This document shows, piece after piece, positions 1 through 64,000 of a stretch of 64,000 nt of DNA (positions within the stretch are counted from its first letter, which is position 1; the number at the start of each line of letters is the position of its first letter). This DNA comes from a virus. The stretch spans positions 1 to 64,000 of IMG/VR virus record IMGVR_UViG_3300033146_001635. The stretch is one strand, 5' to 3'. The position numbers and the translations under genes are program-made. The notes under the pieces were generated by a model, which was not told the DNA's origin, searched no databases, and saw only the letters and a list, made by a program, of their open reading frames with translations.

Positions 1-1011
1 ATATATTATAAAGATAAACAAAAATATCTAGAAACAATTGTACCCATAGAAGAAATAGCTCAATTAAAATCAATTAAGAGTACAATTAAATGGAGATATC
101 CAAAAATTAATAAACATCAATTTTCATCAATATTAAAATTCTTTAGGGATGTAAATAATAAACATTCCGCAGAATGTATGGTATTTATTGGATTTGATAG
201 AAAAGCAAAAAAAATGACTATTTTTCCACCGCACAAACAAGTAGTAACAGGTGCATCAATTAAATATGAAAACGCCCCAACACCGGGTATTTCTATTATT
301 GGAACAATTCACTCACATAATACAATGTCTGCCTTTCATTCAGGTATTGATATTAGAGATGAAATGGATTTTGATGGGTTACATATTACCATAGGTAAAT
401 TAACAGAACATGATGAATCGTTTGAAATATCGTGTCAATTTGTTGCAAATGCACATAGACAAGATGTTTCTTATGTAGATGTTATTGATGGTATTATTCG
501 AAAAAATAACGTCAATGCATCACAATATCTTAATAACCCAAAAAATATTGTTCAACAATTATTGGGTAAAACTTTAGGAATTTTCTATAATAATAAAGTG
601 CAGGTAATTTCATCTACACCAAAATTATTTCCTGAAATTTCATGTGATTCATTATCAGATGGATATAATAAAATTATTGATAAATGGCATCAAACTATAA
701 AAGTAAATACACTTACACTTAATAAATCAAAATATGGAAAACATTCAAATCTTTTTGGATATGGTGGATATACAGAAGAATTCTACACTCAACATTTTAA
801 TAAACATAAACACCATCCTATTTTAAATAAAGAAGTTCCATTTGAAAAGAAAGTCAATTTTGATGATGACTTTTTTATTAATGAAAATGGTGAAATTGAA
901 AGATTGGAAATGTTTGATAATGATGAAGATGATTTTGATTTTCTTATTGTTGATGATCAAAATATAGTTGATGAAGATGATGAAATAAATGAGGGTGTAT
1001 TACCATTTTAA
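1..1011 (+). CDS. JAB/MPN metalloprotease (prokaryotic JAB, PRTRC protein A-like), 5'-truncated by window edge
   Basis: Frame is open from base 1 (IYYKDKQKY...HSAECMVF). JAMM motif E...GTIHSHNTMSAFHSGIDIRDE (HxH-x7-S-x2-D), followed by GLHITIG; acidic tail. Confidence 0.85.
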   Translation: MYYKDKQKYLETIVPIEEIAQLKSIKSTIKWRYPKINKHQFSSILKFFRDVNNKHSAECMVFIGFDRKAKKMTIFPPHKQVVTGASIKYENAPTPGISIIGTIHSHNTMSAFHSGIDIRDEMDFDGLHITIGKLTEHDESFEISCQFVANAHRQDVSYVDVIDGIIRKNNVNASQYLNNPKNIVQQLLGKTLGIFYNNKVQVISSTPKLFPEISCDSLSDGYNKIIDKWHQTIKVNTLTLNKSKYGKHSNLFGYGGYTEEFYTQHFNKHKHHPILNKEVPFEKKVNFDDDFFINENGEIERLEMFDNDEDDFDFLIVDDQNIVDEDDEINEGVLPF

Positions 1012-1025
1012 AAGGGAGTTATAAT

Positions 1026-1736
1026 TTGAATAAAGTTAGTATTTATATTATTGGATTGGGGGGAATTGGTTCATGTTTGTGTGAACCAATTTGCCGTTAT
1101 ATTAATTATTTAGAAAATAGGAGAGATTATGACATAATATTAATTGATGGAGATTCCTATGATGATGGGAATCTTGCAAGACAATATTTTGAATGGGATG
1201 AAATAGGAGAAAATAAAGCTGAAGTCCAAGCTAAAAAAATGAAGAATAAATTTGAAGAATTAGATATAAAAACAGAAGCTATATATATCAATTCACAAAA
1301 TATTAAAAATACTATTGTTGATAATAGTATAATATTATCTGGGGTTGATAATCACAAAACCAGAAAAATTATTCAAGATCATTGTAATAAATTATCTAAT
1401 TGTTTATATATATCAGGTGGAAATTTTTACATTGATGGGGATGTAATTATTTTCGCTAAAAAGGATGGTGTACAGCTTTCACCAACTATTTATCAAGATC
1501 ATAAGGATATCGCCAATCCAACTGATCGAACACCTGATGAAATTGGGTGTGATGAATTAGTGGAATCTGTACCACAACTGTTGTTTACAAATGGAACAGT
1601 ATCTATTTGTATGCAATGGGCATTTTACAATTATTATAAATTATTTCAAGAAAATAATATAAGCATTTATAAAAATAAGATTAGTTTTGATATTTGTGAG
1701 ATGAGTGTTATATCTCGCAACAGACCTATTATTTAA
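1026..1736 (+). CDS. ThiF/E1-like ubiquitin-activating adenylyltransferase
   Basis: IIGLGGIG Rossmann motif, LIDGD...NLARQ, GENKAE, GVDNHKTR, candidate catalytic Cys in EIGCDE, PQLLFTN. Confidence 0.88.
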   Translation: MNKVSIYIIGLGGIGSCLCEPICRYINYLENRRDYDIILIDGDSYDDGNLARQYFEWDEIGENKAEVQAKKMKNKFEELDIKTEAIYINSQNIKNTIVDNSIILSGVDNHKTRKIIQDHCNKLSNCLYISGGNFYIDGDVIIFAKKDGVQLSPTIYQDHKDIANPTDRTPDEIGCDELVESVPQLLFTNGTVSICMQWAFYNYYKLFQENNISIYKNKISFDICEMSVISRNRPII

Positions 1737-1786
1737 ATTATTTAAAAAAGATAACTTTAACCACTTTTTTTCTTAGGAGAATTATT

Positions 1787-2371
1787 ATGAGTGTTATTGT
1801 CAATGGGCTCGAAGTTTTCACACTGGCTGAATTAAATGAAAAAACTGCTAAAGAGCTTCGGGCCCTTTGTGCGCAGTATAATCTTTCAAGATATTCAAAA
1901 GCCAATAAAACAACTCTTTTAGAAATGATTCGTAATTATTATGAAGAATTATTAAATAGTGAAACTGCATCTAATCTTAGAATAATTGCTGGAAATCTTG
2001 GTTATACTGGAATTTCTAAAACCACCAAAGCTAATTTAATTGATTTAATTCTTAATCATACTGATGCAGATAATGATGAAATTGATTTAAGTTCTGATGA
2101 AGAAGTTGACATTTCAGGTGGTGAGGAAATTGATATTTCCACACCTGATAAAAAAGATGATAAAATTACTGTAATTTATGGTGCAAAAAATCGTGAAGTT
2201 GACGATGAAGGCAAGAGTGTATGGGATATTCATGCCAATCTTGCTTCTGTTATGGGTCTTCCACAGAAGCCCGATTTTCGAGTCAATGACGCAGTTGTAA
2301 ATAATAACTATATTCCTACTGCGGGTGATTCGATTGAATTTTTCCGGACTGAGTCTGGGAATAAAGGTTAA
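1787..2371 (+). CDS. Ubiquitin-like protein with two N-terminal Rho_N/HeH-like repeats, acidic linker and C-terminal beta-grasp ending SGNKG
   Basis: Repeats LNEKTAKELRALCAQYNLSRYSKANKTTLLEMI and LNSETASNLRIIAGNLGYTGISKTTKANLIDLI. C-terminal ~70 aa KITVIYG...FRVND...AGDSIEFFRTESGNKG. RBS aggag. Confidence 0.75.
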   Translation: MSVIVNGLEVFTLAELNEKTAKELRALCAQYNLSRYSKANKTTLLEMIRNYYEELLNSETASNLRIIAGNLGYTGISKTTKANLIDLILNHTDADNDEIDLSSDEEVDISGGEEIDISTPDKKDDKITVIYGAKNREVDDEGKSVWDIHANLASVMGLPQKPDFRVNDAVVNNNYIPTAGDSIEFFRTESGNKG

Positions 2372-2378
2372 TATATAA

Positions 2379-2434
2379 TATGCCCCCACTATTATATATA
2401 CCTTGTGTGGTACACATATAGTAGTGGGGGCATA
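2379..2434 (+). terminator. Long GC-cored stem-loop after the Ubl gene (terminator or processing/stabilising hairpin)
   Basis: tatgcccccactattatat ... atatagtagtgggggcata; no clean U-tract. Confidence 0.6.
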
Positions 2435-2448
2435 ATTGGTTTATAATT

Positions 2449-2814
2449 ATGATTATTGATGAACTTTTAAAAGAAATTAAAGCAGATGAAAATTTAGAAA
2501 AATTAAAAATCATCTGTGATAAAATGCAATCCGAAGAAGTATATACTGAAGATTTTTTTAATTTGTCTGAGATATTGTATTATCACAAATATGATGAAAA
2601 CACCTTTTTTGAAAAGGTTTTAACTTTGTCTTTTGATATGTTGGCTGAAAATATTTACCATATTGATGAATGGCAAATAAATAAAGCTTTAAAAGATGGC
2701 GATGAAAAAAAATTTAAAAAAATTCAAACATATAGTTTACATACAATATTTGCAAAAAATGTATTAATGAAATACGCACAAATTTTGAAAAAGGCTATTA
2801 ATAATGGGAAGTGA
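2449..2814 (+). CDS. Hypothetical protein
   Basis: 121-aa ORF overlapping the next gene; no recognised motif. Confidence 0.6.
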   Translation: MIIDELLKEIKADENLEKLKIICDKMQSEEVYTEDFFNLSEILYYHKYDENTFFEKVLTLSFDMLAENIYHIDEWQINKALKDGDEKKFKKIQTYSLHTIFAKNVLMKYAQILKKAINNGK

Positions 2815-3643
2815 AATATCAATTATTGGTGTTGGTAGTATAGGCAAAACTTTATTGGATGCCTGTATAAAAACACAAATTTTTGATAAGATAAATATTA
2901 TTGATGGGGATAAAGTTAAAAAACATAACTATGTTTTTAATAATAAATTTTTAAATATACAAAAAGTTTATGCATGTAAGGAATTATATGGAAATAAAAT
3001 AAATCCTATTAATCAATATTTGTCATACGATAATCTAACAGATATAAAAAAATTAACTAATAAATCGCAGTTTATATTTGATTGTAGAGATGTTTTTGAT
3101 AATATAAATTTGCCAAAAACTATTAAATTGTATATAAACGATAGTAGATTGTTTATAAGTTCAATTAGTAAAGAATCTTTTAAATTTGAATTCAAAAGTG
3201 ATTATGTATCATTTACAGATTTAACTAAAATAGAAGATTTGATATTCAAATTTATCAAATATTTCACAAATAAAAATTTGTCAAATCACGATATTATTAT
3301 TAAAAATATATCAAATAAAAATAAAGCTGTTGTTATTAATACGTTAGGAAATATTGATATATTAGATTCTACAAAATATATTTTTTCAAAACAAATTAAA
3401 TCAAAATTAAATAAAATTGTTGAAACACAAAAAATAACTGATTTGAATATAATTGTTGAAGATGGTATTTATATTTTGTGTAATGAAAAATATAATTTGA
3501 ATTTACATCCAATTCATGATATTTTATATAATATTGAAAAAGAGTGTTCCCATTTTCCAGCTGCATTTGTATCCTATAGAATGTCATCTCGACATTCAAA
3601 TGAATTAATTATGACAATTCATAATCAAATAGGAGGCGCATAA
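2804..3643 (+). CDS. Divergent ThiF/E1-like protein with C-terminal ...QIGGA tail (possible fused Ubl)
   Basis: IIGVGSIG, IIDGD, QKVYACKE, FIFDCRD; lacks the NLxRQ motif; ends GG-A. Confidence 0.6.
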   Translation: MGSEISIIGVGSIGKTLLDACIKTQIFDKINIIDGDKVKKHNYVFNNKFLNIQKVYACKELYGNKINPINQYLSYDNLTDIKKLTNKSQFIFDCRDVFDNINLPKTIKLYINDSRLFISSISKESFKFEFKSDYVSFTDLTKIEDLIFKFIKYFTNKNLSNHDIIIKNISNKNKAVVINTLGNIDILDSTKYIFSKQIKSKLNKIVETQKITDLNIIVEDGIYILCNEKYNLNLHPIHDILYNIEKECSHFPAAFVSYRMSSRHSNELIMTIHNQIGGA

Positions 3644-4281
3644 TGTTAAATTGGGAAATGGATCTTGAAAAATTGAATATTAAAATTGTTCCAGTAGATA
3701 ATCCCAATTTAATTCAATTAACAACAGATATTAAACCACGATTTTTACAATACCAAGGTCTTTTAATTCCAATTAATATCAAACAAGAATATGTGTTAAA
3801 AACTAGTATTAATAATGTAGTGTTAGAAATAAAACGATTAAACCAACGATCAATTTTAGTTGATAAAATTTATATTTTAAATAGTATACACCCAAATGCT
3901 ATGACACTACCTTCAAATCCAATATTAGATTTGAATTTTGTTAATAATATTGTTTATCAATATTGTTTCAATAAATTTGTATTTGATGATGAAAATCCTA
4001 TTTCGTTTGTTAATCAAGTTGGGTATTTAATAAAATTTTTAGAAAAATGGAATTATGATGAAGCTTATTGGAGAGATTTTAAAATTATTGAAATTAATAT
4101 TGATGACCATGAAGTATGTATAGATCCAAATAATAACAATAAAATGTATAATAAAAAACAATTAAAGAAAAAATTATCACGCCATTCGAAAATCATTCAC
4201 ACTTCTATTATTTTAAATAAACTTTTAGGTATTCCTAGATTAGATATTGAAGATACCTTAAAAAAAATTTTCTTGGTTTAA
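3643..4281 (+). CDS. Putative E2-like (ubiquitin-conjugating fold) protein
   Basis: HPN motif (SIHPNA) followed by YQYCF and a W-N helix (FLEKWNYDEAY); coupled to the upstream gene via TAATG. Confidence 0.45.
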   Translation: MLNWEMDLEKLNIKIVPVDNPNLIQLTTDIKPRFLQYQGLLIPINIKQEYVLKTSINNVVLEIKRLNQRSILVDKIYILNSIHPNAMTLPSNPILDLNFVNNIVYQYCFNKFVFDDENPISFVNQVGYLIKFLEKWNYDEAYWRDFKIIEINIDDHEVCIDPNNNNKMYNKKQLKKKLSRHSKIIHTSIILNKLLGIPRLDIEDTLKKIFLV

Positions 4282-4287
4282 AAATAA

Positions 4288-4337
4288 AATTACCACCTTT
4301 TGAGATCTTAATAGTGAGATTTCAAAAGGTGGTAATT
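4288..4337 (+). terminator. Stem-loop closing the Ubl locus
   Basis: aattaccaccttttgagatctta / tgagatttcaaaaggtggtaatt. Confidence 0.65.
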
Positions 4338-4339
4338 CC

Positions 4340-4351
4340 AACATATAAATG
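4340..4351 (+). promoter_or_regulatory. AACA-N6-TG promoter motif upstream of the RNAP genes
   Basis: AACA TATAAA TG, identical to the core at 41673 and 61013. Confidence 0.55.
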
Positions 4352-4401
4352 CTACATCAATTCTGTCCTTTCTTTTTCTTTTTTTTCTAGGAGAAAAGTA
4401 T

Positions 4402-7170
4402 ATGCCCCAATTATTATCAAACGATTTTATGAAAGATTTACCAGAGATAACAACCTCAAAATATTTTGAAAAGAAAAAAAGATACCATAAAGATGGGTTA
4501 TTTTCTGAATATATTTTTGGTTTGGAAAATAATTATACATGTCATTGTGGTATTTATCACGGTAAAAGTGCTGAGGGCACAGTATGTAATGAAAAATGTT
4601 GCAATGGATTGCCTATTACACATTCTATTAAAAGACGCAGACAATATGCAAAAATAATATTACCAATTCCTGTTTTAAATAAAACTTTTTTATTACTATT
4701 AAAAAAAGTATTTCCAAACGAGAAAATTGTTGAAGCTATCACAAAAATAATGAAATCTTATAAAAATATTATTTATAAAAAAGATGGCGAATATTTTTTA
4801 AGAGAGCTTGGTGAAAACGAAGATTTAGATAAATTTGAATTGGAATACTATTCATTACATGAAGCTGCTGAAATATATTTAAAAGAAACAATTGAAAAAT
4901 ATAGATTGATAGATCCTGAAAATAAACAATTTAAAATGATTGATGATAATAAGGATAAATTGTTTATTAATGAAATTTTGGTTATACCACCTGATTTCAG
5001 ACCAATATCTCAAATAAATGCTAATACAAAATCTGTTGACCAAATTAATCAATATTATAATCAATTGTTAGTCAGAAAAGAAATTATGGCTAAAATTGAT
5101 ATGGACATTACACAACATATTAAAATTTATCATAATTATTATATACAATTTCAATATATTTATAATGAATTATATGAATATATCATTCAAAAAATTTCTA
5201 AAAAAGAGGGTTTAATCAGAGGGAATATTCTTGGAAAACGAATAGATTTTTCTGGTAGAGCTGTTATTGCACCATCCCCCAATATTAATTTGGATGAATG
5301 TATTCTTCCATATAAAATGGTTTTAGAATTATATAAGATTAAAATCGCAAAATATTTATATAATTCGGGAAAATTTAAATTTTTAAATCAGGCATTGTTA
5401 TGTGTTGAGGAATGTCAATTTTATAATGATCCAAGATTATTAGATATTTGTAAAAAAATAATAGGAGATGATGTTTGTATTTTAAATAGACAACCTAGTT
5501 TACACAAATTAAGTTTTATGGCATTTAAAATAAAAGTTGATATTGTTGATGTTATTTATATTCACCCAATGGTATGTCATGGATTTAATGCTGATTTTGA
5601 TGGGGACGCAATGGCAGTATATTTACCAATCACCCCTGAATCTCAAGAAGAAGCAAAACGACAAGCATTATCTACTAAAATGTTAATCAACCCAACTAAT
5701 ATGCAAATTATTACTTTACCAAGTCAAGAAATGATTTTGGGTTTGTATTTACTGAGTGTTGCAAAAGATGGTAAATATGGACAAAAATGTGAATTTAAAA
5801 ATGTTGAAATGACTTATGGTATGGCATTGATTAATAAATGTTTTCCAAAAGATTATAAAGTAATTACTGAAAAAATAACAACTAAATCTATATCTTCAAT
5901 AATATATGAAATTTTTAATAAACACCCTGATGAAATTGTTGAAGTTTTAGATAAAATTAAAACAACTGGTTTTAAATATGCAACTTTAATTGGGCATACC
6001 ATATCATTAAAAGGTATGACTTCAAATGAAAAATTAAAAAATGAAATTTATTCTAAGAAAACATCACAACAACAATTAAAAGCAATAACAAGTAACAAGG
6101 TTAAAAAATATTTACAAGAAAATTTTATATATACTGATATGATTGAATCTGGTGCAAGAGGGAGTTGGGACCAAGCTAGACAATTAATATTAACAAGAGG
6201 ATTTGTATCTAATTTCAAAGGTACTATTTTACCAATTCCTGTTAAAAATTGTTTAGTTGATGGATTGACACCAACTGAATTTTTCTTATCTTCATATGGA
6301 TGTCGCAAGGGATTGCTAGATATTGCAATCAAAACAGCATCATCAGGTTATTTATTTAGAAAATTTCTTTTCGCTTGTTCTAATTTAATGATTGATTATG
6401 AAAATGAAGATTGTGGTACAACTGATTTATTAGGGGTGTATATAAATGATTTGAAAAAAGCATATTCAGTCAAAGGTCGTTGGTATGCGCCAGATCCTGA
6501 AAAACCAACAGAATTAGAATTAATTACAGATGCAAATTTAAATAACATAATTAATAAACGAATATTTATACGTAGTCCCATTTTCTGCAAAACAAAAAAA
6601 TTGTGTAAAACATGTTATGGTAAATTATATGAATATTTAAATAATAGCCGTTTTGTTGGATCTATTGCTGCTCAATCACTTGGAGAATCAAATACTCAAA
6701 TGGTATTAAGAACTTTCCATACATCTGGTGTTGCTATAACAAAAAATAAAGATGTTACTGAAAATGAAACAGAAAATAAAAAAATGAAACAAGATGATAT
6801 TGTCGGTGCATTAACATTAATATCACAACTTGTTCATAAATTTGATTCATCTGTTACATGCGATATATTGGTTGAACAATTACATCATATTTATTCAGAT
6901 GGAAGATTTTTCATGTTAATACATTTTGAATGTTTAGTTGCACAATTGATGTGGAGTGCTAGAAAAAAATGGAGATTATTGCCAAACCGTGACAAAGTAT
7001 CATACGAATTAAATTCGATAGTTGCGGTTCCATCATTAGAAAGTTGGTTAATGGGATTAGCATTTTCAAATACAAAAAGAGAATTAATCAATGGATTATT
7101 AGAACCTGGATTGTATTCTGGAGGTGTTATTGATAAAATATTATGTGGTGTATCATATAAAGATATTTAA
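4402..7170 (+). CDS. rpoC: Phage multisubunit RNA polymerase, beta'-like catalytic subunit (streamlined, 922 aa)
   Basis: N-terminal Zn ribbon (CHCG..CNEKCC), KEGLIRGNILGKRIDFSGRAVI, NRQPSLH, catalytic NADFDGD, GARG, KTASSGY, AAQSLGE..TQMVLRTFH. Confidence 0.95.
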   Translation: MPQLLSNDFMKDLPEITTSKYFEKKKRYHKDGLFSEYIFGLENNYTCHCGIYHGKSAEGTVCNEKCCNGLPITHSIKRRRQYAKIILPIPVLNKTFLLLLKKVFPNEKIVEAITKIMKSYKNIIYKKDGEYFLRELGENEDLDKFELEYYSLHEAAEIYLKETIEKYRLIDPENKQFKMIDDNKDKLFINEILVIPPDFRPISQINANTKSVDQINQYYNQLLVRKEIMAKIDMDITQHIKIYHNYYIQFQYIYNELYEYIIQKISKKEGLIRGNILGKRIDFSGRAVIAPSPNINLDECILPYKMVLELYKIKIAKYLYNSGKFKFLNQALLCVEECQFYNDPRLLDICKKIIGDDVCILNRQPSLHKLSFMAFKIKVDIVDVIYIHPMVCHGFNADFDGDAMAVYLPITPESQEEAKRQALSTKMLINPTNMQIITLPSQEMILGLYLLSVAKDGKYGQKCEFKNVEMTYGMALINKCFPKDYKVITEKITTKSISSIIYEIFNKHPDEIVEVLDKIKTTGFKYATLIGHTISLKGMTSNEKLKNEIYSKKTSQQQLKAITSNKVKKYLQENFIYTDMIESGARGSWDQARQLILTRGFVSNFKGTILPIPVKNCLVDGLTPTEFFLSSYGCRKGLLDIAIKTASSGYLFRKFLFACSNLMIDYENEDCGTTDLLGVYINDLKKAYSVKGRWYAPDPEKPTELELITDANLNNIINKRIFIRSPIFCKTKKLCKTCYGKLYEYLNNSRFVGSIAAQSLGESNTQMVLRTFHTSGVAITKNKDVTENETENKKMKQDDIVGALTLISQLVHKFDSSVTCDILVEQLHHIYSDGRFFMLIHFECLVAQLMWSARKKWRLLPNRDKVSYELNSIVAVPSLESWLMGLAFSNTKRELINGLLEPGLYSGGVIDKILCGVSYKDI

Positions 7171-7181
7171 AAATATAAGGG

Positions 7182-10100
7182 GTGAAAATGTATCAAAACA
7201 ATCCTGATTTAAAATTACCAGAAATAAATATTTTTAATCTACGAAAATTAGATGATTTAAAATTAATGGACACTATTGAAGAAATTTTAAAAGTGCCTAT
7301 TAAATATGGATTTAAACTAGAAGAATTTTCTAAATCAGATATTAGATATACTGGACATAATCTAGTTAATACAATTAAAGAAAATATTAATGTAAAATTA
7401 TCTAAAAATAATAATATTGTTGATTTATCAATGCAGATTCCAAAACTTGTTGATAATCAATGGTTTGTAATTAACGGTAGAAGAAAAATACCAAGGTTCC
7501 AATTATATGATATTCCGTTGTTGACATTATATTTTAAAAATGAAATTCGTTTTCATAGTAATGTAGGAAGAATTGGTATCTATTGGACGGATAATAAAAA
7601 GAAAGCTCCTTCATTTGTATCAATAGCTAGTTTATCCAAAAAAATTCCTCTATCTATTGTTTTATATGCCTTTTATGGTATAGAAAAAGTAGAAGAACTA
7701 TTTTTAAAAGATGTGGATGAAGATGAATTAAATAAAATTCCTAATGACAAAAAATCAATTCTTCAATTATTACAATTGGATTTAATAGATGCTTATTCAG
7801 AAGTTACACAAGAAATGTATATTGAAGCAATTGGAGATTATTTTTCAAGAAAAAATCCAAAAGAAAAAGGTGAAGATTATATTTTCACTTTAGAAAATAT
7901 TTTGGATATTGATGTAATAGCAAAAAAATTTATTCCACATGATAATATTTTGGATTGTTTATGTGATATTCTTATTAATGAAATACAACTTGATGATACA
8001 GATTATTTAAATAAAAGATTGAGATGTTATGAATATGCTATTATTCAATATTTTATGGAAAATATTTATAAATTATGTTTGACATGTAGAAATTCAAATA
8101 AACCTAAATATAATATTAATAAAACAAAAATTTTAGCAAGTTGCAATGTTTCAGAAATTATTCAATATGATTTTTGTATTAACCCAGTTGAACAATTAAC
8201 TAAATTAACACAGTGTACGTTATCTGGGCCGGGTGGATTTAAAAAGGAATCAATACCTATAAAATTAAGGGATTTAAATCAATCAATGATAGGTAAAATA
8301 TGCCCCGTTGATACACCAGATAGAGAAAACTGTGGTGTTGTACAAAATGTAACACCAGTTGTCAAATTTGATAATAATTTTAAATTTTTAGAAGATAATA
8401 CGAAAGTAATTCCATCATTAGCTGTTTCAATGGTTCCATTTTTAGAACATGATGATACTACTAGATTACAAATGGCAGCTTCTCAAATGAGACAAGCTAT
8501 ATTACTTGATAATTTTCAAGTGCCATTGGTTTGTTCTGGTGTGGAAAAACAATTTACTGAATTTACTAGTTTTATAGAATATGCAAAAGATGATGGTGAA
8601 GTTATATACAAAGATACTAAAAAACTTATTATTGGATATAAAAATGGTGAAATAAAAATAATTGATATAGGTATTAAAAAAATTCTATCTGATAATATGA
8701 GTCATATGACTACCGTATTAAATATCGGTGATAAATTTAATAAAGGTGATATAATTGCATCAAGTTCATTTTGTAATGATGGTCTTATTAAAATAGGTAG
8801 AAATTTTAAAGTTGCATTTATGTCATACTATGGATATAACAACGAAGATGGAATTGTTATTTCTGATAAACTTGTTAAAGATAATTCATTGACATCTGTT
8901 CATTATCTTGATTTATCATTTAATATATCTCCTAATAAAGTATTAGAAAGATTAATTGATTCAGAAGTATATACACCTTTATTTCCAGTTGGAACTAGAT
9001 TAAAAAAGGGTGATGTGTATGCTAGATTAAAAGATATGTACTTATTTGGCTCAATCAAAGATCAAGTTTATGATATTTTTAAAGATAGTCAAGAAAAAAT
9101 AACACCAAAAGATATTTTAATTACAGATATAAAAATATATGCAAATGAATGGCATACAGAATTAAAAGAATATGATGCATGGATTAAATATAATATTCAA
9201 AAACAAATTGATTATGGTAATAAAATTATTAATATTATTAAAGATAATTCAGATGAAGCTACGGCTAAAAAATTAATTACAGAACACCGACTTGATGAAT
9301 TAATGTATCCAAAACAATATAAAAGAAAAGATGAGAAATTAAAAGGTGTTCACATTGAAATGACTGCTGTATATGAAAGACCAATTCAAGTGGGTGATAA
9401 ATTAGCTAATAGACATGGTAATAAGGGTGTTATTACATCTATTATGAGCCATGAAACAATGCCACAGCTACCCAATGGTGAACATGTTGAAATCTGTTTA
9501 AACCCAATGGGCGTGTTATCAAGAATGAATTTGGGGCAATTATTTGAATTTCATTTAAGTGAAGCTTTAATGAAATTCAAAAATATTCTTAAACAAATGT
9601 TAAAAGATAATTGCAAACAAGATGATATTAAAAAATTAATAATGTCATTTATAAAAATGACAGATAAAACTGATACACAATGGATTTCACATAGTTTCAA
9701 AGAATATTTGCCAGAAATTATAGATGAAAAATTTATCGATGATTTGTATTTAATTCAACCACAATTTAACTCTATATCAAAAGATGATATGGATAAAATT
9801 ATGGATTTTGTTGAATGTGAATACGAAATAGAATTATATGATCCTGTATCAAAGGAAAAAATTGAATCTAAAATTGCTGTCGGATATATGTATCTTATGA
9901 AACTGATTCATATTGCAGAAAATAAATTAGCATATAGAAGCATATCTACACTATCTAGAAAAACCATGCAACCCACTGCTGGTAAAAAATTAAATGGTGG
10001 GCAAAGATGTGGTGAAATGGAAAGTGGCTGTGCTGTATCAAATGATATGCCAATAAATCAGACAGAATTTTATACAATTAAATCCGATTGTATAGATGCA

Positions 10101-10238
10101 AAAAATAATTATTTAAAACAAGAATTAAACACAGAATTTACAATGATTAAAGAAAATCCAGATATGGAACCTGAAACAATTAAATTGCTTAGATCTAATT
10201 TAAGAGTTTTGGGTATTGATTTTGATGGAGAATTATAA
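7182..10238 (+). CDS. rpoB: Phage multisubunit RNA polymerase, beta-like subunit (1018 aa)
   Basis: GPGG, ICPVDTPDRENCG, PFLEHDD..R..M...QMRQA, GYNNEDGIVIS, GDKLANRHGNKGV, LNPMGVLSRMNLGQ, GGQRCGEME. Confidence 0.95.
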   Translation: MKMYQNNPDLKLPEINIFNLRKLDDLKLMDTIEEILKVPIKYGFKLEEFSKSDIRYTGHNLVNTIKENINVKLSKNNNIVDLSMQIPKLVDNQWFVINGRRKIPRFQLYDIPLLTLYFKNEIRFHSNVGRIGIYWTDNKKKAPSFVSIASLSKKIPLSIVLYAFYGIEKVEELFLKDVDEDELNKIPNDKKSILQLLQLDLIDAYSEVTQEMYIEAIGDYFSRKNPKEKGEDYIFTLENILDIDVIAKKFIPHDNILDCLCDILINEIQLDDTDYLNKRLRCYEYAIIQYFMENIYKLCLTCRNSNKPKYNINKTKILASCNVSEIIQYDFCINPVEQLTKLTQCTLSGPGGFKKESIPIKLRDLNQSMIGKICPVDTPDRENCGVVQNVTPVVKFDNNFKFLEDNTKVIPSLAVSMVPFLEHDDTTRLQMAASQMRQAILLDNFQVPLVCSGVEKQFTEFTSFIEYAKDDGEVIYKDTKKLIIGYKNGEIKIIDIGIKKILSDNMSHMTTVLNIGDKFNKGDIIASSSFCNDGLIKIGRNFKVAFMSYYGYNNEDGIVISDKLVKDNSLTSVHYLDLSFNISPNKVLERLIDSEVYTPLFPVGTRLKKGDVYARLKDMYLFGSIKDQVYDIFKDSQEKITPKDILITDIKIYANEWHTELKEYDAWIKYNIQKQIDYGNKIINIIKDNSDEATAKKLITEHRLDELMYPKQYKRKDEKLKGVHIEMTAVYERPIQVGDKLANRHGNKGVITSIMSHETMPQLPNGEHVEICLNPMGVLSRMNLGQLFEFHLSEALMKFKNILKQMLKDNCKQDDIKKLIMSFIKMTDKTDTQWISHSFKEYLPEIIDEKFIDDLYLIQPQFNSISKDDMDKIMDFVECEYEIELYDPVSKEKIESKIAVGYMYLMKLIHIAENKLAYRSISTLSRKTMQPTAGKKLNGGQRCGEMESGCAVSNDMPINQTEFYTIKSDCIDAKNNYLKQELNTEFTMIKENPDMEPETIKLLRSNLRVLGIDFDGEL

Positions 10239-11095
10239 TGTCAGCATTACCAGATGTTCAAGAAAATGACGCTCCGATTGTAGTTTTCCCCATCAATCTC
10301 GTTGGAGTTGATAATATTAAATTACCCTTTACATTATTATTACGAGATGCATATTATGATAAACATGAAATCGATTTAGTGGCGAATACATCGATTTCAA
10401 CAAATTTGGTTGCAAACGTGAAAGGCATATCAATGTCTAGATTATTAGAAGCAATCAGACCTTATTTGCATAAAGGGTTAAATTGGGAAATTTTGAAAAA
10501 TTGTTTAGATGCTGTGTGTAATTCAATAGGACAAAATGAAGCAAAAATAAAAATGTCTTTTGATTTGCCTATGATAAAAAAATCTCCATTGAGTAAAAAT
10601 AAATATCCTTTATTTCATTCATGTTATTTTGAAGGATATAAAAAAGAAAATAATTATAAATTTCATCAATTTGTAAAAGTACAATATTCTTCATATTGTC
10701 CATGTTCAGCTGCGTTGTCAAAAGAATTGGATACGCAAGGATTTCCTCATGCGCAAAGATCTTTTGCACACATTCTAGTTGATATGGATTTAAAAAATAA
10801 AAAACAAATATGGTTAGAAGATATTATTGATTTAGTTTTGAATAATATTAAAACACAACCATACCCTATAATCAAGCGAGTTGATGAACAAGAAATAGCA
10901 AAAATTGCATCTGAAAATCCATTATTTGTGGAAGATGCAATTAGAATTTTATCAAAAAAATTATCAGAATTAGATGGCATTATTGATTGGTGTGTTAGAT
11001 GTGTGCATGAAGAATCTATACATTGTCATGATGCAATTGCAGTTAATTGGAAATATGTTGAAAACGGATTTGATTTTCATTCCATAGAACCATAA
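10238..11095 (+). CDS. folE2: GTP cyclohydrolase IB (FolE2/MptA family)
   Basis: LPDVQ, KGISMSRL, SYCPCS, PHAQRS, KRVDE, NPLFVEDAIR, HEESIHCHDA; overlaps the beta stop (TAATG). Confidence 0.92.
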   Translation: MSALPDVQENDAPIVVFPINLVGVDNIKLPFTLLLRDAYYDKHEIDLVANTSISTNLVANVKGISMSRLLEAIRPYLHKGLNWEILKNCLDAVCNSIGQNEAKIKMSFDLPMIKKSPLSKNKYPLFHSCYFEGYKKENNYKFHQFVKVQYSSYCPCSAALSKELDTQGFPHAQRSFAHILVDMDLKNKKQIWLEDIIDLVLNNIKTQPYPIIKRVDEQEIAKIASENPLFVEDAIRILSKKLSELDGIIDWCVRCVHEESIHCHDAIAVNWKYVENGFDFHSIEP

Positions 11096-11104
11096 ACAAG
11101 GAGT

Positions 11105-11857
11105 TTGCTTATGTCAGAATTGATTAATATGCTTGAAGATGAATTATTCGAAGAAGAGTCGATTAATCAAGAAGAAACAACTAGTGAAAATGTTAGTGTT
11201 GAAGAAACGGATACTAACGAAGTAGAAGAAATTATGTTTGAAAACATTGCGTTGACGACTACTGATCTTATTTCGTGGTTAAATTCAAATGAAAATAATT
11301 TACAGTTTTGTAAAAAAATTGATATAACTGGAATAAATGATTTAAATGAAAATATTTTATTACTTAAAAATATTAATTGTGATAAAGAATTTATTCAAAT
11401 GTATAAAAATGCTGACACATATAAAGTATTAGATTTCCCTTGTCATCATATGAAATTATTTGGTGAGAATGGATTTCATATTTTATATAATGTTAACGAG
11501 CAATACAAGATTAAATTTTATGGTACAAAAACAACTGTATATGCTACTATTTGTTTGCAACATGATGAAAAATTATTTCCGATTTATCATTATAAATCAA
11601 ATAAATCCAAACTAGAAAATTATGATGTCGCTAATTTGGTTACAATTGAACATTTTAATAATTTAGTTAATAATAATACAAATTTTAATTTTGAAGATTG
11701 TATACTTCTATATCCACCAATCCACAAAACTGATAATGAAATGACAACCAAATTAGAAGTTTTAGAATGGTTGCATGAAAAAAGTTTAAATGTATTTGAT
11801 GTGCCACATGCTGTGAAAATTGATATAGCTATGTGGCGTATTTTATTTATGCATTAA
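11105..11857 (+). CDS. Hypothetical protein, acidic N-terminus, last gene of the RNAP operon
   Basis: 250-aa ORF with RBS aggag; the ATG at 11111 may be the true start. Confidence 0.7.
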   Translation: MLMSELINMLEDELFEEESINQEETTSENVSVEETDTNEVEEIMFENIALTTTDLISWLNSNENNLQFCKKIDITGINDLNENILLLKNINCDKEFIQMYKNADTYKVLDFPCHHMKLFGENGFHILYNVNEQYKIKFYGTKTTVYATICLQHDEKLFPIYHYKSNKSKLENYDVANLVTIEHFNNLVNNNTNFNFEDCILLYPPIHKTDNEMTTKLEVLEWLHEKSLNVFDVPHAVKIDIAMWRILFMH

Positions 11858-11868
11858 GATTATAAGAG

Positions 11869-11907
11869 AAAGCCGGGGTGATGAAATATTATCACCTCGG
11901 CTTTTTT
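11869..11907 (+). terminator. Rho-independent terminator
   Basis: agccggggtgat/atcacctcggct stem plus T-tract. Confidence 0.8.
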
Positions 11908-11912
11908 GTTTT

Positions 11913-12647
11913 ATGAAAAAATATAATTTTATATATAATAATGTCTATTCATATGACATTCCATCATGTCATTATAATATTTTAAAAAATAGTGGGTATG
12001 ATGTATCAGAAATTAATGAACATGATAAAAAAGAAAGAAATACGCAAATTGGTTTATTAATGAAAGATGATAAAAATTTAACAAAATTTTTAAGAGATAC
12101 TACAAAACAAATAATTGATTTTTATATTGAAAATAATTTTATTAACAAAAATGAAATAATACTTCGACAATATGATGGATTTTATACAACCCGCTATTTA
12201 AATTTACATCTCAAACATAACCTTCCTGCTAAATTAGAACTAAAAAACTTATATGATGTTTTCATATTTTCTATAAATAGAAAAATGTATTTGGGTGTTG
12301 ATTATAATAAAGATTCCTATTTAATTAAGGGTATACCTTTTAAATACCATGAAATAGAAAATTTATATAAAAAAATATTACGCTCAAATTTTTTAAATAT
12401 AAGGAGTATTTTTAATAAATTACAAAAGTTAAAATTATATATTTTAAATTCAGATAAAATTCAACTATATGCTATTCCTGTAGATGATGACAAAACAGAA
12501 TTTAAAATATTTTTTAAAGAAATTGGGGAATTAATAATTTCAAAACAAAGTTTAAAATTAATTGATCCAAGTGAAATTGATAAATACAAATATTTTCAAA
12601 TATATTTAGAACCTTTTTTTAAATCAATTGTTTATCATACTTTATAA
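11913..12647 (+). CDS. Short, divergent family-B DNA polymerase palm-like protein
   Basis: Motif A-like YDIPSCHYNIL, motif C-like RQYDGF, later IKG and YFQIYLEPF. Confidence 0.5.
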   Translation: MKKYNFIYNNVYSYDIPSCHYNILKNSGYDVSEINEHDKKERNTQIGLLMKDDKNLTKFLRDTTKQIIDFYIENNFINKNEIILRQYDGFYTTRYLNLHLKHNLPAKLELKNLYDVFIFSINRKMYLGVDYNKDSYLIKGIPFKYHEIENLYKKILRSNFLNIRSIFNKLQKLKLYILNSDKIQLYAIPVDDDKTEFKIFFKEIGELIISKQSLKLIDPSEIDKYKYFQIYLEPFFKSIVYHTL

Positions 12648-12662
12648 AATTATGAGGTTATT

Positions 12663-12842
12663 ATGTCGATTCCCACAATAACAATAAAACAAATAAGGGA
12701 TAATGATTTAAATAGTTGGGCTGTATTAGTTAATAATATTATATGTTTTGGTGGTTTATCGAAATCATCTATACCTTATTATAAAAAACTGGCTTTACAA
12801 ACCTATAACAAAAGGAAACAAAAACAATGTCAGGTACTATAA
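12663..12842 (+). CDS. Small hypothetical protein (59 aa; not in the ORF track)
   Basis: gaggt RBS, then MSIPTITIKQIRDNDLNSWAVLVNN...QCQVL*. Confidence 0.55.
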   Translation: MSIPTITIKQIRDNDLNSWAVLVNNIICFGGLSKSSIPYYKKLALQTYNKRKQKQCQVL

Positions 12843-13123
12843 TGTATGACAAAATACTTGAACACGTTATTAAATTACATCGAAAAAAAATAGATAAATA
12901 TATGTTAAAAATCATAAAATCAAATGTAGCATCTAAATGCCCCAAAAAATTAAAAGAAGTTGAAACATATGAAGGTGGATTTTTGGAAGATGAAGATCAA
13001 AAACGATTATTATTCTGGACGAATCCTGAAATTCAAAATAAAGATGATAAAATAGTTGCAACATTTAAAATAAACAATAAAGAAGAAAAATTAATAATTG
13101 AGGAAACAGTGCAATGGAAATAA
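12827..13123 (+). CDS. Hypothetical protein
   Basis: 98-aa ORF in a tightly packed operon. Confidence 0.55.
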   Translation: MSGTIMYDKILEHVIKLHRKKIDKYMLKIIKSNVASKCPKKLKEVETYEGGFLEDEDQKRLLFWTNPEIQNKDDKIVATFKINNKEEKLIIEETVQWK

Positions 13124-14046
13124 CACCATTGTTAGAATACCCAATAGGTTCTTTTTTATATGGTACAAATACTGAAAATTCTGACAAAGATTATGCAGGT
13201 GTTTTTGTTGCTGAAATAGATTATTATTTTGGTTTAAAAAATATAAAAGAAGCTGATATGTCAATTAAATCCAAAGATGCCTATAATAAAAATACTTCCG
13301 AGGCTATAGATAAAAAATTTTATGAATTAAAAAGATTTATAAATTTAGCCAAAGATAATAATCCAACTATAATTGAGCAGTTGTTTATACCTCGTGATAA
13401 ATTGATATATCATAATACAAATGGTCTTAAATTACTTGAACATAAAAAAGATTTTTTACATAAAGGATTGTATTATAGATTTTTAGGTTATGCATATTCT
13501 CAAAAGAAAAAAATGATAATCAAATTAGATAATTATAAAGATTATGAATATGTTAGAGATGTAATACAAAATGCAGATCCAAGAGATACACTTTTTCATA
13601 TTAGGGATAAAATAAAAAAATTTATTTTTAAAGATGAACATATAAAAGTTGGTGATATAAAAATTCCAATGGGAATTTTAAATAAAAAAGCTTTAGATAT
13701 TTTAAATAAAAGATTTAAAAATTTAAGTAATAGAACAATTTTAATCAAAAAATACGGGTATGATACTAAATTTGCATCACATTTAATTCGATTGGTTTTA
13801 GAAGGAATTGAATTACTCAAAACAAAAAATCTTATATTTCCATTACAACAAGCTAATTATATTAAGGATATTAAAAAAGGAAAATATGGATTAGATGATG
13901 TATTAAATGATTTTGATAAATTAGAGAAACAAATAAAAAATGTATGTGAAAATTCTGATTTACCTAAATACCCTGATTTTAATAAATTAAATAAACTTTC
14001 TATTGATTTGATTTATCATCAATTAAAAATAAATCAAGTTATATAA
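13114..14046 (+). CDS. Pol-beta superfamily nucleotidyltransferase (RlaP / Nuc-transf-like)
   Basis: GSFLYGTNTENSDKDYAGVF, NPTIIEQLF, FLGYAYSQ, YDTKFASHLIRL, IKKGKY. Confidence 0.85.
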   Translation: MEITPLLEYPIGSFLYGTNTENSDKDYAGVFVAEIDYYFGLKNIKEADMSIKSKDAYNKNTSEAIDKKFYELKRFINLAKDNNPTIIEQLFIPRDKLIYHNTNGLKLLEHKKDFLHKGLYYRFLGYAYSQKKKMIIKLDNYKDYEYVRDVIQNADPRDTLFHIRDKIKKFIFKDEHIKVGDIKIPMGILNKKALDILNKRFKNLSNRTILIKKYGYDTKFASHLIRLVLEGIELLKTKNLIFPLQQANYIKDIKKGKYGLDDVLNDFDKLEKQIKNVCENSDLPKYPDFNKLNKLSIDLIYHQLKINQVI

Positions 14047-14062
14047 ATAAGGAGTAAATAAA

Positions 14063-14341
14063 ATGCCTTATTTTAAATTACCAGTTACATGGGAATCTTA
14101 TGGAGCCCTTGATATAGAAGCTAATAATGAAGAAGAGTTTTGGGAATTAGTTAAAAAATATAGAAACGACAATGATGATTTACCGTTACCAGATGCTGAA
14201 TATGTAGATGGGAGTTTTACAATTGCAGATGATGAAACTATTAAGTTATTAAACGAGTCATTACAAAAGAAAGAAGAAACTAGTGAAGATATAATAAATG
14301 TAATAAAATTTTATAATAAAAAATTTAAAAACAAAGAATAA
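14063..14341 (+). CDS. Hypothetical phage protein
   Basis: FKLPVTWESYG..IEAN...LPLPD.EYVDGSF; RBS aggag. Confidence 0.7.
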   Translation: MPYFKLPVTWESYGALDIEANNEEEFWELVKKYRNDNDDLPLPDAEYVDGSFTIADDETIKLLNESLQKKEETSEDIINVIKFYNKKFKNKE

Positions 14342-14344
14342 GGA

Positions 14345-15265
14345 GTGGTTATGTTTATAGACGAAGCGTTGGATATGGGGTTAACTCAAATAGATAATGG
14401 GTTATACGAGTATAAAGATAGATATTCATCAATATGGTATGAAATATTAAGAGGGGTTTCAAGAGAAACGCCATTACCATCTCTTGGTATTTTTACAGCT
14501 CCATCTGATGCCGATATTGAAAATTCAAACTATGTTGGTGCGGTATCAACTGAATACAAATTTATTGGTAATGCAGATGTTCTTGATACTATGATGGAAT
14601 CAATTAATAATATTAGTTCAGAAATAAATTTAAGAGAAAAATTTATATTTAATCATAAATTTACTCATATTGTAAGTGAACTTATGATAATTAATAATAA
14701 TAATACCAGAATTGATATTGGTACTGTCATACCTATTATTACAGTTGAAAATTCATATGATGGGTCGAAAGCTGAAACTTATTCTTTTGGAATTGGGATT
14801 GTTGATAATAATTATGATTTAATCGGTAGTTTTACTTTTAAAAAGAAAATTCTTGGTATGCGACAAATTCATTTAATCAATGCTCGCTCAACAATTGAAT
14901 CCAATGTTGGGTCATATGTTGAAATTTTCAATACTAATATATCTGATATTATTAGTGAAAATTTCAATAAAGTTATTCCACCTGAAGATGCAATGAAAGC
15001 ATTGGGAATGGTAGAAAAATTGGGTAAAAAAAGATATGCTACAGTTGTTAGTAATTTAGCTCAATTAACACAATCCAGTATAGAAGAAAATGAAGATGGG
15101 GATTTGGATTTACCTCCTATTAATGCATGGAATATGTTTCTTGCTATTGCAACTTATTCTGCAAAGGAGGAAAATTTAAATGCTAAAAAAATGTTAGAAA
15201 ATATTGCTGAAAGAACTTTAGCTATTCCAACAAGAATGATTGAGGCATTAAATCGTAGAAGGTAA
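14345..15265 (+). CDS. DUF932/DUF945-like protein
   Basis: VGAVSTEYKFIGNAD and VENSYDGS motifs; NAWNMF near the C-terminus. Confidence 0.55.
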   Translation: MVMFIDEALDMGLTQIDNGLYEYKDRYSSIWYEILRGVSRETPLPSLGIFTAPSDADIENSNYVGAVSTEYKFIGNADVLDTMMESINNISSEINLREKFIFNHKFTHIVSELMIINNNNTRIDIGTVIPIITVENSYDGSKAETYSFGIGIVDNNYDLIGSFTFKKKILGMRQIHLINARSTIESNVGSYVEIFNTNISDIISENFNKVIPPEDAMKALGMVEKLGKKRYATVVSNLAQLTQSSIEENEDGDLDLPPINAWNMFLAIATYSAKEENLNAKKMLENIAERTLAIPTRMIEALNRRR

Positions 15266-15292
15266 ATTTGTAAATTATAAATGATGTTTTAT

Positions 15293-15337
15293 AATCTCCC
15301 ATAAATTATTTATTTAATTTATGGGAGATTTTTTTTT
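15293..15337 (+). terminator. Rho-independent terminator
   Basis: aatctcccataaatta/taatttatgggagatt plus T-run. Confidence 0.8.
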
Positions 15338-15353
15338 AAAAAAATATAGATTA

Positions 15354-15364
15354 TTATATATATT
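15354..15364 (+). promoter_or_regulatory. TTATATATATT putative early promoter
   Basis: Same 11-mer at 46324 and 61077, each about 50-65 nt before a plus-strand non-structural gene. Confidence 0.55.
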
Positions 15365-15413
15365 TATTTATAGTAACAAATTTATCTTTAATTTATTTAA
15401 AAAGGAGATTGGT

Positions 15414-15995
15414 ATGGAAACTACTACAAAACTTAAAATGTTGGTGTTTATTATTGTAGCTGTCATTTTATTATTTTGTGTATATCAAAATGCACAGGGT
15501 GCAGTAGGTAACAATATAACCGCTGATGTCACAGTTTCATCATTACATTGGGTAGAAGAACCTGTGACAAAAAAAGAAAAAAATTGTTTAGTTTTAGTCG
15601 AGCGTTGGAATTTATATAAAACAGTACGAGAGGGAACAGATCCATTTAAAATGGCTAATAAAATGAAAATGGATTTGGATAGTAAAGGTATTTATTTACC
15701 ACATATTAAATTAAATATGTTATGTATCGAATACAATCGATTAATTAATGTTGAGATTGCGAAACATCCTGAATATAAACAGGATGTAAAAAATAGATTA
15801 GCTAAATCAATGGCTAAATCAATGTCAACGAAAACAATAAATGAGTTATTAAAAGATGATAATTATGTTATACCCCAAGATGAATTGACTTGTTTGAGTA
15901 AAAATATTAAAATAACAATTGAAGAATGGATGAATGAAATAAATAAAAAAATTCATCCATTCTTAATCGAGTATTTAAAAACTCTTCAAAATTAA
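15414..15995 (+). CDS. Exported/membrane-anchored hypothetical protein
   Basis: aaggag RBS before ATG 15414 (the track start at 15321 lies inside the terminator); hydrophobic N-terminus followed by AQG. Confidence 0.7.
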   Translation: METTTKLKMLVFIIVAVILLFCVYQNAQGAVGNNITADVTVSSLHWVEEPVTKKEKNCLVLVERWNLYKTVREGTDPFKMANKMKMDLDSKGIYLPHIKLNMLCIEYNRLINVEIAKHPEYKQDVKNRLAKSMAKSMSTKTINELLKDDNYVIPQDELTCLSKNIKITIEEWMNEINKKIHPFLIEYLKTLQN

Positions 15996-16042
15996 TAACT
16001 ATACCAGGTTTGCCCGTACCTGGGTTATCAAAAAAGCGGGCG
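15995..16042 (+). other. Intergenic H-type pseudoknot between convergent genes
   Basis: Stem1 ccaggt/acctgg; loop gcccg pairs with downstream cgggc; A-rich linker. Confidence 0.45.
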
Positions 16043-16441
16043 TCATTTATATTTGATATTTAAATCTTCAGGTTTAATAATCCACAATTTTATACCATAT
16101 TTTTTTGTTAATATTTCCACTCTAAATACAAATCTATAATCTTTCACATCTTCTACAATTAAAACAATACCAGGTTTTAATCCAGTCATAGTTGAATAAT
16201 ATAAAGATTGCCCCACAGATTCAGCCCATTTTTGTGCAAAATCTACTTCGATAGCATATTCATTAGTTATAATATCAACTCTAGTTTTATCAGGTAATAC
16301 ATATTCTGTTGAAATTGCACCATTATGAATGGCCCAAAAATTTTGATATATTTTTTCTCTATATAAATGTTTAGCAAATACTGAACTAGAAAAGAGAACA
16401 CAATATAGAGGAAGTATGATATAAATTATTTTTTTTAACAT
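16043..16441 (-). CDS. Signal-peptide-bearing PD-(D/E)XK-like protein
   Basis: Sec-type signal ending VFA; E..LPDKTRVDII...AIEVDF..KWAESVGQSLYY. Confidence 0.6.
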   Translation of the reverse strand: MLKKIIYIILPLYCVLFSSSVFAKHLYREKIYQNFWAIHNGAISTEYVLPDKTRVDIITNEYAIEVDFAQKWAESVGQSLYYSTMTGLKPGIVLIVEDVKDYRFVFRVEILTKKYGIKLWIIKPEDLNIKYK

Positions 16442-16479
16442 TTTTTATACCTTTAAAAAAATTTGTATATAATTTTAAT

Positions 16480-16493
16480 CAATAATATGTTCT
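16480..16493 (-). promoter_or_regulatory. Late-type promoter AGAACA-TATTAT-TG
   Basis: Recurrent motif, oriented toward the gene starting at 16441. Confidence 0.65.
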
Positions 16494-16516
16494 TTAAATA
16501 AGAGGTTATAATATAG

Positions 16517-17872
16517 ATGGCAATTCCAGTTGGATCAAAAAAAGACAATTTATACCAGATAAAAAATGAATTTATCATTTCAATGGTAATTGGAGAATTT
16601 GAATATGAACCTGATATAACAAATATTCAAATAGCAACATCTTTAAATAGTGCATATCCAGTTTATATTATTAAATTAAATTTAAGACCTATTGAAGTAT
16701 TACAACATAAAATATTTGGTCAGAATAGAATTGTTTTATCTATAAAACATATAGATTATAATAATCAACCTTTGGAAGAAACATATACTGTCAATTTATT
16801 ATATTTATCAGGTGATTTTGATATTCCAAATTCAAATCAATTATTAAGTAATCCAGAAAGTTTGCAAGATTTAGCTCCATATACTATGCGATGTGTACCC
16901 GAAACTGCATTTGAATTTATGACACAGAATGTTAATTTTATTTTTAGAGATAGTACAATTTGTAATATATATTCTTATATTGGAAATTATTGTCGAAAGA
17001 ATATGATAAATACAAATTTTAGTATTGAGTTTGATGCTTTGTCACCATATATAAATAAAAAACCAGTACCACAAATTATATTACCTCCAACAATTGTTAA
17101 AAATCAATTTGATTATTTATTAAATGAATTTGGAATGTTTTTGACTTGGGGGTGTATATTTGCTAGTGTTTCTGAATCTAAACCTAATCACATTGTTATC
17201 AATGCATTAGATATTGGTTATCAATATGAACAAGGTGATGTAATATTTAATTTAAAACAACTAGCAAATGATGTTAAATCAAATAAATCAAGAATTGAAA
17301 CATATGGATATGACAACTTTTATATTTACACTCCTATAAATACAAAATATATTGCTAATACAACAGTTGGTAATATTGGGAATGATATACAGTATATTCA
17401 TAAACCAATTGATAAATTTGCTAGAATAAATGATGATGAAGTGTTGATGAATGATTTATCATCTATATCATCTAAAGTTCCAGAATTTATGAATATGTTA
17501 GAACATCAACCTTTTTTATCACCTATTTTAGAAAATAGAAAACGATATGTTACTAATCATATATGTCATTATAAAAATGAAAAAGATTCTGAAAAACCAC
17601 AAGATGAACCGTGGCTAATTTCTAGTATCAATAGATCAATTATGAATTTTTCCCAATTATCATGCAGATTAGAAAAACAAATACCAATATTTAGATTTAC
17701 TAATATTGGAAAAATGGTTACATTTAAATCTGAAACAGCTGAATATAAACCTTACAATGGAAAATATATTTTATTTTCAAGTGTTATGAATTTTAATAGA
17801 TCATCAGTATGGGAAATGACGGTAGATATTAAAATAATACGTCCAGCATGGAGCATGGCAAAAGATGATTAA
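16517..17872 (+). CDS. Putative virion structural protein (baseplate hub-like)
   Basis: 451-aa beta-rich ORF; C-terminal IGKMVTF...YNGKYIL.S hub-like pattern; position beside terminase. Confidence 0.4.
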   Translation: MAIPVGSKKDNLYQIKNEFIISMVIGEFEYEPDITNIQIATSLNSAYPVYIIKLNLRPIEVLQHKIFGQNRIVLSIKHIDYNNQPLEETYTVNLLYLSGDFDIPNSNQLLSNPESLQDLAPYTMRCVPETAFEFMTQNVNFIFRDSTICNIYSYIGNYCRKNMINTNFSIEFDALSPYINKKPVPQIILPPTIVKNQFDYLLNEFGMFLTWGCIFASVSESKPNHIVINALDIGYQYEQGDVIFNLKQLANDVKSNKSRIETYGYDNFYIYTPINTKYIANTTVGNIGNDIQYIHKPIDKFARINDDEVLMNDLSSISSKVPEFMNMLEHQPFLSPILENRKRYVTNHICHYKNEKDSEKPQDEPWLISSINRSIMNFSQLSCRLEKQIPIFRFTNIGKMVTFKSETAEYKPYNGKYILFSSVMNFNRSSVWEMTVDIKIIRPAWSMAKDD

Positions 17873-18008
17873 TAAAAATATAGAACAATATAAAAATTCT
17901 TTTTTAAAATTTTATCAAGATTTTTTATCCACATCTTATAAAATTACTGAAATACAAAAAATTTTTTTAAAAAATCTTGAAACTAATAATAAAAAACATA
18001 GATAAATT

Positions 18009-19703
18009 ATGGCTACTTCAATAGATTTAAAAGCACAAAAAAAACATATATTAGAAGAATATATGAAATGTAAAAATTCATTTCATTATTTTTCTGAAAA
18101 ATATGTTATGTTAGAATTACCGGGTGGTGATGAACCATTTAAAATGTATGATCTACAAAAAACTTTAATAGATATTATTGAAGATAAAAAACATGTTATA
18201 GTTCTAAAATCAAGACAAGTAGGTATATCAACAACAACCCAAGCATATTGTTGTTGGTTGTTAGTTTTTCATAAAAATGTTGTAGTTGGTATTGTTTCAA
18301 AAGACGGTCCAGAAGCAACTACTTTTGCTAGAACTATTTCTGGTATGATAGACAAATTACCTAATTGGATGAAACCAAAAGGTGGTCAAAAAAATCAAAA
18401 AGGTTTTAGTAAACGTTCTGAGCAATCTTTTATTTTAACTAATGGATCAAAATGTTTTGCAGCTACTGTCAATCCAAAAGCACCGGGTAAAACTCTTCGT
18501 GGTAAAGCAATTACTTTTCTTGTTATTGATGAAGCGGCTTTCGTAGATAAAGTTGAAGAAGCATGGACTGCTATGGTTCCAGCTCTTTCGACAAATCAGA
18601 AACATGCAAGAAAAGCTGGTGTACCTTATGGAACTATATTATTGTCAACTCCTAATAAAACAACTGGACAAGGTGCGTTTTATTATAAACAATATACAAA
18701 TGCTATATCTGGAAATAGTTTATTAACACCATTTGTAATTCATTGGAGAGATATAAAAGAATTAGCAGAAGATCCAGAATGGTATAAACAACAATGTATG
18801 TTATTTGATAATGATCCTCGCAAAATTAAACAGGAACTTGAACTTGTATTTTTACCATCAGAAGGATCTTTCTTTGATGAAGATGTATGTCAGAAATTAC
18901 AAGAGCAAACTAGAAATATTAGTATACCAGAGAAAAAATTGTTTAATGGGATGGTATATGAATTTGAAAACTTCAATAATAACAAAACATATTTAATTTC
19001 TGTTGATACTGCATCTGAATACGGTACGGATTTTTCAGCTATAAATGTGTTTGATTATATTACAATGAATCAGGTATGGGAATATAAAGGCAAATTACCT
19101 GTAAAAGATTTTTGTAAGGTTGTTTTATATGCAGCTACTTTATTTAAAAAGGGACCAATTGTTATTGAAAATAATTCCTATGGTACACAAGTAGTTGAAT
19201 TTATGGAAGATACAGAACATTCATTACGATTATATAAAACTAAAGTTGGTGAAAAGAAATATAAAAATGGTTTAAGTACATCTACTAAATCGAGACCATT
19301 AATGATTGATGCATTATATTCATTAATTACAGAAGACCCATCTATAATTAAATCCAATAGACTTGCTTTGGAATTAGTTGGTTTGGTACATAAACCATCT
19401 GGTAAAGTCGAAGCCGATTCTGATTGCAATGATGACTTGGCTATGACTGTTGCATTTGCAGCTTATATAAGAAAATACGATCCACCGTTGATGTTAGAAA
19501 TAGATACAGGTGCAACAGAAGATTTTTCAAATATTATAGGGATGAATGATGATATACGAATGCCAACAGATGTTAATCATCATATATCATCTGAGAAAAA
19601 TTTAAAAGATATTAATAATATGTTTATAAATGCTATTAAAGACAATTTAAATGACGATCAAACACAAGCATATATTAATGTTTTTGATTTTTATAACGGT
19701 TAA
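18009..19703 (+). CDS. terL: Terminase large subunit (T4 gp17-like)
   Basis: Walker A LKSRQVGIST, Walker B LVIDEAAF, LSTPN, nuclease residues ISVDTA..GTDFS, IENN, NDDLAM. Confidence 0.93.
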   Translation: MATSIDLKAQKKHILEEYMKCKNSFHYFSEKYVMLELPGGDEPFKMYDLQKTLIDIIEDKKHVIVLKSRQVGISTTTQAYCCWLLVFHKNVVVGIVSKDGPEATTFARTISGMIDKLPNWMKPKGGQKNQKGFSKRSEQSFILTNGSKCFAATVNPKAPGKTLRGKAITFLVIDEAAFVDKVEEAWTAMVPALSTNQKHARKAGVPYGTILLSTPNKTTGQGAFYYKQYTNAISGNSLLTPFVIHWRDIKELAEDPEWYKQQCMLFDNDPRKIKQELELVFLPSEGSFFDEDVCQKLQEQTRNISIPEKKLFNGMVYEFENFNNNKTYLISVDTASEYGTDFSAINVFDYITMNQVWEYKGKLPVKDFCKVVLYAATLFKKGPIVIENNSYGTQVVEFMEDTEHSLRLYKTKVGEKKYKNGLSTSTKSRPLMIDALYSLITEDPSIIKSNRLALELVGLVHKPSGKVEADSDCNDDLAMTVAFAAYIRKYDPPLMLEIDTGATEDFSNIIGMNDDIRMPTDVNHHISSEKNLKDINNMFINAIKDNLNDDQTQAYINVFDFYNG

Positions 19704-19720
19704 TTTATAGTTTGAGATTG

Positions 19721-19734
19721 AGAACATAATAATG
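19721..19734 (+). promoter_or_regulatory. Late-type promoter AGAACA-TAATAA-TG
   Basis: Recurrent motif upstream of the HEXXH/tape-measure operon. Confidence 0.65.
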
Positions 19735-19735
19735 A

Positions 19736-20689
19736 ATGATTTCTATTTTTTTAAAAGTGAGATATAAAATGGAAAAAAATAACTTAAATGAAATGTTTGC
19801 TGTACCATTTAATTCTAAATTGGTAGCAATATTTGATAATAAAATTAAATTATATACATCACCATTTTTAATTAAGCAATATAAAAAAGCTTTAGCTTCT
19901 ACTAAATACACAGCACCATCGTTTCCTTTATTAAATGATTTGATTGACAAACAAACAGTAATTCCAGTTTATATGTCACAAAATATTTTATCATATTCTT
20001 TTCATAAAATATTTGGTCACAACAATGCATTATCTGGTGCTTTGGCATTTTATGATCCTTCATCAAATAAAATATTTGTTTTAATTGACATGAATACCAC
20101 TCTAGGATTTGTATCAGATAAATGGATTTCTAAATTAACTGTACATGAAATGATGCATATGGCTTGTGCGCATGGAAAAGATAATTTTAAAAAATTATTT
20201 ATAAACGAATATAAAGCTTTTTATAATCATTTTTTTCATTTACTAGCTGAAGAACATATTACAACAAAAACTACAAAAGATATTGCACCTCTTGTAAATC
20301 AATATATTGATACTTTTCACAAAATAGAAGTACATAGTGCTGATTTGAAAGTCGCTATTACAAAAAAAGGTTTTAATATAATTTACAAAGTTTTAAAATA
20401 TTTCAATATTGATGAAAAAATAATTCAAAATGTTCAAGATGGATATAAATATATATTAATCATGTATATACAATATGGGGTAGCTGGTCTTATTAAAGCT
20501 ATGCAATACAAACAATGTAAATATATTTTGCAACAATTGAAACACACATACAAAAGTTTAACTAATATACAACCTGATACATTAGCAATTCAAGAATTAT
20601 TATTTCCATCTGAAATCATAGCTGTTTTATCTGAAACTGGTGTTATCACTAAGAAAACTCCAGCTGCTATTAAAATGATTAAAAAATAG
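19736..20689 (+). CDS. Zincin-like HEXXH metallopeptidase (likely start 19769)
   Basis: AFYDP..KIFV followed by VHEMMH; downstream QE..FPSE. Confidence 0.6.
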   Translation: MISIFLKVRYKMEKNNLNEMFAVPFNSKLVAIFDNKIKLYTSPFLIKQYKKALASTKYTAPSFPLLNDLIDKQTVIPVYMSQNILSYSFHKIFGHNNALSGALAFYDPSSNKIFVLIDMNTTLGFVSDKWISKLTVHEMMHMACAHGKDNFKKLFINEYKAFYNHFFHLLAEEHITTKTTKDIAPLVNQYIDTFHKIEVHSADLKVAITKKGFNIIYKVLKYFNIDEKIIQNVQDGYKYILIMYIQYGVAGLIKAMQYKQCKYILQQLKHTYKSLTNIQPDTLAIQELLFPSEIIAVLSETGVITKKTPAAIKMIKK

Positions 20690-20703
20690 AGAAGGTTTAA
20701 TTC

Positions 20704-23700
20704 ATGGCTGATTATTCAAAATCAATATCATCTATATCATATAATAAAATAGCTGATTCTACAAAAAAATATGCTAAACAAACTAATAACAAGGTAAATG
20801 CGAATGTAGATAGACTTAATAAATCTATTGATAAAATAGATCAACATAGAATTAAAAAAACTGTATCATCTACATTGAATAGCATGGAAAGTGCTTCAAA
20901 AAATTTAGCCAGACAAAGCGCTGTACTTGTTTCAAATACAACAAATTTATTTAAAACATCTGTTGAACAAATTAATAAAGTATCTTTCGGAACATTGAAA
21001 TTAGCTACTGATTCAATGACTGATATTAAAAATAAAATGACCGAAGATATTCATATTAAAAAATCTAATACATTAATGCTTTCAGCAGCTCAAATATCTC
21101 CATTATTAGGATACTTTTTAAAACAAGCTGCTGAAAGTGGTGTATTTGATAGATTTAAAAATTTTGCAAAAGAAAAATTTGATAATATACGTAATTCACG
21201 TAGTAGTGGTGGGGTTGGTGGTTTAGAAGGCCCCGGGGGTGATTTTGATTTTGATGAAGATTTTGATAGTAGCCCCATATCTAAATCTAGATCTAAAGCA
21301 ACTAGAAAGAAAAAGAAAAAAACAATTAAAAAATCACCTGTTAAAAATATTGTTGATAAAGCTAAAAATGTTGCATCTGGTTCAAAATCGACAATTAAAA
21401 GCACAATGGCAAAAGAGGGTGTTAAAAGTATAGAAGCTTTGACCCTTAAATCAATTGATACAAAATTAGGTAAAATTTATAAAGTTTTAAGTGAATCAGG
21501 TATTACTGTTAGTGAATTAAAGAAGCCTAAAAAAATAGAATCACTAACACCTGGTTCTAAAAAGCCGTGGAAAGCGAATTTATGGTCAGCTTTTCTTGCA
21601 TGGCAACGTGAATCAACATTAAGTGATTTGGGTGTTGACCAATCTACATTTTACCAAAGTAGATTTGGTAAAGATGAAAAGAAAAAAGGTATATTCAAAT
21701 CCGCTATTAGAGCATATAAAATTGCAACAGATGAATCAACATTAACTGTTCAGGAAAAAATGCTTAAAGCATTACTTGAAATGAACAAATCTATTTCTAA
21801 ACAAGATGGTGTTTGGAAATTAGTTGCTGATAGATTATTAATTGAACATGCGACATTGCGTACAGCAGTATGGGCATTTAAGAAAGTAAAAGGTGCTGTT
21901 GCTCATTTAATGGGATATAGATTATATAAATGGGCAACTAAATCAAGAGGTGGTTATAATGCTAAATTACCTCGTGGTTTAGGTGCAATGGAACATACTG
22001 CTGCTGTTCTTGATATGTTATATGTTGATGGAATGTGGCGATTAGATAATATTGTTTTTCAATTAAAACAACAATATAATTTATGGGCTTCATATGTAAA
22101 AAGTCAAACTGGTCAACAATTCTCCGAACCACAAGATGTTACTGATAAAACATGGAGATTTTTAACACCGATTACAAAAAAAATTAAACAAAAATATAAA
22201 AGTTGGCGGCAAGCAAATGAAATTCCTGAATATCAAAAATATCAAGTTACAACAAATGATTTATTAGAAAAGCAAATTAATATTGGAAAAACACAAGTTC
22301 GTTTATTAACAATTATTGCTGAATCAATTAGTGCAACATCTGGATATGACAAAAGAAAACAAATAAAAGAAGCATCAAATATAGAAGATACTTATGCAGA
22401 TAAAAGAGTGGCAGAAGATGAATATTGGTTATCCAGTGACGAGAATTTAAAAAAATGGAGAGCTTCGGCATTTTTTAAGAAAAAAATAGAAGCTAAATTT
22501 GGGAAAAAAGATTCAAAAATTAAAAAGTTACGAGATAAAATTTTAGAAAGAGAATCCAGAAGGGGTGGTAAACAACAATGGAAACAATATAAAAAATCTG
22601 GAAAATATTCTGTTGACAAATTTGATCAAAACGATGAATTATTTGAAGCAGGAACTGATTATTATACTCCCACTTTTAAGAAATGGGGAAAAGGTGCTAA
22701 AAGTTTAGGAAAAGGAGCCTGGAAATTTGCTAAAACTGTAGCAAAAGATACTGCTGGTGGTATGGCTGCTTTTGGTGCTGGTGTGGGTGGTGTAAACCCT
22801 GAAACACTTGAAACAATTAAAGAAGTAAAAAAACAAAAAGATAAAGAAAAAGCAGCCATCTCTGACAGACTCACCTTAAAAATGGATGAAAGTGTTAGAA
22901 TAAATAAACAACAACTACGAATAGACACACAACAATTACACCATAGTCGTAAACAACTAACTATATTACAAAAAGTTGGAGGATTTCTTAAAAAAGGATT
23001 AGGTGGTGTTTGGAAAATTGTTAAAAATTTATTCGTATTTGGTTTTGGAATAGTTAAAAATTTATTAGGTGGATTATTAACTAAACTTGGTTTAGGTGGT
23101 TTATTAGGACAAGGTGTTGGGTATGCTGTTGGTAGAGGTGTTAGATGGTTAGGCGCCCAAGCTATAGCAAGTCCTGCTATGGCTGGTGGCGTAATGGCTG
23201 TTGGCAAAGGATTGTATGATGCATATGGAGCTTATAAAAAAAGAAAAGAATGGGGTGTGCATGGTACATCCGCTGCTATAGGTGGATTTTTAGGGGGGTC
23301 TGGAGAAGGTGGTGTAGCAAGTGCATTGAATGGAGCGGCTAAAGGTGCGGGTATTGGTATGATGGCTTTTGGCCCACTAGGGGCTCTTGTTGGAGCTGCT
23401 GTGGGTGGTATTGCTGGTGCTATAGGTGGTGAGAATTTATCAAAAGCAATTGATTTTATATTAGCTCCTTTATATAAAATAAAAGATTTAGCTATTAAAT
23501 ATGTTATCGATCCAGTTTTAGCTGTATTTAAATGGATTGGTTCAACAGTATGGTCGATGGTTAAAGGGTTGTTTCATTTTATTTTACACCCATTAGATAC
23601 AATAAAAAGTATTGGCAAACGAATTAATAATTGGATTGTTGAAAAACATCCATGGGTTGCTAAATTTCTTGGTTTATCACATAAGGATTTAGGTGATAAA

Positions 23701-26700
23701 GATAAAAAATCAACTGCTGAAAAAGCTGTAGAAGCTAAAAAGAAAGTTGAAGAAAAGAAAAAAACAGAAGCAACTGGATGGATGGGTAGTTTATCAAATT
23801 GGTGGCACTCTGATGATATAGAAGAAAAGAAAAAAACAATCAAAGACAAAGCCCAGGCACAATATGCACTAAAAAAAGCAAAGGCAAAAAGTTTAAGTAA
23901 ATCTTATTATAAAACTGGTGGTGCAGATGTTGGTGGTAATAAAAGTTTATTACAACAAGGAAAAGATTGGTGGAATTCTGATGATGTAAAAGCAAAAAGA
24001 AAAGTTGTTAAAGACACTGCTGTGGGCATGTATGCAACAGCTAAGGCTAGTTTCAAAGGAGCTACATCAAATTATAGAAAAGGTGCTGGCGCAGACAGAG
24101 GTTCACAAATTGGTGTATTGGGAAAAATAAAAACAATTGATTCTCATAAATCCAATAATTATAATAAATTACAATATAATGAAACATTTAAACAAATTCA
24201 AGGATTAAATTTATCCGTTCCTCAAATTATATCATATTTAAAAGGCGCAATTAAAACAATTCAACGTGATGGAATATTTATTGATGATTTAAATGCTATT
24301 CATTTTGATAAAGATGATTTACCAAATCTTCAAAAGATATATGATACTTTAACAAAAAAAGATATTAAACATGTTACAACAAGTGGTACATTAATTGCCA
24401 CAGCTGAAACAATTGGTAAAAATATCTCAACTGGTGTCTCTAATTTTGCACAATCAGTAACCAATCCAAATTCAGAATTTTCCAAAGCACACCCAACAAT
24501 GTCAAATATAGCATCAACTGCTGTTAGTACAACAAAATCTATTGGGTCTTCAATTGCGGCTGCTGGTAAAGCTGTTTGGGATTCTGGAAAAAATGTATAT
24601 GAAAATTTCATTAATAATATTCCAACATTGAATTCTGTTTTTGTTGAATTAGGAAAAACAGTTCAGAATTTAATAGGCATGTTATCTGGAAAATTTGATA
24701 AAGCCAAAGGTGCCATAAAAGAAAAATTACAAGAATATGGTATTTTAAAAACACCTAATAAATCCGATATGGGTGACATAGGTGATGATATTGCGGCTCA
24801 TTACAAAGCTCCAAAAACAATGTGGCAACGAATTAAAGGTGGTGTTGGAAAAGGGCTATCTTCTTTATGGAAATCAACTGCATTATATAAAATAAATGAT
24901 TATTTTAATAATTATCATGTCAGACATATGCAAGGCAAATCTGATATGGGCGCAGTTGGTGATGATATTGCCGCTAATTATAAAGGTAAATCAGGTGGTT
25001 TGATGGAGCAAGTATTTGGAACTATAGGAAAAGTTTTTAGTTCTGGAAGTACATCTGATTTAAGCTGGGATAATATTAAAGAAGCGGGTAGTAAGAAATT
25101 TGGTGGGGCTGTAAACTCCTTAAAGAAATTTCTTGGAATTAATGAAAATACTGATTTAAGTTTTGATGAATTTAAAAGGCAAATTGCAAAAGTTTCACCT
25201 GAAGATATTGAAAAATTAAAAAAACGATTTAAAGACCATCCTTTAATTCAAAAAGTATTATCAACTGTATTACCACATACATATAAATCTGATATGGGTG
25301 GTGTGGGAGATGATATCGCAGCTCATTATAAAGCTCCAAAAACTAGAGGTGAAAAAATATTATCATTTTTAGTAAAAATGGCATCTGCACCTCATAGAAT
25401 AAATAAATATTTTAATACTTATCATGAAAAACATATGCCTGGTTATTCGGATATGGGCAAGGTTGGTAATGATATAGCTGGTAAATCTAAAGAAATATCA
25501 ATTCCAGGTTCAGTTGGTAAATTAGAAACAACTAAAGGTAAACAAAATATATTTAATGAACTTGGAATTAAACGAATAAAGGGATTGGTATACACAGATA
25601 AAATTTTAGAAAATTTAGAAGATTTTGATGATTTAGTATCTGATAATCAAAATGGTATTAATTCATTAAGTCCTTTTGAAAAATCATTATATTTATATTT
25701 AAATGCTGAGCATTATATGAAACTTGTTAAGCCCAACGAGTTTCACAAATTAATGTCTGATAAAAAAACAGCAAGACGAATTATAAAATCAGCATTGTAC
25801 CATTATCCAGATCCTATATATTATAGTAAAGAAGCTTTAAGCAATATGCCATCATCTGCCGAAATGAAATTAAAAAGATCTGCTAGATTTTGGAGAAAAA
25901 GATATGAATATACGGGTTCTAATTTCAATATAACTATTAAAAATGGAAAAGCAGATCACAAAAAAGATAAAAAAATTGATGAAATTGCATCACAAAACAC
26001 ACAAGTTAATAGTGAAAATGTTAATAATGTTAAACTAAAAATTGAATCAAAAAAACCAAAAGAAATATCTATACCAAATTCAGTTGGAAAATTTGAATTA
26101 ATTAAAGGAAAACAAAATGTTTTTAATGAATTAGGTATTAGTAAAATAAAAGGTTTTGTATATACAAATGAAATTTTAGAAAATTTAGAAGATTTTGATG
26201 ATTTGGTAGCTGATAATAAAGATGGTATTAATTCATTAAGTCCTTTTGAAAAATCATTATATATGTACTTAAATGCATCTCATTATATGAAGCTTGTTAA
26301 ACCTAATGAATTTCATAAATTAATGTCTGATAAAAGTACAGCTAGGCGAATAGTTAAATCAGCATTACATCATTATCCAGATCCAATTTATTTCAGCCAA
26401 GAAGCATTAAATAGTATGTCATCTACAGCTGAAATGAAATTAAAAAGATCATCAAAATTATGGCGACAACGATATAATGTTGGTGCAACAAATGCTGATA
26501 TAACTCTTAAAAATGGTAAAGTTTCTTCTATATCAGAACAAAAACAACAACCTGTAATGACGAAAGATGATATAGCTAAAAATCATGCTTCCCAAAAAAC
26601 ACAAGAAATAAATAAATTAGGCAATCATTTATCAGAAAGTATTGAGCATCAAACCAAGAATTTAGAAAAAACAACCCAAGGATTATCTGCTGTTGTAGCT

Positions 26701-26841
26701 AATACATCAAATCAAATGTCAAAAATGATAACAACTAATAATACAACAACACAAGTAACAAATAATAATCAACAACCATCATCTTCAAAAAATGAATATG
26801 ACCAAAATATAGAAAATATTTTAGCATGTAATTTAGTTTAA
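20704..26841 (+). CDS. Tape-measure-like / large ejected virion protein
   Basis: 2045 aa, helical Lys/Ala-rich, Gly-rich hydrophobic segments (GPLGALVGAAVGGIAG), C-terminal Asn/Thr-rich tail, internal repeats. Confidence 0.7.
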   Translation: MADYSKSISSISYNKIADSTKKYAKQTNNKVNANVDRLNKSIDKIDQHRIKKTVSSTLNSMESASKNLARQSAVLVSNTTNLFKTSVEQINKVSFGTLKLATDSMTDIKNKMTEDIHIKKSNTLMLSAAQISPLLGYFLKQAAESGVFDRFKNFAKEKFDNIRNSRSSGGVGGLEGPGGDFDFDEDFDSSPISKSRSKATRKKKKKTIKKSPVKNIVDKAKNVASGSKSTIKSTMAKEGVKSIEALTLKSIDTKLGKIYKVLSESGITVSELKKPKKIESLTPGSKKPWKANLWSAFLAWQRESTLSDLGVDQSTFYQSRFGKDEKKKGIFKSAIRAYKIATDESTLTVQEKMLKALLEMNKSISKQDGVWKLVADRLLIEHATLRTAVWAFKKVKGAVAHLMGYRLYKWATKSRGGYNAKLPRGLGAMEHTAAVLDMLYVDGMWRLDNIVFQLKQQYNLWASYVKSQTGQQFSEPQDVTDKTWRFLTPITKKIKQKYKSWRQANEIPEYQKYQVTTNDLLEKQINIGKTQVRLLTIIAESISATSGYDKRKQIKEASNIEDTYADKRVAEDEYWLSSDENLKKWRASAFFKKKIEAKFGKKDSKIKKLRDKILERESRRGGKQQWKQYKKSGKYSVDKFDQNDELFEAGTDYYTPTFKKWGKGAKSLGKGAWKFAKTVAKDTAGGMAAFGAGVGGVNPETLETIKEVKKQKDKEKAAISDRLTLKMDESVRINKQQLRIDTQQLHHSRKQLTILQKVGGFLKKGLGGVWKIVKNLFVFGFGIVKNLLGGLLTKLGLGGLLGQGVGYAVGRGVRWLGAQAIASPAMAGGVMAVGKGLYDAYGAYKKRKEWGVHGTSAAIGGFLGGSGEGGVASALNGAAKGAGIGMMAFGPLGALVGAAVGGIAGAIGGENLSKAIDFILAPLYKIKDLAIKYVIDPVLAVFKWIGSTVWSMVKGLFHFILHPLDTIKSIGKRINNWIVEKHPWVAKFLGLSHKDLGDKDKKSTAEKAVEAKKKVEEKKKTEATGWMGSLSNWWHSDDIEEKKKTIKDKAQAQYALKKAKAKSLSKSYYKTGGADVGGNKSLLQQGKDWWNSDDVKAKRKVVKDTAVGMYATAKASFKGATSNYRKGAGADRGSQIGVLGKIKTIDSHKSNNYNKLQYNETFKQIQGLNLSVPQIISYLKGAIKTIQRDGIFIDDLNAIHFDKDDLPNLQKIYDTLTKKDIKHVTTSGTLIATAETIGKNISTGVSNFAQSVTNPNSEFSKAHPTMSNIASTAVSTTKSIGSSIAAAGKAVWDSGKNVYENFINNIPTLNSVFVELGKTVQNLIGMLSGKFDKAKGAIKEKLQEYGILKTPNKSDMGDIGDDIAAHYKAPKTMWQRIKGGVGKGLSSLWKSTALYKINDYFNNYHVRHMQGKSDMGAVGDDIAANYKGKSGGLMEQVFGTIGKVFSSGSTSDLSWDNIKEAGSKKFGGAVNSLKKFLGINENTDLSFDEFKRQIAKVSPEDIEKLKKRFKDHPLIQKVLSTVLPHTYKSDMGGVGDDIAAHYKAPKTRGEKILSFLVKMASAPHRINKYFNTYHEKHMPGYSDMGKVGNDIAGKSKEISIPGSVGKLETTKGKQNIFNELGIKRIKGLVYTDKILENLEDFDDLVSDNQNGINSLSPFEKSLYLYLNAEHYMKLVKPNEFHKLMSDKKTARRIIKSALYHYPDPIYYSKEALSNMPSSAEMKLKRSARFWRKRYEYTGSNFNITIKNGKADHKKDKKIDEIASQNTQVNSENVNNVKLKIESKKPKEISIPNSVGKFELIKGKQNVFNELGISKIKGFVYTNEILENLEDFDDLVADNKDGINSLSPFEKSLYMYLNASHYMKLVKPNEFHKLMSDKSTARRIVKSALHHYPDPIYFSQEALNSMSSTAEMKLKRSSKLWRQRYNVGATNADITLKNGKVSSISEQKQQPVMTKDDIAKNHASQKTQEINKLGNHLSESIEHQTKNLEKTTQGLSAVVANTSNQMSKMITTNNTTTQVTNNNQQPSSSKNEYDQNIENILACNLV
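24757..25479 (+). repeat. Four SDMGxxG(D/N)DIA peptide repeats arranged as two paired units
   Basis: At about 24760, 24937, 25285 and 25447. Confidence 0.85.
25489..26520 (+). repeat. ~154-aa domain duplicated at a 570-nt spacing
   Basis: KEISIP.SVGK...ILENLEDFDDLV...LSPFEKSLY...HYPDPIY...IT.KNGK at 25489-25950 and 26059-26520. Confidence 0.9.
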
Positions 26842-26861
26842 AATACATAGAGGTTTTTATA

Positions 26862-29198
26862 ATGGCTATGCAAATTGAAGGAATAATTGGGTTGCCCCCA
26901 TATGATAAAGCTAATGAGGCAGAATATGCAAAAATAAAAGATTCCATGCCTGTTGCTAAAATATATCCATGTAAACAACATTTTATAACAGGTTCATCTA
27001 CTTTTAGATTAAAAACTGCTGAACGTTATTTTAGTTTATTAGAATCACATGGATATTCATTAGACACACCATATGTACCTTTAGCTTTTTTAGCTGATAG
27101 TTTCCCAACTGATAATTTTCAAAACAATTATTCTGAAAGTTTTTTACAAAATATTACATCAGGTGTATCGCAGGGAATGTCATCTTTAATGCAAACATTA
27201 GGTGCTAGAACAGGTACAGAAGCCGCACAAAAAGCGTTAGCTGCTGGTGGAGCAATGGCAAAAACATTGGGTTGGAAAGGTGTTGGTTCATTGTTGGATA
27301 AAAGTGCTGGTTGGGCAGGTGAAACTGGAAAAAAAATACATGCTGTGGCTAAAGAATATGGTGGCACATCAATAGGAATGGTGGCAAAAGCTGTAGATAG
27401 TATTGCCGCAGGTGCTAGATTTGATTTTCCTATGATATGGACTGATTCGTCATATCAACCATCTTATACTATGACTGTTCGATTATATAATCCAAATCCC
27501 GGTGATGCTAAAGCAACAGAAAAATATATTGTTGCTCCTCTCGCTGCTATTTTATTATTGGGTGTTCCGTTATCTGATGATGATTCTGGTTCAACATATA
27601 ATTATCCATTTTTACATAAAATAAAATGTGATGGTATTTATTTTTTGAATCCATGTTTTATAAGCAATATAAGCGTCATTAAGGGTGGAGACCAACAACA
27701 GATAGCATATAACCAACGTCTTGGTATTGTTGATGTACGTATTGATTTTGGTAGTTTATATTCATCGTTGTTAGCTACTGAGAAACCAAATAATGATAGA
27801 CCTACCTTAAAAAAATATTTAGAAGTAATGAAATATGATAAACTATTAGATGAAGAATTATCTGATAAACATTTTATTCAAGAAACAGATGCTAATATAT
27901 GGTCAGACCCATTTAATCCGATAACAACAAAAACAATAGCTGATTTACCTAAAAGAATATCCGAAAATATTAATAAAACAGAATATAATATTTTAGATAG
28001 TATGATAGGAGATCTTGGTAGTTTAAAAAGAGTAGCTGATACTGGTTATCAAATTCCTGATAAATTTATAACTGAATTATATAAAAATGGCGTAATTTCA
28101 GCTGATGATATTTTTTCAGTCAAACCTGATTTTAAATTACCTGATTTAAAAATGCCAGTTCCTAAATATATTCAAAATATATCAAAATCCTCAATGTCGC
28201 TTTTATCAGGAGTTGGCACATCTGCATCCGCATTGGCAGGGAATTTAAGTGATTTAAATTCTTTTGAAAATCAGTTACAAGAAATGATTACAACAACGGT
28301 AGGTGATATTTTACCACCAATTTATTTTAATGGTGAAAAAATAACTGATGCACTTACAAAAAGTCAAGCTATGCAATTAATAAAAAGTGTTCAGAATAAA
28401 AAGAATAGTATTATTGATACTATTGGAAGCGCATTAAATAGAATGGATTCAGAAGTATCATATTTGAATGATTTAAGTTCTAATTTTAATAATATATCTG
28501 GATTAACAAATTATCTATCAACGGTTGTTGATTTTGATTCATATGATGATTTAATGGACAAATTAAAACCTGGTAACATACTTAATGGAGCAGAAAATAT
28601 TATCAAAGATATGGTATCATCTGGATTAAAATTCAATGATAGTAACATGTTTAAAGGTATTGTTTCTACATTAACAGATCCTGGTGAACAAATGGACTTA
28701 TTAAAATCTATTATTGCTAAAGGAGTTGATTTTGTAGGTAAAATAGATATTATAGATATGATAAAAAATGGAGTTCATTTTGATGTTAAAAATGTCTTAT
28801 TAGATATGGCAGCACAAGAAATAAATTTTCAAGCTACTGGTGTTTTAAATATGATTCTTGGAAAAAATTATAAATTTGACGCAACAAATGTTATAAGAGC
28901 TGTCATGGAACCTGGAAAAAGTTTTAAAGATACATTAAATTTATCAGGTAATTTGAAAAATTTATTAGATGATTTGAAAGATTCAGCTGCTGACACGGGT
29001 GTTGGAATTGCGAAAGATTTAAGTAAAGATTTGATGCGATATGTTAAATCTGCTTTGTCTAAGTCACAAAATACAATGAAAATAAATCCACAAAAATATA
29101 TTGACAATTCAACAAAAGCTGCTACAAATGAATTAAATAAAGGACAGATAATGATAAGAGATTATTTAAAACGGCAAGTTCATATCATTGAAGTTTAA
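26862..29198 (+). CDS. Putative tail-tube initiator/baseplate protein with long C-terminal extension
   Basis: FPMIWTDSSYQPSYTMTVRLYNP, YNYPF, CFISNISVIKG..VDVRIDF tube-fold-like pattern; follows the tape measure gene. Confidence 0.5.
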   Translation: MAMQIEGIIGLPPYDKANEAEYAKIKDSMPVAKIYPCKQHFITGSSTFRLKTAERYFSLLESHGYSLDTPYVPLAFLADSFPTDNFQNNYSESFLQNITSGVSQGMSSLMQTLGARTGTEAAQKALAAGGAMAKTLGWKGVGSLLDKSAGWAGETGKKIHAVAKEYGGTSIGMVAKAVDSIAAGARFDFPMIWTDSSYQPSYTMTVRLYNPNPGDAKATEKYIVAPLAAILLLGVPLSDDDSGSTYNYPFLHKIKCDGIYFLNPCFISNISVIKGGDQQQIAYNQRLGIVDVRIDFGSLYSSLLATEKPNNDRPTLKKYLEVMKYDKLLDEELSDKHFIQETDANIWSDPFNPITTKTIADLPKRISENINKTEYNILDSMIGDLGSLKRVADTGYQIPDKFITELYKNGVISADDIFSVKPDFKLPDLKMPVPKYIQNISKSSMSLLSGVGTSASALAGNLSDLNSFENQLQEMITTTVGDILPPIYFNGEKITDALTKSQAMQLIKSVQNKKNSIIDTIGSALNRMDSEVSYLNDLSSNFNNISGLTNYLSTVVDFDSYDDLMDKLKPGNILNGAENIIKDMVSSGLKFNDSNMFKGIVSTLTDPGEQMDLLKSIIAKGVDFVGKIDIIDMIKNGVHFDVKNVLLDMAAQEINFQATGVLNMILGKNYKFDATNVIRAVMEPGKSFKDTLNLSGNLKNLLDDLKDSAADTGVGIAKDLSKDLMRYVKSALSKSQNTMKINPQKYIDNSTKAATNELNKGQIMIRDYLKRQVHIIEV

Positions 29199-30313
29199 CA
29201 AACAAAATTTTTAAGTGACCAAAATAGATAAAAACTTAAAAAATTAAGATATGTATATTTACTTTGAATAGATAATTTATTAAATTCTTTTGTTAAACGG
29301 GCATCTTTAACAATGTCATCTAATAAATTATTAAGTGATTCTTTAAGATATTTTGTTTTATTATTTTTAGATCTAAGAATATGTTTTACATCAGTGATGA
29401 ATCGAGATGAACAAAGACTATTCACACTTGATAAATTTGAAATATAAAGCATATATATAGTAGTTAATGTATCAGTATATTTAGCATTACTAATTTGTTT
29501 AACTAATAATTGTCCATATATTTTATTAACTGAATTTATTTTTAAAGCATTTTCCAAAGCTTTTATATCAACAAATTTATAAACAGTTATTTTTTGAATT
29601 AAGTTCACCACATGTTTTGGAACTTTTGATGTAGCTTCAACTGTTGATACATCACCTTCATCATTTCTAATTTCACTTTTTTGTTGCGCTATTTTATTAC
29701 CTTTTTCTGAATTATAATAATATGCTGTTGCAAAACTTTTAAGACTTTGTGCATGCCTATGTCTACATTCTCGTATAAACATAGATATTTGCATAGGTTG
29801 ATCCATTTTTTTTATTATTTTTTCCCATCTTTGGACCATTTGATTACTAAAATGATAAATAGCGTTAGCAATTGTTTTTTCTCTATAATAAATATGTGTT
29901 TTGTTTATATTTTCTAAAGTATATTTAAATACATCTGGTTGGCAAAATTTAAAAGTTTTGTGAAATAAATTAGAATATTGTCGCAAATTATAAAACAACA
30001 TACATGAACGAAATCCCACCATATCACGTTGTTGTAAAAAGAAGTGCATAATCAAAACATTAATATTATTAATTGGGTCATTTTCTAATAACCATGATTC
30101 TGCTTTTGTGCCTTTGTAGTATTCTTTCGAAGCTTTCTTGACATCATCTTTACTGATGCCCAAAATATTAAACAAAGTATCCTCATATTTTCTTAATTTT
30201 GGTGCATAACAGGGTTCTGATAAATTTAGTAATTCATTACTAGTGATTGTTTGGAAATATTTTCTTAGTTTTAATTTTAATCGTACCCAATCACTTTGAA
30301 TTAAATCTTTCAT
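29195..30313 (-). CDS. Hypothetical protein (basic, helical)
   Basis: 372-aa ORF, last gene of the minus-strand baseplate operon. Confidence 0.7.
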   Translation of the reverse strand: MKDLIQSDWVRLKLKLRKYFQTITSNELLNLSEPCYAPKLRKYEDTLFNILGISKDDVKKASKEYYKGTKAESWLLENDPINNINVLIMHFFLQQRDMVGFRSCMLFYNLRQYSNLFHKTFKFCQPDVFKYTLENINKTHIYYREKTIANAIYHFSNQMVQRWEKIIKKMDQPMQISMFIRECRHRHAQSLKSFATAYYYNSEKGNKIAQQKSEIRNDEGDVSTVEATSKVPKHVVNLIQKITVYKFVDIKALENALKINSVNKIYGQLLVKQISNAKYTDTLTTIYMLYISNLSSVNSLCSSRFITDVKHILRSKNNKTKYLKESLNNLLDDIVKDARLTKEFNKLSIQSKYTYLNFLSFYLFWSLKNFVC

Positions 30314-30323
30314 AATTTACCTT

Positions 30324-32870
30324 TTAGTTAACTAATCTAATTGTAATATCATCTTCTGTAAAATATAATAATTCAGGAGTGTATGTTAATAAATTTTCCT
30401 CAGATAATTCCTCTAATTTAAAATTATAAAAAATATTAGAAGCTGGTTTAATTAATCTACAATGATCAACTCCTTCTATATTTTGTACAGTTGCGATTAT
30501 TTCAGATCTACTTAGATATGATTGGCATACCATTCTATCTTTAAAAGTTTCTAAAATAGTTAATTTTATAGTATTGATAAATTTTTGCATATCAATTGTA
30601 TAATTTTCTTTCATTCTAACATCTAAATCAATTTTTAATGGTATTTCATAAATTGGTTCAATCCAATCACATGATGTATATAAATATTTTTTATTTGTAT
30701 TTCTTGCATATATAAAATCATCCATTTCTGGTTTAACATATGTCCAATCAATTTCACCTGAAGTTGTATCAATACTAATACAAGTAGCAATATAACCAAT
30801 TTTATCTTGCCATTCAGGAAATTCTGTTCCATTTATAATATATCTTTCATTAATTTGTGGAACCCAATTAACATATTCTAAATCAATATAATCCACGGGC
30901 AACCGTGTTTCTTTATTTAATAACATATTTCTTAATTCTTTTGATGTATTTGCAAATTTTAAATTTACAAAATCTGTCATCATTCTTATATCTTCAAAAT
31001 TAATATTATCAATAATTCGTTGAATGACATAATATTCAAAATCAGCTTTATTAGCAATCAAATCATAATAATCTTTTCTAATAACAGGAATATCATATAT
31101 AGAAATACTACCATCTTTATTTATTACCGTATTAGATAACATTGTGTGATTTAAATTTTTTCTAAAAATAAATGATATCGAATATTGATTTAATCTTCCT
31201 TTTGTTGGATGATAAAATGTAAAATAATATGTTTCTTTGTTTTCAGGTAATAATTCATATGGTGTAAAAGATATTTCAAAAAATCGACCAACAGTATTAA
31301 TTGTCATATTCTGATGAACAAGAGTGTTTGTAACTTCTAATAAACATTCAACTTCATCAAAATCAGTTTCAGTTGTTTGAAAATATACTTTTAAATATAC
31401 AGTAGTATAATCTGTTTCAACCAACAAACTTGTTGCAAAAAAATTATATTCTTCTAAACTTAATCCAACTGAAATTAAATTTAAATCATATATAACTTCT
31501 TTAGAAGTATATTTGTATCTTGTTATTTCTAAATCTTTATCTATTTCAATATTAAATGGTAAAATATATATATCCCCCAAATATGAAATTTCTTGATATT
31601 TAGGTATTTTTATAATTCCATCATTAAAATCACATTGTATATTTTCACATGCAGTTGAATCAAGTGTTATATGAACATTTTCTGTTGGAACAATTTCATT
31701 TTTATACATTAAGATAGAATAAATTTGCATTTCATTGGTACGAATATCTGATCGTTTTAATACAGGATATGTATTTTTAGCAAGTGGGGTATCTTCAGCT
31801 AATGATCCAACTACCTTATAATCATTTTCAGAAACAAGTCTGTGTAATGCGGTTAAGTTATTAATTGCGTTAGCTTTGATAACTTCTAAACTTGGTTCAT
31901 CTTCTCCACCTTGTGCGGGTGAAGGGTTAGATACAGAATAATTGATTTCAACTCTTTCACCTGTGCCAGTTACACCATAAATATTATCTGTTATAATATT
32001 CTGACCAGATATAATATTACCTCTTTCACCTAATGTAGTAAAAGCTGTTACATATATAATACTATTAACAGGAGGTTGATAACCTATTAATCCATTACCA
32101 AAATATATTTTTTGTCCTATATCACTTTTTCTAATTACAAAACCCCTATCATTTGGAGACATGAGATATATTGATGAAAACTGGTCATAAATATATTCTA
32201 TATCATTACCAGGTTCCACAACTTTTACTTCTATAGCAGATAATTGACCATCTAATCTTATTTCATATTCTGTAAATTGATATTCTAAATGATTTTTATT
32301 AACAGAAAATTCAAATTTTTCTACATTATATTGTTTCGCATAAATCATTATATTGAATGTTGTCATTACTTCATTATCATAATCAATATAAACTGATAAA
32401 TTTTCTGAAACATCTTTATCATATTTATAAGCCGTTACTATATTATTACGTTCAACTACAACCTTGACATTATAATCAATAATAAAATTTATATTATCTA
32501 TTTTAAAATTTGAATATTTTGGAATAACAAAAGTAACTAAACCATCTGTGAATCTAAAAGGAAATGACAATATTAAATTAATAGTTGAATGTTTAGCATT
32601 ATAAGGAGTGTAGCCAATACTAGCTGCTAAATCCATTACACTATTATTTAATTGAGCTTTTGTTAAGAAAAATTCTTTATAAACAGAAATTTGATAAAAT
32701 AAAATATTAGATGTTAATGTTGATAATATATTTATAATATAAGATAAAAAAGAAGATTTGGTTAAATCAACATCAACAAGATCTAAATATTGTTTAATCT
32801 CTTCTATTAACTGTGTACGGATTGCTTCACGAGATAAAAATATTTCATTTGATAGAGGTGATATTGCCAT
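30324..32870 (-). CDS. Baseplate wedge protein (T4 gp6 / baseplate J-like)
   Basis: EFFLTKAQ..SV..LA..IGY, IYFGNG.IG..PP, GGEDEPSLE.IK.NA...RLVS.NDY, SEIIATVQNIEGVD. Confidence 0.85.
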   Translation of the reverse strand: MAISPLSNEIFLSREAIRTQLIEEIKQYLDLVDVDLTKSSFLSYIINILSTLTSNILFYQISVYKEFFLTKAQLNNSVMDLAASIGYTPYNAKHSTINLILSFPFRFTDGLVTFVIPKYSNFKIDNINFIIDYNVKVVVERNNIVTAYKYDKDVSENLSVYIDYDNEVMTTFNIMIYAKQYNVEKFEFSVNKNHLEYQFTEYEIRLDGQLSAIEVKVVEPGNDIEYIYDQFSSIYLMSPNDRGFVIRKSDIGQKIYFGNGLIGYQPPVNSIIYVTAFTTLGERGNIISGQNIITDNIYGVTGTGERVEINYSVSNPSPAQGGEDEPSLEVIKANAINNLTALHRLVSENDYKVVGSLAEDTPLAKNTYPVLKRSDIRTNEMQIYSILMYKNEIVPTENVHITLDSTACENIQCDFNDGIIKIPKYQEISYLGDIYILPFNIEIDKDLEITRYKYTSKEVIYDLNLISVGLSLEEYNFFATSLLVETDYTTVYLKVYFQTTETDFDEVECLLEVTNTLVHQNMTINTVGRFFEISFTPYELLPENKETYYFTFYHPTKGRLNQYSISFIFRKNLNHTMLSNTVINKDGSISIYDIPVIRKDYYDLIANKADFEYYVIQRIIDNINFEDIRMMTDFVNLKFANTSKELRNMLLNKETRLPVDYIDLEYVNWVPQINERYIINGTEFPEWQDKIGYIATCISIDTTSGEIDWTYVKPEMDDFIYARNTNKKYLYTSCDWIEPIYEIPLKIDLDVRMKENYTIDMQKFINTIKLTILETFKDRMVCQSYLSRSEIIATVQNIEGVDHCRLIKPASNIFYNFKLEELSEENLLTYTPELLYFTEDDITIRLVN

Positions 32871-32881
32871 TTTATAAAACC

Positions 32882-33538
32882 TTATAATAAATAAAAACCA
32901 GAATTAGAATCAAATCTGTTTTTAACACTAGCTTTTAATTTTGAATTCATATCCATTAAATTTAATAATAATGTAGCATTTTCAATGGTATGAAGTTGTT
33001 TGTCATATTCAAAAAACATATATGTGTCATTAGTTTGATTTTCAACTTCTTGTATAGTTCGTGATTGGTCAACTTCTATTTTCAGTTTCCAAAAACGTCT
33101 ATCGGTATTGGGCGCAATTTCAACACCTGATACATGATATAGCGGATGTTGATTAGGCTGCATTTGTAAATAATCTTGTTCAAATTGAATTATATCATGT
33201 GGATATGGTATAAATTTATATTCAGATGGAATAACAAAAAATGATTCAGTTAATTTATTTTGACCAATTTCACTTGCATCAAATGAAACTATTGAAACAT
33301 CTTCAATGAAAAAAATAGGAAGTAATAAAAATTTATCCCATCTAATTCCTGTTAAATCACCAATTTCTTCATATGCACCACCCATTACATATTCATTATC
33401 CCAAATAGTTTCTTCTTTATTTAGATGATAATATGTAACAAGAAAAGCGACAGCGTCTTTAGCATAATACTCATATACCAAATATTGATATTCATGAATA
33501 TAATGATAAAGACGCTGCCATAATTGTGGAGAACTCAT
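32882..33538 (-). CDS. Putative virion structural protein
   Basis: 218-aa ORF inside the baseplate operon. Confidence 0.5.
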   Translation of the reverse strand: MSSPQLWQRLYHYIHEYQYLVYEYYAKDAVAFLVTYYHLNKEETIWDNEYVMGGAYEEIGDLTGIRWDKFLLLPIFFIEDVSIVSFDASEIGQNKLTESFFVIPSEYKFIPYPHDIIQFEQDYLQMQPNQHPLYHVSGVEIAPNTDRRFWKLKIEVDQSRTIQEVENQTNDTYMFFEYDKQLHTIENATLLLNLMDMNSKLKASVKNRFDSNSGFYLL

Positions 33539-33957
33539 TGAGCAGTATCCTTAATTTTTACCGTTAATGTAGATTTTTCACCGTGATAATTAACTATTAT
33601 ATCAACAATAAATCCTTTTCCCGGTGGTTTAGCAAATTTTACTTTAACATCTTCAATGGAAGCTCTATTATCATAATAATAAATGCTATTATAAATTTCT
33701 TCCCTGATTTGTGACATTGTTTCAACATCAGCAGGTTGGTATAATAAATCATATAAACCACTTCCATAAGGAGGATCATGGTCATATGTTCCTCTTGGAG
33801 TTAATAAAATATTATTCCAAGAATTCATAATAACATTTAAATTTTCAATTCTTTTAAAATCACCAATAGGTGATATTGCAGAAACATAATCAATGTATTT
33901 AACTGACTCAGTTCTGGTTCGTGGAGTTAAATTAAACCGTGATAATGGATTAGCCAT
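33535..33957 (-). CDS. gp25/GPW-like baseplate wedge (sheath initiator)
   Basis: NILLTPRGT...PPYGSGLYDLLYQP...IYYYDNRA. Confidence 0.85.
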   Translation of the reverse strand: MANPLSRFNLTPRTRTESVKYIDYVSAISPIGDFKRIENLNVIMNSWNNILLTPRGTYDHDPPYGSGLYDLLYQPADVETMSQIREEIYNSIYYYDNRASIEDVKVKFAKPPGKGFIVDIIVNYHGEKSTLTVKIKDTAQ

Positions 33958-33971
33958 TTAATATATCTCCT

Positions 33972-34181
33972 TTAAATTGTTACCTTATCCTGAGCATCAT
34001 TCATTAATTTTTCTTTTTCTTTTTCTAAATTAGACTTCCATTTTAAATATTCTGTTAATTTAGATACGGGCATTTTAACAATACTTTCATATTGTTGATG
34101 CCCCGCTTCCATAGCGGCAAAAATCAATTCATTTTGAGCTTCTATAAACGATTGTCTATATTCACTACTGGTACATTGCAC
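33972..34181 (-). CDS. Small ORF downstream of the gp26-like chaperone; possible +1 frameshift extension
   Basis: Overlaps the upstream ORF in the +1 frame; GTG start with no SD; YESIVKMPVS pattern. Confidence 0.55.
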   Translation of the reverse strand: MQCTSSEYRQSFIEAQNELIFAAMEAGHQQYESIVKMPVSKLTEYLKWKSNLEKEKEKLMNDAQDKVTI

Positions 34182-34953
34182 GAAAGAAATTATCGACTAA
34201 GTCGATATCTATCACCTCCGTATGCCCACATTTTGTACAAGTGTTTTTCATTTTAAGTGAAATTTGATATTTGCCAAAATTGTCAATATACGATTTGTTA
34301 ATAATTTTTTTGTCTTTAGCAGGTAATGACAAATAAGCTCTGATAACTTCATCCCTATCTTCAATTATCATAGGTTCTTTAGCTTCTTCTGCATGATCCC
34401 ATATAAATTTATCAATAATAAGTGTTTCAGCAATTAATTCATTTGAATAATTTTGAAAGGTGAATCGTTTCATAGCTTCATTTTCATCTTTCAAAGTCGG
34501 TTGTTTAATAACAACTTTAACTGTTTTAAGAATTTTTAAATCTTCTGTAACTCTTTTTTTAAGAATTTCATTTTCTTTACCATCATATAATTCCATTGAA
34601 AAGGTATCGGAAGCATTAACAGTGACATCTTGGTTTGCACCACAATTACCACATGTAATAGTGTAATTACGGATTTCTTCATATGTTATATGATAAAGAC
34701 CATATAACAATGCTTCTCTATCTTTAAGGGTAACAGTTGATAAAAATTCATCTAAGGTATATTTTTTATTTTTTTCGGCAATAGCATCATATATACATTT
34801 ATTTAAATGATTAAGAATTTTCTTTTCATTTACTAATGATGCTTTCATCTTTTCTTCATCAGCAATTGTTAAACTTTTTAAAAGAAAAGATTGTTTTGTT
34901 TGAGGTGTGATTACTTCATAAGTTGGTAATGCGACGTTAAACGATGTAAACAT
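34165..34953 (-). CDS. T4 gp26-like baseplate hub / tail assembly chaperone
   Basis: LPTYEVITP, LTIADE, two CxxC pairs (CGNC, CTKC), ends DNFF. Confidence 0.75.
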   Translation of the reverse strand: MFTSFNVALPTYEVITPQTKQSFLLKSLTIADEEKMKASLVNEKKILNHLNKCIYDAIAEKNKKYTLDEFLSTVTLKDREALLYGLYHITYEEIRNYTITCGNCGANQDVTVNASDTFSMELYDGKENEILKKRVTEDLKILKTVKVVIKQPTLKDENEAMKRFTFQNYSNELIAETLIIDKFIWDHAEEAKEPMIIEDRDEVIRAYLSLPAKDKKIINKSYIDNFGKYQISLKMKNTCTKCGHTEVIDIDLVDNFFRAMYQ

Positions 34954-35020
34954 GTTTTTTCTCCTTATCTTTGAGTTTTACACTACTATATCTTCTCGAA
35001 ATATAAAGTGGTATCTATAT

Positions 35021-35034
35021 CGATATTATGTTCC
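35021..35034 (-). promoter_or_regulatory. Late-type promoter variant GGAACA-TAATAT-CG
   Basis: Upstream of 34953. Confidence 0.5.
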
Positions 35035-35143
35035 TATCTTAAAAGAAATTTTTATGATTTATTTGTTACGTAATTTAGATATCTTATTTTGAATCTGTTG
35101 TCTACATTTTAATGGATCTGTAGATTTTTTACACATAATAAAC

Positions 35144-35824
35144 CTATTTTTTGATTTTCTTTTGAATCTTTTTTATTTCACTCTGTATTTTTTCTCTATA
35201 TTTAGAAGGATTTTTTGTTTTATTAGATAAATCAAGAGATTTTTTCAAAGTTTTAATTTTCATTTGATATGCTTTATTTTGATAATTAGTTATACAAGCC
35301 TGTTTTTCATCACCAGTTTTACCTTTACAATATTGTGCAGCTTTTGAAAAATAATTTTTATATATTTTATAAGCACCCGCGATAGCAATAGCAGCCAAAA
35401 CAGTCCAACCTATTTCAGTAGAATGATCTTTAATAACATCTAAAATAGAATGAGGATGATTTACATCGGGTACTATTGAATGTGAATTAACTGTAGGATG
35501 TGGTTTATTTTCAACATAATCTTTATGCAAGTTAGTTGGAACAATTGATTTTGTTCCAGTATCAGTTTTATGGAATTTTTTAGGAATTATACTTTCTGAT
35601 AATAAAATATCAAAATCATGTTTCAAATCTTCTATTAAATACGTAACTACAGATGGACCAAAAACATCTATACATTCAAATAAATTATTTTGTAAAAATA
35701 AAGCAGCTTGCCCTAATTCTGCAATTTCTTCATGAATATTTAACCATTCTAAATCTGGATTAGTTTCAAATATATCTTTTTCATTTCTATGAATATAATG
35801 CACTGATTCATATAAGATGCCCAT
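35144..35824 (-). CDS. Propeptide-TM-Cys helical paralog family member
   Basis: LLSE site, TM IGWTVLAAIAIAGAYK, then YFSKAAQYCKGKTGDEKQACI...NPSKY. Confidence 0.75.
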   Translation of the reverse strand: MGILYESVHYIHRNEKDIFETNPDLEWLNIHEEIAELGQAALFLQNNLFECIDVFGPSVVTYLIEDLKHDFDILLSESIIPKKFHKTDTGTKSIVPTNLHKDYVENKPHPTVNSHSIVPDVNHPHSILDVIKDHSTEIGWTVLAAIAIAGAYKIYKNYFSKAAQYCKGKTGDEKQACITNYQNKAYQMKIKTLKKSLDLSNKTKNPSKYREKIQSEIKKIQKKIKK

Positions 35825-35836
35825 CAGTAATCTCCT

Positions 35837-36919
35837 TTAAATCCTATTACGTAATTTAATAATTTTTTGTTGAATTTCATGTCTACATTTTATAGGATTG
35901 GATGATTTTTTACACATTCCTATTGATTTTTGTAATACTTTTATTCTTTCATTAATAGCTTTTCTTTTAAATTGTATTATACAATCATTCTTTTCTGCAC
36001 CACTTTTATTACTACAAGCTTGCCCAGCTTTTGAAAAATATCGTTGATATGCTTTATACGATAAATACCCGGCTACACCAACTAAAGCAGCTACCCCAAT
36101 TGTTGTTCCGTGATTTTGAACAAATTGATATACTTTTGGAAAATTATCCTGTAATTTATGTGCTAAATTTGTAAAAAATCCATCTGTTTCTTTTGGTTCA
36201 AGAACATGTGGGGAAGGTTTTGTTTCTATAATTTTAGGAGTATTTTTGATTTTTTTTGGTTCAGATGGTTTTTCTTTACTTGTATCATTATTAGAGCCAG
36301 TAGCTAATTTATGTAAATTTTTTAAAAAAGTTTTTCTCGATTCGTCACTTGCCTTAACAGATTGTTCCATTGATGAAGATTCTTTTGGTTTAAAGCCAAC
36401 TTTTTCAGGACCCTGACCTATATTAAAAGCCTTTTTAAAATTATCCACCATTTTTTTGTTAGATGGATTTTTCAAATCTTTGTTAACCAAATTTAAATTT
36501 TTTATTTTTTTAAACATTCGTTGATTTGATGGTTTTTTCAAATCAGATTTAATCATATTAGTTATATCAGTAGCTATATCTTCATTAAGAATATTTTTAC
36601 TTGTAATACTTTTTAATGATCCAATTTCATGAATAAAATTATATATAACATCATTATCAATAATTTCAGTTAAATTATAACTATAATCAATAATATGATT
36701 TTTTAATTTGTTTAATAAAATATTCTCATATAATTCTATATTCACATTTTTAGGAGATTTTTTTCCAATTATAGCATAAGACAATACATCTGTATCTGAT
36801 AAATTATTTATAGATTCAGATATAGTAATATTATTTTTAAAATTTTCTTTTAATGCTAATCGAATAAATTCAATTAATAAAGAACTTTCAAAAATATTTA
36901 TATGTTTATTAATAAACAT
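35837..36919 (-). CDS. Propeptide-TM-Cys helical paralog family member
   Basis: Shared N-domain, ILNE site, TM GVAALVGVAGY, YFSKAGQACSNKSGAEKNDCI...NPIKC. Confidence 0.75.
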   Translation of the reverse strand: MFINKHINIFESSLLIEFIRLALKENFKNNITISESINNLSDTDVLSYAIIGKKSPKNVNIELYENILLNKLKNHIIDYSYNLTEIIDNDVIYNFIHEIGSLKSITSKNILNEDIATDITNMIKSDLKKPSNQRMFKKIKNLNLVNKDLKNPSNKKMVDNFKKAFNIGQGPEKVGFKPKESSSMEQSVKASDESRKTFLKNLHKLATGSNNDTSKEKPSEPKKIKNTPKIIETKPSPHVLEPKETDGFFTNLAHKLQDNFPKVYQFVQNHGTTIGVAALVGVAGYLSYKAYQRYFSKAGQACSNKSGAEKNDCIIQFKRKAINERIKVLQKSIGMCKKSSNPIKCRHEIQQKIIKLRNRI

Positions 36920-36941
36920 TTTTTAACAAACTCCTAAAATA

Positions 36942-36981
36942 ATATGTGACCCCATATTAAAAATAATATGGGGCCACATAT
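36942..36981 (-). terminator. Stem-loop between paralogs
   Basis: atatgtgaccccatatt/aatatggggccacatat. Confidence 0.6.
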
Positions 36982-37003
36982 AACCAAAATAATAAATTAT
37001 AAA

Positions 37004-38122
37004 TTAAGCTAATTTAGCTTGTAATTTAGAAATTTTAGCAGTTAAATCGGTACGACATTTGGCGGGATTGGTTGCAGCTTTACAACCAGATAATGATTTT
37101 TTCAGCATATTAATCTGTTGTTTAACAGCTTGCTTTTTAGCATTGGCAATACAAGCTGATCTTTCAGCCCCAGATTTACCTGCACATGATTTAGCTGCCT
37201 GTGAAAAATATCGTTGATAAGCTTTATATCCAAGAAAAGCCGCCATAGCAACAAGAGCAGTAACACCAATGGCCTTAGCATGACCACCACTATGTTGATT
37301 TACAAATTGTGTAAAACCTGACCATGCTTTGGAAATATTTTGACCCACATTACCAGCAGCAGCTCTTAAACGGTCTAACCATCCTGTTGCAGCCACTTCT
37401 TTAGGTGGATTTTTAGCAATCTCATCACCAACACCGCCCATATCTGAATGATTATTTTGTTTAGCAATATCATCACCAACACCACCCATATCTGATTTAT
37501 TTGCAGCGCCAGTTGTGCCTGCTGAATTGACCCCTTTAAATTCACCTTTATAAGAAGGGGTATAAACTTTGTGGGTTCCTGCTTGAGTTGGATTGTCAGC
37601 AGCCGCAGATGCATTAGACTGCCGCATAGCTGCATCAACTGCATTTTTTGAATATGTATGACTAGTGCCACCACTAGAATTAACACCACTAAATTCACCA
37701 GCTCTAGAATTTGGATATCTATTACCAGAATCCGCACCAGCTAATTTACTATATTTTTCAGTTAAAATCCCTTCCTGAATTAAAGTCATGGAATCGGAAT
37801 CAACCATTGATAATCCACCAATTTCATGAATAAAATTAGAAGGTGTATAGCCATCATCAAAAGGTAATTCACTAACATGCTCTAATACAAAATCTTTAAG
37901 ATTTGACATTAAGTATGTTTCAGCCAGAGCAGGATTATCAGTAGGACAAGCCTTGCCATACATAGCAAGTGATAATACTTCACAATCCTTAGCATCTTCT
38001 GTGATATACTTGATAGTTTCAGCTGGTGCATCTTTTTCCTTTAGATTTTCAACCAGAGCCTGACGCATGAAACCCATGAAAATAGCACTATCTTTGACAT
38101 TAATTGATTCATTTAAAAACAT
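37004..38122 (-). CDS. Propeptide-TM-Cys helical paralog with SDMGGVGD(D/E)IA repeats
   Basis: ILTE site, Gly/Ser-rich middle, TM, YFSQAAKSCAGKSGAERSACI...NPAKC. Confidence 0.78.
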   Translation of the reverse strand: MFLNESINVKDSAIFMGFMRQALVENLKEKDAPAETIKYITEDAKDCEVLSLAMYGKACPTDNPALAETYLMSNLKDFVLEHVSELPFDDGYTPSNFIHEIGGLSMVDSDSMTLIQEGILTEKYSKLAGADSGNRYPNSRAGEFSGVNSSGGTSHTYSKNAVDAAMRQSNASAAADNPTQAGTHKVYTPSYKGEFKGVNSAGTTGAANKSDMGGVGDDIAKQNNHSDMGGVGDEIAKNPPKEVAATGWLDRLRAAAGNVGQNISKAWSGFTQFVNQHSGGHAKAIGVTALVAMAAFLGYKAYQRYFSQAAKSCAGKSGAERSACIANAKKQAVKQQINMLKKSLSGCKAATNPAKCRTDLTAKISKLQAKLA

Positions 38123-38176
38123 TTTAATTTCTCCTTAATATTAATATTAAATAATATTACTTTTTTTTGTTAAAAG

Positions 38177-38896
38177 TTACTTATTTATTTTTTTTTTCAA
38201 AGCTTTTTCAAGTTCATTTTTAATTCTATCACCACTATAACTACGGCATTTTTCTAAAACCCAATCTTCATGCCAAACATAATCAACATTGAACTCAATT
38301 TCTGGTTCAATTTTACCAACATTTTCAACATCTGAAGATAATAAATCTTGTGGATCTTTAGTTGGAAAAACACCGGTATAACAAGCATAATATTCAACAG
38401 TTACTCCATCAGGCGCAGTAGTCCAATAATATAATCTAGCAGCATACTGTTTTTTAGAATAACCAGTTCTATCATTACCAGCAATTAATTTAGATGATAC
38501 ACCAGTTCTATAATCACGAATACCTTTAACCCATTCATGAAAAATCTGACAAATAGGAAGACCTGAATATTCAACAAATTTTATGGAAATAGAATCTCCA
38601 TAATCAATGCTACCCGGCACTGCCCATTTTGTACCACCCAAACCTGTAAATGAAATTTTATTTAAAGTTCCACCGGGTGGTGTAACAGATAAACAACTAC
38701 CAGCTAATAAAGCTTGAACTTCCTTATCTGTTAAATTACCTGGCACTGTATTGGCATCTACCTTAACAATTTCTGGAAGATAATCAAACCATATATGATG
38801 ATATCCTGTTACATATGGCTCTGCAATGCCAACTAACGTACCACCCATATTTCTGGTAGCAACTTGTTTTGTAACATTAGTAAATGAATTTAACAT
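38177..38896 (-). CDS. Tail tube protein
   Basis: SVTPPG, VPGSIDYGDSISIKF.E, F..WV, GVFPT; immediately downstream of the sheath gene. Confidence 0.75.
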   Translation of the reverse strand: MLNSFTNVTKQVATRNMGGTLVGIAEPYVTGYHHIWFDYLPEIVKVDANTVPGNLTDKEVQALLAGSCLSVTPPGGTLNKISFTGLGGTKWAVPGSIDYGDSISIKFVEYSGLPICQIFHEWVKGIRDYRTGVSSKLIAGNDRTGYSKKQYAARLYYWTTAPDGVTVEYYACYTGVFPTKDPQDLLSSDVENVGKIEPEIEFNVDYVWHEDWVLEKCRSYSGDRIKNELEKALKKKINK

Positions 38897-38914
38897 AATT
38901 TAAATCTCCTCTAT

Positions 38915-38952
38915 ATAGGAGTGGGTAGGGAATTACCCCTACCCACTCTTAT
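38915..38952 (-). terminator. Stem-loop between sheath and tube genes
   Basis: ataggagtgggtaggg/ccctacccactcttat. Confidence 0.6.
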
Positions 38953-38959
38953 TTATAAT

Positions 38960-40915
38960 TTATTTGATATAGAAATTCAATTCAATCTTTTCAGTTACCC
39001 GAGTCGGGGTTAATGTAACATTGACATGAAAAGTTTTTGTTTTCTTTTCATAATCACTTGCACCAACTTCAATTGAATAACTATATAATCCACGTCTAGA
39101 TGAAACATCTTCCAGAAAACTGGTAATATCATTACCAACACTATCCCAAGTTGTATTATCATTTAATTCAAAAATATAAAAACGACAATATCTTTCAAGA
39201 GCTTCCTTACAATATAATACAAGACGAACAATATTCAGATCTTGCATTGCACTTGGTTTAGCTTGGGTTGTTAGTTGCCCCCAAACAGCATAACCAATAT
39301 TAAATTTAACAATTGGATTTAACTGTCTAAGATACATTTGATCTCTTTGTTCAAGACGAGGATTAAATCTCAATTCTTGAATAGAATCAATAACACCTCT
39401 TTGGAATCCAGCAATAGCATACCAGACTTCTGATACATTATCATTTCTCGGAGCTAAATATGACATATGATACAGAGGGGATACCCAAATATCTGCGCCC
39501 GTAAATGCATCAAAAATCTTATTATATCCTTCATATAAAGCACATAAATAAGTATTGAAATTATGATCAGAATTTCTTTTGGCCATAGCTGTATTGAAAT
39601 CAGTATTATCACCATTGTCTAATAAGGCAACACAATCACGACGAGTATTAACTAATTGAGAAATGGATTGTTTTACTGATGTTGGATAACCAGCATCAAA
39701 AACAATAGTATAATACATTTTTTCTCTATCAAGTATTTCCTCATCTAAAATACCAGCATATCCTTGTGCTAATAAAGTTTCGCACATAGGCATATTAACA
39801 TTATGGTTTATATCATATATAGAACCATCTGAACCTTTTCTAAGAGCGATTTCACCACCGATAAAAGGTTCTGTTAAATCTGATAAATCTTTACGAATAT
39901 AATATTCAACACTATAATCAGTATCGTCAAAAATAGCTGTATCACCAATCCATTCTTGACTAGCGGTTGATAAATCTCTATCATTAAAAATATTTACAGT
40001 TTCATTGTCAACACCAGAAGAAGCACCTAACCACCCATATAATCTATTACCACGTTGGTCAATTGCAACAATAGCATATGTCGAAAGCCCAGTTTCAGCT
40101 TGATTAGCCCATTCACTAAAATCTTGTTTAAGATCTGTAATAGAAGCTAATCCTGGTGTTCTTTCTGTAGTGCTTGTACCAATTCTATTATCATAATTTT
40201 TAACGCATAACTGATACCCCGGTGAATATTCACCATTTGGAAGCATACATTCCGCTCTTAATAAACTTGAATATTTTTCAAGAATATCAGTAATAAAAAT
40301 AGAATCACCAGATGAATCTCTGGCTTCTGGGTTAAATGAAACAGAAAATGATTCAACAATTACTTCATCCCCATCAGCTTGTTTTTCATATATATCTATA
40401 ATATATACACCTTCAAACATTGGATTGGCATGTCTAGTTAATCGAACTGAAACTAGATTATAATAATCACCACGACCAATTGGGTGTAAAATACAAATTG
40501 GATATGTATCACCAACTTGTACTAAATTTGATTGAATTTCTGCTTGTGTTGAAATACCACTAATATAAGTAGTTAAAATATCAGCTGTAGAATCTGTACC
40601 ATTCCAAACAGCATCAATCCTTAAATTAGAGAATGTTGCATCATCTGGCATAACACGCATAAACCATAATGAACCAGATTCACCAAGATAGTTATAAGCA
40701 TTATATAAACCTTGCCCATAATGTTTCCCAAAAGTGGTTATATTAGGTTCACCCCATTCACTAATTAATTCATTTCGTGACCCAACAAAAATAGCCTCGT
40801 TATCACGACCTTTTTTTGTTAGAGCACACATAAAACCTGTTGTAGCAGGAACTGCTGAAACGTATGTAGAAAGATCAATTATCTTCGTATATACGCCCGG
40901 TGAAATATGAGCCAT
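38960..40915 (-). CDS. Contractile tail sheath protein
   Basis: ISPGVYTKIIDLS, WYAIAGFQRG, LNPIV, WGQLT, LNIVRL, FELND..TW, IELNF. Confidence 0.93.
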   Translation of the reverse strand: MAHISPGVYTKIIDLSTYVSAVPATTGFMCALTKKGRDNEAIFVGSRNELISEWGEPNITTFGKHYGQGLYNAYNYLGESGSLWFMRVMPDDATFSNLRIDAVWNGTDSTADILTTYISGISTQAEIQSNLVQVGDTYPICILHPIGRGDYYNLVSVRLTRHANPMFEGVYIIDIYEKQADGDEVIVESFSVSFNPEARDSSGDSIFITDILEKYSSLLRAECMLPNGEYSPGYQLCVKNYDNRIGTSTTERTPGLASITDLKQDFSEWANQAETGLSTYAIVAIDQRGNRLYGWLGASSGVDNETVNIFNDRDLSTASQEWIGDTAIFDDTDYSVEYYIRKDLSDLTEPFIGGEIALRKGSDGSIYDINHNVNMPMCETLLAQGYAGILDEEILDREKMYYTIVFDAGYPTSVKQSISQLVNTRRDCVALLDNGDNTDFNTAMAKRNSDHNFNTYLCALYEGYNKIFDAFTGADIWVSPLYHMSYLAPRNDNVSEVWYAIAGFQRGVIDSIQELRFNPRLEQRDQMYLRQLNPIVKFNIGYAVWGQLTTQAKPSAMQDLNIVRLVLYCKEALERYCRFYIFELNDNTTWDSVGNDITSFLEDVSSRRGLYSYSIEVGASDYEKKTKTFHVNVTLTPTRVTEKIELNFYIK

Positions 40916-40970
40916 TTCTGACCTCCATTAAATATAAAAACAAAAATTATCTTTTCTATGTATAAAAATT

Positions 40971-41633
40971 TTAGAAAAATATATACCAAATAAACAATAA
41001 TTGGCGTGTATCTACTTTAACAACGGTGGGAAATGTTATACGAGAAAACATATGGAAAGGGCCGGTATGATTAGGTACAGGGCCATCAACAGCCGTAAAT
41101 AACGCTGCTTCTGAAATCTGACTTCCATTTGCATCTCCAAGAGAGACTCTTGATACAGTTTTAACAATTAACCACGAATTGTTGTTATAACCATCTTGTT
41201 CAAATTCAATACTTTCAATAGGTTTTTTAAAATAAAATCCATCATGAAAATCACCACATGTAGAATCAATAGCACTAATGGGTAATTCATTATATAAATC
41301 AATATCCGTAGCCACAGGTGATGACGGATTAAAAGGATCACCTACATTAACACCACCTGAGCCGATACCAAACCATGATATATATTCAGCTGGATCTGTT
41401 AATACTTGGGTATTCTTTAAATTAAACATTCTCTGGGCAATTAATTCACGCCCCTGATAAACAACTAGATTGTGTTTACCTAATAATTTTTCATTACCAT
41501 TTTCATCTATTTCGAAAATTTCAACCCATCCTTGGGGTCTTCTCGCACCAGATACCTTATTAGAAAATGCATCGACTAAACAATTATCACCATAAAAATC
41601 TTTGGCAACAATGTTATTTTTTAAATTTTTCAT
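40971..41633 (-). CDS. Baseplate/tail-fibre attachment protein
   Basis: HNLVVYQGRE, FGIGSGG, DANG.QISEAALF, FSRITFP.V.K....L.F.W. Confidence 0.65.
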   Translation of the reverse strand: MKNLKNNIVAKDFYGDNCLVDAFSNKVSGARRPQGWVEIFEIDENGNEKLLGKHNLVVYQGRELIAQRMFNLKNTQVLTDPAEYISWFGIGSGGVNVGDPFNPSSPVATDIDLYNELPISAIDSTCGDFHDGFYFKKPIESIEFEQDGYNNNSWLIVKTVSRVSLGDANGSQISEAALFTAVDGPVPNHTGPFHMFSRITFPTVVKVDTRQLLFIWYIFF

Positions 41634-41672
41634 ATATTTCCGATACCTTTAGTAAAAATACAAAATAATATT

Positions 41673-41686
41673 CATTTATATGTTCT
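41673..41686 (-). promoter_or_regulatory. Late-type promoter AGAACA-TATAAA-TG
   Basis: Upstream of the 41633-sheath-tube operon. Confidence 0.7.
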
Positions 41687-41722
41687 CATTTTTTTTAAAA
41701 ATTTGTAGTTTATATAATCAAT

Positions 41723-43528
41723 TTAATTATCAATAATTTGTATCATACAAATATCATTGGAATATTGTGTATCAAAACAACCACCTTCATCAAAATTAGC
41801 AAACCCACCTGATTGAGCTGCAAAAAATTCGTTTGGTAAATTAGTAATCACAGATTCAACATATGCTTCTGGTGGTAAAAAACCTTTTCGACATGTTAAA
41901 GGATCATATACATTATCTGTAAGATACATTTGAAATGCATCTGGTCTAACATCACATGCGCCCCCAATATCATAAAAAGATCCACAATCATATGTATCTC
42001 TTGCATAATAAAAATTATCACTTTCATCACATGTTGAATCTATACAACATGGTTTACTATTACAAGTATCCCAATCTAATACACATTCTTCAACTGAATC
42101 TATACCAAAATCTTCTACTATAATTGATTCTTTGTTTCTATCATCAACAACATATGCAATATCATATGAAAGTAATCTAGCATGATATGGTTTAAAAAAA
42201 TTAATCAAATCACCCAATTGATTCATTAATTCGGTTTTGCCAAACAACAAATATCCAATATTCGGCACACCTATTGAAACATAACTCGCTACCCATTTCA
42301 TCAAATCAGCTAAAATATCACCGATTAAAACAACTGGATCTTGTACCGAATATACTTTATTTAAATCATCATATAAATTTGGATTAATAGCTTGTAAAAC
42401 TTCGCCAGCTGAATTGGCATCAATTAAGAAATTATCCAATCTTAATCGATTAAACATATCATAAAAATAAGATTGATTTTCTAAAATGTCCTGTCTTGTA
42501 TGTGGAATATCATTTAGATATTTATTAAATTCATCAACAATATTTAAATAATCTGCATTAGTGCCATCATAACAAGTAAAATATTTACCATGATCTCCCA
42601 ATAAAACAGATGTATCATAAATATCATTACTTGGATGTTTAATCGTTATTTCTTCACCATAATATTTATAATAAATATAAACAGCTGAAATATATGTTTC
42701 AAGAACTGACGCTGATGTAGTTACTGCATTAATATAAATTTCTTTATCAGGAATATTAGATATTGGATCACGCCTCCAATATGCATATTGATCCTGAATA
42801 CGACGAGATAAAAATTGAATAAATTTAATATAATCATTTAAATTAATATAATGCCGTAATGAAAAATAAGGACTTTTGGTTGGTAAATGTAATCGAGAAT
42901 TATTCTGCCCAAAAACAATAGATTCTTCAGATGTTAAATAATGTGGATCCCACCCAGTTGCTTCTTCATATTTTAAAATATCTGGTCTCGTACTATACCA
43001 TTTACCCAAATGAGATGCAGATAATGAATGAAATTCAATTTTTTGAGAAGATATTCTTCTAAAAGTCATATATTCCAATAATTCTATGTTTTGGAATCCA
43101 TAATATCTTAAAACATTTAAAAGAGTTCTAGGAGACCCTTTTTTCATATATAAATTAACTAAATCATAATAAAAATTAGCTTTATTATAATTTACTCGGC
43201 TTCCATAAACACCTAATAATGGTGAAAATTCAAAACCACGGCTTCTAAATAATTCATCTAAATGTGCATCTGGTAATCCATATACATCTGATATATTTTT
43301 TTGAACTGATGTTAATGTTTTTAAAGATGAATACCAATCTATAAAAAATTTACGTAATCTCAAATATTCATCATCTGAAAAACATAATTGGTCAATAGTA
43401 GATATGAATAAATCATTTGTTTTTGATAAATCAGATTTCGCTATAGCTTGTGTTGTATCATTTAAATCAGAGGAATCACCTGATTTAATATATTTAAAAA
43501 CTTTCCAAAAATCTAAAATTTTCCACAT
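41723..43528 (-). CDS. Baseplate wedge protein (gp7/P2-I-like)
   Basis: LVNLYMKKGS...L..YG and INFFKPYHARL motifs; Cys/Asp-rich tail. Confidence 0.6.
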   Translation of the reverse strand: MWKILDFWKVFKYIKSGDSSDLNDTTQAIAKSDLSKTNDLFISTIDQLCFSDDEYLRLRKFFIDWYSSLKTLTSVQKNISDVYGLPDAHLDELFRSRGFEFSPLLGVYGSRVNYNKANFYYDLVNLYMKKGSPRTLLNVLRYYGFQNIELLEYMTFRRISSQKIEFHSLSASHLGKWYSTRPDILKYEEATGWDPHYLTSEESIVFGQNNSRLHLPTKSPYFSLRHYINLNDYIKFIQFLSRRIQDQYAYWRRDPISNIPDKEIYINAVTTSASVLETYISAVYIYYKYYGEEITIKHPSNDIYDTSVLLGDHGKYFTCYDGTNADYLNIVDEFNKYLNDIPHTRQDILENQSYFYDMFNRLRLDNFLIDANSAGEVLQAINPNLYDDLNKVYSVQDPVVLIGDILADLMKWVASYVSIGVPNIGYLLFGKTELMNQLGDLINFFKPYHARLLSYDIAYVVDDRNKESIIVEDFGIDSVEECVLDWDTCNSKPCCIDSTCDESDNFYYARDTYDCGSFYDIGGACDVRPDAFQMYLTDNVYDPLTCRKGFLPPEAYVESVITNLPNEFFAAQSGGFANFDEGGCFDTQYSNDICMIQIIDN

Positions 43529-43547
43529 AATATATTATTATCCCCAT

Positions 43548-44306
43548 TTAAAGTTCTACATAATCAGGGCCGATTTCTACCATATATTGAAAAACATTAT
43601 CAATAACATATATCTCATATAAATACTCAAATAGATATGTACCTATTGGGCCATCTTCCCAAGTATAAAATGAATAATCTAAATTAATTTTTAAATTTAA
43701 ATATATAAAAATAAGTTTTGATAATGATGTTACTAAATTAGAAAAATCAACTGTTAATATCCAATCTTTAGAACCAGGTAATTGAAATAAATTAGGAGGT
43801 TGATTAGAAACTTGTTGTAAAATCTGTACAGATGTTGAATCACATCTATAAATATTTAATGCATCCAACAAAACAAAATCATCATGTTGTAATTGAAAAA
43901 AATTGGCTGCATTGGTAGAATCATCACAACATAAAGTTTCATCATGACTAATAGTATTTATATAATCAGATGATGTTGCATCACATTGTTGATATAATAA
44001 ATTAAAATTTGTAGAATCACAACATGGTAAAAAATATTTACTATGGGGATAAATTAATAGCCTATCTCTAATAGAAGTAGGCCATGAACCCCAATCTTTT
44101 ATATCTTTATAACAATGAGTATAATTTGGAAAATTCCAATCATCATCAAATAATAATCTTATAAAACTTCTACATTCAAAAAAATGGTCATGATATATAT
44201 CACCGGGAATTGGAACTTCATACCTATCCAACTGATTTGATTTCAAATATTTTGCAAAATATTGTTGCAAATCTGGAAATAATTGTGCGGATGCTGGATA
44301 TGACAT
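43548..44306 (-). CDS. Putative structural protein with repeated C-D-S/A-T motifs
   Basis: CCDSTN, QCDATS, CCDDSTN, RCDSTS. Confidence 0.55.
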   Translation of the reverse strand: MSYPASAQLFPDLQQYFAKYLKSNQLDRYEVPIPGDIYHDHFFECRSFIRLLFDDDWNFPNYTHCYKDIKDWGSWPTSIRDRLLIYPHSKYFLPCCDSTNFNLLYQQCDATSSDYINTISHDETLCCDDSTNAANFFQLQHDDFVLLDALNIYRCDSTSVQILQQVSNQPPNLFQLPGSKDWILTVDFSNLVTSLSKLIFIYLNLKINLDYSFYTWEDGPIGTYLFEYLYEIYVIDNVFQYMVEIGPDYVEL

Positions 44307-44665
44307 TATTTTTTATTCTCTTTTCTAGGTAAACATTCTACAACATATTGTGCGCCTTCTGATGATATATTTTCTTGCCCAGGTTGAACATTTAAATATT
44401 CTTCCTGTTTTCTGCCCATACCATCAAAGAAATAAATATCAATAGGAAATTTCATACCAACTGTATGAAATGACATTTCCATTCACGACGGATATGCAAA
44501 TATATAAGCTGTATCATATGGAATTGAATCATATTTTAATAAACCTTCGTCAAAATCTTCTAACTCGATAATTTCTATATTATCAAATTGTTCAAGAAAT
44601 TTATCAAAATCTGATACATTTTGTATATGTTTTATATAAGCTTCGAATAAAGAAGTTCGTTTCAT
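44306..44665 (-). pseudogene. DUF192-like gene interrupted by an in-frame TGA (44483-44485)
   Basis: GLLKYDSIPYDTAYIFAYPS*MEMSFHTVGMKFPIDIYFFDGMG...NVQPG...AQYVVEC reads as one domain across the stop. Confidence 0.65.
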
Positions 44666-44666
44666 A

Positions 44667-45539
44667 TTATCCTCTTTTTATTTTCATAATTTTCTCATCT
44701 ATCTTCTTTTTAAAAGTATTTGGATCTGTTGTTTTTGTAGCCATTGATTTTGCTCTATTTAATTGACTTATTTGAGCCTGTTTAGCTTTGTTCACATCCC
44801 CTGTTTTGTTTTTCCACATTTTATAAGCTGCATAAGCTAAAGCTGATGCCGCAGCAACACCTAATCCTATTTTTAAATTTTGCCCATGATTATGCATAAA
44901 AAAATCTTTAAAATTATGCATTGCTGTTTGAAATCCACCACTATCAGCTTTGGGATTTTGTTTTGGTTCATCATCTAATTTACTCATATCAATTCTGGTT
45001 ATATTATCAGGTCTGGCTGCATCTTTCATAATTTTTTCATATTCATCTCGTGTTACCGGTGTACCATCTGGGTGTCTAGGAATATTATGTGAACCTTTTT
45101 GTGGTGTAAAATATGTTTCCCTATTTTTTGGTGTAAAATATGTTTCTTTTTTTGCAGGTGTAAAATATGTATTTCTATTTTTTGGTGTAAAATATGTTTC
45201 TTTTTTTGCAGGTGTAAAATATGTATTTCTATTTTTTGGTGTAAAAAAAGTTTCACGTTCATATAAATATTTTTTATAACTATTACTATCAGATTCTATT
45301 ATAAAATTTAAATTTTCTTGCATATAATCAGAATATTTAGATATTAAACATTCGACATACAATTGCTTGTTTTTAATTTGTTCTGGAATTGCTTTACCAG
45401 TCATATATAATGATATAACATCACCATCTGACATTTCTAACATAATTTTGTTTATAAGTGTATCATTTAATTTTTCTTTTAAAATATTACATAAATTCAA
45501 TCTCAATTCTGATATAAAATACATAGATATGGTATCCAT
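44667..45539 (-). CDS. Propeptide-TM paralog with 9-aa tandem repeats
   Basis: N-domain SDGDVISLYMTGK as in 35837/37004; repeats (E/N)TYFTP(KNR/AKK); TM GLGVAAASALAYAAYK. Confidence 0.75.
   Translation of the reverse strand: MDTISMYFISELRLNLCNILKEKLNDTLINKIMLEMSDGDVISLYMTGKAIPEQIKNKQLYVECLISKYSDYMQENLNFIIESDSNSYKKYLYERETFFTPKNRNTYFTPAKKETYFTPKNRNTYFTPAKKETYFTPKNRETYFTPQKGSHNIPRHPDGTPVTRDEYEKIMKDAARPDNITRIDMSKLDDEPKQNPKADSGGFQTAMHNFKDFFMHNHGQNLKIGLGVAAASALAYAAYKMWKNKTGDVNKAKQAQISQLNRAKSMATKTTDPNTFKKKIDEKIMKIKRG
45103..45257 (-). repeat. Six 27-bp tandem repeats with 54-bp alternation
   Basis: ggtgtaaaa at 45103, 45130, 45157, 45184, 45211 and 45238. Confidence 0.92.
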
Positions 45540-45555
45540 AATAAAATCCTTATAT

Positions 45556-46251
45556 TTAAATTGCCAAAACTTTTGTAATTTCTTCTATAGATTTACAATA
45601 TGCTGCTATAAGAGCAGCTTCATTAATTGGATCTAAAAAATATTCCAGCTCATTTGAATTATCAATAAAAAACGGTTCTGCAATAACACAAGGAGCCTTT
45701 GTATATTTTAGTAAATATCCACCTCTATCTTCAACAGTCAACGGAACAATACCTCTATCCCTAGATTCAATTGAATCTGGTTTAATTGATAAAAGATTTT
45801 TTTGAAGTATTGTTGCCATTGTTAAACCCAACCACGATTTATAATAATATAAAACCTCGCACCCTTTAGCTTTGGTATTAAAAGCATTACAATGTAAACT
45901 AATAATAAAATCTGGATTCAATTCATTAATATCATTTGGCAATGATTTATATGTCCGACGATAAATTCTTTGAATTATAATATCACTATCATAAAATCTT
46001 TTTTCTATTCCCAAAGCAATTTTTTCATTAAATTCGAATTCATATATGTCATGATCTATATTATATGCACCGGGTGATGTTTTTTTATGACCAATTACCA
46101 AAGCGCAAGTTATCAATTCTTTATCTGTTTGATTTTTTGAATCGACCATTTTTTTCATTTCCTCTTGTATAGCAACTGTTTTTATTTTTTCTTGCCACCA
46201 CAATGATGTAAAATTATTAAAAAGTGTTTTAATAAAACTAAACATATTCAA
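45556..46251 (-). CDS. N-acetylmuramoyl-L-alanine amidase (Amidase_3) endolysin
   Basis: VIGH...GA...YEFEFN, FIISLHCNA...GCEVLY, CVIAEPFFIDN. Confidence 0.88.
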   Translation of the reverse strand: MNMFSFIKTLFNNFTSLWWQEKIKTVAIQEEMKKMVDSKNQTDKELITCALVIGHKKTSPGAYNIDHDIYEFEFNEKIALGIEKRFYDSDIIIQRIYRRTYKSLPNDINELNPDFIISLHCNAFNTKAKGCEVLYYYKSWLGLTMATILQKNLLSIKPDSIESRDRGIVPLTVEDRGGYLLKYTKAPCVIAEPFFIDNSNELEYFLDPINEAALIAAYCKSIEEITKVLAI

Positions 46252-46285
46252 CGTACCTCGATTAATTTAATAAATTATATTACTT

Positions 46286-46299
46286 CAATAATATGTTCC
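46286..46299 (-). promoter_or_regulatory. Late-type promoter GGAACA-TATTAT-TG
   Basis: Upstream of the amidase. Confidence 0.65.
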
Positions 46300-46303
46300 C
46301 ATA

Positions 46304-46334
46304 TTTATAATAAAATACGAAGATTATATATATT
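46304..46334 (+). promoter_or_regulatory. Putative early promoter TTTATAATAAAAT..TTATATATATT
   Basis: Bipartite match with 61057-61087. Confidence 0.6.
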
Positions 46335-46380
46335 ATATATTAGAATAAAATAACTTTTAATTTTACACAGGAGGAATGAA

Positions 46381-47034
46381 ATGGAAAAAAAACAAGAAGA
46401 AGAAAAACCGTTTTTTACACATGATTGTAAAAAATGTATCTTTCTTGGAAATTTAATTCATAAAGACAAATATAGAAATTTAAATGAGGCTCAGTTTGAT
46501 TTATATTTTTGCCCATCAAATCATAGAAATAGTTTGGGTAATACCCTAATTGCTAGATATGATAATGATGGCCCAGAATATATGTCAGGATTTGAATTTG
46601 CATTATCTGGTGTGAATCCAATTTTAATAGAAGCTTTTAATAGAGCTTCAAAAAGAAATTTATTAAATAAACCAATAATATATGTAAATCCTGTATTATT
46701 GAATTTATATTTAGATGATTTAGCAAATGATTCAATTAAACAAAAAATACCAACTGTGAAACAAGCAATTCTAAAATATTACAAATATATATATAATATA
46801 TTCTATCCTGATTTATGGGATAGAATTGATAATTTAATTGGATGCCCTGTGGGAGAAATTGAAGTTGTAACAAAATTTAATAATTTTATAAAAAATACAT
46901 ATCAAGATATTACATCATCTACAGATATTATTATGTCTTTAATAAATTATGGAATGAAACAATCAACTGATACTACAGAATTAAAAAATAATGAAATTCA
47001 GTTGGCTTTATTTACATTGAAACAAAAAGAATAA
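46381..47034 (+). CDS. Hypothetical phage protein
   Basis: HDCKKCIFLG..DLYFC..IARY..DGPEY.SG; RBS ggagg. Confidence 0.7.
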   Translation: MEKKQEEEKPFFTHDCKKCIFLGNLIHKDKYRNLNEAQFDLYFCPSNHRNSLGNTLIARYDNDGPEYMSGFEFALSGVNPILIEAFNRASKRNLLNKPIIYVNPVLLNLYLDDLANDSIKQKIPTVKQAILKYYKYIYNIFYPDLWDRIDNLIGCPVGEIEVVTKFNNFIKNTYQDITSSTDIIMSLINYGMKQSTDTTELKNNEIQLALFTLKQKE

Positions 47035-47047
47035 TTTCATCATCGTC

Positions 47048-47545
47048 ATGAATATTTTAGAAGATTATGAAATTATATCAGAAGTAGAATTACAATATTT
47101 TTTAAAAGATTATAGTGCTGTAATTAAACTAGTTAAACCAGTTGCTATAAAACAAAATATAAAATATTTTTCTACTAATGATATTAAAACAATCCAAAAT
47201 AAAATTGAAGGGAGTGTTAAACCACCTCTTATTAATAAAGAGGATCTTAAAAATATATATCGGGAATTAGCAAAACCACAATACAACTTCAAGTTTAAAA
47301 ATTTTAATTTAAAAAAAGTACGTCGAAAAGCAATTCAATATTTAAATAAAAGAACAAATATAAAAAGAAAAAATGAAGGAATTATACGAACATTTGTTAT
47401 TAATAGAATTCGTCATAAGTATACAAATTATGATGAATTAGTAACTCTTATATCAAAAAATAATAATATTAATGCTATTTTAAAAAATGAAATGATAAAA
47501 ATTTTAAAAAAAAGAATCAATACATATATAACAAGGCAATTATAA
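47048..47545 (+). CDS. Hypothetical basic protein
   Basis: 165 aa; INRIRHKYTNYDEL. Confidence 0.6.
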   Translation: MNILEDYEIISEVELQYFLKDYSAVIKLVKPVAIKQNIKYFSTNDIKTIQNKIEGSVKPPLINKEDLKNIYRELAKPQYNFKFKNFNLKKVRRKAIQYLNKRTNIKRKNEGIIRTFVINRIRHKYTNYDELVTLISKNNNINAILKNEMIKILKKRINTYITRQL

Positions 47546-47595
47546 AAATTTCCTCTCTATATTACATTGAAAAAAATATAGAGAGGAAATTTTTT
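47544..47595. terminator. Bidirectional terminator between convergent genes
   Basis: aaaaatttcctctctatatt/aatatagagaggaaattttt. Confidence 0.8.
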
Positions 47596-48384
47596 TCAAC
47601 TTAATCCAAATAAAGCAATTGTATTAAAAGACATATGTAATAAAACGGCAACAACATAACCAAGAAACGAATGATCGATTTTAATAAATTCAGTTTGTAT
47701 TTTTGCCAAACCCATATGAAGTATAACCCAAATTATTCGAGCAATTAATAAACAAACTGTTAAATTACCATGAATAACCCAATTCATTATATAATAAAAA
47801 AATTCAGCAGATGCAAATATAAATGTATATGTCAAACCAGCTTTAATATTGGATTCTAAAAACCAATGTTTAGCATATTCTTCTATTATGGGACCTATTA
47901 ATAACACAGCTATATATGTAGCCAAAGGAGGATTTTTGGTTAAAATTGTTATCACTACAAAAGCTAAAGTATTTAAATAAAATATTAAAACGAATACTGC
48001 AATTGATGCACCAAAAGTATCTGCAAATGTATTAAATGATTCACCAACAGCATCATCTAAATTTTTAAAAATTTTATTTTTAATATTTTCAGAAAATTTT
48101 GATGGTGGTATTTTTTGTTTATACGCTTTTTTTAAATCAATTGATATAGTTTTACCAATTTTTTTAGCTTGTAAAGAAATCCTATTTATATTAATATTAT
48201 TCTTTTTTAAATAAGATTTTATAAGATTATTATATTGTTTATATTCTGTAATTGCTTTTTTAACATTAATTTCTTTAATTATTTTTTTTATTTTATCTGG
48301 TAATTCAATTGAATCTTCTATTTTATTTAAAAAATCAAACTCTAATAAATCTATTTCATTTTTATTAATAAATATAAAACTCAT
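47596..48384 (-). CDS. PrsW/CPBP-like intramembrane metalloprotease with soluble N-terminal extension
   Basis: Several TM helices with GPIIEEYAK, F..AEF, LHMG, LLHMSFN. Confidence 0.7.
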   Translation of the reverse strand: MSFIFINKNEIDLLEFDFLNKIEDSIELPDKIKKIIKEINVKKAITEYKQYNNLIKSYLKKNNININRISLQAKKIGKTISIDLKKAYKQKIPPSKFSENIKNKIFKNLDDAVGESFNTFADTFGASIAVFVLIFYLNTLAFVVITILTKNPPLATYIAVLLIGPIIEEYAKHWFLESNIKAGLTYTFIFASAEFFYYIMNWVIHGNLTVCLLIARIIWVILHMGLAKIQTEFIKIDHSFLGYVVAVLLHMSFNTIALFGLS

Positions 48385-48391
48385 TATTAAT

Positions 48392-48862
48392 CTACCTTAT
48401 ATATAACTTTTTTAAAATTTGAATTTTTTCATTATTATTTTTAATATTTTCTTTTAAATCATTAATTTTTTTATCAATTTGTTTTGTATTTTTACCTTTT
48501 TTTTGATATTCCTTTTTTATTTGTAAAAGTATTTTTATTTTTTTATTAGTAAAATCAATTTTGCTTTGTAAAATACATATATCTCTATCATTTGATATAG
48601 TAAAAATACCACATTTTTTCTGGTGTTCACTAAATGCTGCTAAAGCTATCCTCCAAGCAACCCATATATAAGGTTGAAAAATAAAAAAACCTAATATATT
48701 ACCCGCCACACCTGCCTCTTGAATATATTTATCAAGATTTAGTCTCTTACATAACAAATCTATTTTAGAATCAGGTAAATTTTTAATTAATTCTGGTTTA
48801 ATTTTTTTTGAATATGATTCACATAAATTTATTAAAATAAATCTTTTTCTATCAATATCCAT
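48392..48862 (-). CDS. Short member of the propeptide-TM-Cys family
   Basis: YIQE site, TM, AFSEHQKKC...RDICI, Lys-rich helices. Confidence 0.6.
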   Translation of the reverse strand: MDIDRKRFILINLCESYSKKIKPELIKNLPDSKIDLLCKRLNLDKYIQEAGVAGNILGFFIFQPYIWVAWRIALAAFSEHQKKCGIFTISNDRDICILQSKIDFTNKKIKILLQIKKEYQKKGKNTKQIDKKINDLKENIKNNNEKIQILKKLYIR

Positions 48863-48876
48863 TTTATAAAATTCCC

Positions 48877-49407
48877 TTATAGGTCATATTCATATTCGTT
48901 AATATATTTTTGAGTTATTAATTGATAAGTAACCAAAATGAAAAACCAAAAAAGAGGTATTAATAAAATACCTTTAATTGTAATAATTAATAATAATGTA
49001 CCCATAAAAGCTATAATAAAAAGAGCTATAACTGATAAAATTAATTTACCTTCACTAAAACGGTTTTTTATATCATATTGTGATAATTCTTTTTTAATAT
49101 CATTGCCAATTGATTTAATAAATTTTTTAGCATTATTCATATTAGCATCTGATAATTTTTCTATTTTTATTTTATTTTTATATTTGTTAACAATTTTATT
49201 AATTATTTTATCTATTGTTTGTTGATTAAATCCATTTCTTTTTAATTTATCAATAGCTTTATCTTTATTTGATAACAATTTATTTTTCATATCTACCATT
49301 GACATTGAAGCTAATTTATTTTGAAATGATGATATTAAATTTTCATGAAATAATATATTTACATCTTCTGATAAATAAATATATTCTTCAATTAAGTATA
49401 TATTCAT
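48877..49407 (-). CDS. Membrane protein with Glu-rich N-terminus
   Basis: YLSE/LFHE sites; two C-terminal TM helices. Confidence 0.6.
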   Translation of the reverse strand: MNIYLIEEYIYLSEDVNILFHENLISSFQNKLASMSMVDMKNKLLSNKDKAIDKLKRNGFNQQTIDKIINKIVNKYKNKIKIEKLSDANMNNAKKFIKSIGNDIKKELSQYDIKNRFSEGKLILSVIALFIIAFMGTLLLIITIKGILLIPLFWFFILVTYQLITQKYINEYEYDL

Positions 49408-49814
49408 ACTTCAACACCTTTTATTTCTCTATTGATAAAATTTATACATGATTCTACATCTTTAAATATATAATCTGAATTACCAATGATCCAAGGATCA
49501 TTTGAAACTATTGGATTATTTGAAATAATTAAAACATGTTTGTTATTATCAAAAGCATAACACACTTCCATAATTGTGCCAGCTGTGAATTTTTCTATTT
49601 TAGCAACTAATACATCACATGATAATATTAATAATTTATCAGTTTCTACTAATCTATCTGGACGTAATTTCTGATTAACTAATTCAAAAGGATTAATTAA
49701 TTCTACGTGTATAGACCCTTTATAATGATTTTTAAAAATTTCTCGATATTCAGATTCAATAATATTACCAGCTAAATAAATTCGTTTAGACAATCTCAAT
49801 TGCATATCTCCCAT
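49404..49814 (-). CDS. Nucleoside 2-deoxyribosyltransferase-like protein
   Basis: IYLAG, INPF, D...I..CDVLVA, GTIMEVCYA. Confidence 0.75.
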   Translation of the reverse strand: MGDMQLRLSKRIYLAGNIIESEYREIFKNHYKGSIHVELINPFELVNQKLRPDRLVETDKLLILSCDVLVAKIEKFTAGTIMEVCYAFDNNKHVLIISNNPIVSNDPWIIGNSDYIFKDVESCINFINREIKGVEV

Positions 49815-50343
49815 AGCTATCTAATGTAGAATCCTGTAAATTATTAATATTTAAATTATTTTCAGTACAATAATTAATGACACTATTATGATATTCTATA
49901 TTATGCATATCATCTACAATCATAACACCATTTTTTCTTTTATATGTTAATATTTCAGGGAAGCGTGAAAATCTATTAGAAGTAGCATCCATATCATATA
50001 AAATTAAATCTTGTTTATATTTTTTTAATTCTATAAAATCATCAAAAAGATATAAATTATCCGTATTCAATTTTGATCTTTCTAAAAATAATTTTGTAGT
50101 ATCCAACCATGTTTTTGAAGTATCAACAGTTGTTATAATAGCATTTTGATTAATTTCTTTTTGATAAAAACGAAATAACCATGAACTAAATCCACTTCCT
50201 AAATCCAAAATTTTAGTAGGCTTGTTATTAACTAAATAATACCATAAATAATTAGTTAATTCACTTGATATAGCCATTACTTTATTTGAATATATAGATG
50301 TATAAATTTTATGTTTTTTTCGTATTTTTTTAGATGCTTTCAT
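49786..50343 (-). CDS. Class I SAM-dependent methyltransferase
   Basis: ILDLGSGFSS, TVDTS..W, DLILYD, GVMIVDD. Confidence 0.75.
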   Translation of the reverse strand: MKASKKIRKKHKIYTSIYSNKVMAISSELTNYLWYYLVNNKPTKILDLGSGFSSWLFRFYQKEINQNAIITTVDTSKTWLDTTKLFLERSKLNTDNLYLFDDFIELKKYKQDLILYDMDATSNRFSRFPEILTYKRKNGVMIVDDMHNIEYHNSVINYCTENNLNINNLQDSTLDSYGRYAIEIV

Positions 50344-50345
50344 AA

Positions 50346-50519
50346 TTATATAGTCTCACTTAAAATAGTTCTACCATCCGTTGATTTTGGGGTATATTGA
50401 TTATTTTCATTGATATTTTGTTTAACACAATCACATTCTTTAACATATGGAGAATTAACTTTTCCACATAAAGGGCATTGCCATCCTTTATTATTTTCTG
50501 ATAAATTATTTTTATCCAT
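50346..50519 (-). CDS. Small Zn-finger protein (57 aa; not in the ORF track)
   Basis: MDKNNLSENNKGWQCPLCGKVNSPYVKECDC...; RBS ggag. Confidence 0.65.
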   Translation of the reverse strand: MDKNNLSENNKGWQCPLCGKVNSPYVKECDCVKQNINENNQYTPKSTDGRTILSETI

Positions 50520-50535
50520 AACAAAACTCCATTGA

Positions 50536-50572
50536 AAGGGGTTGGGTTAAATAAAAATTAACCCAACCCCTT
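50536..50572 (-). terminator. Stem-loop
   Basis: aaggggttgggttaa/ttaacccaacccctt. Confidence 0.65.
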
Positions 50573-50577
50573 ATACA

Positions 50578-51552
50578 TTAATATCGTCTACCAATATAAC
50601 TAGAAAACCCATTATTATTTCCAAAGAAACATATACCATCCATCGGAAAATTACCAATTACTTTAATCCAACAAGATCCTTTATAATTTTCATTACTCAT
50701 TAATTCATCAATTGTAAACGTATATACCCCACCACCAACAACAATTTTTTGAAAACTATATGTATTTGTGGGAGTTACAATCTCAACAGTACATGTTCCA
50801 ACAACATCAGATAAATTAGCAATTGCAACACCAGTCCACCAATCCATCTGTCCACATAACGCATATGGGAATATAGTTTTAAAAGATTCGGTGCATGATA
50901 ATTTACCAACATCTTTAATGTTACAACATATTACACTACCACAATCAGGGCATATTGAATTTCCATCCAAAACACCAACTGATAATAATGCATGTTTTGT
51001 TGGATCTACTTCTGATTTATCATATGTAAATGGAGGCACTTCCACTAAATAATATGAATATCCAGCTTGCACCAAATCAGTATCTATATTTGAAATTAAT
51101 TGCTGTGTATCGGGTCCATGTGCATATGTAAATACAACTGATAATTCAATACCATTAATTCCATTATTTAAATCTTCTTCAGATGCAAACATTTTTACAG
51201 AATAACTAACTGGTGTAGCTGACGTAGCGGGATCTAAAAATTCAAATCCATCTGACCACAATTTTAAACCAATTCTATATTTATTACCCGGAATTAATTT
51301 ATCTTTGTTAGAACATTTTGTAACATCTAACGAAAGTCCACATAAATTAGTGGGGGGAATACAATACCCTTCACCAGTTTGAATATCAATTTTCGGTGGA
51401 GGTGGTGCAGCTGCTTCATAGAAAATACTACCACTTGAAAATCTTTGGCATGTACATGCTTTTTGACATGCATAACTAGTAACAGTAAAAAATACTAAAC
51501 TAATAAAAATAGCTAAACTTACATACAATATGTTCTTCTTCATGATTCTCAC
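50578..51552 (-). CDS. Secreted Cys-rich protein
   Basis: Signal peptide ending SYA; many Cys; C-terminal beta domain FPY...WWTGVAIAN. Confidence 0.7.
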   Translation of the reverse strand: MRIMKKNILYVSLAIFISLVFFTVTSYACQKACTCQRFSSGSIFYEAAAPPPPKIDIQTGEGYCIPPTNLCGLSLDVTKCSNKDKLIPGNKYRIGLKLWSDGFEFLDPATSATPVSYSVKMFASEEDLNNGINGIELSVVFTYAHGPDTQQLISNIDTDLVQAGYSYYLVEVPPFTYDKSEVDPTKHALLSVGVLDGNSICPDCGSVICCNIKDVGKLSCTESFKTIFPYALCGQMDWWTGVAIANLSDVVGTCTVEIVTPTNTYSFQKIVVGGGVYTFTIDELMSNENYKGSCWIKVIGNFPMDGICFFGNNNGFSSYIGRRY

Positions 51553-51564
51553 CTCTTAATAGTT

Positions 51565-52563
51565 TTACTTATCAGTTCGTTTTGCAAAAAATTCCATTTG
51601 CTGTTGATAAGTATCTTGCTCAGTTAATTGTTGTGGATACAACATTTGTTTTAAAGTATCAAAAATTTCCTCATCTGACTTCGCGCCTTTGTTGATTGCA
51701 TGATTAATCATTCTTTCATGTGTAGCCTCCGATGTCATTCCAACTGATTCCATCAACATTTTAATAGTTGTCCTGTTAATTTCCTTAACATTATCAATAT
51801 CAAATTTAGATGATGAATCAGTTTCTTGAATAAATTGTTGTTGTGATTGTTTTTTATCCCATGCTTCTTGTAAAATTTTTCTAACTTTAGTTCTCAATTT
51901 TAATTGTTCTGGATTATCATGTTTACCTGTTTCTGAAATAGGAATACTATTTTTAACAGCATCTTCTTCAATTTTAGTTATTTCTTTTATAAATTTTCTT
52001 TTATCAAAAGTTACTTTTGGTTTAGAAACAATTTTCTTTTTAACAGATGGTTTTTTAACCACTTGTTTTTTTGTTTCTTCTAATAAAATTTGATCATTTT
52101 TAGTTTCTGTAAATCCATGTATTTCATCATTAGTTTGTAATTGATTTTTTAATTTTTTCAAATATTGTAAATCTTCATCTAATAAAAATTTATTTTCTTT
52201 TTTAGTATCTTCTGCAATAATATCATTTTTATGTTCATCTGTATCTTCAACAATTGGATTCGATGCATCTACATATGCACTACGTTCAACTGTTATTTTT
52301 GTTGTCCAAGGTTCTAAATGAAAACCTTCACCAACAAGTTCTAATGAACAAGAAATTTCATCTGATTCTGATATTCGTTTTTTAATAACACTTTGTAAAG
52401 CTGGGATTTCAACTTCAACACGATCTTTATATATTTTTGTAGGAAAGCCATATGATACGCCTTCATACACAAATTCTAGACGTCCTTTTAAAGTACGATA
52501 ATCAATCCCATCAATATTTACATTAAATTGAAAATATTTTGGTTTGGTTACATCTACATTCAT
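51565..52563 (-). CDS. Hypothetical late protein (beta N-domain plus charged region)
   Basis: 332-aa ORF in a late operon. Confidence 0.6.
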   Translation of the reverse strand: MNVDVTKPKYFQFNVNIDGIDYRTLKGRLEFVYEGVSYGFPTKIYKDRVEVEIPALQSVIKKRISESDEISCSLELVGEGFHLEPWTTKITVERSAYVDASNPIVEDTDEHKNDIIAEDTKKENKFLLDEDLQYLKKLKNQLQTNDEIHGFTETKNDQILLEETKKQVVKKPSVKKKIVSKPKVTFDKRKFIKEITKIEEDAVKNSIPISETGKHDNPEQLKLRTKVRKILQEAWDKKQSQQQFIQETDSSSKFDIDNVKEINRTTIKMLMESVGMTSEATHERMINHAINKGAKSDEEIFDTLKQMLYPQQLTEQDTYQQQMEFFAKRTDK

Positions 52564-52585
52564 ATTTTATTCCTTACAAAAATAT

Positions 52586-52798
52586 TTAATTCGACGTTAT
52601 GACTTTTGTAATTTTAATTGAAATATCATCTGATTCATTTAAACCTGATTTAGAATCACTTGTTTTAACTTTAATTACATTAATCTTTGGTTTTTCTAAT
52701 TGTATGTCCCTTTCATGGTATCCACCACCACCACCAGATACAATTGTGGTTGTGCCAGTACATAACATACCTCTTGTAACTAAAGATAAACTAGACAT
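52586..52798 (-). CDS. Small hypothetical protein
   Basis: SLSLVTRG..., GGGGG; in operon. Confidence 0.55.
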   Translation of the reverse strand: MSSLSLVTRGMLCTGTTTIVSGGGGGYHERDIQLEKPKINVIKVKTSDSKSGLNESDDISIKITKVITSN

Positions 52799-52801
52799 AA
52801 A

Positions 52802-53302
52802 TTAAACCTTTTCTACATTATATGATGTCATTTGATTACCAGAATATGTGGCTATCATATTATATGTTGCAACAACACCATTATTAGATCCCACATTAGA
52901 TGCAACATCATACACTCTAATACGAGATGAAATTAGATTGCCATCAACATCATATGTAGTTTGGTCAACAGAATAATTTTCCTGCATTAATCCAATCATT
53001 CTAGATAATATATTTAAATCACTTGTATATATTAAAGCTGAATTTGATTTACCATATGGAAAATAAACAGGGTGTGTGACAGTTATAAACCATGTTCCTA
53101 TTGTATCCGGTGTAAATTCACACCGATATGCACCATTTCCCATTTCATAAAAATTTATCGTTCCATTATATAAATTTCTATCATTATCATAAATAAATGC
53201 TGAAAATTCAGTTAAATCTATTCCAGTAACAAATCCTGCACCCGTTGAATCAATTACAATAAAATCTTCATATACGGGTTGATGGACTGTGCCTAAAATC
53301 AT
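52802..53302 (-). CDS. Ig-like virion protein
   Basis: EMGNGAY.CEFTPD..GTW; GLMQENY. Confidence 0.5.
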   Translation of the reverse strand: MILGTVHQPVYEDFIVIDSTGAGFVTGIDLTEFSAFIYDNDRNLYNGTINFYEMGNGAYRCEFTPDTIGTWFITVTHPVYFPYGKSNSALIYTSDLNILSRMIGLMQENYSVDQTTYDVDGNLISSRIRVYDVASNVGSNNGVVATYNMIATYSGNQMTSYNVEKV

Positions 53303-53336
53303 AATAATAAAACCTTATTATAAAACTATATACAAT

Positions 53337-53549
53337 TTATTTTTCAAAATAAGTAGAAGGTTTAGGGACTCTGTTTTTCAATTCTAAAATATCTTCTAAT
53401 GTAGGTTCGCCCTCTATATTCCAATCTTTAACTAATTGCATAGCCATTGGAATACCATGCCTCAGAATTAATTCTGAAATTGTTAATACCAAAGTTAATT
53501 CCATTTGTTGACCGTCCTTCTTAATTGGGGTTTCTGTATCATTACTCAT
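53337..53549 (-). CDS. Small hypothetical protein
   Basis: 70-aa ORF after the lipoprotein. Confidence 0.55.
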   Translation of the reverse strand: MSNDTETPIKKDGQQMELTLVLTISELILRHGIPMAMQLVKDWNIEGEPTLEDILELKNRVPKPSTYFEK

Positions 53550-53561
53550 CTTAACACCTAT

Positions 53562-53957
53562 TTACTTATTTAAATTTTCTTGACTAATTTCTAAAAATTC
53601 AACCAAAGCATTGTCCATACTTTTCACTATTGTATCTAATCTATCTTTATTAGCGGTTGTTTTTTGTCTCATATATATTTCATATGCTAAAACAGCAGAA
53701 TGATATGTTTTCCAATAAATATCAGCTTTTTGAATAATTTTTTCTTTTGTTTTTTCATCAATCAAACCTTTTTTATAAGCTTCACCAATTGTTTCCATTG
53801 TACTTTCATATGTTGTTGCAGCCATATTTAAACCTTTATAAACATTTTGTTCATAAGTCGCTGTATTGACTGCACAACTAATTAATAAACAAGAAGCAAT
53901 GGTTGTAATAACAAGATAAAAATAGATTGATGTAAAATATGATTTGATTTTATACAT
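53562..53957 (-). CDS. Lipoprotein (possible lysis accessory)
   Basis: Hydrophobic signal with lipobox LLISC; helical body. Confidence 0.6.
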   Translation of the reverse strand: MYKIKSYFTSIYFYLVITTIASCLLISCAVNTATYEQNVYKGLNMAATTYESTMETIGEAYKKGLIDEKTKEKIIQKADIYWKTYHSAVLAYEIYMRQKTTANKDRLDTIVKSMDNALVEFLEISQENLNK

Positions 53958-53999
53958 GACTTGAACCTCGACTAATCCTTATAAATTAAAAATTAACTT

Positions 54000-54013
54000 C
54001 ATTATTATGTTCT
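54000..54013 (-). promoter_or_regulatory. Late-type promoter AGAACA-TAATAA-TG
   Basis: Upstream of 53957. Confidence 0.7.
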
Positions 54014-54020
54014 TAAAATT

Positions 54021-54067
54021 AAAAAAAACCCCGACCATATACAATCTTAATAGTATATGGTCGGGGT
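54021..54067 (-). terminator. Rho-independent terminator ending the GAF operon
   Basis: accccgaccatatac/gtatatggtcggggt with A8 (U-tract on the minus strand). Confidence 0.8.
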
Positions 54068-54154
54068 ATAAGAAAATTAAAAATCAATCCCTTAATTTTT
54101 TTAGTTTCCACTCCCTGATTGAGTGCATGGTGTAATATTGGAATTGATTTTTAA

Positions 54155-54616
54155 TTAATCTTTAAAAAAAACAAACCAAGACATAATAGCTGTTACTATA
54201 GCTATTACAGCATTAACTGCTGAAATAGTTACAAAATATTTAAAAATTTTATCTTTAATAGCTAATAAATCTTTGCCTATCTCAGATAAAGAAGTCTTGG
54301 TCGAAGTATAATGGCGAGTATTTTCATCTCCCTTTATTTTTAATACTTCAATATTTGATTTTAAAAATTCTATTATTTTTTGATTATTTGAGGAAATATC
54401 TTTCTGAAGGTCTTCTATAATAGCTTCTAAATTTTCTTGTTTTTCCGAATTTAAAATGGCAACTTTACTCATCTCTTGTACTAGTTTTTCTGTTCTATTT
54501 AATCCATCTTTCATATGCTCGAATAAACTATTCAGAAGTCTTTCAGATAAAACGAGGGTTGTATCCTCATCCAAATCAACCCTCGAATATCGCTGAAAAT
54601 CTTTATTATCCGACAT
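54155..54616 (-). CDS. Coiled-coil protein with C-terminal TM helix (holin-like)
   Basis: Heptad-rich body followed by YFVTISAVNAVIAIVTAIMSWFVFF. Confidence 0.5.
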   Translation of the reverse strand: MSDNKDFQRYSRVDLDEDTTLVLSERLLNSLFEHMKDGLNRTEKLVQEMSKVAILNSEKQENLEAIIEDLQKDISSNNQKIIEFLKSNIEVLKIKGDENTRHYTSTKTSLSEIGKDLLAIKDKIFKYFVTISAVNAVIAIVTAIMSWFVFFKD

Positions 54617-55871
54617 TTTGTGGTTTCCTTTTCTGTAGATAAGATGATAAAATTGTATCCATCTTTCCTTTTAATCTGTTAAATATTTTATTATTTTCTT
54701 CATTTTCATGTTGCCATTCTAAAATCTTATCTAATATATATGCTTCCTTTTCTTTTGTGGCTTTGTATGGCTGATACCTTTTTATTGCCTCTGCTATATA
54801 GCATGACAACACTGTAAGTGTTTCAATTAAATCTTTTTTAAATGAGGAATATTCAAAAATTTGTGAAAATCCTAATACACCTATAGTAATATTATTATCT
54901 TTAAAATTATCAATAATAGGTATTAATAAAATAGATTTAATTTTTTTAACATTTTTTAAATAATCAATCTGTTGTTTTAATGTTAAATATAAATCACTAT
55001 CCTTTTCTATATTTACTTTGTCTGCTAATATTTCTAATTCCTCCCCCACATTTTCTATATGAATAGGCACAACTTCATCATTGAATTTATAAATAATATG
55101 GTTCCACGGAAATAAATTTATATCAGCTTCTTTATCTTGTAATAATAATGAATCAACTCCATCTGCACACCATTCGTTTGTTTTAATCATTTTTTGATTT
55201 TCATAATCAACAATGAATAAATAACCCCTATCAATTCCCCACAATTTACAAGTTATTTCCAAACATTTATCAATATATGAAAGCATTTCTGAATTTTTTG
55301 TTTTATATAGCAAAGATGATAAATCATTTAAATTTTTTCTAAAAATATGTATTTTTTTTAATTTTTGTTTCATACGTTTAGATTTTTCTTGTGAGGCGAT
55401 AATATTAGCAGCTAATTCATAATAATGAATATCTACCTCACTAAATAATTTATATCCTAACGAATTATATAAATACAAACCAACTAAACAACCTATGAAT
55501 TTATCTTTTAATTTTACACGAACTATAATTACAAATGACCCATCCTCACATTGAAAAATTTGATTTAATTCTTTATCCCTATATATAATTTCACTTTTAG
55601 TTAATTTATCAGCATATTTAATTAATTTTTCATATGTTCCATTTGTAGATAATACATCTCTTGTTTTTTCTAAAGGAGCAATAACATTGGATTCAGTGTT
55701 TAATTTCTTTTCTTTTTGAACATAAACAACTGCATCACATTTACAAATTTTATGTATTTGTTTTAATAATTTCTCAACATTAGGTAATTCATCTTCCCCA
55801 AATTCAGCATAAATCTCTGTTATTTTTAGAGCTTTATCTAAATTAATACAAACAGGCCTTTCTTCTAACAT
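54606..55871 (-). CDS. Tandem GAF-domain protein, no output domain
   Basis: IDKCLE...IDRGYLF...TNEWCADGV...FPW...IKSILLIPI...GVLGF; short coiled-coil tail. Confidence 0.8.
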   Translation of the reverse strand: MLEERPVCINLDKALKITEIYAEFGEDELPNVEKLLKQIHKICKCDAVVYVQKEKKLNTESNVIAPLEKTRDVLSTNGTYEKLIKYADKLTKSEIIYRDKELNQIFQCEDGSFVIIVRVKLKDKFIGCLVGLYLYNSLGYKLFSEVDIHYYELAANIIASQEKSKRMKQKLKKIHIFRKNLNDLSSLLYKTKNSEMLSYIDKCLEITCKLWGIDRGYLFIVDYENQKMIKTNEWCADGVDSLLLQDKEADINLFPWNHIIYKFNDEVVPIHIENVGEELEILADKVNIEKDSDLYLTLKQQIDYLKNVKKIKSILLIPIIDNFKDNNITIGVLGFSQIFEYSSFKKDLIETLTVLSCYIAEAIKRYQPYKATKEKEAYILDKILEWQHENEENNKIFNRLKGKMDTILSSYLQKRKPQNVG

Positions 55872-55885
55872 GATAAATTCCTTTA

Positions 55886-56971
55886 TTATTTTGTCATGCT
55901 CTGTAAATTCTTAATCAAGTTAAAACTATCAGATGCAACTTGCTTCGACTCTTGTTCCCATTTTCGCAATTTACCTTTTAACAATCTTTCGATAGCCTTA
56001 TTTTTTTTATACATCGCTTTTTGACAAATAATTTCATAAAGAATATGAAAAATTATTTCTATTCTAACTAATGCTATATCATCTAAATCTATATTTTCAT
56101 GATTATTTGACATTGTAAATAATATATTTATATCTCTATATTCCAACGGTAATGCATAAACAGTTTTGGGCATATTATCATTTATAAAATATTTAGAAAA
56201 TTTTTCTGGTACGTCATATAAATAAACATAATTAGTATGTGATTGATTTAATATAGTGTGTATGGTAGGCCACGGTCCATATGGATCCGAAATTTCAAAA
56301 TCATATAAACCATATAAACATTGTGCATTTTCAGTAGCATATGAAACAAATGGATAATATCGATTATTTCTATTTTCACTAATATGAGCACAAGTCATAT
56401 TAAAATAAGTACACATTATTCCTAATACTTTTTGTAAAAAATCATCTGTATCATCATCTGATTTATAAAAATCGTTATTAAAAACGTCATTAATAGTTTT
56501 ATTAAAACTTTCAATAATATGTACTTTTTTTCTATATAAAAAATAATTTATTTTTAATTCAAATAATTTTGTAAAATCATCAATATTTTTAATATTTTTT
56601 TGTGGTTCTTTTTCAAAAACAAAAATTAGATAATTACAATATTTATGTTTTAATTCAATATTTACCTTTTTATATATAGTAAAATATTTATGCCCCAATG
56701 ACATAAAAAAATTATCATCTGTATACAGATGATTTAAAATAATATTTTTAATATCTAATTCACCAATTTTTTCAATCCATTTTTTCGGAATGTTTTTGGT
56801 GTGATATATTTCAGAAAAATTATCCATAATATAAATACAATCTATATTATGAAGTAATTCAAAATTATCGATTAATGCTTTAGGAAGGGATGAATTATCA
56901 GTGATATTTAAGATTTCATTAACACTAATCATGGCAATATCAATAATACGAAGATAAAGATTGTTTTTCAA
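55886..56971 (-). CDS. Divergent GAF-domain protein, no output domain
   Basis: LQKVLGIMCTYF..TCAHI...GPW...LYDVP...TVYALPL; similar C-terminal W-containing helix. Confidence 0.55.
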   Translation of the reverse strand: MKNNLYLRIIDIAMISVNEILNITDNSSLPKALIDNFELLHNIDCIYIMDNFSEIYHTKNIPKKWIEKIGELDIKNIILNHLYTDDNFFMSLGHKYFTIYKKVNIELKHKYCNYLIFVFEKEPQKNIKNIDDFTKLFELKINYFLYRKKVHIIESFNKTINDVFNNDFYKSDDDTDDFLQKVLGIMCTYFNMTCAHISENRNNRYYPFVSYATENAQCLYGLYDFEISDPYGPWPTIHTILNQSHTNYVYLYDVPEKFSKYFINDNMPKTVYALPLEYRDINILFTMSNNHENIDLDDIALVRIEIIFHILYEIICQKAMYKKNKAIERLLKGKLRKWEQESKQVASDSFNLIKNLQSMTK

Positions 56972-57230
56972 ATAGTTCTGACAGTTTAGATCCGTTTGTT
57001 ACTATTGATTCACCTTGATTATATTTTTCTAAATTCGTTTTTAATATATTTAAACTTTCTTGAACTTTATATATATTTTCTAAAATATATAATTCATTTT
57101 GAGAAGGATCTATTTTATTTTCCAACATTTCAGATAAATTTTTTAATCGATCCATGAAATCGTGGCCATTTTGTCCACTCATTTCTAATAATGTTGCACG
57201 AATACGATTTTTTATTTTTTCTTCACTCAT
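56940..57230 (-). CDS. Hypothetical helical protein
   Basis: 96 aa, overlaps the GAF gene. Confidence 0.55.
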   Translation of the reverse strand: MSEEKIKNRIRATLLEMSGQNGHDFMDRLKNLSEMLENKIDPSQNELYILENIYKVQESLNILKTNLEKYNQGESIVTNGSKLSELFEKQSLSSYY

Positions 57231-57253
57231 AATAAAATAGATCCTACCAAAAG

Positions 57254-57652
57254 TTATTTTACAGGTTTCTGGTTATCATCTTGAAAGACAAATGCTTTCT
57301 TAGATGGTTCAAACTTATATCCATCTGGAATATTATATGTTTCTACGATTCTTTGAATAAGAGCATTAACTTCATTAATTTCTTGTTGATACTGTTTAAT
57401 AAATTCTTTGTATTGAATTTCTAATTGTTGTTTTTTTAATTGTTGTACTTCTAATTTGAGTAAATGATTTTCTAAATTTAAACTAGCAACATCATCAATT
57501 TTATATTCATCTTTTTTAACTTGATCAGTTTTTATTTCTTCTTTTTCAATCGTTCCAAAATCTTGTACAGGCGCAATACTTTCTTTTTGTTCTTGCCCGT
57601 TTAAGGTTTCCATAGTAGTTAAATCTTGCATGGTAGTTAAAACTTCTTCCAT
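57254..57652 (-). CDS. Coiled-coil hypothetical protein
   Basis: 132 aa; RBS aaggag. Confidence 0.65.
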   Translation of the reverse strand: MEEVLTTMQDLTTMETLNGQEQKESIAPVQDFGTIEKEEIKTDQVKKDEYKIDDVASLNLENHLLKLEVQQLKKQQLEIQYKEFIKQYQQEINEVNALIQRIVETYNIPDGYKFEPSKKAFVFQDDNQKPVK

Positions 57653-57694
57653 TTCAGCTCTCCTTAATTTGGTTTTTTAAAAGTAAAAATTGTT

Positions 57695-57708
57695 CATTTT
57701 TATGTTCT
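57695..57708 (-). promoter_or_regulatory. Late-type promoter AGAACA-TAAAAA-TG
   Basis: Heads the GAF/holin-like operon. Confidence 0.7.
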
Positions 57709-57734
57709 TATTATTTTATAAATAATTGACTTTA

Positions 57735-58274
57735 TTATTCAATGACAAAAATTTCAGGTCGTGAATCAACAAAATTTTCTAATTGTTCTCTTGTCATAGT
57801 AGATAATGAATCTTTTATTGCTCTACCTTCTGCTAACTTAGTTGCAGTCCAATACATAAATTCATTAAATAATGTTTCAAAATAAGTAGCATCTTCCATT
57901 ACTAAATATTGTGTTACACCATCTTTTGTTTCACTTGCTTTTAAATAATAAGGATATGGTAAATTGCCTCTAATTGCAGATAATTGTGAAACATTAAATT
58001 GCCATTCTTGTGTTGCCCAAATATCAGTTGTTGAATCAATTGATGTATGAAAACCATACTGAATTAATATAGAAGTTCTATAATTAATTTCCACAATAAT
58101 TTCACGAATAACCCATACTAAACATTCTGTTTCAACTTCTTCCCATGTAGGTTTAGGTCTATCATCTAACCACACTAAATTATTATATTCATCTTCGGTG
58201 TGATTAATAAATCCACCTTTGAATAAAGGACCCTCCACTAATGAATTAAGTCCTGTATAAATATTAAATCTCAT
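57735..58274 (-). CDS. Tail fibre assembly-like protein
   Basis: W.D.RPKPTWEEV; DUF4376-like helical C-terminus; downstream of the fibre gene. Confidence 0.5.
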   Translation of the reverse strand: MRFNIYTGLNSLVEGPLFKGGFINHTEDEYNNLVWLDDRPKPTWEEVETECLVWVIREIIVEINYRTSILIQYGFHTSIDSTTDIWATQEWQFNVSQLSAIRGNLPYPYYLKASETKDGVTQYLVMEDATYFETLFNEFMYWTATKLAEGRAIKDSLSTMTREQLENFVDSRPEIFVIE

Positions 58275-58284
58275 AAATCGCCTC

Positions 58285-59352
58285 TTAGATTGTTTCTATT
58301 AAAATATTGGATTGTCTCCATATTGTAGAAACTTTTTTTGTATATCCAAATTTTGAAGAATTATAAGCAATTTTAGTGTGTAGTCTAATTTCATCACCAT
58401 CTGTTACATTCAATAAAATACCGGGGCATGTTACTGCACCATTTTGTCCATATTTATAACTTCTGGTATATGCAAATGAAATACTATCAGTTACTTCATT
58501 CCAATTTTTACTTAACAATGCTTGCATTTGAATTCGATTATATTCAGAATTTATAAAATTAACTTTATATGATATTTTAATCATACCAGAATAATTATTA
58601 ATTAATATTACATCATACCCTATTTCATCTTTTATATCAGCTTTTTTCATAGAGAAAATATCATCTGATTTAATAAAATCATCCCATATAATAACTAATT
58701 CTTTTTGACGTTGATGGCTCTGCCATGTTTCATTAATAGCATATAAATATTTAATTTGAGTTGGTTTAATTGGAGCAGGAATTTCTGAAAAAACTTCCTG
58801 TAAAGAATGTGGTATCTCACCACAAGAATTATATTCATAATCATAATATTTTGCATCATTCATTGCCTGTACTTTATCAAAATATAAACTTCGTATACTA
58901 TTCAACCAATTTAAAATATCTATTGCTTTTTTATTATTTGCAGAAGATAAAGAATATAAAGCAGTAACATCAGATGGTGTTATTCCAAAATGCTGCTCAT
59001 AATCAACACGTTTTTCTAATAAATATTTTTCTTGATCTAAATTATTATAAGCATATAAAAAATCTCTATTTATATCAACTGGATATACATCACCACGATA
59101 ATAAATTATCATTGTTTCTTGAGATTTATATTTAATAAAAGTTTGAAAAATTTCAAGAATACATGGTTCACATTGCATTGACAAAATAAAAATTGGTGAA
59201 TTGCTTATTACAAACCCCAATAATTTATTAGTATCTTTATCTATAATTTTTAAATCAACATTATCTGTTATTTCTTTAATTTGATCTTGATGTAAAATAG
59301 CTTGATTATCAAGAGCTTCTTGTTTATTTGAATCTTGAAATAATATATTCAT
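58285..59352 (-). CDS. Fibre-associated protein with C-terminal C1q/TNF-like beta domain
   Basis: SFAYTRSYKYGQNG..TCP..LL.V.DGDEI resembles the C-terminal domain of the fibre (AYTRGYNYNKYGNCSCP..VEL..GDYI). Confidence 0.5.
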   Translation of the reverse strand: MNILFQDSNKQEALDNQAILHQDQIKEITDNVDLKIIDKDTNKLLGFVISNSPIFILSMQCEPCILEIFQTFIKYKSQETMIIYYRGDVYPVDINRDFLYAYNNLDQEKYLLEKRVDYEQHFGITPSDVTALYSLSSANNKKAIDILNWLNSIRSLYFDKVQAMNDAKYYDYEYNSCGEIPHSLQEVFSEIPAPIKPTQIKYLYAINETWQSHQRQKELVIIWDDFIKSDDIFSMKKADIKDEIGYDVILINNYSGMIKISYKVNFINSEYNRIQMQALLSKNWNEVTDSISFAYTRSYKYGQNGAVTCPGILLNVTDGDEIRLHTKIAYNSSKFGYTKKVSTIWRQSNILIETI

Positions 59353-60965
59353 GTTACTGTCCTAGGAACTTGTTGTATTAATATCCAAGTTTGTGAACTA
59401 CCAATAACAGGTGCTTGTATATCATCATCTCTTACATATGCAACTTCTATATAATCACCATTATCTAATTCAACATAAGTCAATGGGCATGAACAATTGC
59501 CATATTTATTATAATTATATCCTCTAGTATAGGCAGCGGTTTGAGAATAATCAATTTTTGTACCATTTACTTGAAGCCATGCTGTTATTGTGTTTCTAGC
59601 ATTATCACCCGAATCAAGTGTCATAAAAATATTATACGCAATTAATAATTTCAAATCATCATTAGCTGTTATTCTACCAGTTGATGTATTTAATGATAAT
59701 TTAGAATGTGATTTAATCACATCATCAAAAGGCACAACTCTAATAGTTGAATCAACTACTTGTGTACCAGTCATACCATATGAAACAGTAAATGGAGGTT
59801 TTGGAACTCTGATTCTAGCAACACCACCACCTCTATCATCTGCAACTATATCACCAGTAAAATTCAATGTACTATGTGGGGTATTTGATAAATTAACACC
59901 ATCTTCCTGAATTGTAATTGATGTGCCTGAACCATCCGCACCTTTTTGTGCAACTAAATCCCAATTAGATGAAGGTGGTTGGTCATTTAAAGTATTATTC
60001 GTTTTGCACACATAACAAGATCCATCTGATTCAACAGTATCATTTATATTGTAGGTAGTAGATGATGAATAAGCACCTTTCCAATCTAAATCACCAGATG
60101 GGCCAGTTGGTCCCGTTGCACCAGTATCACCTTTAGATGCCATTAAACTCCAATATGTTGAATTAGATGGATTTTGATTTGTTGTTGTATCTTGAATACA
60201 TACATAAGCAGACCCATTATATTCAACAGCTTGGTTTTCAGTATAATTTTGATTTTGCCACGCACCGTGCCATGTTATATCACCATCACTACCTTTAGGA
60301 CCCTGACTTCCTTGTGTATTAAAAAGTGTTACTACACATTTATTAGCAATTGTTGTAAGAGTATTAGACCCATTATATCGAATAATTTGAACTCTTATTT
60401 TGTCACCAGTTTGAAATTTAATTGGATATATATGTGAACCAGATAATCTACCATTGTTTTCAGTTCTGTGGTACATACTAATTTCAAAATTATTTACATC
60501 AGCATAACCACTTCCACTATCAAGTTGTAAATATGCGGTGCTTCCACTTCTTGTAGTACCGGAATCAACATCTACATTTAAAGAAACACCTACCAATAAA
60601 GTTATATTTTTATTAATTGTAATTTCATTTGAACTTAAAGATGCAAATGTTGATGAAATATCAGTTGTATTTAACGCAATAGAAATTCTAGAATTGGTAA
60701 ATGTTTGTGCAGTTGATGCATAACATGAAAAAAGAACATCTTCTTTATTTTCAGTCCAATATGTTGTAGCTATATCAGGTGTTTTTGATAAATCACCTTC
60801 GGTACTTCCTGTTACAGCAGATATGCATCTATATGTTTTTGCTTTCCAAATAACAATATCACCAATTGCATAATTTGCAGTTTCATCATATAATCCCAAT
60901 GATGAAATAAAACTAGCTCCAGTTAAATTATGATCTGCTATTTGGTGTTTCTTTATTTGTGTCAT
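59349..60965 (-). CDS. Tail fibre/receptor-binding protein: CBM5/12-like repeats, short collagen Gly-X-Y stretches, two C1q-like domains
   Basis: WHGAW..QNY....VEYNGSAYVC and WKGAY....Y...DTVE.DGSCYVC; GDTGATGPTGPSG; likely start ATG 60965 with ggag RBS. Confidence 0.75.
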   Translation of the reverse strand: MTQIKKHQIADHNLTGASFISSLGLYDETANYAIGDIVIWKAKTYRCISAVTGSTEGDLSKTPDIATTYWTENKEDVLFSCYASTAQTFTNSRISIALNTTDISSTFASLSSNEITINKNITLLVGVSLNVDVDSGTTRSGSTAYLQLDSGSGYADVNNFEISMYHRTENNGRLSGSHIYPIKFQTGDKIRVQIIRYNGSNTLTTIANKCVVTLFNTQGSQGPKGSDGDITWHGAWQNQNYTENQAVEYNGSAYVCIQDTTTNQNPSNSTYWSLMASKGDTGATGPTGPSGDLDWKGAYSSSTTYNINDTVESDGSCYVCKTNNTLNDQPPSSNWDLVAQKGADGSGTSITIQEDGVNLSNTPHSTLNFTGDIVADDRGGGVARIRVPKPPFTVSYGMTGTQVVDSTIRVVPFDDVIKSHSKLSLNTSTGRITANDDLKLLIAYNIFMTLDSGDNARNTITAWLQVNGTKIDYSQTAAYTRGYNYNKYGNCSCPLTYVELDNGDYIEVAYVRDDDIQAPVIGSSQTWILIQQVPRTVT

Positions 60966-61012
60966 AAAAATAAACTCCGATGATACCAACACAATAATAG
61001 AATAGAATAATT

Positions 61013-61026
61013 CATTTATATGTTCT
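61013..61026 (-). promoter_or_regulatory. Late-type promoter AGAACA-TATAAA-TG
   Basis: Upstream of the fibre gene. Confidence 0.7.
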
Positions 61027-61056
61027 TATATTTTCATAGAAAATTACATTATTGAG

Positions 61057-61087
61057 TTTATAATAAAATTCCAAAGTTATATATATT
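61057..61087 (+). promoter_or_regulatory. Putative early promoter TTTATAATAAAAT..TTATATATATT
   Basis: Matches 46304-46334. Confidence 0.6.
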
Positions 61088-61140
61088 CAATTATAATTTA
61101 TACTAGATATTATTATTTTTTATGGAGGATAATTTTAACA

Positions 61141-61665
61141 ATGATAGAAGCAGCAGATTATATAACAATTACAGAATGTTCAAAATTATTTAATTTGAAT
61201 CCATCTACTGTTAAAACATATATAGGTGGACCTGATTATCCAGGTTTTAGATGGAGTAAAAAAAGAGTATATAAAGTCTTAAAAACATATCAACGAAATT
61301 GTGCTAAATGTGGAAAACCATTTATTCTACATAAAAATAATACTAAACATTCAACACTTTGTGCAGAATGTAGAATAATAAAAAAAGTAAAAGTATACAA
61401 ACGAATATGTCCCAAATGCAAACAACCATTCACAACAAAAATAAAAGAAAATAAAATCTGTTTCCAATGTTTGTCTAATCCTTCTATTAACAAAAAAAAT
61501 GATCCATTTGGTGTAATGAGAAAACCAACTTATCGTGGGAGAACATGCCCTTGTGGAAGTGGTATTCCATTACCAACTGGTATATATAGATGCAATGAAT
61601 GTAATGACAAATTTCAATATGAAAGAAATGAGTATGTAGATGATTTTGTTTATTATTTTAACTAA
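61141..61665 (+). CDS. HTH plus multi-Zn-finger protein
   Basis: ITITECSKLFNLNPSTVKTY; CxxC pairs CAKC/CAEC/CPKC/CFQC/CPCG/CNEC. Confidence 0.65.
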   Translation: MIEAADYITITECSKLFNLNPSTVKTYIGGPDYPGFRWSKKRVYKVLKTYQRNCAKCGKPFILHKNNTKHSTLCAECRIIKKVKVYKRICPKCKQPFTTKIKENKICFQCLSNPSINKKNDPFGVMRKPTYRGRTCPCGSGIPLPTGIYRCNECNDKFQYERNEYVDDFVYYFN

Positions 61666-61674
61666 GAGGAAATA

Positions 61675-62199
61675 ATGTTAAATTTAGCTATTGAATACGC
61701 AACTGAAAAACACAAAAATCAAAAAAGAAAATATATTAATTTACCATATATTATACATCCATTAACTGTTATGGAAATTATCCGAGGTACAGTTGAGAAT
61801 CACACAGAAGAAATGCTATGTGCAGCTGTATTACATGATGTAGTTGAAGATACAGATACCACAATTATAGATATTAAAAATAATTTTGGTGAAGATGTTG
61901 CGGAATATGTATATTATTTAACAGATATTTCCAAACCATCTGATGGTAATAGAAAAATTAGAAAAGAATTAGATAGACAGCATATAGCAAAAGCGGGATA
62001 TGAAGCACAAACAATTAAATTAGCTGATTTAATTGACAATTCTGCTTCTATTCTTTTATATGATAAAAATTTCTCTGTAGTATATATTAAAGAAAAAATG
62101 AAACTTTTAGAAGTTTTAACAAAAGGTGACAAAAGACTTTTAGAAGTTGCTAATCAAATTGTAATGGATTATTATTTACAAAAAAATATAATTACATAA
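61675..62199 (+). CDS. Small alarmone hydrolase (RelA/SpoT HD, Mesh1-like)
   Basis: A.EKH.NQKRK...PYIIHP..V, AAVLHDVVEDT, FG..VA..V..LTD, IKLAD.IDN. Confidence 0.88.
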   Translation: MLNLAIEYATEKHKNQKRKYINLPYIIHPLTVMEIIRGTVENHTEEMLCAAVLHDVVEDTDTTIIDIKNNFGEDVAEYVYYLTDISKPSDGNRKIRKELDRQHIAKAGYEAQTIKLADLIDNSASILLYDKNFSVVYIKEKMKLLEVLTKGDKRLLEVANQIVMDYYLQKNIIT

Positions 62200-62276
62200 C
62201 AAGGGAGGGTGATGCCATGTACCTTTATTTTCATCCCATCTGACGTATTAACCTTTAAAAAAAAAGGAGTTTTTGG

Positions 62277-62594
62277 ATGGGTAAAACAATTAGAAGGAAG
62301 AATTCTAAACCGGATTATCTGCTCAATTACCATGACCCCATGTTCGACCACAATGAGGCGAAGTGGTATTGGAGAAATCATCAGATTAAATATATGGGCA
62401 AAGAGCATCAGCGCCGTATTGCCCGATATTTTTCTGATGCCGGAACTACGATGAATCAGGCCCCTAGTTGGTATAGGAAAATGTTGAATCGTAAATTCCG
62501 TCGCAAGAATTCGCATATTCTTGTGAAAATCCAGAAAGGGCATGATAAAGAATTCATCCCGTTTAAGAAAAATCTTCTGTGGTTGTGGTGGTAA
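62277..62594 (+). CDS. Basic hypothetical protein in a higher-GC patch
   Basis: aaggag RBS; Arg/Lys/Trp-rich. Confidence 0.65.
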   Translation: MGKTIRRKNSKPDYLLNYHDPMFDHNEAKWYWRNHQIKYMGKEHQRRIARYFSDAGTTMNQAPSWYRKMLNRKFRRKNSHILVKIQKGHDKEFIPFKKNLLWLWW

Positions 62595-62662
62595 GTATTG
62601 TTTACCACCAGAAATCTCCCCATTATTCTATTAATTTAGAATGATGGGGAGATTTTCTTTTT
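62586..62662 (+). terminator. Two adjacent hairpins plus T-tract
   Basis: tggtggtaa/ttaccacca, then aaatctccccattattcta/tagaatgatggggagattt. Confidence 0.7.
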
Positions 62663-62672
62663 TGGAGGTTAA

Positions 62673-63614
62673 ATGTATACAACAATTGATAGTATCAATA
62701 ATGTGCTTACATCATATAAAAATGGAAACTACAATGTTATTATTTTAAAAGATGGTACTAAAATTAGACAAACAATTGATAATGAATTTCAACCAGATTT
62801 TCCAGAATCAATGGATGTTAAAATAACAAATAGATGTGATTTAAATTGTAATTATTGCCATGAAAATTCTGTAGAAAATGGTCGGCATTGTAATATTGAA
62901 CAATTAATTTCAGTTTTAAAAAATTTTCCAGTACCCGGTGTTGAATTAGCCATTGGTGGTGGTAATCCATTGGAACATCCATATCTTATTGATTTTTTAC
63001 AATGGGCTAAATCTAATGGATTTATTTGTAATTTAACAATAAATGGTAAACACATAAATCATATTTTAAATAAAATTATAGAAAAAAATCTAATTCATGG
63101 ATTAGGTATTTCATATACAAATGAAACAGAAAAATTAATTGAATATCCCCACACAGTCTGTCATTTAATTGCAGGTATTCATTCTATTAAGAATATTCAA
63201 CATGCATTAGATATATATGGAAAAGTTTTAATTCTTGGATATAAAAATGTAGGGAGAGGATCTACTTTTGGAGTTAAAAACAATAAAGAAATAAATAATA
63301 ATATTCTACAATTATCAAATAATTTATGGAAATTATTTCAACACGAAGGTATTATAAGTTTTGATTGTTTAGCAATTGACCAATTACATTTAAAAAAATA
63401 TTTTACTAACCATGAATGGGAAACATTTTATATGGGCGATGATGGAAAGTTTTCTATGTATTTTGATGCTGTTAATATGATATATGGTAGAAGTTCAACA
63501 TTACAACACAGAGAAATGGAATTTTGTAAAGATATTCATATATTTAACTTTTTTAAAAAAATATCCAATATAAAAAGAGACATAGATGAGGTGATTAATA
63601 ATGTTAATAAATAA
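62673..63614 (+). CDS. Radical SAM protein
   Basis: ITNRCDLNCNYCHE (CxxxCxxC), ELAIGGGNPL, NLTIN, ISFDCLAIDQL. Confidence 0.9.
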   Translation: MYTTIDSINNVLTSYKNGNYNVIILKDGTKIRQTIDNEFQPDFPESMDVKITNRCDLNCNYCHENSVENGRHCNIEQLISVLKNFPVPGVELAIGGGNPLEHPYLIDFLQWAKSNGFICNLTINGKHINHILNKIIEKNLIHGLGISYTNETEKLIEYPHTVCHLIAGIHSIKNIQHALDIYGKVLILGYKNVGRGSTFGVKNNKEINNNILQLSNNLWKLFQHEGIISFDCLAIDQLHLKKYFTNHEWETFYMGDDGKFSMYFDAVNMIYGRSSTLQHREMEFCKDIHIFNFFKKISNIKRDIDEVINNVNK

Positions 63615-64000
63615 ACGTATTGGTATATTTGAAACAAATTCATCTTCTTCTCATTCAGTATCTGTTTCTATAAACAATAATAATTTAAAATGTTGTTTAA
63701 AAAAATATGATGAAGATGGTTTTATAGTTATCCGTACTGAGGGTGGTGAATTTGGATGGGAGGTTGATTACTTTCAAGACGCTGAAACAAAATTATCATA
63801 TTTGATTACATATATTTTTAGAAATTTTGATATATCAGATATAGATGAAGATATAAATAAAATGACACCTAGTGAACAATGTAAGATATTAAACAGTTTA
63901 AATTTACCAAAATACCTAAATAAATCAGATTATGAATTATATCAGAAATTAGAAAAAATAATTTGTAAATTTTGCACATGTGATAAATTACGAGTAGAAA
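63601..64000 (+). CDS. FETNSSSSHS-family protein (radical SAM partner), 3'-truncated
   Basis: gaggtg RBS; MLINKRIGIFETNSSSSHSVSV...GEFGWEVD...KLSYL; frame open to the window end. Confidence 0.7.
   Translation, partial: MLINKRIGIFETNSSSSHSVSVSINNNNLKCCLKKYDEDGFIVIRTEGGEFGWEVDYFQDAETKLSYLITYIFRNFDISDIDEDINKMTPSEQCKILNSLNLPKYLNKSDYELYQKLEKIICKFCTCDKLRVE

Follow-up and report, generated by a model that had tools for sequence, protein, structure and literature searches.

The six closely packed genes at the start of this stretch of phage DNA encode what is, on balance, probably a phage version of the PRTRC/'type 6d' ubiquitin-like protein (Ubl) system, extended by a second E1-like/E2-like pair. 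PRTRC stands for ParB-Related, ThiF-Related Cassette (families TIGR03734-03741 of NCBIfam). Its gene content and the listed organisms lead us to equate it with operon type 6d as defined by Iyer, Burroughs and Aravind 2006 (PMC1779556). PRTRC-type systems are known from bioinformatics alone, which counts against the present reading. The additional pair of E1-like and carrier-like enzymes, here E and F, is previously undescribed. Further new features are the translational coupling of E to the HPN-type E2-like F, the loss of the Arg finger in E together with a C-terminal domain carrying a near-invariant Q-x-G-G-A end, and, relative to the known PRTRC cassette, the fusion of the Ubl C to HeH repeats.

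Layout of the cassette and its recurrence in related contigs

The analysed window comprises 64,000 nt (bases 1-64000 of a 94.6-kb fragment). The fragment was estimated by CheckV to be 26% complete, and the 'jumbo' status of the phage follows from that estimate. Positions 1-4281 hold six ORFs on the same strand with operon-like spacing (gaps of 14-77 nt or overlaps), followed by a hairpin and an RNA polymerase gene:

1..1011, plus strand: A, JAMM/JAB metallopeptidase of PRTRC_A type (Prok-JAB and PRTRC_A matches, JAMM motif)
1026..1736, plus strand: B, active-type E1/ThiF adenylating enzyme, 236 aa (ThiF match, motifs)
1787..2371, plus strand: C, Ubl with two Rho_N/SAP (HeH) repeats, an acidic linker and a ThiS-like beta-grasp (Rho_N, ESM Atlas)
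2449..2814, plus strand: D, small conserved protein, 121 aa (orthologues; 11-nt overlap with the start of E)
2804..3643, plus strand: E, second E1-like protein (AF2 model, Foldseek, VIA)
3643..4281, plus strand: F, diverged E2/UBC-like protein (AF2 model, VIA-align, HPN and Cys)
4288..4338, plus strand: perfect 23-bp hairpin separating the cassette from the RNA polymerase genes
from 4402: RNA polymerase beta', downstream of the cassette

The original prediction had described contiguous JAB, E1, Ubl, E1-like and E2-like genes upstream of the phage RNA polymerase. All ORFs were recovered at the predicted coordinates, and the identities given to them (JAMM protease, ThiF/E1, Gly-ending Ubl, second E1-like protein, HPN..C protein) held throughout when tested. 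A sixth conserved gene, D, had not been listed. The hairpin (-31.3 kcal/mol, z -8.3; equally good folds in none of 200 shuffles) probably marks the operon end; a hairpin of other sequence occupies the equivalent site in the related contig L007.

The whole cassette recurred in identical order in L007, and parts of it in L002, L003 and L006, so the arrangement is not due to chance. In all three contigs, E and F adjoin each other and the gene for RNA polymerase. Identity of the cassette proteins to L007 ranged from 28 to 60%, with F as the fastest-evolving member (28%) and E at 37%, against 57-62% for the neighbouring polymerase. The L007 cassette lies downstream of a helicase gene. Two genes upstream of its JAB gene, L007 also encodes a Prok-E2_D-like domain, a sub-threshold match seen in this one relative. 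Since the corresponding site lies off the present contig, the cassette described here is probably truncated, which would probably make F a second E2.

The peptidase, the E1 and the ubiquitin-like protein

A is truncated at its 5' end by the contig start and lacks about 30 N-terminal residues compared with the 350-aa L007 orthologue. It matched Prok-JAB at E 9.7e-5 and PRTRC_A at E 7.6e-6, neither reaching the curated cut-off, and contains a complete JAMM motif, H-x-H-x7-S-x2-D (HSHNTMSAFHSGID, nt 310-351), with a Glu further upstream. For the L007 orthologue the match to PRTRC_A (E 4.9e-12) spanned positions 18-180 of the 192 in the model, also under the curated cut-off.

B matched ThiF at E 1.3e-18 with 67.5 bits, exceeding the cut-off of 28.1 bits. 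All adenylation motifs are present, including GxGxxG (aa 10) and NLARQ (aa 49), and Cys175 (E-I-G-C-D-E) is invariant in phage and plasmid homologues even at 27-30% identity. Its nearest solved sequence relatives are AclA and MccB, which are peptide-modifying ThiF-type enzymes; PADLOC E1-E2 matches were restricted to the E1 core. The best NCBIfam matches were PRTRC_A for A and PRTRC_ThiF for B (1.6e-17, under that model's cut-off). By sequence, A and B are thus closest to the PRTRC/6d lineage, with all PRTRC scores far under the curated cut-offs. On plasmids, the homologues of B correspond to the Bacillus and Nostocales records that Iyer 2006 (PMC1779556) gives for operon 6d.

C matched Rho_N in two stretches (2.7e-8), and its C-terminal 73 residues (122-194) fell among ThiS-bearing viral clusters of the ESM Atlas (0.91 by features, TM 0.84 by structure), so that the beta-grasp on which the original prediction depended was found as a ThiS-like domain. 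The protein ends freely in ...SGNKG, and a G-x-K-G end is also present in P0002 and P0003. The L007 orthologue (ThiS, E 0.002) carries 9 further residues after the terminal Gly, implying that it is matured by proteolysis precisely there. Both L003 and L007 encode an orthologue of D at the equivalent site; 32 columns of the family are invariant, and many of these are charged. DUF7834 was the only family match and was sub-threshold.

The second E1-like protein and its E2-like partner

The AF2 model of E (pLDDT 87, pTM 0.85) shows a complete E1 adenylation fold in residues 1-195 from which the Arg finger is absent, the NLxRQ stretch being missing in an alignment with Uba4. Foldseek retrieved PaaA, UBA5, MoeB and ThiF at E 3e-7, and VIA gave Z scores of 14.0 for UBA5, 13.7 for Cap2 and 13.2 for SAE1/MoeB, with residues 1 to about 195 covered in all; APPBP1 (Z 12.9) and BubCD chains were also matched. 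Residues ~197-279 form an added domain, a helix followed by beta-beta-alpha-beta-beta, ending in Q-I-G-G-A. This domain is beta-grasp-like by predicted topology only, and hhalign detected no similarity between it and the Ubl of C.

F begins within the stop codon of E (TAATG). All 9 full-length homologues have Cys108 and all but one the HPN (83-85), which is HAN in the exception; two Trp residues are also conserved in the family. With the AF2 model (pLDDT 89), VIA-align against 48,161 chains returned E2/UBC chains in about 27 of the best 30 rows (~111 residues aligned, rmsd ~4 Å), including BubCD-BubB-BubA and Cap2 (Z 5.3). The UBC fold expected of 3643-4281 therefore leads the list, at a modest Z of 5-6.5, a range where VIA-align warns of a possible common arrangement. 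No E2 family was matched by sequence, and Foldseek gave no matches for F. The HPN-Cys spacing is 22 residues, compared with the usual ~7, and passes through a low-confidence loop.

These features can also be read as a single pathway, with catalysis confined to the PRTRC-type core (upstream E2 domain, JAB, B and C). E would then be a pseudo-E1 and structural partner of B, comparable to the adenylation half that is inactive in eukaryotic or Bil E1s; its GGA end would plug a pocket or have a regulatory function rather than being conjugated, and F would be a non-catalytic UEV/RWD-like adaptor choosing targets. Without the Arg of NLxRQ, E may adenylate nothing, and its structural matches include the inactive subunits SAE1 and APPBP1. 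UEV/RWD-type chains occupy ranks 32-44 of the list for F, the rapid divergence of F fits as well, and the GGA end has disappeared from P0026, a homologue of E. However, a pure scaffold would not need the residues invariant in E homologues (G-x-G-S-x-G-K, D-x-D, a Lys and D-C-R-D), and the HPN and Cys of F are retained apart from the one HAN, as is the Q-x-G-G-A end in 13 of 14 E homologues at ~33% identity. We therefore regard the single pathway as rather unlikely.

Relation to known systems and proposed working

Several features besides the sequences of A and B connect the cassette to PRTRC/6d: an N-terminal extra region of JAB with conserved Trp-Arg (PMC1779556), a small Ubl with terminal Gly, a small fast-evolving conserved protein, carriage on mobile elements and the E2 - JAB - E1 order of plasmid and phage relatives, seen as E2_D - JAB - ThiF in Trichormus plasmid C and Bacillus phage KLEB27-3. 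On the other hand, a search for ParB found none here, C is not PRTRC_C by model and bears two HeH repeats, and the E2_D-like domain of L007 is the head of a 777-aa protein that is separated from JAB by a 685-aa gene. The pair of E1-like protein with GGA end and HPN-type E2-like protein has no counterpart in 6d, whose E2 lacks the classical His according to Iyer et al. (PMC1779556).

Bacillus jumbo phages of the vB_BauM_KLEB27-3 type (gp196-gp194) share the JAB/E1 lineage in a phage-borne E2 - JAB - ThiF triad, with an E1 31% identical to B including the invariant Cys, and the triad likewise sits amid nucleic-acid metabolism genes. It does not adjoin RNA polymerase, however, and tblastn found no match to C, E or F in these phages. 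As the PRTRC lineage is annotated in these cultured phages, the idea that a phage runs a tagging cycle of its own is not by itself novel. Tail assembly proteins I and K of lambda/T1 also combine a beta-grasp with terminal Gly and a JAB peptidase in a phage (Iyer 2006, PMC1779556), but they lack E1/E2 and belong to a tail module, whereas the present cassette lies in a nucleic-acid/transcription module.

Among host systems, Bil (BilABCD) shares the logic of Ubl, E2, JAB and E1, and its E1 joins an inactive and an active adenylation domain, as B and E might do in trans. Unlike the present genes, Bil is host-encoded defence with an E1 that is one polypeptide with a Cys domain, and a weak partial BilD match on B (E 1e-4) was the only one here. 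Bub (6E/DUF6527) resembles the cassette in fusing a pathway enzyme to Ubl, which JAB releases or trims, in Ubls with varied N-terminal domains and in the structural matches of BubCD chains to E and F; it differs in using Ser/Tyr oxyesters and a DUF6527 protease, whereas B and F have a conserved Cys and DUF6527 is absent. Cap2 of type II CBASS ranks high in the structural matches of both E and F, but E2 and E1 are fused in Cap2, and no CD-NTase or effector is present here.

Since host Ubl systems (Bil, type II CBASS, Bub) are antiphage, a phage tail protein being a target of Bil tagging (PMC11601596), the phage JAB could strip host Bil/CBASS-type tags off phage proteins while the phage Ubl, E1 and E2 compete with or mis-tag host defence proteins. 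The much faster evolution of the accessory proteins E and F than of the polymerase fits such an arms-race interface. Nevertheless, similarity to Bil, Cap2/Cap3 and Bub is limited to the generic E1 domain, the cassette occupies a conserved core site by RNA polymerase and not a variable island, and a role in anti-phage defence is not obvious for the PRTRC relatives on plasmids and ICEs. Counter-defence thus appears quite unlikely.

Across the 94.6-kb fragment no rhodanese, PP-loop ATPase, desulfurase-type, synthase or other sulfur/cofactor genes were found, which extends the earlier claim that none lie nearby; with the fragment 26% complete, such absences are weak evidence. A folE2 gene 6 kb downstream of the cassette suggests that the phage may make modified bases. 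A sulfur-carrier role, in which C and perhaps the E tail are adenylated and turned into a thiocarboxylate from which a modified nucleotide, cofactor or peptide would draw its sulfur (compare ThiS/MoaD/CysO/TtuB), with JAB only maturing the carrier, is favoured by the ThiS-like beta-grasp, by AclA and MccB as relatives of B and by folE2, but we consider it very unlikely given the lack of sulfur genes in the 94.6-kb fragment, the E2-like F (HPN and Cys) and second E2-like domain of relatives, neither with a sulfur-transfer role, and the large HeH-repeat N-terminus, for which we know of no precedent in a sulfur carrier. Sulfur-assimilation operons with JAB, E1 and ThiS/MoaD-like proteins do exist (Iyer 2006, PMC1779556), and this occurrence of JAB, E1 and Ubl sets in sulfur-carrier pathways was counted against conjugation.

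For the extended PRTRC-type system, we infer the following cycle from family chemistry. B would bind ATP and adenylate the terminal Gly of C, which in this phage appears to be made already mature, and the Ubl would then move onto Cys175 of B. From there it would pass to an E2 Cys, the candidates being F (Cys108, beside the HPN) and/or a PRTRC-type E2 domain, encoded two genes upstream of JAB in relatives, at a site off this contig. Transfer to a target amine would graft two nucleic-acid-binding HeH repeats onto the target, and JAB would trim precursor tails, as required in L007, and/or strip the tag. E, with its nucleotide-pocket residues kept, may act as partner subunit and as a second tag-bearing substrate, its tail being activated by B or in trans and then passed to the translationally coupled F. 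Type II CBASS, in which a non-Ubl enzyme is conjugated via its own C-terminal tail by E1-E2 and a JAB reverses the reaction, offers in Cap2/Cap3 a precedent for E being tagged via its GGA end. Proteins associated with nucleic acids are suggested as the targets by the constant position beside RNA polymerase, by the helicase neighbour in L007 and by the DNA/RNA-binding repeats that the tag carries.

Layout of the cassette and its flanking genes

The source record is a linear contig of 94,583 bases with a CheckV completeness of 26%, which implies a full genome of roughly 300-360 kb, and the window comprises its first 64000 bases with a G+C content of ~25%. Genes for terminase, tail sheath, baseplate and tail fibre show that the DNA belongs to a tailed phage. 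An origin from a plastid or a eukaryotic virus, for which 25% G+C and the beta'-beta gene order might speak, was rejected in view of the terminase, tail sheath and baseplate genes. Six genes, here called A to F, are arranged head to tail, either spaced by 14-77 nt or overlapping, by 11 nt in the case of D and E and through a shared TAATG in the case of E and F. Because the cassette begins at contig base 1, gene A is cut and the region upstream of it cannot be read in this phage.

Genes of the cassette and the adjoining RNA polymerase genes (positions in the window, strand, product)
1-1011, + strand, gene A: JAB peptidase, 5' end missing
1026-1736, + strand, gene B: E1
1787-2371, + strand, gene C: Ubl with HeH repeats
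2449-2814, + strand, gene D: small conserved protein
2804-3643, + strand, gene E: second E1-like protein
3643-4281, + strand, gene F: E2-like protein
4402-7170, + strand, RNA polymerase beta' (922 aa): after a hairpin, unsplit
7182-10238, + strand, RNA polymerase beta (1018 aa): directly after beta'

With beta' starting at 4402, the cassette lies directly upstream of the phage RNA polymerase, as had been originally noted. The two are separated by a perfect 23-bp hairpin 3' of F (-31.3 kcal/mol, z -8.3; window 4288-4345 including the adjoining 11-mer). The 11-mer, ATTCCAACATA, stands directly 3' of the hairpin, and in the related 102-kb IMG/VR contig L007 (11465-11520) it is found at the same place after a different hairpin. 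The window shows no enrichment of it (8 matches vs 5.3 expected), and a sigma-70 promoter scan gave matches at background level. The hairpin may be a terminator, and ATTCCAACATA a conserved element that serves the polymerase operon as a promoter or in processing.

The order beta' then beta is the reverse of the bacterial one and recurs in L007 (11588-17451). The nearest cultured beta' proteins are those of 207-kb Rhizobium phages (27% identity); in the RHph_Y65 group, the cultured Rhizobium phages whose unsplit beta' is nearest, neither an E1 nor a JAB gene was found near the polymerase. Next comes folE2 (10238-11095), whose first base is the final one of the beta stop codon; it encodes a type IB GTP cyclohydrolase (Pfam GCHY-1, 2.9e-61) that may serve in the synthesis of modified bases or folate. 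Further downstream, 13114-14046 encodes a polymerase-beta-family nucleotidyltransferase of the RlaP type, which belongs to an RNA repair pathway (Pfam 2.3e-23, phrog_388 8e-60). No tRNA genes were found.

Predicted functions of the cassette proteins

The original prediction had listed a JAB, an E1, a Gly-ended Ubl, a second E1-like protein and an HPN..C protein, and motifs, profiles or structural models supported each of these parts. In A, a complete JAMM site of the form H-x-H-x7-S-x2-D was identified (HSHNTMSAFHSGID at residues 104-117 of the open frame), preceded by Glu58; the site is also present in L007. The matches of A to Prok-JAB (9.7e-5) and PRTRC_A (7.6e-6) both stayed below the curated cut-offs. 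PRTRC_A (TIGR03735) was its sole NCBIfam match, with 25.6 bits for the 5'-truncated window copy against a curated cut-off of 101.8 bits. The full-length L007 orthologue (350 aa) reached 45.8 bits (4.9e-12) over nearly the whole model, likewise below the cut-off, and by comparison with it ~30 N-terminal residues are absent from the window copy.

B has the features of an active-type E1. It scored 67.5 bits with Pfam ThiF (cut-off 28.1 bits) and contains the full set of adenylation motifs (GxGxxG, DxD, NLARQ, a Lys and DN..R). Its best NCBIfam match was PRTRC_ThiF (TIGR03736; 63.7 bits, 1.6e-17, model positions 10-226 of 245), below the curated cut-off of 144.75 bits. Even when homologues from a Bacillus phage and a Butyrivibrio plasmid (27-30% identity) are aligned, Cys175 (in E-I-G-C-D-E) does not vary, and judged by its position it is a plausible thioester cysteine.

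C consists of two Rho_N/SAP-type repeats (the HeH repeats), an acidic linker and a C-terminal domain of 73 residues that ends in SGNKG. The beta-grasp proposed earlier for this domain was recovered in the ESM Atlas, where residues 122-194 matched viral ThiS-bearing clusters (feature score 0.91, TM 0.84) and Ub-RnfH (TM 0.76). The L007 orthologue gave an E value of 0.002 with Pfam ThiS (19.1 bits, cut-off 22.5 bits). Profile and model thus indicate that C carries a beta-grasp with a free C-terminal Gly. The G-x-K-G end is found at the same place in two homologues (45-54% identity); these, like the window protein, stop at the Gly, and the L007 Ubl (8901-9509) runs nine residues (IIGTLLKKC) past it. 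That the tail is placed exactly after the conserved Gly fits a tag that reacts through its Gly carboxylate, and the precursor tail would provide a maturation job for the JAB in L007. Searched on their own, the C-terminal parts of C and E had no match in Pfam; C had no match to PRTRC_C in NCBIfam, and no helpful match was obtained when PDB sequences were searched with profiles of the C and F families. One ESM Atlas neighbour of the C domain was a 154-aa cluster, 98% viral, with Rho_N in 15% of its members, so that other phages may also carry the combination of Rho_N and Ubl.

When F was searched against Pfam, NCBIfam and PADLOC, no matches were obtained, PHROGs returned chance-level matches only (E above 0.05), and the PRTRC_B and Prok-E2 models did not match. 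An exhaustive HMMER search assembled a family with nine other representatives. HPN is present at positions 83-85 in eight of the nine full-length members (H-P-N-A in the alignment; the remaining one has HAN), Cys108 in all nine, and two Trp residues are invariant. The Cys follows HPN by 22 residues, a longer distance than in classical E2s. An AlphaFold model built from the family alignment (pLDDT 89, pTM 0.82) had no Foldseek match at E <= 0.001 in PDB and BFVD. In VIA-align wide (48,161 chains), ~27 of the top 30 chains were E2s, including Citrobacter BubCD-BubB-BubA and Enterobacter Cap2, with UEV/RWD-type chains lower down; the E2 rows aligned 98-116 residues (~111) at an rmsd of 3.5-4.7 A, with Z scores of 5.0-6.5, below the secure level of the tool. 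Since the E2 list is uniform and the HPN...Cys motif is present, a diverged UBC fold is the best reading of F and is highly probable; that F is a catalytic E2 seems fairly likely. The UBC fold expected for 3643-4281 is thus backed by the E2-dominated list, although the modest Z scores and the blank Foldseek search fall short of securing it.

For E, a profile search yielded 12 further homologues. In its model (pLDDT 87, pTM 0.85), residues 1-195 resemble E1 adenylation domains over their entire extent (VIA Z of 14.0 for UBA5, 13.7 for Cap2 and 13.2 for SAE1/MoeB/BubCD; Foldseek E 3e-7). G-x-G-S-x-G-K, D-x-D, a Lys and D-C-R-D are invariant in the family. In place of the Arg of NLxRQ, however, most homologues have Tyr and the window protein has Phe, and the motif is missing in the Uba4 alignment. 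The modelled structure of E is that of an E1, but E may not be an active adenylase. After the E1 fold, the model continues with an extra helix and a beta-beta-alpha-beta-beta arrangement at 213-274 (DSSP order), followed by a tail, Q-I-G-G-A, of lower confidence (pLDDT 77) that is probably flexible. Q-x-G-G-A forms the C-terminus in 13 of 14 E homologues (~33% identity). Topology and di-Gly tail suggest that the C-terminal domain of E may be a fused Ubl. It is not detectably related to the Ubl of C, as the hhalign probability between the two was 0.07. The small protein D is conserved in L007 and in another related phage contig, L003, and has many invariant charged residues.

Relatives among phages and plasmids

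In L007, the order JAB - E1 - Ubl - D - E - F - beta' - beta is the same as in the window, with identities of 39, 60, 46, 40, 37 and 28% for A to F, 62% for beta' and 57% for beta. Three further phage contigs show parts of it: E1 - Ubl in L002, Ubl - D - E - F in L003, and E - F - beta' in L006, where beta' is split by an inserted 375-aa DUF7487 gene (L006 1786-6308). As the same order recurs in L007 and partly in L002, L003 and L006, the cassette is stably kept in a small clade of large phages that are uncultured, and it adjoins the polymerase in the window phage, L007 and L006. CheckV completeness of these records is low (33% at 102 kb for L007, 17% at 53 kb for L006). Among 50,697 GenBank phage records, tblastn gave no match for C, E or F. 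Scans of viral contigs with B alone, the Ubl alignment or the F alignment found nothing, and the scan with the E alignment was the only one that brought in L006 and L007; a metagenome scan added two short contigs only.

The region 5' of the JAB gene is readable in L007. It contains (2649-7059) genes for a 777-aa protein and then a 685-aa protein without matches, and a RecD/Dda-like helicase gene lies upstream of the former. The N-terminal 250 residues of the 777-aa protein match Prok-E2_D below the cut-off (E 0.0016-0.0074), centred on P-L-P-N-L-Y-D-S-G-Q-V-C, and the rest of it matches nothing. Both proteins could be an E2/E3-like or target-recognition part of the system. No homologues of either were found in the 94.6-kb record, as would follow from a position upstream of contig base 1. 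An E2 of the PRTRC_B / Prok-E2_D type was likewise not found in this fragment, the region upstream of the JAB being off the contig.

Homologues of B are encoded on large plasmids of Bacillus cereus/thuringiensis, Nostoc/Trichormus, Clostridium and similar bacteria, among them organisms given for operon type 6d by Iyer et al. (PMC1779556). Trichormus plasmid C is annotated with the order E2 family D - MPN/JAB - ThiF, and the Bacillus jumbo phage KLEB27-3 has E2, JAB and ThiF types in the same order, gp196 (Prok-E2_D 2.7e-4, PRTRC_B 1.1e-3), gp195 (PRTRC_A domain) and gp194 (PRTRC_ThiF 7.7e-31). On account of these B homologues and of the E2 - JAB - ThiF order in Trichormus plasmid C and KLEB27-3, we consider the core of the locus a distant member or a sister of the PRTRC/6d lineage, with all curated cut-offs missed. 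The PRTRC ParB (TIGR03734) had no match in the window record, L006 or L007, all of which are 17-33% complete. PADLOC gave no matches for A, C, D and F, and for B partial matches to the E1 core of Cap2-type E1-E2 fusions and BilD (best 2.1e-9, ~120 residues of a 602-position model); because the match is limited to this core, the locus is not Bil, CBASS or Bub. The original interpretation held in part: its parts list was right, the activity and role are predictions, and neither the PRTRC kinship nor the likely upstream truncation had been recognised.

A Butyrivibrio plasmid, pNP144, encodes at 2936-6615 a protein of 558 aa whose C-terminal part resembles a JAB, together with a member of the Rad52/Rad22 family; both lie 0.5-3 kb upstream of a B-like ThiF, among helicase, Pol III delta and SSB genes. 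This locus is another PRTRC-like arrangement, situated in a replication module.

Possible conjugation pathway and its significance

Sequence motifs and structural models provide an intact JAMM site, a full E1 with its Cys, a Gly-ended beta-grasp, a UBC-like protein with HPN and Cys, and an E1-fold protein ending in GGA. If these proteins follow the chemistry of the E1/E2/Ubl/JAB families, B would adenylate the Gly of C and take C over on its Cys175, C would pass to the Cys of an E2 and from there to a target amine, and the JAB would mature the tag and reverse the modification. For E, which is translationally coupled to the UBC-like gene F, we favour by analogy two functions: it would act as a partner of B, and it would itself be a further substrate, conjugated via its own tail. 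CBASS Cap2, which conjugates the tail of the CD-NTase, is a precedent for the latter, and the Ubl-enzyme fusions of Bub are a second one for E as a tag-bearing substrate.

We hypothesize that the targets are nucleic-acid-associated, because the tag bears HeH repeats, which are of a DNA/RNA-binding type, because the cassette has a fixed position beside the RNA polymerase genes and lies 3' of a helicase gene in L007, and because PRTRC-like triads have replication/recombination neighbours in plasmids and Bacillus phages. In its fullest form, the proposal would be a two-tag, two-tier system, in which the HeH beta-grasp and the GGA domain of conjugated E both serve as tags, F is a classical HPN-type E2 reserved for the second tag, and the phage transcription/replication machinery is modified; as a whole we regard this as rather unlikely. 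A single pathway in which E and F are non-catalytic is quite possible; the replaced NLxRQ Arg of E would suit it, and the conserved HPN and Cys of F would not. Use of the cassette in counter-defence, a matter of biological purpose rather than of chemistry, appears improbable, and the fixed core position of the cassette beside the RNA polymerase genes speaks for a function in the life cycle of the phage and not in defence. A sulfur-carrier role, for which the nearby folE2 gene and the incompleteness of the fragment could be adduced, is disfavoured by the presence of one or two E2-like proteins and by the lack, in agreement with the original prediction, of a rhodanese, PP-loop or ThiG/MoaE-type partner in the incomplete 94.6-kb record or the scanned neighbours.

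To our knowledge, bacterial Ubl conjugation has so far been proven experimentally in host antiviral systems only (type II CBASS, Bil and Bub). In the literature searched, we found no experiment on PRTRC and no description of a phage-encoded E1/E2/Ubl/JAB system. The PRTRC/6d class was predicted in 2006 (Iyer et al., PMC1779556) and is common on plasmids and ICEs. The core described here has repeatedly been encountered, including in cultured phages; new are the doubling of E1 and E2, the E1-like protein with its GGA end and the tag with HeH repeats. As the cassette proteins are small (121-366 aa) and two of them have confident models, in vitro reconstitution by gene synthesis is realistic, and it could yield the first biochemistry for the PRTRC/6d class. 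If the two-tag proposal were true, the cassette would constitute the first phage-run conjugation cascade with an enzyme as tag, and it would offer a functional entry point to the PRTRC class.

Follow-up and report, generated by a model that had tools for sequence, protein, structure and literature searches.

A conserved fusion of Rho_N/HeH repeats and a ubiquitin-like domain, encoded after a predicted E1-like enzyme gene in jumbo phages

We found that a phage gene located directly after a predicted E1-like enzyme gene encodes a ubiquitin-like (Ubl) domain with a conserved Rho_N/HeH-type head. The gene (1787..2371, + strand; ATG start codon, AGGAG 8 nt upstream) specifies a protein of 194 aa that consists of two Rho_N/HeH repeats, an acidic linker and a C-terminal Ubl. 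An earlier note made from the DNA letters had proposed this order of a two-repeat head, acidic linker and Ubl, and the architecture was borne out by Pfam, AF2 and Foldseek. In the loci compared here, an HeH head plus Ubl encoded right after E1 is conserved over a deep clade of jumbo phages. The conservation of the fusion is well supported, and the role of the protein as a tag is a prediction from sequence. Bacterial ubiquitin-like conjugation has been studied mainly as an anti-phage defence (Bil, type II CBASS, and Bub), and here it is the phage that owns the machinery; the phage tag is more than a beta-grasp alone, as it carries a conserved HeH/Rho_N head. In the searchable literature, we found neither a fusion of Rho_N/HeH with a Ubl nor phage-encoded JAB/ThiF/Ubl cassettes of the present kind described. 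The window analyzed in this work corresponds to positions 1-64,000 of a 94.6-kb IMG/VR viral contig; it has a GC content of ~26%, and no tRNA genes were found in it. Since the 94.6-kb contig was rated ~26% complete by CheckV, the full phage genome is probably ~350 kb. The contig begins inside its first gene (JAB), and the sequence 5' of the JAB gene is absent.

Relatives of the tag gene were recovered at several distances. Besides the protein of the window, eight two-repeat proteins were found, all from metagenomes. In the closest relatives (metagenome Ga0256913 contigs), the gene order is E1, two-repeat Ubl, 121-aa protein, E1-like protein (ending in GGA), and a protein with an HPN motif. A tblastn search of 50,697 GenBank phage records with the 194-aa tag and with P0037 gave no match, and scanning of IMG/VR viral contigs with two-repeat proteins as the query gave none either; the viral relatives were recovered only via the E1 profile and an alignment of one-repeat forms. 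The E1 profile detected eight IMG/VR loci (L011-L018) with the order ~880-aa protein, JAB, E1, one-HeH Ubl, RNA polymerase (RNAP) beta', and beta. The tag in these eight loci is 149-168 aa long with one HeH and the Ubl, and an E1-like gene is often found after the tag and before RNAP beta'. The scan with the one-repeat alignment detected 51 IMG/VR viral contigs, the largest of 248 kb. A Ubl ORF was present in all 51, HeH was found in the same ORF as the Ubl in 49 (two of the 51 matches start right at the end of a contig), and an E1 ORF ended just upstream of the tag in 47. Two loci from bacterial metagenome-assembled genomes (L006 and L007) have the same succession of JAB, E1 (40% identical to that of the window), and Ubl, the last being a bare domain of 70 aa. 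A related cassette, likewise headless, is present in cultured Bacillus jumbo phages; it comprises a poly-Ubl with matches to Prok_Ub/PRTRC_C, a protein resembling Prok-E2_D/PRTRC_B, a PRTRC_A-like JAB, and a PRTRC_ThiF protein. Among the loci examined, the HeH head is thus restricted to phage forms, in which it is old and conserved.

The earlier note had likened the two repeats to Rho_N/HeH modules, and the profile search agreed: PF07498 scored 34.1 bits (gathering cut-off, 24.9) and was matched twice. Repeat 1 (residues 15-49; 1829..1933, + strand) scored 24.8 bits alone, and repeat 2 (residues 56-90; 1952..2056, + strand) scored 14 bits alone. When the two repeats were aligned with each other, the BLOSUM62 score was 60, compared with 19 ± 3.9 for shuffled sequences, and 0 of 2000 shuffles reached 60 (z about 10). 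The AF2 model has helices at residues 21-30, 41-57, 61-70, and 81-89 with pLDDT of 84-90, which is the helix-extended loop-helix fold. The top BFVD match in the structure search was a Marseillevirus "Rho termination factor." Members of the head-plus-Ubl family matched Rho_N with up to 55 bits, SAP with 35 bits, and HeH with 27 bits, and among solved structures the family profile matched the Rho N-terminus (3l0o) and the Ku70 SAP domain (1jjr). In PHROGs, the Rho_N/HeH module is found at the termini of DNA-acting phage proteins such as endonuclease VII, Arc-like repressor, and DNA methyltransferase. In the alignment, the lone HeH of the one-repeat forms falls on repeat 2, whose residues T60, L64, G75, K78, and K81 are invariant in 16 aligned head-plus-Ubl proteins, and Lys78 and Lys81 are located in the Rho_N/SAP loop-helix. 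Repeat 2 is probably the ancestral head and repeat 1 a duplication within the subclade of the window, because repeat 1 is missing from the one-repeat phage forms.

The head is followed by an acidic linker (residues 93-123; 2063..2155, + strand), predicted to be disordered (pLDDT <50), with a conserved I/V-D-L/I-S/T-S/G motif. Residues 93-124 include 14 D/E in 32 positions. The motif is of the I-D-L-S-S type, and all nine two-repeat proteins share its D108. The additional repeat and the acidic linker together appear to be a derived feature of the window's subclade. The whole 194-aa tag has a pI of 4.5 and a net charge of -14, and all nine two-repeat proteins (that of the window included) are acidic, with pI of 4.4-4.8 and net charges of -9 to -18. 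Among the one-repeat phage forms, six of seven are basic (pI 8.4-9.7) with a K/R-rich second helix.

The beta-grasp Ubl occupies residues 124-194 (2156..2368, + strand), as indicated by AF2, Foldseek, and the family profile. Residues 126-186 form a beta-beta-alpha-beta-beta unit with pLDDT of 81-88 (about 87). The top Foldseek matches in PDB were all Ubl proteins (NEDD8, SUMO, Caldiarchaeum ubiquitin, and MoaD), with TM scores normalized by target of 0.58-0.68, probability of about 1, and E of about 1e-2; viral ubiquitins were among the matches of the tag in the BFVD structure search. At the sequence level, the window Ubl did not match the curated Ubl models ThiS, Prok_Ub, and PRTRC_C in Pfam and NCBIfam. 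Pfam ThiS was matched by 13 of 19 Ubl family members (best E 1e-18) and TGS by 7, and with the family profile the Bacillus phage poly-Ubl of the Prok_Ub/PRTRC_C type was detected at E of 2e-6 to 2e-8. The family assignment of the window Ubl by sequence is accordingly transitive, running through its relatives. A Ubl-only profile gave 102 matches among 1.84 billion representative proteins, with three groups of relatives: proteins of 190-205 aa with two Rho_N repeats, acidic linker, and Ubl; stand-alone Ubls of 68-77 aa; and tandem poly-Ubls of two to four units. Many long repeat proteins were also matched by the Ubl profile, at profile positions 21-55 only, and were rejected as relatives and taken for matches to part of the motif; LysM had been suspected in them, but according to Pfam they are T9SS-secreted or subtilase proteins that contain an unnamed repeat and match no beta-grasp family.

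The 194-aa tag ends in G-N-K-G followed by the stop codon, so that Gly194 (last codon, 2366-2368) is free. The conservation of this glycine in homologs, on which the proposal of a conjugated tag in the earlier note depended, was confirmed: it is invariant in 16 of 16 aligned head-plus-Ubl proteins and is also kept in the stand-alone and tandem relatives. The G-x-K-G motif terminates the proteins of all three Ubl groups and every unit of the tandem poly-Ubls. Across the 16 proteins, the invariant Ubl residues are Ala133, Asn167, Asp181, Phe185, Gly191, Lys193, and Gly194. In the 51 viral loci, 30 tags end exactly with G-x-K-G, 18 have one extra Cys, and 3 have other short tails. These tails after G-x-K-G (1-5 residues in 21 of the 51 viral loci; also present in 4 of the 16 aligned proteins) imply trimming of a precursor.

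Two predicted enzyme genes lie upstream of the tag gene on the same strand. The JAB/JAMM metallopeptidase gene (1..1011, + strand; Pfam Prok-JAB E 1e-4) is cut at the 5' side by the contig end, leaving 336 aa visible compared with 435-598 aa in homologs. Its metal-site motif HxHx7SxxD is intact as read in the translation. The best NCBIfam model, PRTRC_A, scored 25.6 bits, below its cut-off of 101.8, and the protein is 35-40% identical to the JAB found upstream of E1 in the two bacterial loci and the eight viral loci L011-L018. The predicted E1-like adenylating enzyme of the ThiF family (1026..1736, + strand; 236 aa) matched Pfam ThiF with 67.5 bits; its best NCBIfam model was PRTRC_ThiF with 63.7 bits against a cut-off of 144.75, covering positions 10-226 of 245, and its PADLOC matches were Cap2 E1-E2 and BilD. 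The GxGxxG, DGD, RQ, and VDNH motifs and the candidate catalytic C175 of this enzyme are invariant (alignment A7); for Cys175 this holds in three orthologs.

Downstream of the tag gene there is a 121-aa protein (2449..2814, + strand), which shares 48% identity with the correspondingly placed ORF of the closest relative (L002) and reached no threshold for any family in the family searches. The next gene (2804..3643, + strand) encodes a second E1-like protein of 279 aa, composed of a ThiF-fold N-terminal part and a C-terminal extension ending in GGA. Its Pfam ThiF score was 23.2 bits, below threshold; its ESM Atlas model matched clusters of ThiF and of ThiF+ThiS fusions with TM of 0.53-0.58, and homologs are present in L002, L012, L013, L016, and L017. 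No PDB sequence was matched by the 279-aa protein, and the Ubl profile did not detect a Ubl in its C-terminal part. The gene after it (3643..4281, + strand) encodes a 212-aa protein that is a probable E2-fold (UBC) protein according to structural models. In VIA-align, most of the rows matching residues 1-146 were E2 or E2-fold proteins (UEV, Atg10), with matches at Z of 4-5.6 that included the Cap2 E2 domain, UBE2E1, UbcH5c, and, as the best, BubB (9eav_D, Z 5.6); the AF2 model is weak (pLDDT 55). The HPN residues H83, P84, and N85 and the cysteine C108 are kept in L002, the one detectable homolog. A search of 5.8 billion proteins recovered no homolog of the 212-aa protein besides itself, no PDB sequence matched it, and its ESM Atlas model was uninformative. 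Another candidate for an E2 is the ~880-aa protein encoded upstream of JAB in the relatives, which has a weak Prok-E2_D match; that position falls beyond the contig end of the window. The phage RNAP genes (4402..10238, + strand; beta' at 4402..7170 and beta at 7182..10238) are conserved neighbors of the cassette, as each of the eight viral loci L011-L018 has a beta' homolog (43-46% identity) at a distance of 1.5-2.6 kb downstream from the Ubl gene.

The reading that we favor, at a probability of about 0.55, is that the 194-aa protein serves as the modifier in a class-6d/PRTRC-like conjugation system encoded by the phage, and that the head stays on the tag. The adjacent E1 would adenylate Gly194 and take the tag onto Cys175 as a thioester. 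An E2, either the 212-aa protein or the Prok-E2_D-like protein found upstream of JAB in relatives, would then transfer the tag to lysines of target proteins, and JAB may trim the tailed precursors, strip the tag from conjugates, or both. Because the Ubl is C-terminal, the HeH head would be retained after conjugation, and each modified protein would gain a Rho_N/SAP/HeH-type module. Most likely, the head would bring the tag, or proteins conjugated to it, to nucleic acid or to some partner located on the chromosome of the phage or of the host, and the acidic linker of the two-repeat subclade may modulate the binding of the head. The module on DNA-acting proteins in PHROGs and the basic one-repeat forms fit recruitment to nucleic acid. 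The acidity of the two-repeat forms (pI about 4.5) speaks against a simple DNA tether; such an acidic whole protein is unusual for a nucleic-acid binder. Given this acidity and the conserved linker motif, the head plus linker of the two-repeat forms may serve to dock a protein or to mimic DNA, or it may be autoinhibited. The adjacency of the tag to the RNAP genes may be plain phage synteny. A more far-reaching proposal, that this clade of jumbo phages couples chosen proteins covalently to a chromosome-binding module through the HeH-headed tag, seems to us unlikely as it stands. If it were true, phage proteins might be loaded onto the genome near the RNAP genes for packaging, injection, or transcription, or alternatively host proteins might be dragged onto or off DNA; it would amount to ubiquitin-style chemistry run by a virus in bacteria, with the acidic two-repeat form as a regulated or DNA-mimicking derivative.

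The same data can be read in other ways. HeH/LEM-class folds also mediate protein binding, and the tag might be conjugated with a head that docks onto a protein (for example the second E1-like/E2-like pair, the RNAP of the phage, or a protein of the host) or serves as a DNA-mimicking decoy. The uniformly low pI of the two-repeat forms, the I-D-L-S-S-type linker motif with its invariant Asp, and the RNAP genes as conserved neighbors are in line with such a head, but most one-repeat phage forms (six of seven) are basic with a K/R-rich second helix, Lys78 and Lys81 of the Rho_N/SAP loop-helix are invariant, and the module occurs at the ends of DNA-acting phage proteins. These points argue against such a head, and we hold it to be a tentative possibility at best. 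Conjugation itself is abandoned in the proposal that the Ubl is a sulfur carrier, in which E1 would thiocarboxylate the Ubl as in ThiS, MoaD, TtuB, and Urm1, the head would deliver the sulfur to nucleic acid, and JAB would only mature the C-terminus. The Pfam ThiS matches among the relatives point in this direction, a nucleic-acid-binding head would suit the thiolation of tRNA, RNA, or DNA, and trios of JAB, E1, and a ThiS-like protein are found in sulfur-transfer operons (PMC1779556). On the other hand, no rhodanese or PP-loop thiolase was found on the 94.6-kb contig, which represents ~26% of the genome, and the E1 has no rhodanese domain. Candidate E2-fold proteins accompany the cassette here and in the relatives, the terminus is K-G and not the G-G of sulfur carriers, tandem poly-Ubl forms are present in the family, and the nearest curated families are PRTRC/class 6d, for which conjugation has been predicted (PMC1779556). 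We concluded that a sulfur-carrier role is less likely than that of a conjugation modifier, and we regard it as improbable.

We think it equally improbable that the cassette is a counter-defense against Bil or type II CBASS, with JAB stripping host tags and the phage Ubl acting as a competitor or decoy. Homologs of host defense proteins are common in phages, the E1 resembles Cap2 and BilD in PADLOC, and bacterial Ubl systems tag phage tail proteins (PMC11601596). A decoy, however, needs neither its own E1 and E2-like proteins nor an invariant terminal Gly and precursor tails, and the full cassette is conserved in >50 phage contigs.

Among known systems, operon class 6d of Iyer, Burroughs and Aravind 2006 (PMC1779556), which is the PRTRC cassette (TIGR03735 PRTRC_A, TIGR03736 PRTRC_ThiF, TIGR03737 PRTRC_B, and TIGR03738 PRTRC_C), is similar to the window cassette: JAB and E1 are separate side-by-side genes, the beta-grasp protein is small and keeps its C-terminal Gly, and a candidate E2-like protein has a conserved Cys. 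The JAB and E1 of the window score below the curated cut-offs and are relatives, not members, of these families. The window cassette is encoded by a phage, whereas PRTRC is carried by plasmids or ICEs, and no ParB gene was seen: none of the genes of 1..12000 or of the related loci is ParB-related, and the window starts inside JAB. The window Ubl differs further in bearing HeH at the N-terminus, in lying downstream of E1, and in being followed by a second E1-like/E2-like pair. No published function for PRTRC was found in the literature searched. The predicted set of components (Ubl, E1, E2, and peptidase) is also that of Bil (BilABCD) and Bub, and the Bub E2, BubB, was the best match of the 212-aa protein. 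In contrast to Bil and Bub, the E1 of the window is a minimal single adenylation domain of 236 aa and not an IAD-AAD-CYS enzyme, the cassette is phage-borne, and it has no DUF6527 protease. PADLOC did not support membership in Bil, as BilD was matched with only 19 bits (E 1e-4) and BilA, BilB, and BilC were not matched. Some Ubls of Bil and Bub have N-terminal extensions that are phase-separating, coiled-coil, or "a variety of N-terminal domains" (PMC10557695 and PMC11601596), and the N-terminal modules on Bil Ubls have been proposed to mislocalize or aggregate targets (PMC10557695). The idea of the earlier note that the tag would bring a function of its own, through an N-terminal module, has a precedent in these Bil and Bub Ubls. 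A Rho_N/HeH head is mentioned neither in PMC10557695 nor in PMC11601596.

The head itself resembles the Rho_N/SAP/HeH-LEM modules (PF07498, PF02037, and PF12949), with two Rho_N copies in the window protein and SAP and HeH matches in relatives. Unlike the usual modules of this class, it is joined to a predicted conjugatable Ubl and not to a helicase, nuclease, or repressor, and the two-repeat forms are acidic. In eukaryotes, ISG15 and FAT10 are tandem Ubls in which an N-terminal module accompanies the C-terminal conjugating Ubl, as is predicted for the phage tag. SDE2 has a Ubl together with a SAP domain, but its Ubl is N-terminal and is cleaved off. To our knowledge, the phage tag has no homology with ISG15, FAT10, or SDE2 past the shared folds.

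If the tag is conjugated, the nature of its head gives a prediction of the destination of the conjugates. Since the Lys at position -2 is invariant, digestion with trypsin would be expected to leave one Gly on each modified lysine, a remnant that is accessible to mass spectrometry. The basic one-repeat and acidic two-repeat forms provide a natural experiment on the role of the head, and the cultured Bacillus jumbo phages with the related headless cassette might be an entry point for genetics.

A stem-loop (2380..2433, + strand) with a stem of ~22 bp and a folding energy of -36.3 kcal/mol directly follows the stop codon of the Ubl gene (z = -4.9 compared with dinucleotide shuffles). A canonical intrinsic terminator was not called at 2380-2433, as the stem has no T-run directly after it. 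In all 10 other loci viewed singly, two bacterial ones included, a GC-rich stem-loop was found after the Ubl stop codon; the sequences differ, and several of the ten carry a T-run. For the 51 viral loci, comparison of the 90-nt stretch that follows the Ubl stop codon with shuffles gave z < -2 in 51 and z < -3 in 43. Because a stable stem-loop is found at the same position in 61 related loci, it is most simply explained as an operon terminator or 3'-end stabilizer of the (E2-)JAB-E1-Ubl unit, and it would terminate or stabilize the JAB-E1-Ubl transcript. The earlier note had suggested that the hairpin suits a higher expression of the Ubl than of the downstream genes; this holds insofar as the stem-loop separates the Ubl gene from the genes downstream, and it is silent on the level of the Ubl relative to the upstream enzymes. 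A second intergenic stem-loop (4288..4337, + strand; inverted repeat I2 with arms of 21 nt that are 95% complementary) closes the unit of the 121-aa, E1-like, and E2-like genes. Similar intergenic stem-loops are common in this phage.

The 194-aa protein encoded at 1787-2371 carries two Rho_N/HeH repeats ahead of its Ubl, and its charge separates it from most of the one-repeat proteins. In a comparison with the viral loci L011-L018, every two-repeat protein, nine in total with this one, has an acidic pI (4.4-4.8), whereas the pI is basic (8.4-9.7) for six of the seven one-repeat proteins. The acidic linker is variable apart from a conserved motif, hydrophobic-Asp-Leu/Ile-Ser/Thr-Ser/Gly, at residues 105-111 (window 2099-2119), in which Asp108 is invariant in the nine two-repeat proteins. 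This motif might serve for docking or for beta-strand addition.

The C-terminal tails were compared among 51 one-HeH Ubl proteins from IMG/VR loci (L019-L069). A single Cys caps the conserved Gly (G-x-K-G-C) in 18 of the 51; other tails are DRKGC at the end in two proteins and R in one. Such tails suggest that, for part of the clade, trimming of the C-terminus is obligatory. Two further Ubl family members, P0056 and P0061, have the Ubl at the N-terminus followed by approximately 180 more residues after a G-H-K motif, and would be Ubl-cargo precursor fusions if JAB cleaves at this point. Long proteins, reaching 3809 aa (P0004, P0006, P0008, P0009, and others), also matched the Ubl profile; they are T9SS-secreted or contain a subtilase domain. 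They match repeatedly and only at profile positions 21-55; their unnamed repeat has a motif in common with the helix and strand-3 region of the window Ubl.

The second E1-like protein (window 2804-3643; counterpart at 882-1703 of L002, the closest relative locus) ends in I-G-G-A, and its L002 counterpart in T-G-G-A. Its C-terminal ∼90 residues extend past the ThiF fold, and in the Atlas they look like the ThiS portion of ThiF+ThiS fusions. This segment could be a second capped Ubl; alternatively, it could adopt a ubiquitin fold and serve to recruit the E2-like protein. The gene of the latter, a 212-aa protein (window 3643-4281), shares one base with the E1-like gene, the A of the stop TAA being the A of the start ATG (TAATG). 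The 212-aa protein has a conserved HPN, a conserved Cys108 and E2-fold matches, with only one detectable homolog.

For work on the cassette in its headless form, Bacillus phage vB_BauM_KLEB27-3 would offer a cultured system. Its gp199 (L004 1-449), annotated as hypothetical, matches the Prok_Ub model (E 4e-14) and is a tandem poly-Ubl with A-G-V-K-G closing each unit. Downstream of gp199 lie a weakly Prok-E2_D-like protein, a PRTRC_A-like JAB, and a ThiF protein.

Many intergenic gaps of the AT-rich window phage hold GC-rich, perfect or near-perfect stem-loops (4288-4337, 11866-11907, 15293-15330, 36942-36981, 47544-47594, 50536-50572, 54028-54067, and 62612-62655), which are probably its general transcript-end signals.

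Follow-up and report, generated by a model that had tools for sequence, protein, structure and literature searches.

An 11-residue peptide motif in a giant tape-measure-like protein and a membrane-anchored tail-module protein of an uncultured phage

Introduction

Why should two otherwise unrelated phage proteins, encoded 12 kb apart on opposite strands, carry repeated copies of the same 11-residue peptide? The question is raised by the first 64,000 nucleotides of IMG/VR record IMGVR_UViG_3300033146_001635, the stretch analysed here and hereafter called the window, which belongs to a contig of 94,583 bp. A preliminary description had noted the peptide, SDMGxxGDDIA, in a giant protein (P0001) and in a smaller membrane protein (P0002), and had read it as a short linear address tag linking tail-ejected and head-ejected proteins. 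The observation itself is confirmed, and its interpretation as a tag proves partly right.

Results

Six copies in two dissimilar proteins

A six-frame regular-expression search for SDMGxxG[DN][DE]IA and a degenerate DNA pattern agree on six exact matches in the window, four in a single frame of the P0001 open reading frame and two in that of P0002:

20704..26841, plus strand: P0001, giant tape-measure-like protein of 2045 aa
24763..24795, plus strand: motif copy 1, KSDMGDIGDDIA, in P0001
24940..24972, plus strand: motif copy 2, KSDMGAVGDDIA, in P0001
25288..25320, plus strand: motif copy 3, KSDMGGVGDDIA, in P0001, the same peptide as the first copy of P0002
25447..25479, plus strand: motif copy 4, YSDMGKVGNDIA, in P0001
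37004..38122, minus strand: P0002, 372 aa, the first of the three paralogues enclosed by the tube and hub genes
37463..37495, minus strand: motif copy 5 (first copy of P0002), KSDMGGVGDDIA
37415..37447, minus strand: motif copy 6, HSDMGGVGDEIA(KNPP), in P0002 and nearer the membrane; compare SDMGDVGDEIASNPP in L017

No further copy occurs in any frame of the whole 94,583-bp contig, and 100 dinucleotide-preserving shuffles yielded no match, against the six observed. Outside the motif, BLASTP found no significant similarity between the two proteins. Their common 5-mers occupy 14 positions (10 distinct peptides), all assigned to the motif block and 13 of them inside the motif; one, DDIAK of P0002, has a second match in P0001 at an unrelated position, residue ~1955. 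After P0002, the open reading frame with most 5-mers in common with P0001 has five.

A weaker motif, GADxG, had also been described as common to both proteins, and this holds: it occurs three times in the six frames of the contig, twice in P0001 and once in P0002, always within Y-x-K-x-x-G-A-D-x-G:

23905..23934, plus strand: second motif, copy 1, YYKTGGADVG, in P0001
24073..24102, plus strand: second motif, copy 2, YRKGAGADRG, in P0001
37724..37753, minus strand: second motif, YSKLAGADSG, in P0002

Relatives of P0002 keep motifs of this type (KSAGADSAK, KLAGADNQK, KAAGADRGN).

Selection on the peptide

Across the six window copies Ser is written with four codons, Ala with four, Ile with three and the first Gly with two, and Val likewise varies synonymously. 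The KSDMGGVGDDIA 12-mer in copy 3 of P0001 and the first copy of P0002 differs at 5 of 33 nucleotides, all five differences being synonymous. This variation in synonymous codons indicates selection on the peptide and not on the DNA, as had been proposed at the outset. In addition, Asp stands at motif position 9 in five of the six window copies and in none of 13 copies elsewhere, and this near-confinement suggests common ancestry of the window copies or a constraint on them.

Over 13 aligned copies from five contigs, 8 of the 11 motif residues are fixed while synonymous sites are scrambled, and the three-copy carriers P0019 and P0021 agree with the same consensus. Identity between P0002 and P0008, the single orthologue in which the motif is kept, is 74% in the motif block, as against 22% in the rest of the linker and 58-60% in the folded domains, and the same motif peptide persists in proteins whose flanks cannot be aligned. 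Short linear motifs typically comprise 3-12 residues in a disordered region and form conserved islands in fast-evolving flanks that are gained and lost between orthologues. The AF2 model of P0002 agrees with the first of these features, and the second is seen in the contrast of 74% with 22% and in the presence of the motif in P0008 but not in the closest P0002 orthologues, P0004-P0007. The evidence thus supports selection on the peptide and its classification as a short linear motif.

P0002 and its family occupy the slot between tube and hub genes

P0002 comprises a helical N-domain (residues 1-125), a linker (127-282), and a membrane helix with a Cys-bearing, basic, helical C-module (285-372). 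In the AF2 prediction, made with a 35-sequence alignment, pLDDT exceeds 90 in the N-domain and C-module and is below 50 in the linker, which is modelled as disordered; the motifs (residues 210-236) score 33-46 and, in this monomer, are docked on neither folded domain. A fold search of the model against PDB and viral libraries returned nothing at E <= 0.001, and no match was found for the sequence among solved structures and the ESM Atlas or, by tblastn, among cultured phages. The surrounding genes are as follows:

38177..38896, minus strand: tail tube-like gene, immediately upstream of P0002
35837..36919, minus strand: P0011, 360-aa paralogue of P0002, without the motif
35144..35824, minus strand: third paralogue, 226 aa, with the same C-module as P0002 and without the motif
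34165..34953, minus strand: baseplate hub gene (Pfam T4_baseplate PF12322, phrog_150), which closes the slot of the three paralogues
44667..45539, minus strand: 290-aa paralogue of the family with TYFTP repeats, whose orthologues in a 102-kb phage and in L009 have SDMG motifs at the same place

The P0002 family lies between the tube-like and hub genes in all 13 examined loci that have flanking sequence. Because this is the slot of a tape-measure gene, the family is read as belonging to the tail and not to the head, and the earlier label of P0002 as head-ejected finds no support. Its members range from ~260 to 454 aa, with a repeat-rich middle of variable length, and by position they fill the tape-measure slot; the family has no homology to any known tape measure. 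In most members other repeats (DAAEASGPG, AGxSEAG, GEFDGTKSQM, TYFTP) stand where the motif would be.

In P0001 the motif lies in a hypervariable region

P0001 has a conserved core, formed by residues 1-1030 (with a Gly-rich hydrophobic region at ~750-930) and the last ~100 aa, which encloses a lineage-specific variable region (residues ~1030-1940). The motif copies fall in the hypervariable part, and are followed by another repeat:

25495..26538, plus strand: two tandem copies of a ~150-aa domain (P0001 residues ~1598-1760 and ~1785-1945), directly after motif copy 4

An AF2 model of residues 1330-1945, run without an alignment, is poor (mean pLDDT 38.6). A BLAST hint that residues 1352-1403 might correspond to the pre-membrane helix of the small family was rejected, since, under a hidden Markov model of the helix that excludes the motif, the score of P0001 does not exceed those of 200 shuffles.

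P0001 itself matches nothing in Pfam and PHROG, and tblastn found no match for it among 50,697 phage records or for its core among cultured phages. Two of eight members of its family match tape-measure PHROGs (phrog_167 at 1e-8), and one has a lysozyme domain. The assignment of P0001 as a true tape measure is therefore transitive, through partial homology, and we call it tape-measure-like. Its gene follows those for terminase and a HEXXH protein, is convergent to the tail operon and lies outside the tube-baseplate interval where a tape-measure gene would be expected, the interval being filled instead by the P0002 family.

Distribution in other phages

An exact DNA-pattern scan of IMG/VR recovered the motif in four other contigs, each time in a member of the P0002 family. 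Overall, no fewer than six further metagenomic contigs contain it, placed in a disordered linker directly ahead of the membrane helix, and the paralogue that carries it differs between phages; the related contigs are all fragments, and that of the window is 26% complete (CheckV). Among 1.84 billion cluster representatives, HMMER matched only P0001, P0018, P0008, P0019 and P0021, together with one weak half-motif match. P0018, P0008 and P0019 are P0002-family members, and P0021 (218 aa) has three motif copies and a C-terminal membrane anchor. No prokaryotic match was found in one genome per species from 185,579 species, and a k-mer protein search with a 51-aa motif fragment returned only the query.

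The giant proteins give a different picture: the motif is absent from all five P0001 orthologues that were read through (P0013, P0014 and those of G001, G006 and G004). Giant and small proteins have no peptide module in common in G001, the 102-kb phage, G006 or G004, the phage of P0014 having been left out of this comparison, as its contig stops short of the tail slot. Compared with these four phages, sharing of 5-mers between giant and small proteins is seen only in the window phage.

Discussion

We tentatively propose, as a reading that falls somewhat short of an even chance, that SDMGx[VI]G[DNKE][DEQ]IA is portable and serves as a short linear docking motif, copied once into the tape-measure-like protein of the window lineage. 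Its home would be the disordered linker, 25-50 residues ahead of the membrane helix, of a phage-specific and C-terminally anchored family of tail-module proteins, where purifying selection holds the peptide, leaving the surrounding linker free to evolve, and within which the paralogue that carries it changes from one phage to the next. In the window lineage, a piece bearing the motif together with YxKxxGADxG would long ago have been copied into the hypervariable region of P0001 and subsequently duplicated to four. The presence of the motif, the selection on it, the disorder around it in P0002, its distribution and the synteny are shown by the data; from these we infer that it could mediate multivalent docking to, or recognition of, a single shared, putative partner, in which case the giant protein would have been drawn into an interaction already made by the small family; favoured candidates are the assembly of the tail lumen or hub, or a host-envelope target at injection. 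Because most family members lack the motif and carry other repeats instead, any such partner should be dispensable or reachable by other motifs.

The idea of a short linear tag linking the two protein families survives only in its first half. Disorder and a conserved island bear out the linear motif, which a scan of related genomes finds in other members of the P0002 family; the link is not conserved, since the five giant orthologues and P0004-P0007 are without the motif. Absence from the orthologues of both proteins, explained by a recent neutral copying of DNA, had been named as the outcome that would speak against a tag. Absence from most orthologues is indeed what is found; the copying itself, however, was not a recent event, nor a neutral one. 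What emerges is a linker motif, mobile and under selection, of a family of membrane-anchored tail-module proteins, as opposed to a conserved link between P0001 and P0002. A bolder extension, that moving this 11-residue cassette between linkers re-assigns proteins to be co-loaded or co-targeted to a shared contractile-tail or injection partner, with P0001 as a natural example of such a transferable address tag, seems doubtful.

The motif might instead be a processing site, at or beside which a phage protease cuts, freeing the N-terminal part of the small protein from its anchor and fragmenting the giant protein; candidate enzymes are a PrsW-family intramembrane protease (47596-48384), the HEXXH protein and a prohead-type protease. 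PrsW-type enzymes cleave single-pass membrane proteins close to the membrane, the PrsW gene product has a Pfam match above cut-off (PF13367, 27 bits), and the motif is juxtamembrane in all small-family carriers. However, a PrsW homologue was found in only one of five related fragments, as a weak match. The HEXXH gene stands just upstream of the giant gene in the window and in G001, but it is also kept beside a giant orthologue that lacks the motif. As for a prohead-type enzyme, the phiKZ-type site is S/A/G-x-E and many motif variants read [GS]-x-E; yet the would-be P1 residue, an invariant Glu in T4 and phiKZ, is Asp in five of the six window copies, with Gln or Asn found in certain relatives, invariant S, D and M lie upstream of it, and the contig, a fragment of ~26% of the genome, encodes no T4-type or HK97-type protease (none of S77 or S78). 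Processing is thus an unlikely function for the motif.

Nor is it probable that the motif acts in a purely physical way, with no protein to bind, as an acidic, Gly-rich loop for a divalent metal, a membrane surface or the geometry of the linker. Its D, G, G and D/E between basic flanks loosely resemble GGxGxD calcium loops, and every carrier has a membrane helix. Against this, there is no EF-hand or DxDxDG spacing, the P0001 motifs lie >430 residues from the hydrophobic region, and the invariance of Met and Ile points to a buried contact more than to metal ligation. The second Gly of the GGxGxDxUx repeat of RTX proteins varies here (D, A, G, K, H), and because the copies stand 16 to >100 residues apart and not in a 9-residue tandem period, a beta-roll is impossible.

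That the motif is a functionless, passive remnant of cassette exchange or duplication in low-complexity linkers is already disfavoured and would be surprising. Such linkers are indeed rich in lineage-specific tandem repeats, and most orthologues lack the motif, but passive descent fits poorly with eight fixed residues among scrambled synonymous sites or with the much lower identity of the adjacent linker. A DNA-level recombination or inversion site, where a crossover would exchange the C-terminal portions of both genes, is suggested by copies that are inverted, in frame and 12 kb apart, but we reject it because conservation tracks codon positions only, no exact run in the best-matching pair is longer than 14 nt, no invertase was noticed in the vicinity, and inversion would flip the entire baseplate module.

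Were the motif a docking tag, it would offer a compact handle on the assembly or delivery of membrane-anchored tail-module proteins in a clade of uncultured large phages, as well as a natural case in which cassette capture gave a tape-measure-like protein a peptide for binding a partner. Should there be no partner, what remains is a well-conserved linker repeat. The fixed position of the small family in the tape-measure slot raises a separate question, namely what measures the tail in these phages.

Several known systems offer points of comparison. The prohead-protease motif of T4 is L/I-x-E, and like the T4 and phiKZ sites SDMG is a short acidic motif present in several virion proteins, many of its variants reading G-x-E; unlike them, it does not conserve the Glu, and its invariant S-D-M has no counterpart in T4 or phiKZ. 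Among extracellular contractile injection systems, PVC effectors carry disordered cargo-loading leaders. These are N-terminal and ~50 aa long, in contrast to the internal, repeated 11-mer of the putative tag; by analogy, a transferable disordered peptide would in both cases address proteins to one contractile-tail assembly, and the genes of the small family lie next to the tube gene. Colicin translocation domains use short linear motifs in disordered regions, the TolB box of colicin E9 being one example. The motif has no sequence identity to TolB, TolA or TonB boxes, and it is carried by tail-module proteins of phages that have their membrane helix at the C-terminus, but the likeness of a short Gly/Ser/Asp-rich peptide, possibly multivalent, within a disordered stretch of a protein which has to cross or engage the envelope may provide a lead. 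Finally, tape-measure variable regions decide the inner-membrane partner at injection, as exemplified by lambda gpH and ManYZ (PMC13190303). While such host-specificity segments are not described there as a repeated peptide common to a second protein family, and the tape-measure status of P0001 is transitive, in lambda gpH and in siphovirus tape-measure proteins recognised by SNIPE the partner determinant lies in a variable internal region (PMC13190303), as does the motif in the hypervariable region of P0001.

Two dissimilar proteins carry the same peptide

A regular-expression search of all six frames of the window for the 11-residue SDMG motif, SDMGxxG[DN][DE]IA, gave exactly six matches, confined to a giant tape-measure-like protein (P0001), where all copies lie in a single frame, and a membrane-anchored protein of the tail module (P0002):

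20704-26841, + strand: P0001, 2045 aa, four motif copies
37004-38122, - strand: P0002, 372 aa, two motif copies

A degenerate DNA pattern recovered the identical six sites and none in 100 shuffles, and the rest of the contig holds no further copy. The preliminary description had claimed both a motif repeated in two proteins and selection on the peptide, and our analysis confirms each. The sharing far exceeds chance, and constraint acts on the peptide, since two copies encode the identical 12-mer KSDMGGVGDDIA with 5 of 33 bases different, every change being synonymous, and codon use over the six copies extends to four codons for Ser, four for Ala, three for Ile and two for the first Gly. Beyond the motif, BLASTP detected no significant similarity between the two proteins. 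They have 14 5-mer positions in common (10 distinct 5-mers), versus five for the next-best ORF; all are in the motif block and 13 fall inside the motif itself, while one 5-mer, DDIAK, has a second, unrelated match in P0001 near residue 1955. The weaker GADxG motif of the preliminary description likewise stood: it occurs only three times in six frames, always in P0001 or P0002 and in the context YxKxxGADxG, and is retained in P0002 relatives.

The window (26.8% G+C) lies entirely within one viral contig of 94,583 bp, which is probably a piece of a much larger phage genome because its CheckV completeness is 26%; its relatives, metagenomic fragments throughout, are 43-102 kb long and 14-33% complete. 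The sheath is closest to those of jumbo phages (phiR1-37 and Staphylococcus S6-like phages, 24-31% identity), and the contig probably comes from an uncultured jumbo phage. Neither the P0001 nor the P0002 family is carried by any cultured phage.

P0002 belongs to a family in the tape-measure slot

The P0002 gene lies directly downstream of the sheath and tube-like genes and is followed by two paralogues, a hub gene and then the wedge genes:

38960-40915: sheath gene
38177-38896: tube-like gene
35837-36919: first P0002 paralogue
35144-35824: second P0002 paralogue
34165-34953: T4_baseplate/hub gene

P0002 and its relatives, which we call the small family, were found at 38 loci in IMG/VR, and in all 13 examined loci with flanking sequence they lie, in one to three copies (35144-38122 in the window; loci L019-L043), between a tube-like gene of about 240 aa and a T4_baseplate/hub gene of about 262 aa. 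In contractile-tail phages this slot is the usual place of the tape measure and its chaperones, so the context of the small family is the tail and not the head, and the earlier proposal that the motif links tail-ejected with head-ejected proteins is not supported. Family members consist of an N-domain, a variable repeat-rich linker, a membrane helix and a YKRFFSKAAKAC...C module. An AlphaFold2 model of P0002, built with a family alignment of 35 sequences, predicts a confident helical N-domain (residues 1-125, pLDDT above 90), a disordered linker (residues 127-282, pLDDT below 50, and 33-46 at the motifs) and a confident C-module composed of the membrane helix and a basic helical hairpin with paired Cys (residues 285-372). 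The model resembled nothing among solved and viral predicted structures, and P0002 matched no Pfam or PHROG family; the small family is thus an uncharacterised occupant of the tape-measure slot without a known-family match.

The end of the N-domain is conserved as [ILV]-x-E at P0002 residues ~113-118 (alignments A2 and A3), reading LIQE in P0002 and, in distant members, P[IV]LEF. A T4-type maturation site would be consistent with this ending; the contig fragment encodes no T4-type maturation protease.

The giant protein and its variable region

The P0001 gene is convergent to the tail operon, and its terminase/HEXXH/giant-gene arrangement recurs in the related contigs G001, G006 and G004:

18009-19703: large terminase
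19736-20689: HEXXH protein, ~310 aa, immediately upstream of P0001; HEMMHMACAH
L004:3988-4914, - strand: HEXXH protein of G001, ~310 aa, immediately upstream of the giant gene; HECMHMAAAH
25495-26538: two tandem ~150-aa domains (EISIP.SVGK...NELGI...DPIY...) at the end of the P0001 variable region

The HEXXH protein, which had no family hit, could be a metalloprotease or a chaperone for the giant protein. P0001 itself had no family hit either, and the label "tape-measure-like" is transitive and provisional, since it is homologues that match tape-measure PHROGs (2 of 8; one has a lysozyme domain). Conservation among homologues is restricted to the ~100 C-terminal residues and to residues 1-1030, within which lies a Gly-rich hydrophobic stretch. 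The lineage-specific region between (~1030-1940) is made up of paired modules, namely two WW...GADxG units, two further units that each have two flanking SDMG motifs, and the two ~150-aa domains. The tandem domains gave no Pfam or PHROG hit and a poor single-sequence AF2 model. P0001 exceeds the four homologues of fully known length by 240-620 residues.

Distribution and history of the motif

The motif is absent from all five giant-protein orthologues, P0013 (102-kb phage), P0014 and those of G001 (1515 aa), G006 (at least 1792 aa) and G004 (1421 aa), and giant and small proteins have no common peptide module in G001, G006, G004 or the 102-kb phage. It is also absent from the closest P0002 orthologues, P0004-P0007 (48-59% identical), and present twice, as SDMGGVGKEIAK, in the more distant P0008/G001 orthologue. 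An exact DNA-pattern scan of IMG/VR turned up just four further contigs with the motif, scanning JGI metagenome contigs returned the same records, and it was not found in one genome from each of 185,579 prokaryotic species. A HMMER search of 1.84 billion cluster representatives with a 30-column profile of 13 motif copies (E <= 0.001) returned six proteins: P0001, the small-family members P0018, P0008 and P0019 (three copies), the 218-aa P0021, with three copies ahead of a C-terminal membrane anchor, and P0020. The last, a GC-rich protein with a zinc ribbon and a C-terminal membrane helix, carries repeats of just the half-motif GV[SG]D[EQ]IA and is a weak hit (E = 1.3e-4 summed over five stretches) that may reflect convergence or chance. 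Its repeats, GGVSDEIA(K/R)xPRE and DGVGDQIA, resemble the latter half of the motif together with the KNPP flank seen in P0002.

The last copy lies ~25-50 residues before the membrane helix in every small-family carrier, while the carrier itself varies: a P0002-type protein in the window and G001, a 395-aa paralogue in G004, and, in both the 102-kb phage and L009, the orthologue of window ORF 44667-45539. The window paralogue at 44667-45539 has six TYFTP(K/A)... repeats at the site where P0018 (102-kb phage) and L009:3402-4313 have two SDMG motifs, which looks like cassette replacement inside one orthologous linker. SDMG is a selected peptide of a disordered juxtamembrane linker in a tail-module context; it is portable between paralogues, and the giant protein captured it once. 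A second peptide may be common to the giant and small families when compared across different phages: the variable region of P0014 (L054:10001-15064) has about six to seven AG(E/H/G)SEAGN(V/I)D repeats, and the similar AAGxSEAGPK occurs in linkers of the P0002 orthologues P0004 and P0005.

Between P0002 and P0008 the motif block is 74% identical, versus 22% for the remaining linker and 58-60% for the folded domains. Alignment of 13 copies showed no variation at S, D, M and I and almost none at G, V, G and A, a consensus with which the three-copy carriers P0019 and P0021 agree. Window copies in both genes reflect common ancestry or lineage-specific constraint, because Asp occupies motif position 9 in 5 of 6 of them versus 0 of 13 elsewhere (one-sided exact p about 5e-4). 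In the simplest history, a short linker piece with GADxG and SDMG, in the N-to-C order of P0002, would have been copied in this lineage from the small family to the giant gene, and later duplicated there and retained until synonymous sites were randomised. A candidate extension of the P0001 similarity into the pre-membrane helix failed an HMM test against shuffles.

Possible roles and relation to known systems

We tentatively favor a multivalent docking or recognition element for a common partner, a reading that may well prove wrong. The invariant Met and Ile in an acidic Gly-rich frame with basic flanks are consistent with a peptide folding against the surface of a partner. That partner might be internal, in the tail lumen or hub assembly, by analogy with the cargo signals of contractile injection systems; alternatively, it might belong to the host envelope and be encountered at injection, by analogy with colicin Tol boxes. 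A further parallel for the latter is a tape measure whose variable segments choose an inner-membrane partner (PMC13190303).

Cleavage at the motif by a phage protease is unlikely: there is a genuine PrsW-family gene at 47596-48384, but the residue that would serve as P1 varies, and giant orthologues lacking the motif also have HEXXH genes beside them. A metal- or membrane-binding loop is rather improbable, as RTX periodicity is missing. A cassette without function is very doubtful given the conservation pattern that contradicts it, and a DNA inversion site is scarcely credible.

The observation of SDMG is solid and its evolutionary pattern neat. The motif matches no known family, and its behaviour is that of a classical short linear motif. 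The features that define RTX repeats and the T4 and phiKZ protease sites are absent from it, and it resembles colicin translocation-domain boxes and contractile-injection cargo signals only in its logic; it is a previously undescribed linear motif, unusually captured by a tape-measure-like protein.

Follow-up and report, generated by a model that had tools for sequence, protein, structure and literature searches.

Layout of the transcription unit

The window, by which we mean the whole analysed stretch of 64,000 nt, comes from an uncultivated giant bacteriophage, and according to CheckV the record represents only about 26% of the phage genome. On the minus strand we found the following order: a promoter-like motif, an ORF for a coiled-coil protein, an ORF for a helical protein of 96 aa, the genes of the GAF proteins pA and pB, the gene of a membrane protein with one transmembrane (TM) helix and a terminator (Table 1). 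The first-pass annotation had described a self-contained unit with a promoter motif, ORFs, a gene overlap, a terminator and a lipoprotein gene behind it, and all of these elements were recovered on this strand. The terminator (54020-54067) sits just beyond the interval delimited there (54155-57708).

Table 1. Features of the unit and of the lipoprotein unit that follows it
Feature	Position	Strand	Remarks
Host record	IMG/VR IMGVR_UViG_3300033146_001635, positions 1 to 64,000		Fragment, uncultivated giant bacteriophage, AT-rich
Promoter-like motif TAAGAACATAAAAATGAA	57693..57710	-	48 nt 5' of the ATG of the first ORF
Coiled-coil protein, 132 aa	57254..57652	-	Heptad-rich residues 52-110
Small helical protein, 96 aa	56940..57230	-	Best-conserved small gene of the unit
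pA, 348 aa, output-less tandem GAF-like, diverged pB paralogue	55886..56932	-	ATG start
pB, 421 aa, output-less tandem GAF	54606..55871	-	Structure prediction, fold search, profile search
TM protein, 153 aa, tail-anchored	54155..54616	-	Single C-terminal TM helix 123-152
Nested hairpin, 3' untranslated region	54072..54152	-	Between TM gene and terminator
Intrinsic terminator	54020..54067	-	15-bp G+C-containing stem, 10-nt loop, U8
Second promoter-like motif, exact copy of TAAGAACATAAAAATGAA	53998..54015	-	48 nt 5' of the lipoprotein gene
Helical lipoprotein, 131 aa	53562..53957	-	Lipobox LISC, Cys28; separate transcription unit
Small conserved protein, 70 aa	53337..53549	-	After the lipoprotein gene

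Near-copies of TAAGAACATAAAAATGAA with one or two mismatches occur at 61011-61028 (5' of a tail-fibre gene), 41671-41688 and 19719-19736, and overall we observed 7 matches to this type of motif compared to 2.35 expected. The core GAACATAWWAATG is kept 5' of the orthologous first gene in the related contigs L001, L002 and L003. At the motif site of the lipoprotein gene the variants GGAACATAGTATTGA and GGAACATAATATTGA were found in L003 and L001, respectively. The terminator hairpin has a folding energy (dG) of -27.2 kcal/mol (z -6.3) and 0 of 200 shuffles folded as well; at the equivalent site L003 and L001 have hairpins with other sequences and a T run behind them. The nested hairpin in front of it is weaker (dG -17 kcal/mol, z -3.4) and matched no Rfam family at its gathering score. 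Its architecture, an outer stem around a small hairpin, is also seen in L003 and L001 with different outer-stem sequences.

The gene order is kept in five related metagenomic giant-phage contigs (L001, L002, L003, L005 and L006) and the genes of the unit are therefore not chance ORFs. Synteny had been named beforehand as a check: gene order, promoter motif and terminator all recur in the related contigs, and in this AT-rich giant phage the genes form a late-type transcription unit that is conserved. The unit lies inside a block of virion genes, with tail-fibre genes upstream and genes for sheath, baseplate and virion proteins downstream. The phage also encodes its own RNA polymerase subunits, and an alarmone-hydrolase-type HD_4 gene is located about 4 kb from the unit.

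The two small proteins at the start of the unit have no recognizable family. For the 132-aa coiled-coil protein, which has a conserved C-terminal motif (NIPDGYKF..F) and orthologues in equivalent position in L001, L002, L003 and L005, no match was found in Pfam, PHROGs, NCBIfam or PADLOC. The 96-aa helical protein has six orthologues with 52-62% identity to the window copy and 29 invariant columns, and no relative in Pfam, PHROG or PDB. Behind the terminator, the lipobox cysteine (Cys28) is conserved in the lipoprotein orthologues (LLASC in L003, SLVSC in L001), and the lipoprotein has no family match in Pfam, PHROG or NCBIfam. The 70-aa protein, for which no family match was found, has orthologues of 62 aa in L003 and 74 aa in L001. 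In both of these relatives the lipoprotein and small-protein pair follows the unit.

Tandem GAF proteins pA and pB

We based the GAF assignment on structure prediction, fold search and profile search and not on Pfam (models PF01590, PF13185 and PF13492), where the GAF match of pB is below threshold (16.2 bits compared to a cut-off of 22.4; E 0.016, residues 203-363) and pA has no GAF match. Neither protein has detectable sequence similarity to PDB chains. The AF2 model of pB (pLDDT 76.7) shows the GAF fold, a central antiparallel sheet flanked on one face by helices, as a tandem pair and divides into GAF-A (residues 1-144), a linker helix (145-190), GAF-B (193-345) and a C-terminal helix (346-414). 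With this model Foldseek retrieved GAF-A/B of PDE5A (3lfv, E 5.8e-10, TM-score about 0.5) as well as CyaB2 (1ykd) and PDE2A (1mc0). The predicted structure of pA is less confident (pLDDT 61.7); Foldseek nevertheless matched it to the tandem GAF of PDE6 (E 1e-6), and VIA-align superposed 270-298 of its residues on GAF-PHY and PDE6 GAF-A/B with Z values of 11-13. The first-pass annotation had read pA as a single GAF protein and pB as GAF-GAF; the tandem in pB stood, while according to the models pA is a two-domain tandem GAF as well.

The profile of the pB family (A1) yielded 2640 matches at E<=1e-3, 205 of them at E<=1e-10 and the best at 4.5e-26. The top long matches are bacterial multidomain sensors, aligned through their Pfam GAF/GAF_2 regions. 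A protein-atlas feature search also placed pB with GAF clusters (0.97), and the remote family member P0038 matched GAF_2 at E 7e-5, below the GAF_2 cut-off.

Comparison of the two families (hhalign, A2 against A1) gave a full-length alignment with a probability of 85% and E 6.4e-6, and by this alignment pA and pB are distant paralogues. They share a C-terminal helix with an invariant Trp, in which KILEWQHEN of pB is aligned to KLRKWEQES of pA, so that the similar L..W..E helix noted before at the end of both proteins is borne out. In pB this residue is Trp386. Remote stand-alone family members (411-454 aa) retain the Trp helix. For the start of pA the orthologue alignment favoured the ATG over a TTG at 56971.

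We detected seven metagenomic orthologues of pB. The best-conserved regions are GAF-B and the linker helix: D214, Y217, K230, W256, K312 and S336 are invariant or near-invariant polar and aromatic residues of GAF-B, and A362, R365 and W386 are invariant in the C-terminal helix. For identical genome pairs pA showed only 35-39% identity compared to 52-57% for pB. pA is present in L002, L003 and L006 and absent from the two more distant relatives L001 and L005; it is a lineage-specific, faster-evolving paralogue with the architecture of pB.

Pfam detected neither a kinase nor a GGDEF or HTH domain in the two proteins, in agreement with the earlier description of two GAF proteins without such outputs. 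Neither protein has a TM helix; the C-terminal helix of pA contains one weak hydrophobic stretch (KD 1.63), which is modelled as helix. As modelled, pB is a tandem GAF module of the PDE/cyclase type with an exit helix of roughly 70 residues and no enzymatic or DNA-binding output. Cyclic-nucleotide-binding GAF domains carry the NKFDE motif (N-K/R-x(n)-F-x3-D-E). We found no conserved pattern of this type in the alignments A1, A2 and A8. The string KFNDE in the pB of the window is not conserved by the orthologues and was rejected as an NKFDE motif.

The tail-anchored membrane protein

The start of the TM gene overlaps the stop of pB by 11 nt (common sequence ATGTCGGATAA), and in all five relatives the junction is an overlap or a gap of 0-2 nt. 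As read from this layout the two genes are translationally coupled, and since the junction is tight in every relative it is plausible that their products form a physical or functional pair. A GAF1:GAF2 heterodimer as the essential design, as proposed originally, did not hold up, because L001 and L005 lack pA, whose sequence moreover changes faster than that of pB. Judged by gene content, the core design is a tandem GAF protein plus a membrane protein.

The TM protein consists of a conserved N-terminal head (residues 18-45), a variable coiled coil and the C-terminal TM helix without a C-tail. The orthologue in L001 has 223 aa owing to a coiled-coil insertion of roughly 65 aa. With the TM helix at the very C-terminal end, the coiled-coil part of roughly 120 aa is predicted to stay cytoplasmic. 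We found no holin, spanin or other family for this protein in Pfam, PHROGs, NCBIfam or PADLOC, where the matches were only coiled-coil noise, and DUF7201, a lead from the protein atlas, failed to be confirmed.

The label 'holin-like' in the first-pass annotation found almost no backing. The protein is small, is encoded behind the late-type motif and has one TM helix (residues 123-152, Kyte-Doolittle 2.2), which is a holin trait. A highly charged hydrophilic C-terminal tail is absent: all full-length orthologues end 1-4 residues past the TM helix, and their extended hydrophilic portion is on the N-terminal side. Amidase_3 at 45556-46251, which is the sole lysin-like gene of the record, is about 8 kb away and lies among other TM-protein genes, which are closer to it than the tail-anchored one. 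With only about a quarter of the genome in the record this missing adjacency is weak evidence, and for the same reason the true lysis cassette may lie elsewhere. We also considered an i-spanin, which has an N-terminal TM helix and a periplasmic coiled coil, and rejected it given the C-terminal position of the helix and the lack of a signal peptide. An o-spanin candidate is at hand in the lipoprotein gene that follows, yet this gene is placed behind the terminator and its own promoter motif; the predicted mature part of the lipoprotein is about 100 aa long and helical, and not short and proline-rich.

Proposed mechanism and alternatives

Our leading, though tentative, reading is that the unit encodes a late membrane-tethered ligand-sensing complex for the control of a membrane event; the main candidate for this event is the timing of lysis. 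pB would dimerise via its helices like other tandem GAF modules, and a cytoplasmic small molecule would bind GAF-B. The C-terminal helix of pB (A362, R365, W386) may then dock on the head or the coiled coil of the tail-anchored protein, both of which would face the cytoplasm, and this docking would take the role that a covalently linked output domain has in ordinary GAF sensors. Binding of the ligand would alter the oligomeric state or activity of the tail-anchored protein at the inner membrane during late infection, and the controlled process would most likely be lysis timing or some other late event at the envelope. In lineages that have it, pA could serve as a second input or form a heteromeric variant. 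Several observations speak for this reading: the tandem GAF fold of pB and pA, their paralogy and their lack of output domains, the Trp helix retained by remote stand-alone members, the tight junction of the pB and TM genes in all relatives, the build of the TM protein, the sequence relationship between GAF-B and the sensor GAF domains of PAS-GAF-GGDEF-HD-GYP and GAF-PAS-SpoIIE proteins, the bracketing of the unit by a promoter-like motif of structural genes and a strong terminator, conserved in relatives, and the precedent of SpoIISA (see below). Against it we note that the NKFDE motif of cNMP-type GAF domains is not conserved, that the TM protein lacks holin hallmarks and is away from the amidase, and that the setting in a virion-gene block fits an assembly role equally well.

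Such a non-sensory role is a serious rival, if on balance an unlikely one. GAF folds can act purely as protein-interaction modules, and here they could be dimerising or protein-binding scaffolds that aid tail-fibre, baseplate or other late assembly at the membrane, or could enter the particle as virion or ejection proteins. The unit lies within a structural block, has its promoter-like motif in common with a tail-fibre gene and encodes coiled-coil proteins in three of five cases; moreover pA and pB lack a canonical ligand motif. However, 0 of the 5 proteins match PHROG structural families, the strongest conservation in pB falls on GAF-B and the linker, GAF-B has many invariant polar positions as a functional pocket would, and the closest sequence relatives are bona fide sensor GAF domains.

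An envelope function is improbable, in which the TM and GAF proteins would join the lipoprotein and the 70-aa protein in modifying the cell envelope, for example to block receptors or exclude other phages. Lipoproteins encoded near tail-fibre genes are often receptor-blocking (T5 Llp, phi80 Cor), and here the lipoprotein and small-protein pair always comes after the unit in relatives and uses an equivalent promoter-like motif. On the other hand a strong terminator separates the two units and the second has its own promoter motif, exclusion genes are usually early genes, and we found no homology to known exclusion proteins in Pfam, PHROG, NCBIfam or PADLOC. We regard as similarly doubtful a cytoplasmic regulator, where the GAF proteins would act on a soluble partner such as the multisubunit RNA polymerase of the phage or a host enzyme and the TM gene would be a mere operon companion. 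In its favour, stand-alone GAF proteins can act through protein contact, and the phage has its own RNA polymerase subunits and the nearby HD_4 gene. Against it, the coupling of the TM gene to pB is conserved in all relatives and Pfam detected no DNA-binding or partner-switch domain.

The sponge for host immune or second-messenger nucleotides suggested earlier is very improbable as an anti-defence function: some GAF families bind cyclic nucleotides, two output-less paralogues might provide high binding capacity and pA evolves fast, as counter-defence genes often do, but we found no positive evidence, and the structural-gene promoter motif (sponges must act early), the unexpected coupling to a membrane anchor, the absent NKFDE motif and the lack of matches in anti-defence and defence libraries argue against it. 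The known sponges Tad1, Tad2 and Acb2 are small and have other folds; pA and pB match none of these families in PHROG or Pfam and are predicted to adopt the GAF fold.

The sensing complex can be taken one step further. A virulent giant phage would then use a split, membrane-tethered GAF receptor as a cytoplasmic ligand-gated lysis checkpoint: late in infection the receptor would sense a metabolite or second messenger in the host cytoplasm, and its signalling helix, docked on the tail-anchored coiled-coil protein as separate membrane output, would set the moment at which the envelope is breached. The duplicated, fast-evolving pA would widen its inputs. We consider this specific version rather unlikely.

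Few small-molecule sensors of cells are as common as GAF domains, which almost always have a covalent enzyme or DNA-binding output. In this phage lineage the tandem module has nothing beyond its signalling helix, and its gene is coupled to that of a tail-anchored membrane protein. If the proposal is true, it would show how a sensor can be split from its output and would let a virulent giant phage read host physiology to time a late membrane event. The searchable literature yielded no account of tandem-GAF proteins in phages: the parts of the unit are real and without prior description in phages, while its role in sensing and control, lysis included, stays an unproven proposal. The family is small and experimentally tractable, and with soluble proteins of 348-421 aa ligand discovery is feasible.

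Comparison with known systems

The best structural matches for pB and pA are 3lfv, 1ykd, 1mc0, 6x88 and 9cxi. Like pA and pB, the GAF-A/GAF-B modules of PDE2/5/6 and CyaB2 carry two GAF domains on a long helix and end in a C-terminal exit helix. In contrast to those enzymes, the proteins described here are phage-encoded, have no catalytic domain after the exit helix, do not conserve NKFDE, and are presumed to act through a tail-anchored membrane protein encoded by a gene of its own. By sequence, GAF-B is closest to the PAS-GAF-GGDEF-HD-GYP and GAF-PAS-SpoIIE sensors (profile E down to 4.5e-26). These bacterial proteins have 900-2000 aa and covalent enzymatic outputs, whereas in pA and pB nothing follows the signalling helix.

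SpoIISA of Bacillus subtilis offers a precedent, by analogy only, for a membrane-damaging protein under GAF-type control: its cytoplasmic domain has a GAF fold, dimerises through a helix bundle and is attached to a membrane moiety; its expression lyses cells and a holin-like action has been proposed (PMC3057836). In SpoIISA one GAF-like domain is fused to three N-terminal TM helices and a small antitoxin (SpoIISB) neutralises the protein, while the phage has two GAF domains on a separate soluble protein and a membrane partner with one C-terminal helix. We rejected pA and pB as SpoIISA-like toxins, as neither has a TM helix and the architecture differs.

In T4 lysis inhibition the holin T is held back by the antiholins RI and RIII, and the t gene adjoins tail-fibre genes. 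The likeness to the proposed mechanism lies in a late membrane protein with a single TM helix and in sensor or partner proteins that postpone its triggering. There is no relation in sequence or fold; the TM helix of T is N-terminal, its periplasmic domain is large, and the signal is sensed in the periplasm and not by GAF domains. VqmA of vibriophage VP882 is a PAS-HTH small-molecule receptor and a transcription factor of a temperate phage. The GAF proteins described here lack a DNA-binding domain, and their genes are part of a late unit in a giant phage that is probably virulent. Both cases would represent a phage-borne ligand sensor of the PAS/GAF kind that decides when to kill the host.

Genomic context and layout of the unit

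The window has a G+C content of 26% and holds split multisubunit RNA-polymerase beta-type genes and a tail sheath gene as well as baseplate wedge, terminase and tail-fibre genes. Its source, an IMG/VR virus record of 94,583 bp, is 26% complete according to CheckV. Given this RNA-polymerase and structural gene content and the size of the record at that completeness, the window is therefore a piece of an uncultivated giant phage genome. The table lists the features discussed here. All genes of the GAF unit lie on the minus strand and encode a coiled-coil protein (cc132), a small helical protein (small96), two GAF-like proteins (pA and pB) and a membrane protein (TM153).

Features of the window (positions 1 to 64,000 of the record)
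Feature	Position	Strand	Remarks
RNA-polymerase beta-type genes, split, multisubunit	4402-10238		
Motif copy	19719-19736	+	1-2 mismatches; ahead of block including virion structural protein
Tail sheath gene	38960-40915		
Motif copy	41671-41688	-	1-2 mismatches; adjoins sheath region
Amidase_3 gene	45556-46251	-	sole lysin-like gene in record; 8 kb from TM153
176-aa protein	48877-49407		double TM segment
Motif, exact copy	53998-54015	-	48 nt upstream of start codon of lipoprotein gene
Terminator	54020-54067	-	15-bp stem + U8; dG -27.2 kcal/mol, z -6.3; equal folding in 0/200 shuffles
Nested hairpin	54072-54152	-	3' of TM153
TM153	54155-54616	-	membrane protein
pB	54606-55871	-	421 aa
pA	55886-56932	-	348 aa; ATG start backed by orthologues; start in ORF list TTG, 56971
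small96	56940-57230	-	helical
cc132	57254-57652	-	heptad-rich at residues 52-110
Motif, exact copy	57693-57710	-	48 nt upstream of start codon of cc132
355-aa protein	58285-59352	-	downstream of tail-fibre gene
Tail-fibre gene	59349-60992	-	
Motif copy	61011-61028	-	1-2 mismatches; ahead of tail-fibre gene
Two adjacent 174-aa genes	61141-61665 and 61675-62199	+	about 4 kb from GAF unit

The gaps cc132/small96, small96/pA and pA/pB measure 23, 7 and 14 nt. The genes of pB and TM153 have an 11-nt overlap in common, ATGTCGGATAA, and the ribosome-binding site of TM153, AAAGGAAA, sits inside the pB gene. The first-pass annotation had described a unit bracketed by a promoter motif and a terminator, and this is borne out by an 18-mer upstream and a strong terminator, both of which recur in relatives. 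A terminator-like site within the pA coding region (56714-56733) contains 3 G-C pairs and was discarded as a chance occurrence.

Between TM153 and the terminator we observed a nested 3' UTR fold, with an outer stem around a small hairpin, which also occurs in the related giant-phage contigs L003 (5975-6066) and L001 (11893-11992); the z values are -3.4 for the window, -2.3 for L003 and -2.9 for L001. The sequence of the outer stem differs between the window and L003, and the loop segment CAATATTACACCATG..CTC...GAGTG is kept. Rfam returned no family at gathering score for this fold. It may serve to stabilise or process the RNA, or may itself be a small RNA.

Two tandem GAF proteins without an output domain

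For pB the Pfam GAF match was sub-threshold (E 0.016) and for pA there was none. We modelled pB with AlphaFold2 from an alignment of seven orthologues, all metagenomic and 38-67% identical. The model (pLDDT 76.7) shows two alpha/beta domains plus two helices, a linker (145-190) and a C-terminal one (346-414). In Foldseek it matched tandem GAF modules, namely PDE5A (3lfv, E 5.8e-10, TM about 0.5), CyaB2 (1ykd), PDE2A (1mc0), PDE6 and phytochrome GAF-PHY. An exhaustive pB profile search recovered 2640 proteins at E<=1e-3, and its long top matches are PAS-GAF-GGDEF-HD-GYP and GAF-PAS-SpoIIE sensors, aligned via their Pfam GAF domains. A PDB sequence search with the same profile gave nothing at E<=0.01.

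A word-level search found no homologues of pA, and we detected positionally equivalent orthologues in contigs L002, L003 and L006. The pA and pB families align end to end in a profile-profile comparison (probability 85%, E 6.4e-6). The pA model is weaker (pLDDT 61.7) and matches the PDE6 tandem GAF at E 1e-6; against GAF-PHY or GAF-A/B it reaches Z 11-13 across 270-298 residues. As modelled, pA and pB are tandem GAF proteins lacking an output domain, and by profile comparison they are paralogues of one another. The earlier description of a GAF protein and a GAF-GAF protein without output thus holds for the missing output, but not for pA as a single GAF protein. The L..W..E helix noted in both is homologous, with a Trp that is invariant in both family alignments and in the remote members described below. 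In pB, C235, H258 and H271 are invariant in the family alignment but lost in those remote members, for which reason we dropped a Cys/His-linked chromophore or haem site.

Conservation and relatives

The whole gene set is present in the closer relatives L002, L003 and L006. In L001, a 102-kb IMG/VR contig, and in L005, both more distant, the small helical gene is directly followed by pB, and pA is absent. The conserved core therefore consists of the coiled-coil protein, the small helical protein, pB and TM153. In one and the same set of genome pairs, pA reached 35-39% identity and pB 52-57%. Within pB the mean pairwise identity is 0.54 for the linker helix, 0.52 for GAF-B and 0.42, the least, for GAF-A, and most of the invariant polar and aromatic residues fall in GAF-B.

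Four remote stand-alone members (P0015, P0017, P0038 and P0112; 411-454 aa) are 18-22% identical to pB of the window. They keep IDR.YLF, the central Trp, K(S/T)ILLIPI and G(F)S, as well as the exit-helix pattern A..KR...W. Scans of viral and genome contigs with A3, A8, P0017 and P0112 revealed no further loci. No GenBank phage resembled the region at the DNA or protein level: tblastn of pB, P0015 and P0038 against 50,697 GenBank phage records was negative, as was a megablast of the region. Searches of PHROGs, PADLOC and NCBIfam with seven proteins of the region yielded no meaningful match, and weak matches to tape measure, ZapB, PbeC and ATP synthase b were dismissed as coiled-coil noise. A PDB search with the small96 profile returned noise only; L011, matched by this profile, is spurious: the match lies opposite another ORF, in antisense orientation, in unrelated DNA of higher GC.

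A candidate late promoter

The 18-mer TAAGAACATAAWAATGAA occurs in exact copy ahead of both cc132 and the lipoprotein gene, and overall we counted 7 occurrences of the 18-nt motif compared to 2.35 expected. Its consensus is T[AG]AGAACATA[AT][AT]AATGAA, located about 38-48 nt upstream of structural or late-type genes. In L001, L002 and L003 the core GAACATAWWAATG is kept as well, upstream of the unit's orthologous first gene. Ahead of the lipoprotein gene, L003 and L001 also carry variants, each directly after a terminator hairpin of differing sequence. We regard the motif as a candidate late promoter that the phage-encoded RNA polymerase would use, and since it associates with structural genes we infer that the unit is expressed late. 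A scan for sigma-70-type promoters gave fewer matches than shuffles and is uninformative in such AT-rich phage DNA.

The membrane protein and lysis

Members of the TM153 family carry a single hydrophobic helix that stops 1-4 residues short of the C-terminus. Since the Lys-rich flanks occur N-terminal to this helix, the simplest reading of TM153 is a tail-anchored, mostly cytoplasmic protein. The N-terminal head is conserved (DT.L.LS..L...KDGL.R..L, residues 18-45), and the coiled coil varies in length among orthologues. The L001 orthologue (11222-11893) reaches 223 aa through a coiled-coil insertion of roughly 65 residues that is internally repetitive (…IINEIQLNSDQH… / …ILNEIGGNSDEH…). Evidently the length of the stalk is free to vary.

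TM153 had been called holin-like. Its topology is opposite to that of i-spanins, unlike typical holins it has no charged C-tail, and a family search yielded no holin, spanin or other match; DUF7201, a lead from a protein atlas, was not confirmed by direct family search. The sole lysin-like gene in the record is 8 kb away. Because of the topology, the missing family match and this distance, membership of a holin-like family is unsupported, and TM153 could conceivably still perturb membranes. The lysin-like gene encodes an N-acetylmuramoyl-L-alanine amidase (PHROG endolysin), which could be an endolysin or a virion-associated lysin; around it are TM-bearing paralogues and a gene for a PrsW-type protease, with the 176-aa protein close by.

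Neighbouring genes

The product of the second 174-aa gene (61675-62199) matches HD_4, the RelA/SpoT-type alarmone-hydrolase HD domain (E 1.2e-13), and because of this match the phage may manipulate (p)ppGpp-type signals. The 355-aa protein and the tail fibre have a C-terminal segment, AYTR.Y.Y...CP..., in common, and at the equivalent position L001 encodes an unrelated 361-aa protein (7191-8276); together these suggest that receptor-binding modules are exchanged. In L001 a 643-aa SNF2-type helicase-like gene (12719-14650) is inserted between 74-aa and 168-aa genes whose counterparts adjoin each other in the window and L003.

Proposed function and comparison with known systems

Judged from the contigs compared, the tight coupling of pB to a predicted tail-anchored coiled-coil protein is shown to be conserved. 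We tentatively propose that pB dimers would sense a cytoplasmic ligand in GAF-B and that the signal would pass along the pB exit helix to the separately encoded TM153, which would substitute for the missing output domain and control a late membrane event. Among the processes it might control, we favour lysis timing. The unit might instead serve as an assembly or virion scaffold, a less probable but serious rival. An envelope or exclusion system acting together with the lipoprotein is improbable; the lipoprotein and a 62-74-aa protein form a separate unit after the core. We give just as little credence to a soluble regulator. Least probable is the nucleotide sponge raised by the first-pass annotation, which is disfavoured by an upstream motif that is that of structural genes, by the coupling of a GAF gene to a membrane-protein gene and by the absence of the cNMP motif.

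GAF sensors in general are well known, and our literature search found no description of stand-alone phage tandem GAF proteins coupled to a tail-anchored partner. A precedent for the arrangement proposed for pB and TM153 is SpoIISA of B. subtilis, in which a GAF-fold domain is joined to a membrane moiety that causes lysis (PMC3057836).
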